DNA of 64,000 nucleotides from Gammaproteobacteria bacterium (GTDB taxonomy: Bacteria > Pseudomonadota > Gammaproteobacteria > S012-40): contig JAOUJM010000001.1 of the NCBI GenBank assembly GCA_029883265.1, positions 10,511 through 74,510 on the forward strand. Direction: 5' to 3'. Both the position numbers and the translations under genes were made by a program. The notes below the pieces were generated by a model that saw only the letters and a program-made list of their open reading frames with translations, was not told the origin of the DNA and searched no databases. The number at the start of each line of letters is the position of its first letter. Position 1 is the first letter of the stretch. Of this stretch, positions 1-64,000 are shown piece after piece.

Positions 1-27800: not shown

Positions 27801-30800
27801 CATTGTAAACGCTTGAACGATAAACAGAAGGAGCATTGTTATCAGTGATTGATGGCAGGATCTCTTTTGTCGCATTTCCGTTACGATCATAAGCATATTC
27901 CTTGACCACACCATCGCTGTTAGTTTTAATCAGGTTGCCGTTGCTGTCATATTCAAAAAACACTTGCCTGGCTTTGTTAGCTTCTGGACGTGATAGTTGA
28001 AGTGTATTTCTTTCGTATGCGCCCTGAAACGCTGCTTTTTCATAGCCATTGTATTCAGTGTATTTGTTCTCAAAGTAAGCATAGACAGAAGAATTTTTCT
28101 CTGTCCTTTTTCCACTGACTATGTTCCTATTTAGTCTATCATAAATGTATTCCGCGATATCTGTAAAAAGGTTTCCATCTGCATCATGTCTATTTAGGCT
28201 TTGGGTTCTAACATTACCAACAGCGTCGTAAGTATACTTGTTATTGGCACCATATTCTTCACTAACATTGGCATTGAAGTTTGCATCCCAATCCTCCAAC
28301 AACCTCCCATCAACTCCGTATGAGAATTTTTGTATTTGATCAAGGTTCGCAAGAGAGGGAGCACCATTAAGAGGAATATTTCTAGACTCACTGTCTTTCT
28401 CAGATGCAATATTTCGCGCCTCGATCACATTCCCATGTGCATCATATATATTTTTTGTAGATTTAAGACCTGATTTTTTTGTTAAGAGGCGACCTAAAAC
28501 ATCGAAACTATAATTTGTAGTATTTGACTCCGCGTCTACTATAGTGGTTATATTTCCCATTACGTCATAGACATATGCAGTAACACTATCTTCAAGCACT
28601 CCAGATTGCATGTTACCGTTACTAAAAGAGTATGTTTGAAAATTTTCCAAAGAATCCGTTTTCAGCCTATTTAATTTGTCGAATGAATAATTTTTAATTC
28701 TCGAATCAGAATATTGATTATCTCTTAAATCAACACTTTCTATCACAAAATTGTAACCACCATTCGTTGCAACGTTCACATTAGACAAATTAATCGAACC
28801 GCTTTTTATTACTCGATCGTTATCTTGCAGAATATATGATACCGTTGCTCTTCCACTAATGTTACCGACATCAAAAAATGCTTCGCCATTTTCATTCACC
28901 ATAACATCTACTGGTGTAGCAGTCGTTTCACCTTCTCGCAGCAGGCTCGCGCTCCAGACTCCACCAACATAATCAACGTCACTAATCTTCAAACGATTGA
29001 CATCAAATGCTGAGTATCCGGAATGCCAGCCTTGTGATCCAAGCATAAGATTCGTATCCACTCTTGCAATTTCAAAAGAGTCTGAATTGCTTATAAGTGT
29101 GATAACAAACTCTTTGATTTCACCAGTATTATATGAACGAAGAGGTATTGTCCCTTTGGTAAGGATTGTCGTAGTAGGAAAAGTTGTGTGATAAGTGCCA
29201 TCCGCTCTCGCAGCTCGAATAACGTAATAGTCGCCTTGTTTTAAGGTGGGAAGATTTATTTTTACGTACATCACAGAAGGCATCCCATCGCCTACCTGCC
29301 AAAAGTAAGGATAAAAGTAACCTTCCTCCAAATTGACTTGAACGATTCGATCCTCGTAACCGTTTGTTTCAAACTTCTCAAGCACTTCTAATAAAGAAGT
29401 ATTTTCATCCACCACATCTCTTAAACGTATCGAAGCCTTCTCTTCTCTAATCGCATTATTGAATGCATCGTAATTCCACTGGGTTGCATATCTTAGTGCA
29501 TCAACTGTGACTCTTTTATTACCTTTTTTATCATAATAATGAAAAATAGAATTTTCGTTTCCATCTACTTCTCTTACTAAGCGGCCTTTATGGTCATAGT
29601 ATTTCCGAATCACCGTTTCGCTGACATAATTTTCTTCCTTAATAAATTGATCATCACCAGGATCACCAATGGGCACCATTCTATCTTTTTCATAACGATG
29701 CTCTGCCGGAAGTTTTGTCTCCACAATTTGATTAAATGCATCATAACGATGTGTTAGTTGCATGTAGACATTTGAGACTGTAAATTTGTAAATCGAGTCT
29801 GCGAAGGTTGCAGTATCACGATATTTTCGCTCTTCAATAATATTACTCACAGAATCATAGGCAAACGTTTTCAAGAACCCTTCCGCATCGTGGGTGGCTA
29901 TCCGTCGTCCTAAATTATCATAATAATGCTGAGTTATGTTTAGATTTGCATCAATTTCACGGACCAAATTGCCAACAACATTGTATTTTTGTTCGATTGT
30001 GGTCGTTATACCCACGCTATCACCGGCACTCAATTTTATTCTATGGTTTTCCGTTTTAACCAGTAAGTTTAATTTGTTATAGGTATAGCTTCGACTTCGC
30101 TCTTCCTCCATGCCCGCTGCTTCTCGTGAAATGCGCCGGTTTCCGAATGCATCGTAACTGAACTCATTTGTTTGTCTTTCAAAACCTGTAGTTTCAAAAT
30201 CGATAAAAGGCAGCAAGAATCGCCCATCCATGCCTACCTCAATGGATTCACGATCGCTGATTCCACCTTTGTTAGCAATCGGCAAATACTCACTCGTCAA
30301 ATTTCCTTTGCGATCATAATTGTAGTGGTATTGATAACCAAGCGAGCGTTGGTAGTCTGGGTCTAGAACATTTGTTATAGGTTGATGACCTAGTAATTTT
30401 CCAATCTGATTTCCAAACGCATCATAATCATATTTTTCTTTTACCGATTCTGCATTGGTTAATTCAGTTTTGCGGTTCAGTTGATCGTAGTTCAGTAAGG
30501 TCTTTTGATCTTTATCAGTATTAATCTCCAAAAAGGTTTCGAGAATCTGACTTTCCGTGGTGTTGTCATCAACAGTATGAGCGGCCGCAATTGCGGTTGC
30601 ATATTGCATCGTACCCGTTAGATTACCCATTCCATCATAGGCTTTGGTTGTCACATAACGCTCAGGATCAACCACCAAAGTATTGCGATCAAGCTTATCG
30701 TAGTAAAAATAACTTATTGTGTCATAGGGTTCAGTAATTTTAGTAATATTACCAAACGCATCATAATCGGTTTTCTTCAATTCAAAAATATTGACGGTGC

Positions 30801-33800
30801 TACCAGCGCCTTCCTTAATCACTGATGCCGTCTTACGATTTAGCTGATCAAATGTCTGATACGTTGAATAGTAGTTTAGTAATGTATCTTTTTGATCCTG
30901 TGTTAACTGGATATAACTTAAGTTTGTAGTTGCCGTTAAACCGAGAATTAATTTACGTTCATTATCAGCCCAATCAGAATCAGTTTCTGTAAGCTCAATA
31001 CCGCGTGGATCAATAATCTTTGTCTGATTACCAAACGCGTCATAACCGAACTCACTTGAATAGGCCATTTGAGTTTGTGGATGTGCGGTATCAAGATTAG
31101 CTACAACACTGGCAGCCTCGAGATAAACTGTACGGCGTGTTAACAGACCACGCTGACTAAATTCTTGCGTGGTGCGTTGCAATTCATCACCACTGATATT
31201 GAGTCGCTTAACAATCGACGTTGTATTACCAAATGCATCGTAGCCATACTCCGTTACCAAGTCTCCATTCTCATCAGTTGAATGCGTCGTATACGACACA
31301 TTCTCAAGTATCTCTTGATATAATCGCCCGGCATCATCGTATACATAACGGGTACTGCGATCACCACTTGTTGTATCACTATTTCTATACAATAGGTTCG
31401 TACCACTAACTAGTAGTTGAATATCTCCCTCATTTCGAACATCAAATCGTTGTGTTGCCAAGGTGGCGACACCACTTTCTGGAAAACCTTCCGCTGTTGT
31501 ATCGTTAACAACCTGTAGTTGGTTAGCGTATTGAGTTACCCGAGATAGAAGATCACCTGTATATTCTCGTCCAGTGACATAACCCTCTGCATCGACACTG
31601 AAACTCACTCTACCTGCAGCGTCGTACTGTTGAAAACTAACACGGTCTTTACCACTCGTCGCCGTAACAAGTGGCGTTGTTTCAGTGACATCCACCACTT
31701 GTCTGTTCAGAGTATTAATACGCGTTTCTAAGTAGGTGTTCCACTCAGCGGCTGTAGGAGTAGAGTCTTGATAGGAATTAATAGTGAGTGCCTGATAGAA
31801 ACGCGAAGCAACAATTGCCTGTCCCAATGCATCGTAGCTTGTCTGATTAACATACCCCAAGGCGTCTATCGAGTAAATCTTGCGTCCGGCATTATCATAA
31901 AAATAATGATTAATCTGATCAGTAGACGAATTACCCGCTAGGTTTCCTCGAATAGTCGCCTCTTTATAATCCGCAAATGTAGTTTCTTTTGAGGCATAAC
32001 GCATGCTAAGAATAACTTGGCCACTAGCGTCATAACGTTTTTCATTGACGTAGCCCATGGCATCCACGCTATAACGCAAACGGTTTAGCTTGTCGTAAGC
32101 AAAGTGATCGCCCTGATCATTTGCAATAACATCGGGACGTTTCTGGAGAATTGTTTGCGCGAGTAATTCAGTGTTAGTGCTATTTATCGTAGCAAGATCG
32201 GTGGTAGATACTGAATTAGCCAGCCTAGATTGACGAATCACATTACCATTGTCGTCATACTCGTACACAGTATAGTTGCCCACTGCATTTACCGTTACAG
32301 TCAGGCGACCATCGTCATCAAAAACTGAATAATCAACGATATCTTTTGCAAGGTCCGCTGATGCCGAGACTAAACTCAGAATGTCGGCTTCCGTTGAATG
32401 ATCATCAAGAGTAGTTGTGGATATGGGCAAGGCATACTGAATTGTCTTAACCTTGTCCCCTCTGTCGTTATACACCGACTCAACCACTACTGCTAGCTGA
32501 CCTGTTGGAATAGGATCCAATTCCATGTATTCAAAATCAAGAACGTCAGCATTCTTGATGGAATAACGTAACCGATTAACATCATCATAAACATATCTCA
32601 TGGAGTGTGAGGTATCTTCCGCGCTCAAATCGGTAGCGAAAGCAACTTCTGAGGTTTCACTAAATGCACCAAGGGCCGGGGTAAATGGTAGAACTGTAGC
32701 AACACTTAACTCTAAACCATTACGCAATAGAACTAACTCATATGTAAAGCCGGATCGACCTCGCCTGTAACGCCCAAAATCAGAGTCAGCTGGAGAATCA
32801 TAAACCGTAGTTCCATTCTCTTTTAACAGAATCCGGTCGGTTGCTAAAGAAGTTACATTTGACCACATCACATAGTAACTTGAGGTTAGCGTTTGATCAT
32901 CAAAAGCATAATTCAATGTTAACGAGCCACTCAATCCGCTAACATCTACTCGTCTGTAACCCTCCACCTTACGCACCATATTATCCGCAGCATCATAATA
33001 ATATTTAGTAGTAATATTTAACCCACCCGGATCAACAATCGTATCTGTGCGTCGACCTAAGTGATCGTAAATGTATTGTGTTTCCCTGGCTTGTGTACTA
33101 TTGGCGCCTTCGGTAACCGTTAATTGACGACCTTCTGCATCATACGTATATTCGGTCCGCAGATTTAAACCACCATTGACGGCATCAACAACGACGGCTA
33201 ATACATTACCCGCACGATCATATTCGGTATCCGTATGTACACCGTTGGCATCAATGGTTGTAACTTTGCGACCCAGACCATCAAAGACATACTGGGTTTG
33301 AATATTCAGTCCAGTCTCATTGTCACCCGTAGTGTGAATCGTCATGGGATCAACGGTACGGGTCATCACCCGATTGGCGGCATCATATTCAAACTTGGAA
33401 TAGACACCATTTTTATCCACGGTGTGGGTTAATCTTCCCGCCTTGTCATACTCACTAGTTATTGTGTTATTGAGCATGTCAACCACTTTAACCAGCTTGC
33501 CATTGGTATCATAATGATACTCTGTACCATCATTTGAATTTGCTGCCGACTGATTGCCGTCAATGATTTTAATCGTTTGACCATTGCGATCCGTAATGGT
33601 CTGTGTCTGAATCAATTCAGGCGTCGTCACCGTCAAGGTATGCGTCGCATCATCATACGCATAAGTGGTTACATTCAAAAATGCATCGGTCATGGTCAAC
33701 ACTCGACCAAAGGCATCATAAGTTTGTGAACGTGATACGTCTAATGCATTCCTTGTTTGTACCTGTCGCCCCAGACGATCATATCCAAACTGAGTGATGT

Positions 33801-36800
33801 TGCTATTACCATCGGTTGATTGAATCACACGACCAAACGCGTCATAGGTTCGCTTGGTTTCGATTTCGAGTCCAGTATGACCCGCGACAGACACGTCTTT
33901 AAGGGTTGAGGTTGAAAGACCGCGACGATCATAAACATACGTGTCGCTACGACTCGTTTGCCCGGTAAGTGCTTGACTGACAGGTATCAGCGTAGGATCT
34001 TGCTGCTGCACCGATGAACTTATTTGACCGAACGCATTGTATGCATATTCGGTGCGTTGGCCTTCGCCATTGATGGCCCGCCATATGGCACCGCGAAGAT
34101 TGTAAGAAGACTGAGTTCGACTATCGACCATCGTATTTCCACTAAGCCTATCAAGAAAAGATGGAGTTACCAAGCCACCGGTCAACGTATTACTATTAGT
34201 GATGCGGGTGGAGTACGCAACGGTTTCTTTCACTTCACCGAATTGGTTATAGCTCAATTCGTTGACTTCGGCGACATTACTCAAAACCTTACCACTTTCA
34301 TCCAGAGTACCGCTGACGTCCTGTGCAGTAAAACGCAAACGACCATTATCATCATAATAGAACCAAGTTCGATGATCGTTTTGATCTTTGGTCGACGTTC
34401 TTAATCCTTGCTCGTTATAGGTATGAGTAACTCCATAGATTTCCCAAAGTAAATCTAATTCAGATTCACTAGGATTTATTAATGTGTCAAGCTTGGCGAT
34501 ACCTTGTGCATTAAGTTGCTCACCAATTAAGCGTCCTTGAATATCATAACGTAACAACGACGACCGCTGGTTATGAGTATAAGAAAAACGACCCGGCAAA
34601 TTCAGCATTTCCCCAACCGTTGGGGAAGCGGCACCCATGAGTTCCGCAAACGCCACAAAAGCATTGGCATTCGCTGTGTGATAAACCGATCGAACAATGC
34701 TTTCCCACGTATCACCTGATTGTACGGTATAACCATTTTCTGGGGCTAAACTGACATCAAGATCGGCAAACTCAAGCAGAGCATTGAGGTAGGAATCTGT
34801 TTGTCGAATCAGATTACCCACGTCATCGTACGCATAACTCGTCACTAACCCATCAACAGAATTAGTCACTGTTTCCATCTGATTTAATTCAGTGTAAGTC
34901 TTAACAATCGTTTTATCATTCACATGCGCCAATCGTTTCTGAATCAAACCATGCGCAACACTAACGGAATATGTATCTGGTGTTGCAACAACTTGCTGAT
35001 GTTCGCCTGTGGTAATGGATTGTATTTGCAGATCACGGCTCGTAAGATCATTATTCACAAACGTTAAATCAATCGTGTACGTATCCCGCTGATCAAACAA
35101 TGCATTAATCTGGTAGTCTTTAAAGTTTTCGCTGTCGACAACAATACTGTCAACCAGTACTCCATCGACGCGTACTTCCATGATCGGATATGTTCCATCG
35201 GCCGGAATGCCTTTCGCGCTTATGATTAATGCTTTGTTGTTGTAACGTATGCTTTCTGTCTCGTTGCCGTTTAGGTCATAGGAAAATGTACTTAGGTAGC
35301 CTTCTGCATCATGATTGGCAATCAACTGGCCTTTGGCATTGTAGAAATTGTAGCTATATTGATCTTTGGCTAAATTTCTTACGATAGCATCCTTCAATTG
35401 CTGTAAACTTGCACTGGCTAAATTCGCAGTACTGCGATTCGCATAGGCGCTGGTTTTCACCACTTGCCCTGCCGCATTATATTCTGTCTCGGTTAAGTAA
35501 CCTTCCGCATCAAGCGTCGCAACAAGTTGTCCATCATTGTTATAGAAAAACCGAGTGCGTCGATCGTTATTCGCATCTTCGTTTACATAAGTACCTGTTG
35601 TTGAATCGAGAAAATATTCTGCTCTGGGGTTATTCGGCATCCCAGTGATAACAAAAGGATTCGCATAAGCAATACTGTGAGTGAGTTGATTACTTCCATC
35701 ATAGAAATGTTGAGTAACTGCAACCCGTGTCACATCATTGTCATACGGCGTTAATTGCATCACCAATCGATCTGCATCGTCGTAGATAAAATAGTTGATT
35801 CGGTCGCTGGGGCTGCTATTGGGTTTGATTGCGCTTAACTCATAGAAATTGCTGCCTGCAACATAGGGATAATTGACGATCGACTGGAGGACTGGCGTCG
35901 AATATTCAATGGTTTTTATTACCCGTCCCGCATCGTCATAAACGGTTTCAGTCAACCCGCCTTCTTTATCCACCGTCGCCACTAAACGATTTGTAGCATC
36001 GTAGTAATTTTGGGAATAGTTGCCGGTTTGATCTATAGTCAGGCGCAGGTTGCCGGAGGAATCATACTTGTATTCAATTGTTCCCAACGGATTCAACTGA
36101 CCATCCTGCTGAGATTGTGATATGGCATAACCGTGTGAATCGTACACAGTGGTTGTCTGCAATTCATTTGCATCGGTTCGAACAATTTGATTTCCGACAT
36201 CATCATAGAAATAAGTCGTCGTATGATTCAGTGGTTTGTTTGATGCCAGTAATCGTCCTAATCCATCATAGGTGAACGTTGTAATAAAGTCTCTTGTTTC
36301 ACCCGTTGCTGCTGCTTGAGCCTCAATCGTTTCAATGAGAATGCCTTGGGCGTCATAAACAAAATGTGTGGTACTGGCAGTGGTAGTGACGCCCGCACCG
36401 GTCGTTGGATTAATCGAATCAAAGGTGGTCACCGTGCTTATATTGCCGCGGAAATCATACGTCGTATCACTGCGCTGTAAAATATTGCCCACGTTAACAA
36501 CCGAGTTGTAGGGCGCTTGATTCAATAATGTTGCGGATATAGGTGTAGCGGGATCTAAAGCACTGGTATCAATATGCCCCTTATAAAGGATTTGGCTGAT
36601 TTGTCTCCCTTGCGTATCATATACATATTCATTGACGACACCCTCGGAACTAACTGTAAATACCAAATGTTGCTCTGCGTCATAGATATAAAAACTACTT
36701 TGTGCATCTGAGGCACCGACACCACCGGTCCCAGTGTTATTGATATCCGCACCATCGGGGTCATTCACGCGATAACGGGTTTCGGAAATAATTTGATTAA

Positions 36801-39800
36801 CATCATTATATTCATAATCAACACGCACGCCTTCACTATCAATCATTGACGTACGATTGCCCTGATCGTCATAAGCAAAACGCGTTATATTGCCATTTTG
36901 ATCGGTAATGGACGTTATGTTATCGCTGCTGCGACCATCCTCATCATAACCATAAACCATCCGATTTTGATTTTGGTCATAGAACTCATGTAATCGATTC
37001 TGCTCATCAAGAAAATAATTCGTCTGTGTATTGCGAGTCAGATCCTCAACCATCGTCCGGGTGGATGTTGTTTCATTTTTCACATAATAGAAATTGAGTG
37101 GCATGATTAAATCCATGCCTTCGACGAGTGAGGTGACGCCCTGCGAGGCAAAATATTCCTGCAAACTCACAGCGAGTTGTTCGTCGCCATAAATCGCAAA
37201 CGCAATGTTTTCCCAAGTGTCACTCGCACTAACCGTGTGAAAGGGTGGGAGCGTAAACTCTTGATAAGTGGGTGAAAAGAAATTGAAGGTATGACTACTC
37301 AGATTATTTTCAATCAGGCCACCACCCACACTGCTCCAGTCATTCCATAGATAAAAGGCCTGTCCTTGCTCGTCCAGTGATAAATCGACCAGAACTTTAT
37401 TACCAGTTCCCACACCATCTTGAGCAACTTCGTCACTCCAGCCACGACCGGGAACATAGTATCTGCTTTTAACAACTGCGGCGCCCGACGCACCATCTTC
37501 CCAAAGTGCGACGATACGCCCTTGTTTGTCCTGCTCAATTCGGTAATCAAAATAATTCGAATTACCTCTGGATGTAGCGCCGAGTAATTTAGTGTCACTC
37601 AAACCGTTAACAGAATCAAAAACTCGCGTATAAAGATTGCCGCCATTCTTCCACGTCACCAACCATTGATCACCATCCAACTTGAAGATTTCTGGATTGA
37701 TATTCGTGTTATATAAAGTGCTTGAAATCGTATCGACAACAAAACCCGTTGACCAAGCAGCGCCGCCTTCTGAATACCATAGATTGATTTTTGGACTGGA
37801 GGCCTGTACAAAAACCATAAGTCGATTACCCAAGCCATCACTTTCTAACTTAATATTGTTGCCACCATCTAGTACACCAAAACCCGGAATACTTAACTTT
37901 TGTGATGCAGCCCATCCTGTAGCTACCGAATAGCGCATGGTGCGAACTGCTCGGGAAATTTCCCAAACCACTTCCAAACCACCATCGGGGAGAACAGTGG
38001 CATTAAAATCGGCGTTGTAGGTGCCACCCAGATAGGTTTCACCAATCCAACCCGATCCCAAAACATAACGATCGGCTTTAATGGGTTGTGGATTGGTGGA
38101 GGTATTACCTTCAGTCCATACTAGATAAACATCACCATTATGGCCTTGATGTAATTGAAATGGTTTCCATTCGGGAAAGCTCACCGGTGCTTTAACAGTG
38201 GGTGCGCTCCAACTATTCGTTGATGCATCATAAAACATCACCATTAAATTGCCGGAGGTATTGGCAAGATTCATTTCATAATATGCAACGGTAATATTGC
38301 CCGCGTCATCAATTAATACCTGGGGCGCTTCCATACGCGTGGACATTGCTTGCCCATCCACCAATGTTATTGCAGCTTGCCAATTTACATTAGTACCGCT
38401 TTGTTGATAGCGACTGATATATAGACTTTTAGATTGTGCAATACTTTGATCGGCCAAGACATCATTATCAATCCAAACTGCCACACCCTGCCCGCTGGTG
38501 TTAGACGCTACATCGATACTTTCTTCCGCTTGCGCCGATGTGCTATACACGGTGTTGGTTGCGACGGCGTGTTCCGCATTGCTTAGCCAACCAGGATAGA
38601 AATCACCGGCATAAACAATCTTTGTAGTCTGTAATTGTTCTGGAAGGGCGATAGCAGAGGCAACTTTATTTAAGTCGAGATTAATGCTTTTGTTTACAAA
38701 TTCACCACTAACTATTTCCGACCAACTCAGTAATCCGAAACCTAGCTCATTCACACTTAGATAAGGACCATAAATACTACTGTCACTTGCGGCCACCTGA
38801 CTCGGACTTGTCCAATTTGCACCATCAAGTGAATAACGCACGAAAAGCGTGCTCGGACCATTTTGTTCACGCCACACCAGTGCCATTCGACCTTGATCAT
38901 CTTGATGAACCTCATAATCAAAATAAAGATAATGACTGGTGAAGCTTTGCTGGGTCGCCACGGATGTTGTTGTCGACCAGCCCGTTGCTGAATCAAATCG
39001 CTTGGAAAACACTTCCTGGTTATCCTTCCAAAACAACACCCAATTGCCTTCCCCTTGATTGAGCAGTTTTAGATCCTTATTGCGATAGGTGCTTGAAGTT
39101 AATACGCTATCGATATTTTCAGTGGTTGTGGTATCACTCATCGCATCATAATACGATGTACCTAAAACACCGGCGTTGTACCACACCATGAGGCGGTTTC
39201 CTACAGTGTCGCTATCGTGGGCGATATTTGCATAGGTATTTGTAATGAACTGATTCTGGGTTGGTTGAACACCGACGCCTGCAATGTAGTCAGTAACTTT
39301 AACAAGATTGCCTCGCGACCAGGCAACGCTCGCATTACCCGACTCGGTGACATCTAATACCGGATACAAATTGAAAGTGGTACCATAGAGACGATCATTG
39401 ATAAATTGCGCGCCCGTCCAACCGGATCCCGCGACAAATCTATCCAAAACAATATCATTGTATTCCGGCGAGGGACTGTCTTGGTTGTACATCAGATAAA
39501 AAGCCCCGGTTCCACCGGTTTTCAGCTCAAAAAGCCGTTTTGAGTCGTAATTTGCAGCCATGTTCTGAATGGTATGTTGCTGCTCGGATTGCCACGTTTG
39601 TGTTGCCGCATCGTAAAAACGTGTCATCAAATAGTAATTACTAGACGTCAGCTCAGCACCATCATTCTCCTGCCACGCAATCATGGCATTACCTGCATCA
39701 TCAATGGCGACCTTAAGATCATAGAAAGTGACGGTGGGTGTGGTTTGTCCTATGGCAGGTTCGGCGCCAACAGTAATGCTTTTTGGTTCACCCCAGGAGC

Positions 39801-41001
39801 CACCAAACTCATTCATGGTGTAGTGTGAAACAAAAATGCTTTTGGAATAACCACGGCTGAAATCGCTCGTGGTGTTATCCTCGATCCATGCGGCAACACC
39901 AGAACCATTTGCACTCATAGCGACATGAGGATTGATCGCTGCGTATTGAGTGGTTTGGGGTAGTGTTTGCAAGGTTCCCGTAGACACAACTCGTTCACCC
40001 GGATAGGTGTAACGTGTCTCATTCCCCAACACATCGCTTACCGTTTGTAACTGACCGGCTGCATTATAGGTAAAAGAAATACTAACCCCATCACCACTGG
40101 TAATGTTACTGATTAAATGGCTCACATCATCCCGATAGGTATAAGTCGTTACATAACGTTGGCCATTAATCGTAGAATTGGTTGTACCGCTAATAGCACT
40201 GATGAGCGAATCGGGTGATAAATCAACAATCACCTGAGTTAAACGATTCAATGCATCATAAGTGTAATGGGTGCGTGCACGGGATTCGACAGCTTGAGTT
40301 TTAGTATCTCGAACCGTACTGGCGATTTTTGTTAAATTTCCTTTAGGGTCATAAACAAGATTAACTGTTTCGACAATACCTTCTGCTTGTAGTAGTTCAA
40401 TTTTTGAAACAAATTGACTGGGCGTGGATCCCCCACCGTAATTATATTTAATTTCATTCTGATCAGAATCAACAACACGACTAACACCCCAAATCGCGCT
40501 ACCATCTGTTGCGGTACCAATTTGCGTATATTCTTCGGTAAAGCTTGAGTTGCCATCCCAAAATGTCCAGTTAGTACCATCAAAAGTTAATATATCATGA
40601 GCGCCATCACCGTCAGTGCTAATGTAATGGTTGTTGGCTTGATCATAAGTAAAGAGTGCTTCAAATCCATCCTTATACGATTTGATCACACTGGAACCAT
40701 CTTGGTTGACCGTTCCCGACAAGCTATGAACACGACGATTTACTCCTAGTCGCCAGTTATCACCATTGTCATCATTTTTCTGACCCAGACTGTTATAAGT
40801 ACGAACCAGATTGAAATCGAGTCCCAAACCAGAGATAAATTCATCCTGGGCTTGCACCACCAAATTACCCGTTTGGGTATTCACATAAACATTGTCGCCA
40901 TTGCGGCCCAATCGAGCTTTGCCTTGGCCGGCATCATTGCCGATGAGATTAAGTGAGGTGTTGTATAAACCCAGTCCTTCACCATTGGTTATCGCAACCA
41001 T
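21847..41001 (-). CDS. Giant YD-repeat (Rhs/teneurin-like) polymorphic toxin of 6384 aa. From the N-terminus it has a unique region, an Asp-box/BNR-like beta-propeller region, a very long YD-repeat region, four LysM-like domains, a hydrophobic Gly/Ala-rich segment and an IRR-encoded linker (VSVQNSAP). The 3'-terminal ~990 nt (21847-22839) lie inside transposon 2 and encode a GxSxG alpha/beta-hydrolase (lipase) tip.
   Basis: Single uninterrupted ORF. Dozens of YxYDxxGR[LV] repeats. LysM-like segments include YIVRSGDTLESIAR, YIVQTGDTLASIAY and YLVVQGDTLETIAG. Lipase elbow is TFTGHSLGGG. AGGGAG Shine-Dalgarno sits 8 nt before the ATG. Confidence 0.9.
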   Translation of the reverse strand: MVAITNGEGLGLYNTSLNLIGNDAGQGKARLGRNGDNVYVNTQTGNLVVQAQDEFISGLGLDFNLVRTYNSLGQKNDDNGDNWRLGVNRRVHSLSGTVNQDGSSVIKSYKDGFEALFTYDQANNHYISTDGDGAHDILTFDGTNWTFWDGNSSFTEEYTQIGTATDGSAIWGVSRVVDSDQNEIKYNYGGGSTPSQFVSKIELLQAEGIVETVNLVYDPKGNLTKIASTVRDTKTQAVESRARTHYTYDALNRLTQVIVDLSPDSLISAISGTTNSTINGQRYVTTYTYRDDVSHLISNITSGDGVSISFTYNAAGQLQTVSDVLGNETRYTYPGERVVSTGTLQTLPQTTQYAAINPHVAMSANGSGVAAWIEDNTTSDFSRGYSKSIFVSHYTMNEFGGSWGEPKSITVGAEPAIGQTTPTVTFYDLKVAIDDAGNAMIAWQENDGAELTSSNYYLMTRFYDAATQTWQSEQQHTIQNMAANYDSKRLFELKTGGTGAFYLMYNQDSPSPEYNDIVLDRFVAGSGWTGAQFINDRLYGTTFNLYPVLDVTESGNASVAWSRGNLVKVTDYIAGVGVQPTQNQFITNTYANIAHDSDTVGNRLMVWYNAGVLGTSYYDAMSDTTTTENIDSVLTSSTYRNKDLKLLNQGEGNWVLFWKDNQEVFSKRFDSATGWSTTTSVATQQSFTSHYLYFDYEVHQDDQGRMALVWREQNGPSTLFVRYSLDGANWTSPSQVAASDSSIYGPYLSVNELGFGLLSWSEIVSGEFVNKSINLDLNKVASAIALPEQLQTTKIVYAGDFYPGWLSNAEHAVATNTVYSTSAQAEESIDVASNTSGQGVAVWIDNDVLADQSIAQSKSLYISRYQQSGTNVNWQAAITLVDGQAMSTRMEAPQVLIDDAGNITVAYYEMNLANTSGNLMVMFYDASTNSWSAPTVKAPVSFPEWKPFQLHQGHNGDVYLVWTEGNTSTNPQPIKADRYVLGSGWIGETYLGGTYNADFNATVLPDGGLEVVWEISRAVRTMRYSVATGWAASQKLSIPGFGVLDGGNNIKLESDGLGNRLMVFVQASSPKINLWYSEGGAAWSTGFVVDTISSTLYNTNINPEIFKLDGDQWLVTWKNGGNLYTRVFDSVNGLSDTKLLGATSRGNSNYFDYRIEQDKQGRIVALWEDGASGAAVVKSRYYVPGRGWSDEVAQDGVGTGNKVLVDLSLDEQGQAFYLWNDWSSVGGGLIENNLSSHTFNFFSPTYQEFTLPPFHTVSASDTWENIAFAIYGDEQLAVSLQEYFASQGVTSLVEGMDLIMPLNFYYVKNETTSTRTMVEDLTRNTQTNYFLDEQNRLHEFYDQNQNRMVYGYDEDGRSSDNITSITDQNGNITRFAYDDQGNRTSMIDSEGVRVDYEYNDVNQIISETRYRVNDPDGADINNTGTGGVGASDAQSSFYIYDAEQHLVFTVSSEGVVNEYVYDTQGRQISQILYKGHIDTSALDPATPISATLLNQAPYNSVVNVGNILQRSDTTYDFRGNISTVTTFDSINPTTGAGVTTTASTTHFVYDAQGILIETIEAQAAATGETRDFITTFTYDGLGRLLASNKPLNHTTTYFYDDVGNQIVRTDANELQTTTVYDSHGYAISQSQQDGQLNPLGTIEYKYDSSGNLRLTIDQTGNYSQNYYDATNRLVATVDKEGGLTETVYDDAGRVIKTIEYSTPVLQSIVNYPYVAGSNFYELSAIKPNSSPSDRINYFIYDDADRLVMQLTPYDNDVTRVAVTQHFYDGSNQLTHSIAYANPFVITGMPNNPRAEYFLDSTTGTYVNEDANNDRRTRFFYNNDGQLVATLDAEGYLTETEYNAAGQVVKTSAYANRSTANLASASLQQLKDAIVRNLAKDQYSYNFYNAKGQLIANHDAEGYLSTFSYDLNGNETESIRYNNKALIISAKGIPADGTYPIMEVRVDGVLVDSIVVDSENFKDYQINALFDQRDTYTIDLTFVNNDLTSRDLQIQSITTGEHQQVVATPDTYSVSVAHGLIQKRLAHVNDKTIVKTYTELNQMETVTNSVDGLVTSYAYDDVGNLIRQTDSYLNALLEFADLDVSLAPENGYTVQSGDTWESIVRSVYHTANANAFVAFAELMGAASPTVGEMLNLPGRFSYTHNQRSSLLRYDIQGRLIGEQLNAQGIAKLDTLINPSESELDLLWEIYGVTHTYNEQGLRTSTKDQNDHRTWFYYDDNGRLRFTAQDVSGTLDESGKVLSNVAEVNELSYNQFGEVKETVAYSTRITNSNTLTGGLVTPSFLDRLSGNTMVDSRTQSSYNLRGAIWRAINGEGQRTEYAYNAFGQISSSVQQQDPTLIPVSQALTGQTSRSDTYVYDRRGLSTSTLKDVSVAGHTGLEIETKRTYDAFGRVIQSTDGNSNITQFGYDRLGRQVQTRNALDVSRSQTYDAFGRVLTMTDAFLNVTTYAYDDATHTLTVTTPELIQTQTITDRNGQTIKIIDGNQSAANSNDGTEYHYDTNGKLVKVVDMLNNTITSEYDKAGRLTHTVDKNGVYSKFEYDAANRVMTRTVDPMTIHTTGDNETGLNIQTQYVFDGLGRKVTTIDANGVHTDTEYDRAGNVLAVVVDAVNGGLNLRTEYTYDAEGRQLTVTEGANSTQARETQYIYDHLGRRTDTIVDPGGLNITTKYYYDAADNMVRKVEGYRRVDVSGLSGSLTLNYAFDDQTLTSSYYVMWSNVTSLATDRILLKENGTTVYDSPADSDFGRYRRGRSGFTYELVLLRNGLELSVATVLPFTPALGAFSETSEVAFATDLSAEDTSHSMRYVYDDVNRLRYSIKNADVLDFEYMELDPIPTGQLAVVVESVYNDRGDKVKTIQYALPISTTTLDDHSTEADILSLVSASADLAKDIVDYSVFDDDGRLTVTVNAVGNYTVYEYDDNGNVIRQSRLANSVSTTDLATINSTNTELLAQTILQKRPDVIANDQGDHFAYDKLNRLRYSVDAMGYVNEKRYDASGQVILSMRYASKETTFADYKEATIRGNLAGNSSTDQINHYFYDNAGRKIYSIDALGYVNQTSYDALGQAIVASRFYQALTINSYQDSTPTAAEWNTYLETRINTLNRQVVDVTETTPLVTATSGKDRVSFQQYDAAGRVSFSVDAEGYVTGREYTGDLLSRVTQYANQLQVVNDTTAEGFPESGVATLATQRFDVRNEGDIQLLVSGTNLLYRNSDTTSGDRSTRYVYDDAGRLYQEILENVSYTTHSTDENGDLVTEYGYDAFGNTTSIVKRLNISGDELQRTTQEFSQRGLLTRRTVYLEAASVVANLDTAHPQTQMAYSSEFGYDAFGNQTKIIDPRGIELTETDSDWADNERKLILGLTATTNLSYIQLTQDQKDTLLNYYSTYQTFDQLNRKTASVIKEGAGSTVNIFELKKTDYDAFGNITKITEPYDTISYFYYDKLDRNTLVVDPERYVTTKAYDGMGNLTGTMQYATAIAAAHTVDDNTTESQILETFLEINTDKDQKTLLNYDQLNRKTELTNAESVKEKYDYDAFGNQIGKLLGHQPITNVLDPDYQRSLGYQYHYNYDRKGNLTSEYLPIANKGGISDRESIEVGMDGRFLLPFIDFETTGFERQTNEFSYDAFGNRRISREAAGMEEERSRSYTYNKLNLLVKTENHRIKLSAGDSVGITTTIEQKYNVVGNLVREIDANLNITQHYYDNLGRRIATHDAEGFLKTFAYDSVSNIIEERKYRDTATFADSIYKFTVSNVYMQLTHRYDAFNQIVETKLPAEHRYEKDRMVPIGDPGDDQFIKEENYVSETVIRKYYDHKGRLVREVDGNENSIFHYYDKKGNKRVTVDALRYATQWNYDAFNNAIREEKASIRLRDVVDENTSLLEVLEKFETNGYEDRIVQVNLEEGYFYPYFWQVGDGMPSVMYVKINLPTLKQGDYYVIRAARADGTYHTTFPTTTILTKGTIPLRSYNTGEIKEFVITLISNSDSFEIARVDTNLMLGSQGWHSGYSAFDVNRLKISDVDYVGGVWSASLLREGETTATPVDVMVNENGEAFFDVGNISGRATVSYILQDNDRVIKSGSINLSNVNVATNGGYNFVIESVDLRDNQYSDSRIKNYSFDKLNRLKTDSLENFQTYSFSNGNMQSGVLEDSVTAYVYDVMGNITTIVDAESNTTNYSFDVLGRLLTKKSGLKSTKNIYDAHGNVIEARNIASEKDSESRNIPLNGAPSLANLDQIQKFSYGVDGRLLEDWDANFNANVSEEYGANNKYTYDAVGNVRTQSLNRHDADGNLFTDIAEYIYDRLNRNIVSGKRTEKNSSVYAYFENKYTEYNGYEKAAFQGAYERNTLQLSRPEANKARQVFFEYDSNGNLIKTNSDGVVKEYAYDRNGNATKEILPSITDNNAPSVYRSSVYNERNELVHIYEPSHTQSISQTLYQTLSDRKVDIEVTPYGGLHLRVHDAVGKDWAETWWDAVDPNVDSIKNSYGEGSLVLEFNPNNEEEKIITYGSGGKDAHYRTPKGHDIGSRTYSATIKKNGYTIASVSGSFRDVDGQNNYVAVDQYYGRDIILKNVPKSLGTLTVEIRRVGETEWVTVEHFDTPSGFNPSWQTWNFGDAGLEGQFELKYEYHYDNEATNPDLTPHTGKVILNLSNNPSVEPGSHLRLDGNAFSSDDGDNSIEARVTSFPFMDSSLSWYYIRDVYLENVDPAQGTLSATIRQSGGETYKEIIFRTITDSTRQRYSVPRSYSGDYVINYTYKPNDPNAKVLQGQLSIDLTGEASLYSHRRVNSSDNSDPDQFVQIHKSHYYNAFGEIVQEKDGKDIYTYFEYDKMGNLIRKSNPRKDPIRNSYYSRLQTIQDANAIYYYDKLGNVTGITDARNNLKRFSYDQNGLKQEFNPDGGGMTYVYDGFGNVIEKRQKLTADSDRVTKYQFDHNNQITYVTKEKHNVIKYVLGSFGGITEETSNIYDNVEKYEYDENGNRIAHINLVDTSLDLTDPDTNSHDEILHDQGGGRERTYFDALGRVVKHVSYGDKVTRYDYNYLTFNGQEGGFSKTTYSGNLYIVRSGDTLESIARQLLRVSEVANRIGSDNGVVDETLVVGNTLTVYLYGRREKLNYIVQTGDTLASIAYSLLNVEDMSNSIGQANNITDADLKAGLQIIIPHYETRAITDQYDYFNKLVYHRDLGNRSYRYFYDARGQLRYQIGNTDPGASIIATDAAWNNIDTQLHGFTYDYMDLYRYSLNNFMTNHSDYDQVIEFDYNDNGSLKAKVDYGFNGGNDGVRLVSRYGYDNNGNKTYEAVYEEGANADIGKDYQYTIAIYDDYNRVVEINDPFFNITYDYDEMGNRIHVVSKYHGGIDLNAHRGADYREATGDFVQEHWYDYDSMNRFRITQGRLDVGGSGNVEIAENKGYEVLYNLAGERIGVNYIRANTTMIERYGYTKNGILETVEHGKIVDNVEDKNLVSRRLLDALGRTSSSHLYDPDIETVVTTIPPQSVQQYDYSYDLDSRISRIEYRKRVENSEDQFLYLQEQSTIHNDYTYREIDRLDLAEKNVSYQVKSIEEQKNFRNSYFYSYWDSAKKSVGRSDVNSRGFVDGYSHLYYDQNGHLMRMDDSNSPLHGTKYERRVEFTVDADGRIIMRNEIDNTNYDVNRYFYLNGRGIGEVSNRGAGETDYTQILAQSRLSNKEIADNEKRGKNRVISADFDQNYQAISANYPANTASEYLVVQGDTLETIAGKVWGDASLWYVIANANNITNIDLTPGISIIIPNVVTNIHNNADTFKPYSPGEIIGSTDPSMPARNQPSKSEIFWMNVASVVISIAAFIVFGPQGAIIAAGMTSYAIQKYMKNVGYIDEIDEEEIVKSMTIAAIISQIPGLNQTGGGVVKGALQGAGRALISTGLSMAMESTEQRKKYNSQAGNLFANVAVGALVGGVTSSLPSNVGKVDGWGFAGVAGDAIRGALTGVGRIAVNSMTLKDYRPDWRTVAVEALSSAASGYISAEQSTKKFDNKLDELKINDHRQRQAIKKHYTKSIRKGVSGEDAWKSALGELPLFGGIQPGRNLIRNGGKTYNGYGQVSVQNSAPGKIPYRQSSDAVETKPILTFKNGQLVDENGTLYNSQLASAAPIRLDFSGSLDWYENAMVSDDVYQEYTGKEPKKVTEDIYRMGRDFIDVLDMKPENFVDKKSGYQGALYFNYRTSEFIFANRGTDTKLGRHEAVKDAVASIAQGSDFNSTQYEFGINLAIDLQIALGSSPLTFTGHSLGGGIASAQAGRLKSSAVTFNAAGLSDGTIERYGMDRNHLKKNVYAFYTPGEILSTLQASPVVDSVLNQWGTVPKNLLAAVMALNDVSYGRDIGWHRFGPGQMPEAAGTRIAVPAVNEAKQPLPWQSYLDPVDLHDMQYFINAFK

Positions 41002-41185
41002 GAGAGTCTCCCTAGAATCAGTACTTATAATTTATCGTCTACAAGTTATATCCAGGGTTTAATGAAGATGTTCAGTCGGATTGCACAAAAAAATGTTTGT
41101 TTGACTATTCTTTATACGATTTTAATTTTTTAGTCTATTTTTGCCTAGCCATATGAGATGTCATGTCAATTTAAAGCGCTGAAGA
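41002..41185 (-). promoter_or_regulatory. Putative promoter/5' region of the giant gene. It lies inside direct-repeat copy 1 and is identical to the 3' flank of the TPR gene at 46979-47100.
   Basis: AT-rich 184-bp intergenic region. Assignment is by position only. Confidence 0.3.
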
Positions 41186-41518
41186 TCAAGCTTTTTCAAA
41201 AAAACTCATAACGCTCTGAATGATTTTTTCCGGTGTATCAAGATTGTCTCCTGCTGCGAGAATAGTTTTACATAGGAGTACGAGCGGAGAATTTGGCTGC
41301 ATGGCTTCCGCTTTTAGCAATACTTCGCTGGCTTGATTGTCATTGCCTTCAAACAATGCCACCAAAGCCAAACTTGCGAGTGTTTCCGCACTTTGTCCAT
41401 CAAGTATTAATGCTTGCTGCAAGTTGCTTTTTGCTACTGGGATTTGATTACTGGCTATTTGCGCCCAGGCCAATGCAACCAGGTTCGCAGTGTCGTTTGG
41501 CATGAGGTTTGTGGGTTG
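41052..41518. repeat. Direct repeat copy 1 (about 467 bp, ~99% identical to 46979-47438)
   Basis: Aligned by eye. Only about 3 mismatches were seen. Confidence 0.8.
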
Positions 41519-41545
41519 AGCTGAGCTAAAAAACAAGTCGATCAT
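41186..41545 (-). pseudogene. Duplicated 3' fragment of the TPR gene (C-terminal ~107 codons, inside repeat copy 1)
   Basis: The protein is identical, apart from 2 substitutions, to the C-terminus of the 362-aa TPR protein. Upstream sequence diverges at 41518. Confidence 0.7.
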
Positions 41546-41877
41546 CCACCATAGATTATGAGCATAAAGCCCTTGACGAACGTATACTGTACTTGATTTG
41601 TTTTCGAGTAATGCATTGTTTTCAGTTGCAAGCTTGATTAGAAAATCACCTTCATCACCGAGTGTGCCTACTCATACATTTTCGTCTGAGAAAATATTTG
41701 GTAGGTGTAGTAATTGGAATAAGCATTCAACGATGTCTCAATATCGTAGAAGGACAATAAACTCCCATTTTCCACACTCAAGCGCACAACGAATTCTCTG
41801 TCACTACCCGCGCTCATAGTCAGTGAAACTGATAGCCCATAAATTATCTGAGTGCGACTTTAACATTGAAATACTCC

Positions 41878-42183
41878 TTAATGTGAATGACTCACCAAGA
41901 TCAACACTTTCATTTGATCATTGTTCACGGAAATTTCCAAACGATCAAAATTTAATTGTAATGGTGGGGAGTTTTGCACGGTTACATAGCTGTATCCGAC
42001 GTAGGTGGCAATTTCTTCTAACCTGTAGTGCCCACTTAGATAAGCTTGGGGCATGGCTTCACTGCGAGTGCTCGTATTTTTTTCATAGTACGCGATTGGT
42101 TTGGGGGGCGTTTGTCTTTGAGGCTTGGGGATATCTTTCAACGAAAAGATCGGGTTGAATGTTCGATTGCATTTCTTCAACAA
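41878..42183 (-). CDS. Hypothetical 101-aa protein, possible HTH segment
   Basis: ORF only. Flanked by non-coding-looking remnants at 41545-41880. Confidence 0.25.
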   Translation of the reverse strand: MLKKCNRTFNPIFSLKDIPKPQRQTPPKPIAYYEKNTSTRSEAMPQAYLSGHYRLEEIATYVGYSYVTVQNSPPLQLNFDRLEISVNNDQMKVLILVSHSH

Positions 42184-42369
42184 ATTCGCGAAGTGCTTTT
42201 TTAGCTAGTTTTCTGGACGAATGAGCCTTTGACGACGCGCTAACAAACTTATTGATAGTGTATATTTGGATTGCAAGTGCCGGGGCTTCAACTATGACTC
42301 ATTTCCGGACAACTTAAATCAGAAATGGTGTTGCAGCAGGATTTCCCACATTTTCCCTTGCCAACGGTA

Positions 42370-43845
42370 TTAGAAGCTTATCAATACTCCCATCTTCATC
42401 GATGATAGGCTGATTTGTCGTAATTTATGAAAGTGAGTATTTTTCAATTCAAGTTGGGGCAGATGATGCTGGTATCGTATAAAAATATTCATCGCAGATT
42501 GACTAAGGACTGGATACTGAATTCCCATAAGCGCAAACCAAGCGTTATGTATTTTCTCTTGCACTTGCATAGTCCCTTTTTGGGCCAGATAACTTTTTGC
42601 CTGAGAGTCGATTGTATTCCTGTTTAGAGAGTACCCCGAACCAATATTAAAGCCAATTTTGCGAAATGGTCTTATATCAAACATCACATAAAATGGGATG
42701 CTAGTAAATGTGCCACGACTCAACTCGCCTACTTGATTACTGCCCTGCTCATATGCCATACCTATAGTTAATTTTTGATAACCAAATTCCAGTTGCGGGT
42801 CGAAATGATTCTTTCGGTTTTTAGCATATAACGAATAGGCTATGCCAAACTTTGCATTTAGTGTTGAAATATTTCTTCGTTTCGTTATAAAACGGGAAGT
42901 ATGCATGGAAGTATGTGCAGAAATACCCAATAACACAATAGAGTTGCGTGCAGAAAATGTTTGGTCCAGTTTGGCGAGAAATGACAAATTAGGACTGCTT
43001 GTATCATATAAATACTGTGTTTGTTTTCCTTGGCTATCAATTTGCTCATATTGATACTGAACAAAGCCAAACAATCTTTGAGATAGAGGATAAGTGAGTG
43101 TAAAAGTATAGGCAATCATGCTGCCTTTAAGGCTTCCACGTGAAAGTTTTTTCCTTATTAAGTGATCGTCCTCATCCTTCAAGCGAAGTCGTGGTGCCTT
43201 AATCAAATTAAATTCGAAAATGAGTTGACGAAAAATACTTTCTACTGAAACACTCCAGTAAGGAATTTGCAAAAAAGTATTGTAGTGCAACACGGGACCA
43301 GAATGTGTATTAGCTGCGCGTGTGGAATCAGCATAAAATTGGTTTAGGTTACTGGCTACAAAATAGCGTTGACTGCTTCGATAACCTAGCGAAAATTTAT
43401 AAATCGTCTTAACTCCGCTGCTCCAGTGCTGAGTTTGTAAAGTTGAGACTCCTTTAACATTATTGGTTTTTTGGTTTAATACTAAATCACTTATTGAATA
43501 AACATCCGGTGTAGATATATTCCCCGATAACCAATCGCCATCTTTAAGTTGTCCACTTTTCTGTGTCGTACTTCGATTTGAGTTTAATTCGATCGATAAT
43601 CGATTACTTAATGCAGCTGCAATGGAAATTGAAGGGGATATGTTATTAATTGGAAAGTGCAATTCACTTACCGGGAAATGTAATTGAGCGTTTCTTTGCG
43701 CTAATTCCGTTTCCCCCCCAATACGATATTGATTATAGCCTTGGTAGAGACCTATTCCCGGCTGCAAAAAAAGTAGTTTAGCGCCAAAAACGCTTACCGC
43801 GTTCAACGTCAATCCCATGAAGATGATAATATTGCATGTGCGCAT
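42370..43845 (-). CDS. Putative outer-membrane beta-barrel protein (491 aa, signal peptide, C-terminal Phe)
   Basis: N-terminal hydrophobic signal, alternating amphipathic pattern, Y/F/S/N-rich, ends ..GVLISF. Confidence 0.5.
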   Translation of the reverse strand: MRTCNIIIFMGLTLNAVSVFGAKLLFLQPGIGLYQGYNQYRIGGETELAQRNAQLHFPVSELHFPINNISPSISIAAALSNRLSIELNSNRSTTQKSGQLKDGDWLSGNISTPDVYSISDLVLNQKTNNVKGVSTLQTQHWSSGVKTIYKFSLGYRSSQRYFVASNLNQFYADSTRAANTHSGPVLHYNTFLQIPYWSVSVESIFRQLIFEFNLIKAPRLRLKDEDDHLIRKKLSRGSLKGSMIAYTFTLTYPLSQRLFGFVQYQYEQIDSQGKQTQYLYDTSSPNLSFLAKLDQTFSARNSIVLLGISAHTSMHTSRFITKRRNISTLNAKFGIAYSLYAKNRKNHFDPQLEFGYQKLTIGMAYEQGSNQVGELSRGTFTSIPFYVMFDIRPFRKIGFNIGSGYSLNRNTIDSQAKSYLAQKGTMQVQEKIHNAWFALMGIQYPVLSQSAMNIFIRYQHHLPQLELKNTHFHKLRQISLSSMKMGVLISF

Positions 43846-43876
43846 TTTACAATAGCCGCAACCACACGATAAAATA

Positions 43877-44809
43877 CTAAATATCAGTTGTTTCTTGATA
43901 ATTAAGAAGATACGGAGTAATTGTTTGCTCGGTTCGGTTCAATAAATAAAAACCGTGTTGATCGACAAGCGCGCCTCTTAATAAAATTAAATCACCATCG
44001 GTAGAAACAGAATATGATTGTATAACTCCACTGTATTCAAAATTAGCTGGGACAAAATCCAATGAATCGACAGTTGTCGTTTTTGGCTGAACATCCAGAA
44101 TATGAAGATCATTATCGGTGATGCCATATAGTTGATCTAGCAAAGAGTTGTATTGCCGAGGTTTGAAGGAAATGCCTTGTTCCGTATAAAAAGACAACTG
44201 TAGATCCAAAATTACTAAGGAATCAGTTGTTGGATGATAGAGAAAAGCTTCTGCATCCGTTTTCCATACGAAGAATCCGTATTGATCACTACTTTCTACG
44301 ACTGTACCAAAATCGTTGACGATCTTAAAGCTGTTGGCCGTGGAAACTGCGATTAAGCTACCATCGGGTGAAGTGTCTAAATTAATAGGTGGTTCTTCCA
44401 GGAGCATTCGAGTTATCTCTACTCCTGAGGCATCGTAAGCAATCAGTCCGTATTCTTGAGTTAGGCGATTTTCCGTGACAAAGAAGGTTGTATTATTTGT
44501 TAAACGAGCTGCGTATAGTTCTGCAATCGAATCTGCTTTGTGATCGTTCAGTTGCATAATTTTCACAGGAGTTTGAATCGATGTTGCTGCTGTAAACACG
44601 GTTTTAGTGTTACTCACCTGGTTATGGGAAGACTGAGGCCCCCAGGTTTTTTGAAGATCCTCGAGAAACAGAACACTGTTATCTGTATCAAAACTCGCGG
44701 CAAAGTAAGAAATGTGTCTTGTTTCCGTTTCTGTCTCGTTTGGCAACAGATCACATCCTAATAAAGTCACGGCAATGTAAGCCGTGACAAATCTAAACAA
44801 TATTTTCAT
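43877..44809 (-). CDS. Lipoprotein (310 aa; lipobox TLLGC), beta-propeller-like
   Basis: MKILFRFVTAYIAVTLLGCD.. Same operon as the beta-barrel gene. Confidence 0.5.
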   Translation of the reverse strand: MKILFRFVTAYIAVTLLGCDLLPNETETETRHISYFAASFDTDNSVLFLEDLQKTWGPQSSHNQVSNTKTVFTAATSIQTPVKIMQLNDHKADSIAELYAARLTNNTTFFVTENRLTQEYGLIAYDASGVEITRMLLEEPPINLDTSPDGSLIAVSTANSFKIVNDFGTVVESSDQYGFFVWKTDAEAFLYHPTTDSLVILDLQLSFYTEQGISFKPRQYNSLLDQLYGITDNDLHILDVQPKTTTVDSLDFVPANFEYSGVIQSYSVSTDGDLILLRGALVDQHGFYLLNRTEQTITPYLLNYQETTDI

Positions 44810-44814
44810 AAACC

Positions 44815-46089
44815 TTAGAATCCAGAACTCGAAAGATCGCAGTTATTGCTGCTTGATCCATCGTTGCTTGAACTATTCGAGCTACTACAGTGCTCATTCC
44901 CATTTTCTGCAATGAATAGTAATTTACTTTTGGTTTCCGCTTCAACTTCTGCGGTAAATCGAGTGCCAGTCCATTTTTCTGGTAACCCCGTATTTACATA
45001 AATCGCTTCGAGTGCTTTAGTATGAAGGTTAGCAATAATTGATACAATAGGCGATTTATAGGTATAACCTACCCATATTTTAAGAGTACCCAACCATGTT
45101 TTAATGTAAATATAATTGCTACTCCAATGAGCGTAGGCTGCATAAACGTCTCGGCCCACTTTATTGTTATGCAAATCCATTTGGCCTGCCTTTGAGTCCC
45201 AGTTTTCACCCTTTTGTTCATGCGCGTTGGTAAATACCTCGGCCCACCATAAACCGCGACTTTCACTGGATGGCAAAATTAAAGTTGAAGAAGCAAAATG
45301 TGCAAGGTATGCATTCCATGCCGAATGCTGAAAGGAATTTGCTGAGGTACTATCAGCCGTGGTATTGAAAAGACTTTTAGTTGAGCTTTTAGCGTTGTTG
45401 GATGCATTGAAGGTGTCTAACCAATGTTCGGGGTGATTTACCAACAAATAGATTTCACCGGCACTCAATTTACTACCAAATAAATTCTCCAAGTCGTCGT
45501 AAATTGATTGAGAAACCGCCGCTGTATCTATAATTGCATTTTGCAGTTCAGCAATGGAAGCGGCAATTTGCATTTGTACCTGCGGCGTCGCAAGTTCGGA
45601 TATGACTATATAGTTTTTCTCTGCACCGATTTTTTTAAGTTCATTACGAATTTCTGCGACCACATAATCTTCAATATCTTGCTCCGTCATGACTTGATCC
45701 GGGGTCCCTGTTTGAGGATTAACTAAGTTTTGTACTTTCTCATTTGCAAAAGCCTCAACATTGAATGCAGGATAGCTTGTTCCTAGCGCTTGGATGATAG
45801 GTTCGACTGCGTCGAAAGTAGCTAGAAATTCAAGCCCTACACCATCCAAGGATTGAACCACGTGAGGTGTCAACATATCCACGAAATCATCATCGCTCAT
45901 TTCCAAAAGATTAGGAGGAAAGCTGGTTTTATATTTTTCGTAAAGCGGTTGCTCACTAGTGCCATACTGATGACTTACAAGTGAATCTCTATCGGAGTGA
46001 CTACACGCATGCAAAAATGTAGTCAATGATAAAACTATCAAGCAGGAAAATAACTTCCGATTATAAAAATTGTTTTCTAAAATTACCAT
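44815..46089 (-). CDS. Lipoprotein (424 aa; lipobox FLHAC), Ser/Asn-rich C-terminus
   Basis: Signal peptide plus LHAC. It is the first gene of the three-gene operon. Confidence 0.5.
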   Translation of the reverse strand: MVILENNFYNRKLFSCLIVLSLTTFLHACSHSDRDSLVSHQYGTSEQPLYEKYKTSFPPNLLEMSDDDFVDMLTPHVVQSLDGVGLEFLATFDAVEPIIQALGTSYPAFNVEAFANEKVQNLVNPQTGTPDQVMTEQDIEDYVVAEIRNELKKIGAEKNYIVISELATPQVQMQIAASIAELQNAIIDTAAVSQSIYDDLENLFGSKLSAGEIYLLVNHPEHWLDTFNASNNAKSSTKSLFNTTADSTSANSFQHSAWNAYLAHFASSTLILPSSESRGLWWAEVFTNAHEQKGENWDSKAGQMDLHNNKVGRDVYAAYAHWSSNYIYIKTWLGTLKIWVGYTYKSPIVSIIANLHTKALEAIYVNTGLPEKWTGTRFTAEVEAETKSKLLFIAENGNEHCSSSNSSSNDGSSSNNCDLSSSGF

Positions 46090-46619
46090 AATATTTTTCT
46101 CAACTGTCTATTACCAAAAACAAGATCTTGCAGCAGGCTTCCTCAAGCTACACCTTGCGATGTTAACCATGCCTTTCTACTAACCTTCAGCTTTGCGAAC
46201 ATCTTGTAAAAGTAGGAAATGGGTGTCTTACAATTTACCCATTTAGAAATCATATGAGTCAATTTGACTGACGTAAAAGGTTGCGTCCCATTTTTCCAAC
46301 GGCCTACAGTAGAATTCGGCTAATAATAATTGGGAATCGGTACTCGAAAGAAATAAGTGTCGTTTTTTAATCGAGCAGCGATTAATTGAACCAATCGAAC
46401 TAATTTACCATTATTATTTTTGCGCATATTACATTACGCATGCAACTTGTCAATTACTTTTGGTTGCTTTAGTTTATTGAGGGATTGCAAACGGGTTAAT
46501 TGTCGGGCTTAGGATTGTGGCTGATAGAGTTTCACACTAGCTGATTTTGTTCGTGGTGCGAATTCGAGTCTTAACGCATTCTCAACTAATAATCTCCATC
46601 AAAGTTGGCCTAAACATTT

Positions 46620-46945
46620 TCAGGCTGAATCAAATTCAAAGGACACTACTGCGCAATCTTTATTTCCACGACCTTGGCGCTCCAACTCGTTATATACAAA
46701 CTGTTGAAGCTGCGATGAAACGCCGTTTTCCTCACACGCCGGCACATTGTTAACTTTCTTGAAAAAGATATAGGCTTCAAAAGAATTCATCCTTGGCCAT
46801 AATATGAGAATCATGAGCCTTAACGGGACAAATATTCTTAAAATACCCGCGAAATGCATCGTTGACATGATCCATATTTCGATCACGCTCTTTCATGCGT
46901 CTCTTTGCTCTGGCAAATGCTTCGTCACTTGGTATTTTACTCATC
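46620..46945 (-). pseudogene. Small gene (~110 codons) apparently frameshifted in a TTTT run
   Basis: Frame 1 reads MSKIPSDEAFARAKRRMKERDRNMDHVNDAFRGYFKNICPVKAHDSHIMAKDEFF then stops. The next frame continues EAYIFFKKVNNVPACEENGVSSQLQQFVYNELERQGRGNKDCAVVSFEFDSA. Confidence 0.3.
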
Positions 46946-46978
46946 TATTTTCGCCTTCCTGACCTAGTGATCTTGCTC

Positions 46979-47438
46979 AAAGATGTTTAGTCGGATTGCA
47001 CAAAAAAATGTTCGTTTGACTATTCTTTATACGATTTTAATTTTTTAGTCTATTTTTGCCTAGCCATATGAGATGTCATGTCAATTTAAAGCGCTGAAGA
47101 TCAAGCTTTTTCAAAAAAACTTATAACGCTCTGAATGATTTTTTCCGGTGTATCAAGATTGTCTCCTGCTGCGAGAATAGTTTTACATAGGAGTACGAGC
47201 GGAGAATTTGGCTGCATGGCTTCCGCTTTTAGCAATACTTCGCTGGCCTGATTGTCATTGCCTTCAAACAATGCCACCAAAGCCAAACTTGCGAGTGTTT
47301 CCGCACTTTGTCCATCAAGTATTAATGCTTGCTGCAAGTTGCTTTTTGCTACTGAGATTTGATTACTGGCTATTTGCGCCCAGGCCAATGCAACCAGGTT
47401 CGCAGTGTCGTTTGGCATGAGGTTTGTGGCCTGTTGCA
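46979..47438. repeat. Direct repeat copy 2 (3' end of the TPR gene plus its downstream flank)
   Basis: Matches 41052-41518. Confidence 0.8.
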
Positions 47439-48189
47439 AATAGTCACAAGCGGAGGAAAAATCCTGTTGCTGTAATGCAATCATGCCCAGCCCAGACAAG
47501 GACCGTGCATTTTTTGCATCACGCTTCAACGCATGATGGTAATATTGTTTGGCATGATTCAAATCAGATCGATCAAAACTTATCGTCCCCAACACTACAT
47601 GGGCTTCAAGCGAATCAGCATCTAATTCCAAAGCTGTTGTGGCATACTCTAAGGCCCTGTCTTGTTGTTGCGCATCCAAAGAAATAATCGCTAGTTGTCC
47701 GAGTGCTGTCACATCCTGAGGATGCCGCACAAGATATTTTTCGAGATTAGACTGCGCTTCATCAAGTTTATTGAGGTGATGCTGTGCTCGCGCAAGTACA
47801 ACCGCTACATTGGGTACTTGTTGAGACTGTAGATCAATTGCACGAAGCACCTCTTCGGCTTGCTCATACTCTCCTGTATATAAGTAGGCATAACCAAGAT
47901 TGTAACGCAGCACATCATTATCCACGCCTTGTCGCTGCATATCCAACAAAGTAGCAATCGCTTGCTTATAATCACCACTGGCGATGCTGAATGTTGCTAA
48001 ACGAAAAAGCAAACCCGGGTCAGCTCCTAAGCGTTGGATGGCAGATTTAATCTGTTGTTCTGCGTTATCAAACTGCGCAAGCTGCGTTTGTAAATCAATC
48101 ACACGATACAAAAGATGCAAATTGTTTTCGTCTTGTGACAAATAACCTAAAAACTTGTTGAGCTCTGTTTGCAGTTGATCCGTATCCAT
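47101..48189 (-). CDS. TPR-repeat protein (362 aa)
   Basis: Multiple 34-aa TPR-like repeats. Confidence 0.6.
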   Translation of the reverse strand: MDTDQLQTELNKFLGYLSQDENNLHLLYRVIDLQTQLAQFDNAEQQIKSAIQRLGADPGLLFRLATFSIASGDYKQAIATLLDMQRQGVDNDVLRYNLGYAYLYTGEYEQAEEVLRAIDLQSQQVPNVAVVLARAQHHLNKLDEAQSNLEKYLVRHPQDVTALGQLAIISLDAQQQDRALEYATTALELDADSLEAHVVLGTISFDRSDLNHAKQYYHHALKRDAKNARSLSGLGMIALQQQDFSSACDYLQQATNLMPNDTANLVALAWAQIASNQISVAKSNLQQALILDGQSAETLASLALVALFEGNDNQASEVLLKAEAMQPNSPLVLLCKTILAAGDNLDTPEKIIQSVISFFEKA

Positions 48190-48205
48190 GCAGGTTCCTG
48201 TTGGC

Positions 48206-48763
48206 TTAGTTTATCGTCTTATACGCGTTTTTTGCTAATTGAAGATTATTATTAACATCCTCATTGCTTTGATCTTGATTGAGCTGTGTTAACAATTCCT
48301 TGGCCTTGCCAAAATATAAATTATCGGCAGGTGCAGACTGCATCAGTCGATTCAAACACTCACGAGATTTCTCGAATTCTCCTTTTTGCGCATGGGCAAG
48401 TCCCTTATAAAACAGTGTCGGCGGACTCAAAGGCTCAACCTCTAACACTTCTGCCCATATTTGTAGCGCGTCATCAATCTGGTTTGAGTCAAAGTGTAAC
48501 ATACCGTACTCAAATTTTTCGATGGTTGCTTGATGACTGTTTTTTAGGTATTGCTGATAAAATTGTTTGGCTTTGTCATACAAATGCAATTGCGCGAACA
48601 ACTTTCCTCCCATAATTAATGCCTCGCTATTATCCGCATCGACTTTCAGCACTTGTTTGATTTTTAATAAAGCGTGATCGACCCGATTTTGCTCGATATC
48701 TAAACGTGCTAAGGCCACTAGCTCCCTATTATCAAATTCATTCAACATGGATTGAATATCCAT
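48206..48763 (-). CDS. Small TPR-repeat protein (185 aa)
   Basis: Three TPR-like repeats. Confidence 0.5.
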   Translation of the reverse strand: MDIQSMLNEFDNRELVALARLDIEQNRVDHALLKIKQVLKVDADNSEALIMGGKLFAQLHLYDKAKQFYQQYLKNSHQATIEKFEYGMLHFDSNQIDDALQIWAEVLEVEPLSPPTLFYKGLAHAQKGEFEKSRECLNRLMQSAPADNLYFGKAKELLTQLNQDQSNEDVNNNLQLAKNAYKTIN

Positions 48764-48803
48764 TATTACTTCTCCTCAATTATTTTCAATTCATTCAAAC
48801 CTG

Positions 48804-49538
48804 TTAGTAACTAACATCCATTGTTTCCGAATGATCCATAAGTTTTCGTAGATTGTCCAAACCACTTTTGTGGAGTTGGGATACGCGCGCTTTTGATAAA
48901 CTCATTAACTTGGCTATGGACTCAAAGCTTAGATGATAAAAATAGTGACAGCGTAACACTTCTTGCTCGTTTTCTTTCAATCTGCCGACTAAATCCCGCA
49001 TTTGAGATTTCAAGCGCCGTAGTTCGTCACTGTTATATGGATTACCATCAATTGCCACTGGGTGATCTTCACTGTCAAGTATATAACTGATCGCAAAGTT
49101 TACCGTGGTCTCAACCATTCGCGCAAACACCGACTGTTTAAAAGCCTCCGAGTCCACAGAGGTAATCGATGTTACACGATCGGCCTGGGCCTGCTTGGCG
49201 AAACTATATTGTTTTCGTTTTTCAGTAAAGTTTTGAATACCATTAAGAATGGCTCCTTTGATTCGATAGCTTGCGAAGCTTGAAAATCGTATATTCTTCT
49301 GCCAATCAAAACGATCAATTGACTCAATAAGACCGACGGTTCCCAATTGAATATAATCGTCTAGGTCAATATCATGCTGATTCTGTTTTAAATAAACATG
49401 GGTTGCAGTTTGCCGGACCAAGCCGAGATAGTGACAGATAATTTTATCTCTAACTTTGCCGCATGAATCCGAATCAAGCTGCTGCCACAAATCCAGTTCA
49501 TCATTGATTATCGGTTCTTCCGCTGAAATTGTCATCAT
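48804..49538 (-). CDS. fliA: Sigma-28-like (FliA-type) RNA polymerase sigma factor
   Basis: Region-4 HTH ..LSFESIAKLMSLSKARVSQLHKSGLDNLRK.. 244 aa, adjacent to the flagellar genes. Confidence 0.6.
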   Translation of the reverse strand: MMTISAEEPIINDELDLWQQLDSDSCGKVRDKIICHYLGLVRQTATHVYLKQNQHDIDLDDYIQLGTVGLIESIDRFDWQKNIRFSSFASYRIKGAILNGIQNFTEKRKQYSFAKQAQADRVTSITSVDSEAFKQSVFARMVETTVNFAISYILDSEDHPVAIDGNPYNSDELRRLKSQMRDLVGRLKENEQEVLRCHYFYHLSFESIAKLMSLSKARVSQLHKSGLDNLRKLMDHSETMDVSY

Positions 49539-49550
49539 CCATACAACAGC

Positions 49551-50300
49551 TTATAGAAAACTTCCCATTAATGCTTCAATCACCAAGTTCCAACCGTCAA
49601 TTAACACAAACATCATAATTTTGATGGGCAGAGAAATCATCATGGGCGGTACCATTAACATGCCCATGGACATTAGGATACTCGCCACCACCAAATCGAT
49701 AAGCAAAAAGGGCAAAAAAATAACAAATCCAATTTGAAAAGCGGTTTTTAATTCACTAATCATAAATGCCGGAATCAAAGTGAAATTACTTATTTCTTCT
49801 ACGGTGCCAGGCATTTCTTCTCCCGCCAAATCAATCATCAGTGCAATATCTTTTTCTCGCGATTGCTTAATCATAAATTCCCGGAGTGGTGACATTGCCA
49901 AATCAAAGGCGTGCCCCGGTTGCATTTGATCGTTCATGAAGGGCTGAAACGCTTGCTGGTTAATCTGTTTAAATACGGGCGCCATATTAAACACCGTCAG
50001 AAACAATGCAAGACTAATCAAAACCGTATTCGGTGGTGTTTGCTGCATACCAAACGCATGGCGCAATATGGCTAATACTACGATAATTCGCGTAAACGAT
50101 GTCATAACTACTAGAATGGCTGGTACCAGACTGAGTACAGTCAACCCCAATAATACTTTAAGCGCTGCCGCGATTTCAGTTTTGTCTTCAGCTTTATCAG
50201 CAAATGAAACACTAATGCCGGGCAACTCGATATCGGCCGCTTGAATTTGTCCTGACCAAACAAAAACCGCTAATCCTAGAAATAAAAGCAAAAACTTCAT
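49551..50300 (-). CDS. fliP: Flagellar export apparatus protein FliP
   Basis: Motifs ..VMTSFTRIIVVLAILR.. and ..LMVPPMMISLP.. with a signal peptide. Confidence 0.85.
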   Translation of the reverse strand: MKFLLLFLGLAVFVWSGQIQAADIELPGISVSFADKAEDKTEIAAALKVLLGLTVLSLVPAILVVMTSFTRIIVVLAILRHAFGMQQTPPNTVLISLALFLTVFNMAPVFKQINQQAFQPFMNDQMQPGHAFDLAMSPLREFMIKQSREKDIALMIDLAGEEMPGTVEEISNFTLIPAFMISELKTAFQIGFVIFLPFLLIDLVVASILMSMGMLMVPPMMISLPIKIMMFVLIDGWNLVIEALMGSFL

Positions 50301-50314
50301 GCTTAGGTCTACCT

Positions 50315-50728
50315 TTATAATTCTTGTTTTGCACTTGCTATGGCTGTGACATTAACATGATCACCGGCTTGCGATAATAAAAATGTCTGCTGATCGATTT
50401 CAACCAAGAACACGGTGGTCTTGGTTGATAAACGCTGCGTCTCCAATAATCGTATCCGTCGCCCTCCTGGCGATTGTGCCGATGGTACAAAATTAAAACG
50501 GCGCATTATATAAATTGAAAATACCGCCAACGTAATCGCAATCACTAATCCTACAAACACTTTTGAAACCAATGCAACGGTTATAACCTCGTCTTGCTTA
50601 AAAGGAATTGCTGACGATTCTGTGCGTAACTCGATGCGCTCGTTCTTTTGCAGAGTGCCCGCGGGATCATCAGCAGCCAAACTTAACATCGGCATCAATA
50701 GCAGTAACAACAAAATAGTTTTTTTCAT
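50315..50728 (-). CDS. fliO: FliO
   Basis: Small single-TM protein directly upstream of fliP. Confidence 0.6.
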   Translation of the reverse strand: MKKTILLLLLLMPMLSLAADDPAGTLQKNERIELRTESSAIPFKQDEVITVALVSKVFVGLVIAITLAVFSIYIMRRFNFVPSAQSPGGRRIRLLETQRLSTKTTVFLVEIDQQTFLLSQAGDHVNVTAIASAKQEL

Positions 50729-51027
50729 TATTTTTGGATATCAGTCACTTGAACACCATAATTATTATCCACTGCCACGAGATTGCCCCGAGCCACTACT
50801 TTACCATCTAAAATAATATCCACCGGCGCATTAATTTCCTGATTGAGCTGCAATACTTCATTTTCTTTTAAATCATACAATTCACCAACCGTCATCTCAG
50901 AATCACCCAATCTGACTTCAAGCGATACCTTTACATTACGAATCAGTTCCATATCGTTATCTAGCAACTTTTTTCCTTGGTCTTCTTCAATAAAAAACTC
51001 ACCAAGTTCTACATTCTTTACCACCAT
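50728..51027 (-). CDS. fliN: Flagellar switch protein FliN (SpoA domain)
   Basis: Segment ..VLQLNQEINAPVDIILDGKVVARGNLVAVDNNYGVQVT.. Confidence 0.75.
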   Translation of the reverse strand: MVVKNVELGEFFIEEDQGKKLLDNDMELIRNVKVSLEVRLGDSEMTVGELYDLKENEVLQLNQEINAPVDIILDGKVVARGNLVAVDNNYGVQVTDIQK

Positions 51028-51051
51028 TTTACCATCCTCATTGATTTCTAA

Positions 51052-51852
51052 TTACTTATTTAGTGAAACAACTTTTAATGATTTGCGTTTATTCTGCTGT
51101 CCCAAGTAGGCTTTGCATTGAATTGTTTTGCCATGAATAACTATATTTACAGAATCATTCAACGATTGATCCAAGCGCAACACATCCCCGATTTTTAGAT
51201 TACGCAAATCATTAACACTGACTTCCGTCTGGCCAATCTCCACACTATACTGAATGCGTTTGGACCGCAGGGACTCATGAATACTGTTTAATTTTGCTTT
51301 TTCTTTTCTTGATTGATTATCTGCGACTAACAGGCTGCTGACCATTGTAGGCGCCATTACAACGCGTAGTTCTGCGAGCCCGAGACGAATCGACACCTGT
51401 ATCGCAGCTGAACCTTTGTAGAAATAATTGCTTGGCACAGTGGTGTCACTGGTTTGGTCAAAGGGCGCAACACGCACTTGCTCAATTTCTTTTTCACAAA
51501 GTCCGGCCCCCAAGTGTCGTAATGCGTCACGCAACACATGCGACATCAATTGACTATTTGAAAGATCAATTGATGTCGTCTTTGGTTCTGGAAACATTAA
51601 CGTTGTATAAAAATCTTTTTTAAAGCTTGCGCCCGTGCGAAACTCACACATAAACTCATTGTTCTCATCCATAAATGCATAGGCAATGGATGCATCGAGT
51701 GGTGGCAACGGATGATCAACATGTACAATGGCTATTTGACTATTAAGCATCCAGTCTTTTGCCCATTGCTCAAGTCTATTTTGTAGCTTTGTTTTAATAA
51801 CTTGTGCTCGTTTGGGACTGATCAGCACAAAAGAAGATATGTTTTTCATCAT
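51052..51852 (-). CDS. fliM: FliM-like switch protein (266 aa, no N-terminal LSQxEIDALL CheY-P-binding motif)
   Basis: The C-terminus has the pattern ..VNDLRNLKIGDVLRLD...IHGK.. seen in SpoA-type switch proteins. Position upstream of fliN fits. Confidence 0.55.
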   Translation of the reverse strand: MMKNISSFVLISPKRAQVIKTKLQNRLEQWAKDWMLNSQIAIVHVDHPLPPLDASIAYAFMDENNEFMCEFRTGASFKKDFYTTLMFPEPKTTSIDLSNSQLMSHVLRDALRHLGAGLCEKEIEQVRVAPFDQTSDTTVPSNYFYKGSAAIQVSIRLGLAELRVVMAPTMVSSLLVADNQSRKEKAKLNSIHESLRSKRIQYSVEIGQTEVSVNDLRNLKIGDVLRLDQSLNDSVNIVIHGKTIQCKAYLGQQNKRKSLKVVSLNK

Positions 51853-53078
51853 TTCCTCATTGACTCAATGAGTTCTTGCATCATTTCATTTGCCGTGGTC
51901 AAAATTTGCGATGAGGCTTGAAATCCACGTTGCGTGATAATTAGATTGGCAAATTGAGTACTAATCTCAACATTAGACAATTCAATTTTTCCACTCACTA
52001 TTTCGCCCATGCCATCCTGTGTTGCTGATGAAATTGTTTTCTTCATACCGTCATCCGCTGAAAATATTCCACGTCCCAACTGTCTTAACGATTGCAAATC
52101 ATCAAACCAAGCAATAGCCAACTGGTTCAATTTCAGCTCCTCACCATTGGCGTAAGTGATGGTGAATACGCCTTCCCGGTCAAATGCCATATCGCGAATT
52201 GCCGACGCGGTTGAACCATTTTGTGATTTCACCGCCAAATCTGATCGGGTGCCGGCAGAAAACGAAGTTGCATTGGCAAAACTACCCGGTTCACCAAAAA
52301 ACAATTTAACAGACATTGTTTCTTGCCCTTCGGGTTGAAACTCAAATTCATATTGGTTAAATCCCTCCTCCGGCGTTCCATTGCTTTGAAATCGAATCTG
52401 TCCACCGGTGTTTATGGTTATTCCTTTACTATTTTGCACCTCTAGATTCCATTGATGGAGAAACGGCGTGGATTTGTCCTCAACCAGGATTAACTTCAAT
52501 TTATGTTCAGTCCCGGCCTTATCAAGAATGACAACGTCACTAACTTCATGACGGTTTGGTGTTGAACTCTCTGTTGATCGAGATAAGTTATTTGAAAACT
52601 TTATTTCTGTTGTTGCTCGGGGTGCAAGTGTGCGATAGGCATCAATATTAATTGTCTCGAGATTGTTTTTTGAATTTAGACTTAGGAGTTGGTAATTGCT
52701 TCCTAAACTAACAACATAACCATCTTTGTCGACTGAAAATTGTCCAGATCGACTATAATATTGTTGCCCCCCATCACTAACGATAAAAAAACCATTTCCT
52801 CTAACCGCAGCATCCAAGGAATTACCCGTATCGCGCAGTTCACCTTGACTAAATTGAATTGATGTCGAATGAGTCGCTACACCTTGACCAATTTGAGTGT
52901 GCGTTTTTCCCGAGTTTTGTTCATCGTTAAGTTGATACTGATAAAACAAATCCCTAAAAACCAAATCTGAGCCTTTAAAACCCGGCGTGTTGAGATTTGA
53001 AATATTATTACTAATGGAATCTAAACCTTTCGAATAAGCGCTTAATCCAGACATTCCGGTATACATGGCTCCAATCAT
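51849..53078 (-). CDS. flgE: Flagellar hook protein FlgE
   Basis: N-terminal ..GLSAYSKGLDSISNNISNLNTPGFK.. and the conserved C-terminal helix. Confidence 0.8.
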   Translation of the reverse strand: MIGAMYTGMSGLSAYSKGLDSISNNISNLNTPGFKGSDLVFRDLFYQYQLNDEQNSGKTHTQIGQGVATHSTSIQFSQGELRDTGNSLDAAVRGNGFFIVSDGGQQYYSRSGQFSVDKDGYVVSLGSNYQLLSLNSKNNLETINIDAYRTLAPRATTEIKFSNNLSRSTESSTPNRHEVSDVVILDKAGTEHKLKLILVEDKSTPFLHQWNLEVQNSKGITINTGGQIRFQSNGTPEEGFNQYEFEFQPEGQETMSVKLFFGEPGSFANATSFSAGTRSDLAVKSQNGSTASAIRDMAFDREGVFTITYANGEELKLNQLAIAWFDDLQSLRQLGRGIFSADDGMKKTISSATQDGMGEIVSGKIELSNVEISTQFANLIITQRGFQASSQILTTANEMMQELIESMRK

Positions 53079-53515
53079 GGTGCATCTCCTGTCGTTGCCT
53101 GAGTGACAAGTGAAATTTGTGAAAGACTGACATTAATATCCACTTGTTGGCTGGCATCACTTTTCACTGACAATCGTGGAACACCTTGTTCAAATCGAAT
53201 AGCAATGACATCACCAGTTTCTTTCCGTCCATCCGAGTAACCAACATCGACTTTTTTACCGATCAAACCGATGGCTTGATCCGATGATTGAATGGTTAGT
53301 GCCGCATCCAATTTTTCATTGAGTTGGCGCGATTGCTCTAAATTAGTAAACTGAGCAAGCTGTGCAATAAACTCTTGATTGTCCATTGGCTTAAGTGGAT
53401 CCTGGTAGGTCAATTGGTTGATCAAGATTTTGAACAAATCCTCTTGTCCTACACCAGCATTCTGTAATTGTGCTAGCGGGGTTGATATCACACCACCGAC
53501 AGTTTCGACAGCCAT
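53075..53515 (-). CDS. flgD: Hook-capping protein FlgD
   Basis: Segment ..FKILINQLTYQDPLKPMDNQEF.. Confidence 0.75.
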   Translation of the reverse strand: MAVETVGGVISTPLAQLQNAGVGQEDLFKILINQLTYQDPLKPMDNQEFIAQLAQFTNLEQSRQLNEKLDAALTIQSSDQAIGLIGKKVDVGYSDGRKETGDVIAIRFEQGVPRLSVKSDASQQVDINVSLSQISLVTQATTGDAP

Positions 53516-53527
53516 AAGTTTGCCTCC

Positions 53528-54208
53528 TTAATACAAAATATTAACCGAGCCATCGTTATTGACTGGCTCCGTTTGATGTTTTGATGGTTGATGAAAAACC
53601 AGTTGTTGGTTAACCTTCAGTCCTACCAATTTTTGATTGCTCCGTTGTAATTGTAATTGTGTCCATTGGAGCAAACGCTGAATATGATGTGTTTCAAGTG
53701 TAAGGTCATTAATGGCAACCAAGACACCTCCCTCCACTTTGGTCAATACGACCGGGTTTTTCTCACGCGACAATGGTTTATGTTGATTGTCGCTAGTGGG
53801 TTCCACCGGCTTTGCTTGTGGTCTTGCATTATTGACCACGAGCGAACGCATAGCTTGAGGAAAATCGGTGGTAGGCTTACTGGTTTGTGAAACAAATTCC
53901 TGTTGAATAGCGACCGAGACTGTTTTATTGGAAGCAACCTGATTGACACCTGAATTCGCGGTCTGTATGGCAATTGATGCGCTATCAATTGCGTCATAAG
54001 GTGAAGCACTGACTATTTGATTTACCACAACATGTTCGGTGGAAGGATTGGTATCGGGCGAGTTTTTTATTTGTGCATCAAATTGTCGTTGTTCATCAAA
54101 CCAGGCCTTTTCCCATTGATTCATCGCCTTGGATTTCTCGTTCTGATAGGAAATTATATTTTTCATTGCCAGTAATGGCATTGGATTTGTTTTCACAGAA
54201 TCAGTCAT
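53528..54208 (-). CDS. fliK: FliK-like hook-length control protein (226 aa)
   Basis: Its position and a C-terminal FliK-like fold pattern support the call. Weak. Confidence 0.4.
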   Translation of the reverse strand: MTDSVKTNPMPLLAMKNIISYQNEKSKAMNQWEKAWFDEQRQFDAQIKNSPDTNPSTEHVVVNQIVSASPYDAIDSASIAIQTANSGVNQVASNKTVSVAIQQEFVSQTSKPTTDFPQAMRSLVVNNARPQAKPVEPTSDNQHKPLSREKNPVVLTKVEGGVLVAINDLTLETHHIQRLLQWTQLQLQRSNQKLVGLKVNQQLVFHQPSKHQTEPVNNDGSVNILY

Positions 54209-54657
54209 TAGTGCGTGCCTCCATGTTTGAGTAACTGGAATTCGTCAGCTTGGCATTGTTCACTTTTTGAAGTCCGTTCTGAAATAGATTGCTGTTTTTT
54301 CTCGGCCAAATGATTGAGTGCACGTTCTTCTGACGAAATGCGCTTGCACTGTTGTTCGATCATTTGCAGTTTCTCTAGCTCATAGTCAAATAGTCGCTTG
54401 AGTTGATCGTAGCGATGACGTTGTGCGCGTATGAATTGCGGATAACTAAGCATGCTAGTCAATGCCAATTGTTGTTTGCTTTGCAAGCAATCTCGATAAT
54501 CGGACTCACTTTGTTTGATGATGTGTAAACATTGATCCATTGCACCTTCAATATTTTGAGTTTTTACACGCTGTTGATTACGCTGCTGAACTTGCTTCTG
54601 TAGCTCAAAGGATCGAATCATAGCAAGGCGAATGAATATTTGTTTTTGTCTATTCAT
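54208..54657 (-). CDS. fliJ: FliJ-like coiled-coil export protein
   Basis: 149 aa, charged coiled-coil, lies between fliI and fliK. Confidence 0.5.
   Translation of the reverse strand: MNRQKQIFIRLAMIRSFELQKQVQQRNQQRVKTQNIEGAMDQCLHIIKQSESDYRDCLQSKQQLALTSMLSYPQFIRAQRHRYDQLKRLFDYELEKLQMIEQQCKRISSEERALNHLAEKKQQSISERTSKSEQCQADEFQLLKHGGTH

Positions 54658-64000: not shown

What the first reader, a model, noticed from the sequence alone, without database searches (positions are those of the whole stretch)
41052..47438. A ~460-bp direct repeat (3' end of a TPR gene plus its flank) brackets a 5.5-kb island and supplies the giant gene's upstream region
41052-41518 and 46979-47438 differ at only about 3 positions. 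Copy 2 is the intact 3' end of the TPR gene. Copy 1 is a truncated gene fragment whose downstream flank now serves as the 184-bp region upstream of the giant gene's ATG. Direct repeats of this size flanking a gene block are consistent with integration by single crossover through this 460-bp segment, or with a segmental duplication.
Basis: seen in the sequence. Interest (0 to 1): 0.55.

Follow-up and report, generated by a model that had tools for sequence, protein, structure and literature searches.

The report
Gene-tail duplication flanking an inserted toxin cassette
A 450-base copy of the tail of a TPR gene sits on both sides of a 5.5-kb cassette wedged between that gene and a giant Rhs toxin gene; it is a real but fairly ordinary recombination scar with no mobility machinery of its own.

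Summary
The repeat is real, with slightly different coordinates. R1 is 41065-41514 and R2 is 46980-47429. Each is 450 bp, they are 5915 bp apart, and they differ at 5 positions (98.9% identity), with sharp edges on both sides. R consists of the last 329 nt of a 362-aa TPR gene plus 121 nt of its downstream flank. R2 completes the intact gene. R1 is a 5'-truncated relic, and its flank supplies 121 of the 184 nt upstream of a 6384-aa Rhs/YD-repeat toxin gene.

Independent metagenome assemblies reproduce all four junctions, so this is not an assembly artefact.

The 5465-bp interval has no integrase, tRNA, terminal inverted repeats or compositional deviation. It holds:
- a conserved three-gene module: a Min-Wnt-like DUF6973 lipoprotein, a second lipoprotein and an omptin-like outer-membrane protein;
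- a 5'-truncated relic of a Y1 transposase.

The most likely origin is that the cassette was stacked in front of the Rhs gene by one homologous exchange in the TPR tail plus one illegitimate joint (Campbell-type or one-ended recombination). Polarity and mechanism remain inferred: no close relative genome exists in the collections, and no empty site was found. A regulatory role for the shared 121-nt flank is unsupported.

Interest is low to moderate.

The parts
46980..47429 (-). R2. The repeat copy that forms the last 329 nt of the intact TPR gene plus 121 nt of downstream flank.
   Evidence: Alignment. Exact comparison. Traversed in full by the independent contigs L001, L002 and L022.
41065..41514 (-). 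R1. The repeat copy that is a 5'-truncated TPR gene tail plus the same 121-nt flank, ending 63 nt upstream of the giant gene's ATG.
   Evidence: Traversed in full by the independent contig L009 at 100% identity.
47101..48189 (-). Intact 362-aa TPR gene. It is the last gene of a flagellar-type cluster (FliF ... FliP, sigma-28-like factor, TPR185, TPR362).
   Evidence: ORF list. Pfam TPR families. Neighbouring genes.
41186..41545 (-). 119-aa ORF. It consists of 10 codons from the cassette end fused to the last 109 codons of the TPR gene. It is a probable pseudogene relic: GGTGG abuts the ATG, so there is no properly spaced ribosome-binding site.
41515..46979 (-). The 5465-bp interval enclosed by the repeats (the 'island').
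   Evidence: GC is 39.2% against 40.7-44% in the flanks. Tetranucleotide correlation with the adjacent flagellar DNA is 0.887, which is at the lower edge of the 0.887-0.925 range seen among the flagellar segments themselves.
46777..46944 (-). 55-aa ORF with a GGAAGG ribosome-binding site. It is the first gene after R2 and lies 35 nt beyond the repeat edge. No homologue or family was found.
   Evidence: Sequence. Called as a gene on 5 contigs. No family hits.
44815..46089 (-). 424-aa probable lipoprotein, Min-Wnt-like. It hits Pfam DUF6973 at 75 bits and Pfam wnt at 22.8 bits (gathering cut-off 20.3). Its HNNKVGR motif fits the sNxxGR motif of the SAA-Wnt clade.
   Evidence: Alignment with P0012. 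Motif described in PMC12419801.
43877..44809 (-). 310-aa probable lipoprotein (LLGC lipobox). It is the conserved partner of the DUF6973 gene.
   Evidence: 28% identity (E 2e-37) to the gene that follows the DUF6973 homologue on L023.
42370..43845 (-). 491-aa omptin-like outer-membrane protein.
   Evidence: 32% identity over 469 aa (E 3e-86) to the L023 protein that hits Pfam Omptin.
41968..42144 (-). 5'-truncated relic of an IS200-like Y1 transposase gene. Only the C-terminal ~59 codons (HTH region) remain.
   Evidence: phmmer against 1.84 billion representative proteins: 92 hits, with matches at the C-terminal ends of 210-303-aa proteins. Several of these carry Pfam Y1_Tnp. tblastn finds only the C-terminal piece in the window.
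41002..41064 (-). Unique 63 nt between R1 and the giant gene's ATG. It includes a GGGAGA ribosome-binding site.
   Evidence: Sequence.
21847..41001 (-). Giant 6384-aa Rhs/YD-repeat polymorphic toxin gene, with DUF6531 at the N-terminus, many RHS repeats and two LysM domains. It is followed by an ankyrin-repeat gene, IS66 copies and an orphan TNT toxin fragment.
   Evidence: Precomputed TEN_YD-shell and Phospholipase-like domains.
46394..46402 (-). 9-bp unit (TAGTTCGAT/CAGTTCGAT). It is present once here and in L009, but three times in L001 and L022.
   Evidence: 18-bp indel in the alignments.

Best explanation
The repeat is a recombination scar. It was left when a 5.5-kb cassette was placed between the TPR gene and the giant Rhs toxin gene. 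The cassette carries a Min-Wnt-like lipoprotein, a partner lipoprotein, an omptin-like outer-membrane protein and a dead Y1-transposase fragment.

The incoming DNA carried its own copy of the TPR gene tail and 121-nt flank. This implies it came from a sibling lineage in which the cassette directly followed the TPR gene.

Two routes give the same product:
- It circularised and integrated by one RecA-type crossover within those 450 bp (Campbell-type).
- It entered as linear DNA, using the TPR tail as a homologous anchor and joining illegitimately at its other end inside the resident TPR gene.

Both routes give: intact TPR gene (R2) - cassette - truncated TPR tail (R1) - Rhs gene.

What is shown: the anatomy, the sharp edges, the reality of all four junctions, the absence of any recombinase, and the portability of the three-gene module.

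What is inferred: the polarity (cassette incoming, Rhs resident), the sibling-lineage donor and the recombination route.

Expected consequences, also inferred: the two 98.9%-identical repeats are substrates for homologous deletion (loss of the cassette as a 5915-bp circle) or for amplification, and both the 55-aa ORF and the Rhs gene now lie behind the same 121-nt sequence.
For: - Two equal 450-bp direct repeats with abrupt edges, one completing an intact gene and one a 5'-truncated tail. Only R is duplicated.
- All junctions are reproduced in independent assemblies.
- There is no integrase, tRNA, known RNA or terminal inverted repeat, so any site-specific route lacks its machinery.
- The three cassette genes recur together on an unrelated metagenome contig (L023) at 40%, 28% and 32% identity, without TPR or Rhs neighbours. 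They therefore form a separable module.
- In Hahella sp. HN01, the only genome found with the homologous TPR pair inside the orthologous flagellar-type cluster, a giant DUF6531/YD-shell Rhs gene also lies two genes from the TPR pair and there is no such cassette. This weakly favours the TPR-Rhs neighbourhood as the older state.
- R1 and R2 differ by 1.1%, whereas single-copy DNA differs by 0-0.15% between samples. This fits one copy having come from a diverged lineage, or an old event.
- The surrounding locus is recombination-prone: IS66 copies, an orphan toxin fragment and a truncated Y1-transposase gene.
Against: - No empty site, circular form or cassette-free relative was found, so neither insertion nor polarity is demonstrated.
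- Cassette composition is indistinguishable from the host.
- In Hahella the Rhs gene is on the other side of the TPR pair, so the synteny argument rests on adjacency only and on a single genome.
- The donor haplotype (TPR gene followed directly by the cassette, without Rhs) is hypothetical.
Confidence: 0.5

Rival explanations
1. Same event, opposite polarity. The resident arrangement was TPR gene - cassette. The block beginning with R1 (TPR tail, flank, giant Rhs gene and its downstream immunity/orphan array) came from a sibling lineage in which Rhs directly followed the TPR gene. It was joined illegitimately to the end of the cassette.
For: - The final structure is symmetrical with respect to which block arrived.
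- Rhs loci with IS66 copies and orphan modules are typical horizontally exchanged DNA.
- R1, not R2, carries the alleles that differ in two amino acids, and R1/R2 divergence exceeds population diversity.
Against: - It requires moving more than 20 kb rather than 5.9 kb.
- The Hahella comparison suggests that giant Rhs next to the TPR pair is a shared, older feature.
- The cassette module is the one seen elsewhere in a different context.
Confidence: 0.17
2. Local copy-and-paste. The cassette already lay between the TPR gene and the Rhs gene. A 450-bp copy of the TPR tail was later inserted just upstream of the Rhs gene, for example by replication template switching. It may have been retained because it provides Rhs with useful upstream sequence.
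For: - The repeat supplies 121 of the 184 nt upstream of the Rhs ATG.
- Weak sigma-70-like matches (9 of 12) lie in the flank.
Against: - It needs two novel joints instead of one.
- Promoter-like matches are no more frequent than in shuffled sequence (20 found against 17.3 expected).
- No terminator or stable structure is predicted in the flank (z = 0.15 and 0.13).
- Nothing explains why 329 nt of coding sequence would be copied along with the flank.
Confidence: 0.15
3. Site-specific genomic island or transposon. A mobile element integrated into the 3' end of the TPR gene, carrying a replacement gene tail. The repeats would then be its attachment sites.
For: - Integration into a gene's 3' end with restoration of the gene is a classic island signature.
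- A Y1-transposase relic lies near the R1 end.
Against: - There is no integrase or intact transposase.
- There is no tRNA and no terminal inverted repeats.
- 450 bp is far longer than usual att cores.
- Y1 transposases do not make long duplications (established knowledge of IS200/IS605).
- The relic lacks its catalytic domain.
- There are no matches in the phage or plasmid collections.
Confidence: 0.05
4. Assembly artefact. Two strain variants of a single TPR tail were chained by the assembler.
For: - The source is a metagenome-assembled genome.
- Several contigs break inside R at the discriminating SNPs.
Against: - The cassette-end/mid-TPR junction is present in four assemblies from at least three data sets. 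These are ENA ERZ27296366 and ERZ27296342, the JGI 3300022223 contig that is also in NCBI GCA_029880205.1, and Logan SRR7132593.
- Each repeat copy is fully traversed by at least one independent contig.
- SNP spacing (at most 126 nt) is below k = 141, so the two haplotypes are phased by k-mers.

Confidence: 0.03

Closest known systems
Campbell-type (single-crossover) integration of a circular DNA carrying a chromosomal fragment
   Same: Direct repeats equal to the shared segment flank the inserted DNA. One gene copy is intact and the other truncated. The product can revert by recombination between the repeats.
   Different: No plasmid, replication or transfer genes are present. The circular intermediate and the empty site were not observed. 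The event is natural and inferred only.
Orphan-module stacking in Rhs and CDI toxin loci (e.g. Koskiniemi et al. 2014, PMC3967940, found)
   Same: A new cassette is placed upstream of an older one. The displaced module keeps a fragment of the upstream conserved gene. This creates direct repeats that can later recombine. The setting is a polymorphic-toxin locus that already holds an orphan TNT toxin fragment.
   Different: The repeated piece is the tail of a TPR gene, not the rhs core. The displaced unit is a complete 6384-aa Rhs gene, not a C-terminal tip.
Homology-facilitated illegitimate recombination (e.g. PMC3240628, found)
   Same: One homologous anchor plus one illegitimate joint adds foreign DNA without any element-encoded recombinase.
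   Different: As I recall the literature, it usually replaces or deletes resident DNA rather than duplicating 450 bp. Competence or conjugation in this organism is unknown.
Integrase-borne genomic islands inserted in the 3' end of a tRNA or protein gene
   Same: The target gene is kept intact by an element-borne tail. A displaced tail fragment remains at the far end.
   Different: No integrase is present. The repeats are about 450 bp at 98.9% identity instead of short att cores. There is no compositional deviation.
Min-Wnt / Lipocone lipoprotein toxin cassettes (Burroughs et al. 2025, PMC12419801)
   Same: The cassette's first large gene has a lipobox, a linker and a DUF6973/Wnt-like domain with the sNxxGR motif. 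It is followed by a lipoprotein that could be its immunity partner.
   Different: This concerns the content of the cassette, not the repeat. The omptin-like third gene was not found in that paper by term search. Toxin and immunity roles are untested. The structure model failed (pLDDT 35).

Membership tests
Campbell-type single-crossover insertion | Two direct repeats of equal length with sharp edges flanking unrelated DNA | tested here: met
   450 bp each, 445/450 identical, abrupt loss of identity at both ends.
Campbell-type single-crossover insertion | One intact and one truncated copy of the gene that supplied the homology | tested here: met
   R2 completes the 362-aa TPR ORF. R1 holds only the last 109 codons.
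Campbell-type single-crossover insertion | An empty site and/or circular form exists in relatives or in the population | tested here: inconclusive
   No close relative in the GTDB species genomes, the JGI metagenomes or 5.8 billion proteins. Every contig found carries the cassette. Reads are not available.
Tandem segmental duplication | The whole duplicated unit is present twice, head to tail | tested here: not met
   Only R is repeated. The 5465-bp interval occurs once.
Integrase-mediated genomic island / prophage / ICE | Tyrosine or serine recombinase gene at one end | tested here: not met
   No such domain in any ORF of the interval with Pfam, NCBIfam, PHROGs or PADLOC.
Integrase-mediated genomic island / prophage / ICE | Insertion at a tRNA/tmRNA gene or a short att core | tested here: not met
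   No tRNA or tmRNA in the window. No Rfam match. The repeat is 450 bp.
Integrase-mediated genomic island / prophage / ICE | Composition deviating from the host | tested here: not met
   GC 39.2% against 40.7-44%. Tetranucleotide correlation of 0.887 with the adjacent flagellar DNA.
Insertion sequence / composite transposon | Intact transposase, terminal inverted repeats and a short target-site duplication | tested here: not met
   Only a 59-codon C-terminal relic of a Y1 transposase. No terminal inverted repeats. The duplication is 450 bp.
Rhs/CDI orphan module | The repeated segment is part of the conserved rhs/cdiA core preceding a displaced C-terminal toxin tip | tested here: not met
   The repeated segment is a TPR gene tail. 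The downstream gene is a full-length Rhs with its N-terminal DUF6531.
Min-Wnt (Lipocone superfamily), for the cassette's 424-aa protein | Sequence match to the Wnt/Min-Wnt profile and the sNxxGR motif in helix 4 | tested here: met
   Pfam wnt 22.8 bits (cut-off 20.3) and DUF6973 75 bits. HNNKVGR is conserved in the homologue P0012 as HNNAIGR. Motif as described in PMC12419801.
Min-Wnt (Lipocone superfamily), for the cassette's 424-aa protein | Four/five-helix Lipocone fold | tested here: inconclusive
   AlphaFold2 with a two-sequence alignment gave pLDDT 35 and is unusable. No sequence match in the PDB.

The most novel reading that the evidence does not exclude
The TPR gene tail plus its 121-nt flank serves as a recombinase-free docking sequence at the edge of a flagellar-type export cluster. 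Conflict cassettes that carry a copy of it can be stacked, excised as circles or amplified by host homologous recombination. This would shuffle which toxin module (Min-Wnt cassette or giant Rhs) lies directly behind the TPR operon.

A related point: the TPR pair, the flagellar-type cluster and a giant Rhs protein are neighbours in two distant gammaproteobacteria (this MAG and Hahella sp. HN01). This could reflect a functional link, for example TPR chaperones or flagellar-type export serving a giant Rhs protein.
Probability: 0.08. Interest if true: 0.7.

Novelty: new member of a known kind. Interest (0 to 1): 0.3.

Why it matters
The repeat itself is an ordinary kind of rearrangement scar. Its value is local:
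- It marks a boundary where two inter-bacterial conflict modules have been stacked next to a flagellar-type gene cluster in an uncultured gammaproteobacterium. The modules are an uncharacterised Min-Wnt-like lipoprotein cassette and a 6384-aa Rhs toxin.
- It predicts that the cassette is unstable, through loss or amplification between the 450-bp repeats.
- It explains why short-read assemblies of this organism break here.
- If sibling lineages with only one of the modules are found, the locus would be a clean natural example of cassette stacking by one-ended homologous recombination outside the rhs/cdi core context.

Tried and rejected
- **Related genomes for presence/absence.** The GTDB species-genome scan with the TPR protein gave only 25-33% identical TPR proteins in unrelated taxa. 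The JGI metagenome scan gave the same. The 5.8-billion-protein search returned only the protein itself plus a 27% homologue in Hahella.
- **Word-index searches with cassette proteins.** The 491-aa protein found only itself. The 424-aa protein found one 40% homologue.
- **Plasmid and phage collections.** Sensitive blastn with 41002-47500 found no match.
- **Mobility hallmarks.** No tRNA, no Rfam family and no terminal inverted repeats. Pfam, NCBIfam, PHROGs and PADLOC gave nothing on the small ORFs.
- **Regulatory role of the 121-nt flank.** Promoter-like matches were at background frequency and there was no terminator. There is no RNA structure beyond shuffles (one search was a failed request).
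- **Degenerate remains of the TPR 5' part upstream of R1.** None found.
- **Foreign composition of the cassette.** Not seen.
- **Structure of the Min-Wnt-like protein.** The model was unusable (pLDDT 35), so no fold search was run. The PDB sequence search was negative.
- **Rhs-side contigs from other samples, via the ankyrin gene.** The giant gene is fragmented in those assemblies, so they add nothing on R1.
- **Other TPR-matched loci (L003-L021).** None has the TPR pair, Rhs or cassette together.


Full report
**Observation.** A repeat search on 38-50 kb found one direct-repeat family with a 5915-bp offset. Aligning 40950-41650 with 46865-47565 and comparing base by base gives two 450-bp copies: R1 at 41065-41514 and R2 at 46980-47429. 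They are identical at 445 positions. The mismatches are at 41073/46988, 41098/47013, 41207/47122, 41333/47248 and 41440/47355. Identity ends abruptly on both sides. Sensitive protein and nucleotide searches find no decayed remains of the rest of the TPR gene next to R1.

**Anatomy.** All genes here are on the minus strand. In the direction of transcription the order is:
1. a flagellar-type cluster (FliF, FliH, FliI, FlgD, FlgE, FliM, FliN, FliO, FliP);
2. a sigma-28-like factor (48804-49538);
3. a 185-aa TPR protein and a 362-aa TPR protein (47101-48189);
4. the 5465-bp interval 46979-41515;
5. R1;
6. 63 unique nt;
7. a 6384-aa gene (41001-21847).

R consists of the last 329 nt of the 362-aa TPR gene plus 121 nt after its stop codon. 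R2 completes the intact gene. R1 retains the last 109 codons behind 10 unrelated codons and an ATG without a properly spaced ribosome-binding site, so it is most likely a relic. The 184 nt upstream of the giant gene are made of 121 nt of repeat and 63 nt of unique sequence with a GGGAGA ribosome-binding site. The same 121 nt precede a 55-aa ORF at the start of the interval.

**The giant gene and what follows it.** The giant gene is an Rhs/YD-repeat polymorphic toxin. It has DUF6531 at residues 40-95, RHS repeats throughout and two LysM domains. Precomputed domains also include TEN_YD-shell and Phospholipase-like. Downstream lie an ankyrin-repeat gene, an IS66 transposase, an orphan TNT-toxin fragment and a second IS66. 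This is a typical recombination-prone toxin locus.

**Is it an assembly artefact?** The source is an uncultured gammaproteobacterium. The TPR protein occurs only in MAG and metagenome records. Exact-protein look-ups retrieved independent contigs that I aligned to the window:
- L001 (ENA ERZ27296366) runs from 58189 through R2 and the whole interval to 41441.
- L002 (ERZ27296354) spans 48654-46678.
- L022/L026 (NCBI GCA_029880205.1, the same contig as in JGI 3300022223) spans 47870-41438.
- L009 (ERZ27296342) spans 47179-31186 at 100% identity. It therefore crosses the interval end, all of R1 and the start of the giant gene.
- A Logan contig (SRR7132593) ends exactly 30 nt into R1, as expected for k = 31.

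Each repeat copy and all four junctions are therefore supported outside the window's own assembly. The SNP spacing within R (at most 126 nt) is below k = 141, so the two haplotypes are phased. An artefact is very unlikely.

Two details remain unexplained.
- Contigs tend to stop at the discriminating SNPs: 41441 and 41438 when entering R1, and a break between 47151 and 47179 in R2 in ERZ27296342.
- L002 carries the R1 allele at 47248 in an R2 context.

Together these hint at mixed R haplotypes in the samples. The cause could be strain polymorphism, gene conversion, or products of recombination between the repeats. Only read mapping can tell.

**What the interval contains.** There is no integrase, no intact transposase, no tRNA, no Rfam family and no terminal inverted repeats. 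It has no similarity to known plasmids or phages. Its GC content (39.2%) and tetranucleotide usage match the neighbouring flagellar DNA (r = 0.887). It encodes three substantial proteins.
- **The 424-aa protein** has a lipoprotein-like signal. It hits Pfam DUF6973 (75 bits) and, above the gathering threshold, Pfam wnt (22.8 against 20.3 bits). Its conserved HNNKVGR matches the sNxxGR motif that Burroughs et al. give for the SAA-Wnt clade of the Lipocone superfamily. That paper describes bacterial Min-Wnt lipoprotein toxins paired with lipoprotein or membrane immunity proteins (PMC12419801).
- **The 310-aa protein** is another probable lipoprotein.
- **The 491-aa protein** is 32% identical to an omptin-family outer-membrane protein.

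All three have homologues clustered on one unrelated metagenome contig (L023: 40%, 28% and 32% identity) that has no TPR or Rhs genes. They therefore form a separable module.

Between the omptin-like gene and R1 lies a short ORF. Its residues 14-72 match the C-terminal helix-turn-helix end of IS200-like Y1 transposases (92 hits, best E 1e-13). Only that tail is present. Two 5'-truncated gene relics, the Y1-transposase tail and the TPR tail, therefore lie in series in front of the Rhs gene.

**Comparative evidence.** The TPR protein has no relative above 33% identity in 185,579 species genomes, in the JGI metagenomes or among 5.8 billion proteins. Every contig that carries the locus has the cassette.

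The one informative comparison is Hahella sp. HN01. There the homologous TPR pair (41% and 27% identity) sits in the orthologous flagellar-type cluster (FlgI 53%, FlgG 41%). It is also two genes away from a giant DUF6531/YD-shell Rhs gene, with no Min-Wnt cassette. The Rhs gene lies on the other side of the TPR pair, so this supports only the idea that giant Rhs next to the TPR pair is an older neighbourhood. It is a single case.

**Mechanism.** A plain tandem duplication is excluded because the enclosed block occurs once. A site-specific element is unsupported because its machinery is absent.

The most economical account needs one homologous exchange within R and one illegitimate joint (cassette end to mid-TPR gene). 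This could be integration of a 5.9-kb circle carrying R plus the cassette, or one-ended homologous recombination of linear DNA. Either way, the donor would be a sibling lineage in which the cassette directly followed the TPR gene.

R1 and R2 differ by 1.1%. Single-copy DNA differs by 0-0.15% among the sampled populations. Either one copy came from a somewhat diverged lineage or the event is old relative to the sampled diversity.

The mirror-image polarity (the Rhs block arriving) and a local copy of R inserted upstream of Rhs cannot be excluded. I give them lower weight, for reasons of size, the Hahella neighbourhood and the number of joints required.

The situation resembles the stacking of orphan modules in Rhs/CDI loci, where displaced modules retain a piece of the upstream gene (PMC3967940). 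Here, however, the repeated piece is a TPR gene tail, so it is not a member of that class.

**Function of the shared flank.** Sigma-70-like matches in the flank (9 of 12 positions) are no more frequent than in shuffled sequence, and no terminator is predicted. Folding gives z-scores of about 0 for the flank. The statement that the repeat 'supplies the giant gene's upstream region' is therefore true as geometry, for 121 of 184 nt. It is unsupported as regulation. Read-through from the TPR operon is equally possible.

**Verdict.** This is a real 450-bp partial-gene duplication bracketing an inserted or stacked conflict cassette. It is best read as a scar of homologous-plus-illegitimate recombination in a toxin-rich, rearrangement-prone region, and as a likely cause of contig breaks and of cassette instability. 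It is a new instance of a known kind of event. The more interesting items are by-products: the Min-Wnt-like three-gene module, and the recurrence of a giant Rhs gene beside this TPR pair and flagellar-type cluster.

Noticed in passing
window 44815-46089 (-), with 43877-44809 and 42370-43845: The 424-aa probable lipoprotein hits Pfam DUF6973. It also hits the animal Wnt family above the gathering threshold and carries the sNxxGR motif of the SAA-Wnt (Lipocone) clade. Together with a 310-aa lipoprotein and an omptin-like outer-membrane protein it forms a three-gene module that recurs on metagenome contig L023. It may be a Min-Wnt toxin/immunity cassette with a dedicated outer-membrane partner.
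   Followed up: partly
window 41968-42144 (-): A 5'-truncated relic of an IS200-like Y1 transposase gene. Only the C-terminal HTH region (~59 codons) is present. It lies between the omptin-like gene and R1.
   Followed up: yes
L028 (Hahella sp. HN01, JAHMIN010000043.1) 1-11137, compared with window 21847-48763: The homologous TPR pair lies within an orthologous flagellar-type cluster and is again next to a giant DUF6531/YD-shell Rhs gene (4883 aa). The Rhs gene is on the opposite side of the TPR pair, which there is followed by FliQ-FliR-FlhB-FlhA. This may be a conserved association between giant Rhs proteins and this cluster.
   Followed up: partly
window 46394-46402: A 9-bp unit (CAGTTCGAT-like) upstream of the DUF6973 gene is present once in the window and in L009, but three times in L001 and L022/L026. 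This is a copy-number polymorphism between samples.
   Followed up: partly
window 41438-41441 and 47151-47179: Independent short-read contigs end at or next to the SNPs that distinguish R1 from R2, although the SNP spacing is below k = 141. L002 also carries the R1 allele at 47248 in R2. This suggests mixed or hybrid repeat haplotypes in the sampled populations.
   Followed up: partly
window 6847-7944 and 18733-19833: Two diverged IS66-family elements (78-87% identity) lie about 11.9 kb apart in direct orientation. Their transposases are at 7647-9185 and 19554-21044. They bracket the orphan TNT-toxin fragment (17834-18817) and several unannotated small genes downstream of the giant Rhs gene.
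   Followed up: no
window 957-1108 and 1548-1699: A 152-bp direct repeat at 97% identity, 591 bp apart, in a region of small unannotated ORFs. These may be repeated immunity or orphan modules.
   Followed up: no
window 54696-55064 (within the FliI-like gene): 8 of the 14 SNPs between the window and L001 cluster in about 370 bp. This looks like a short recombination tract between strains.
   Followed up: no
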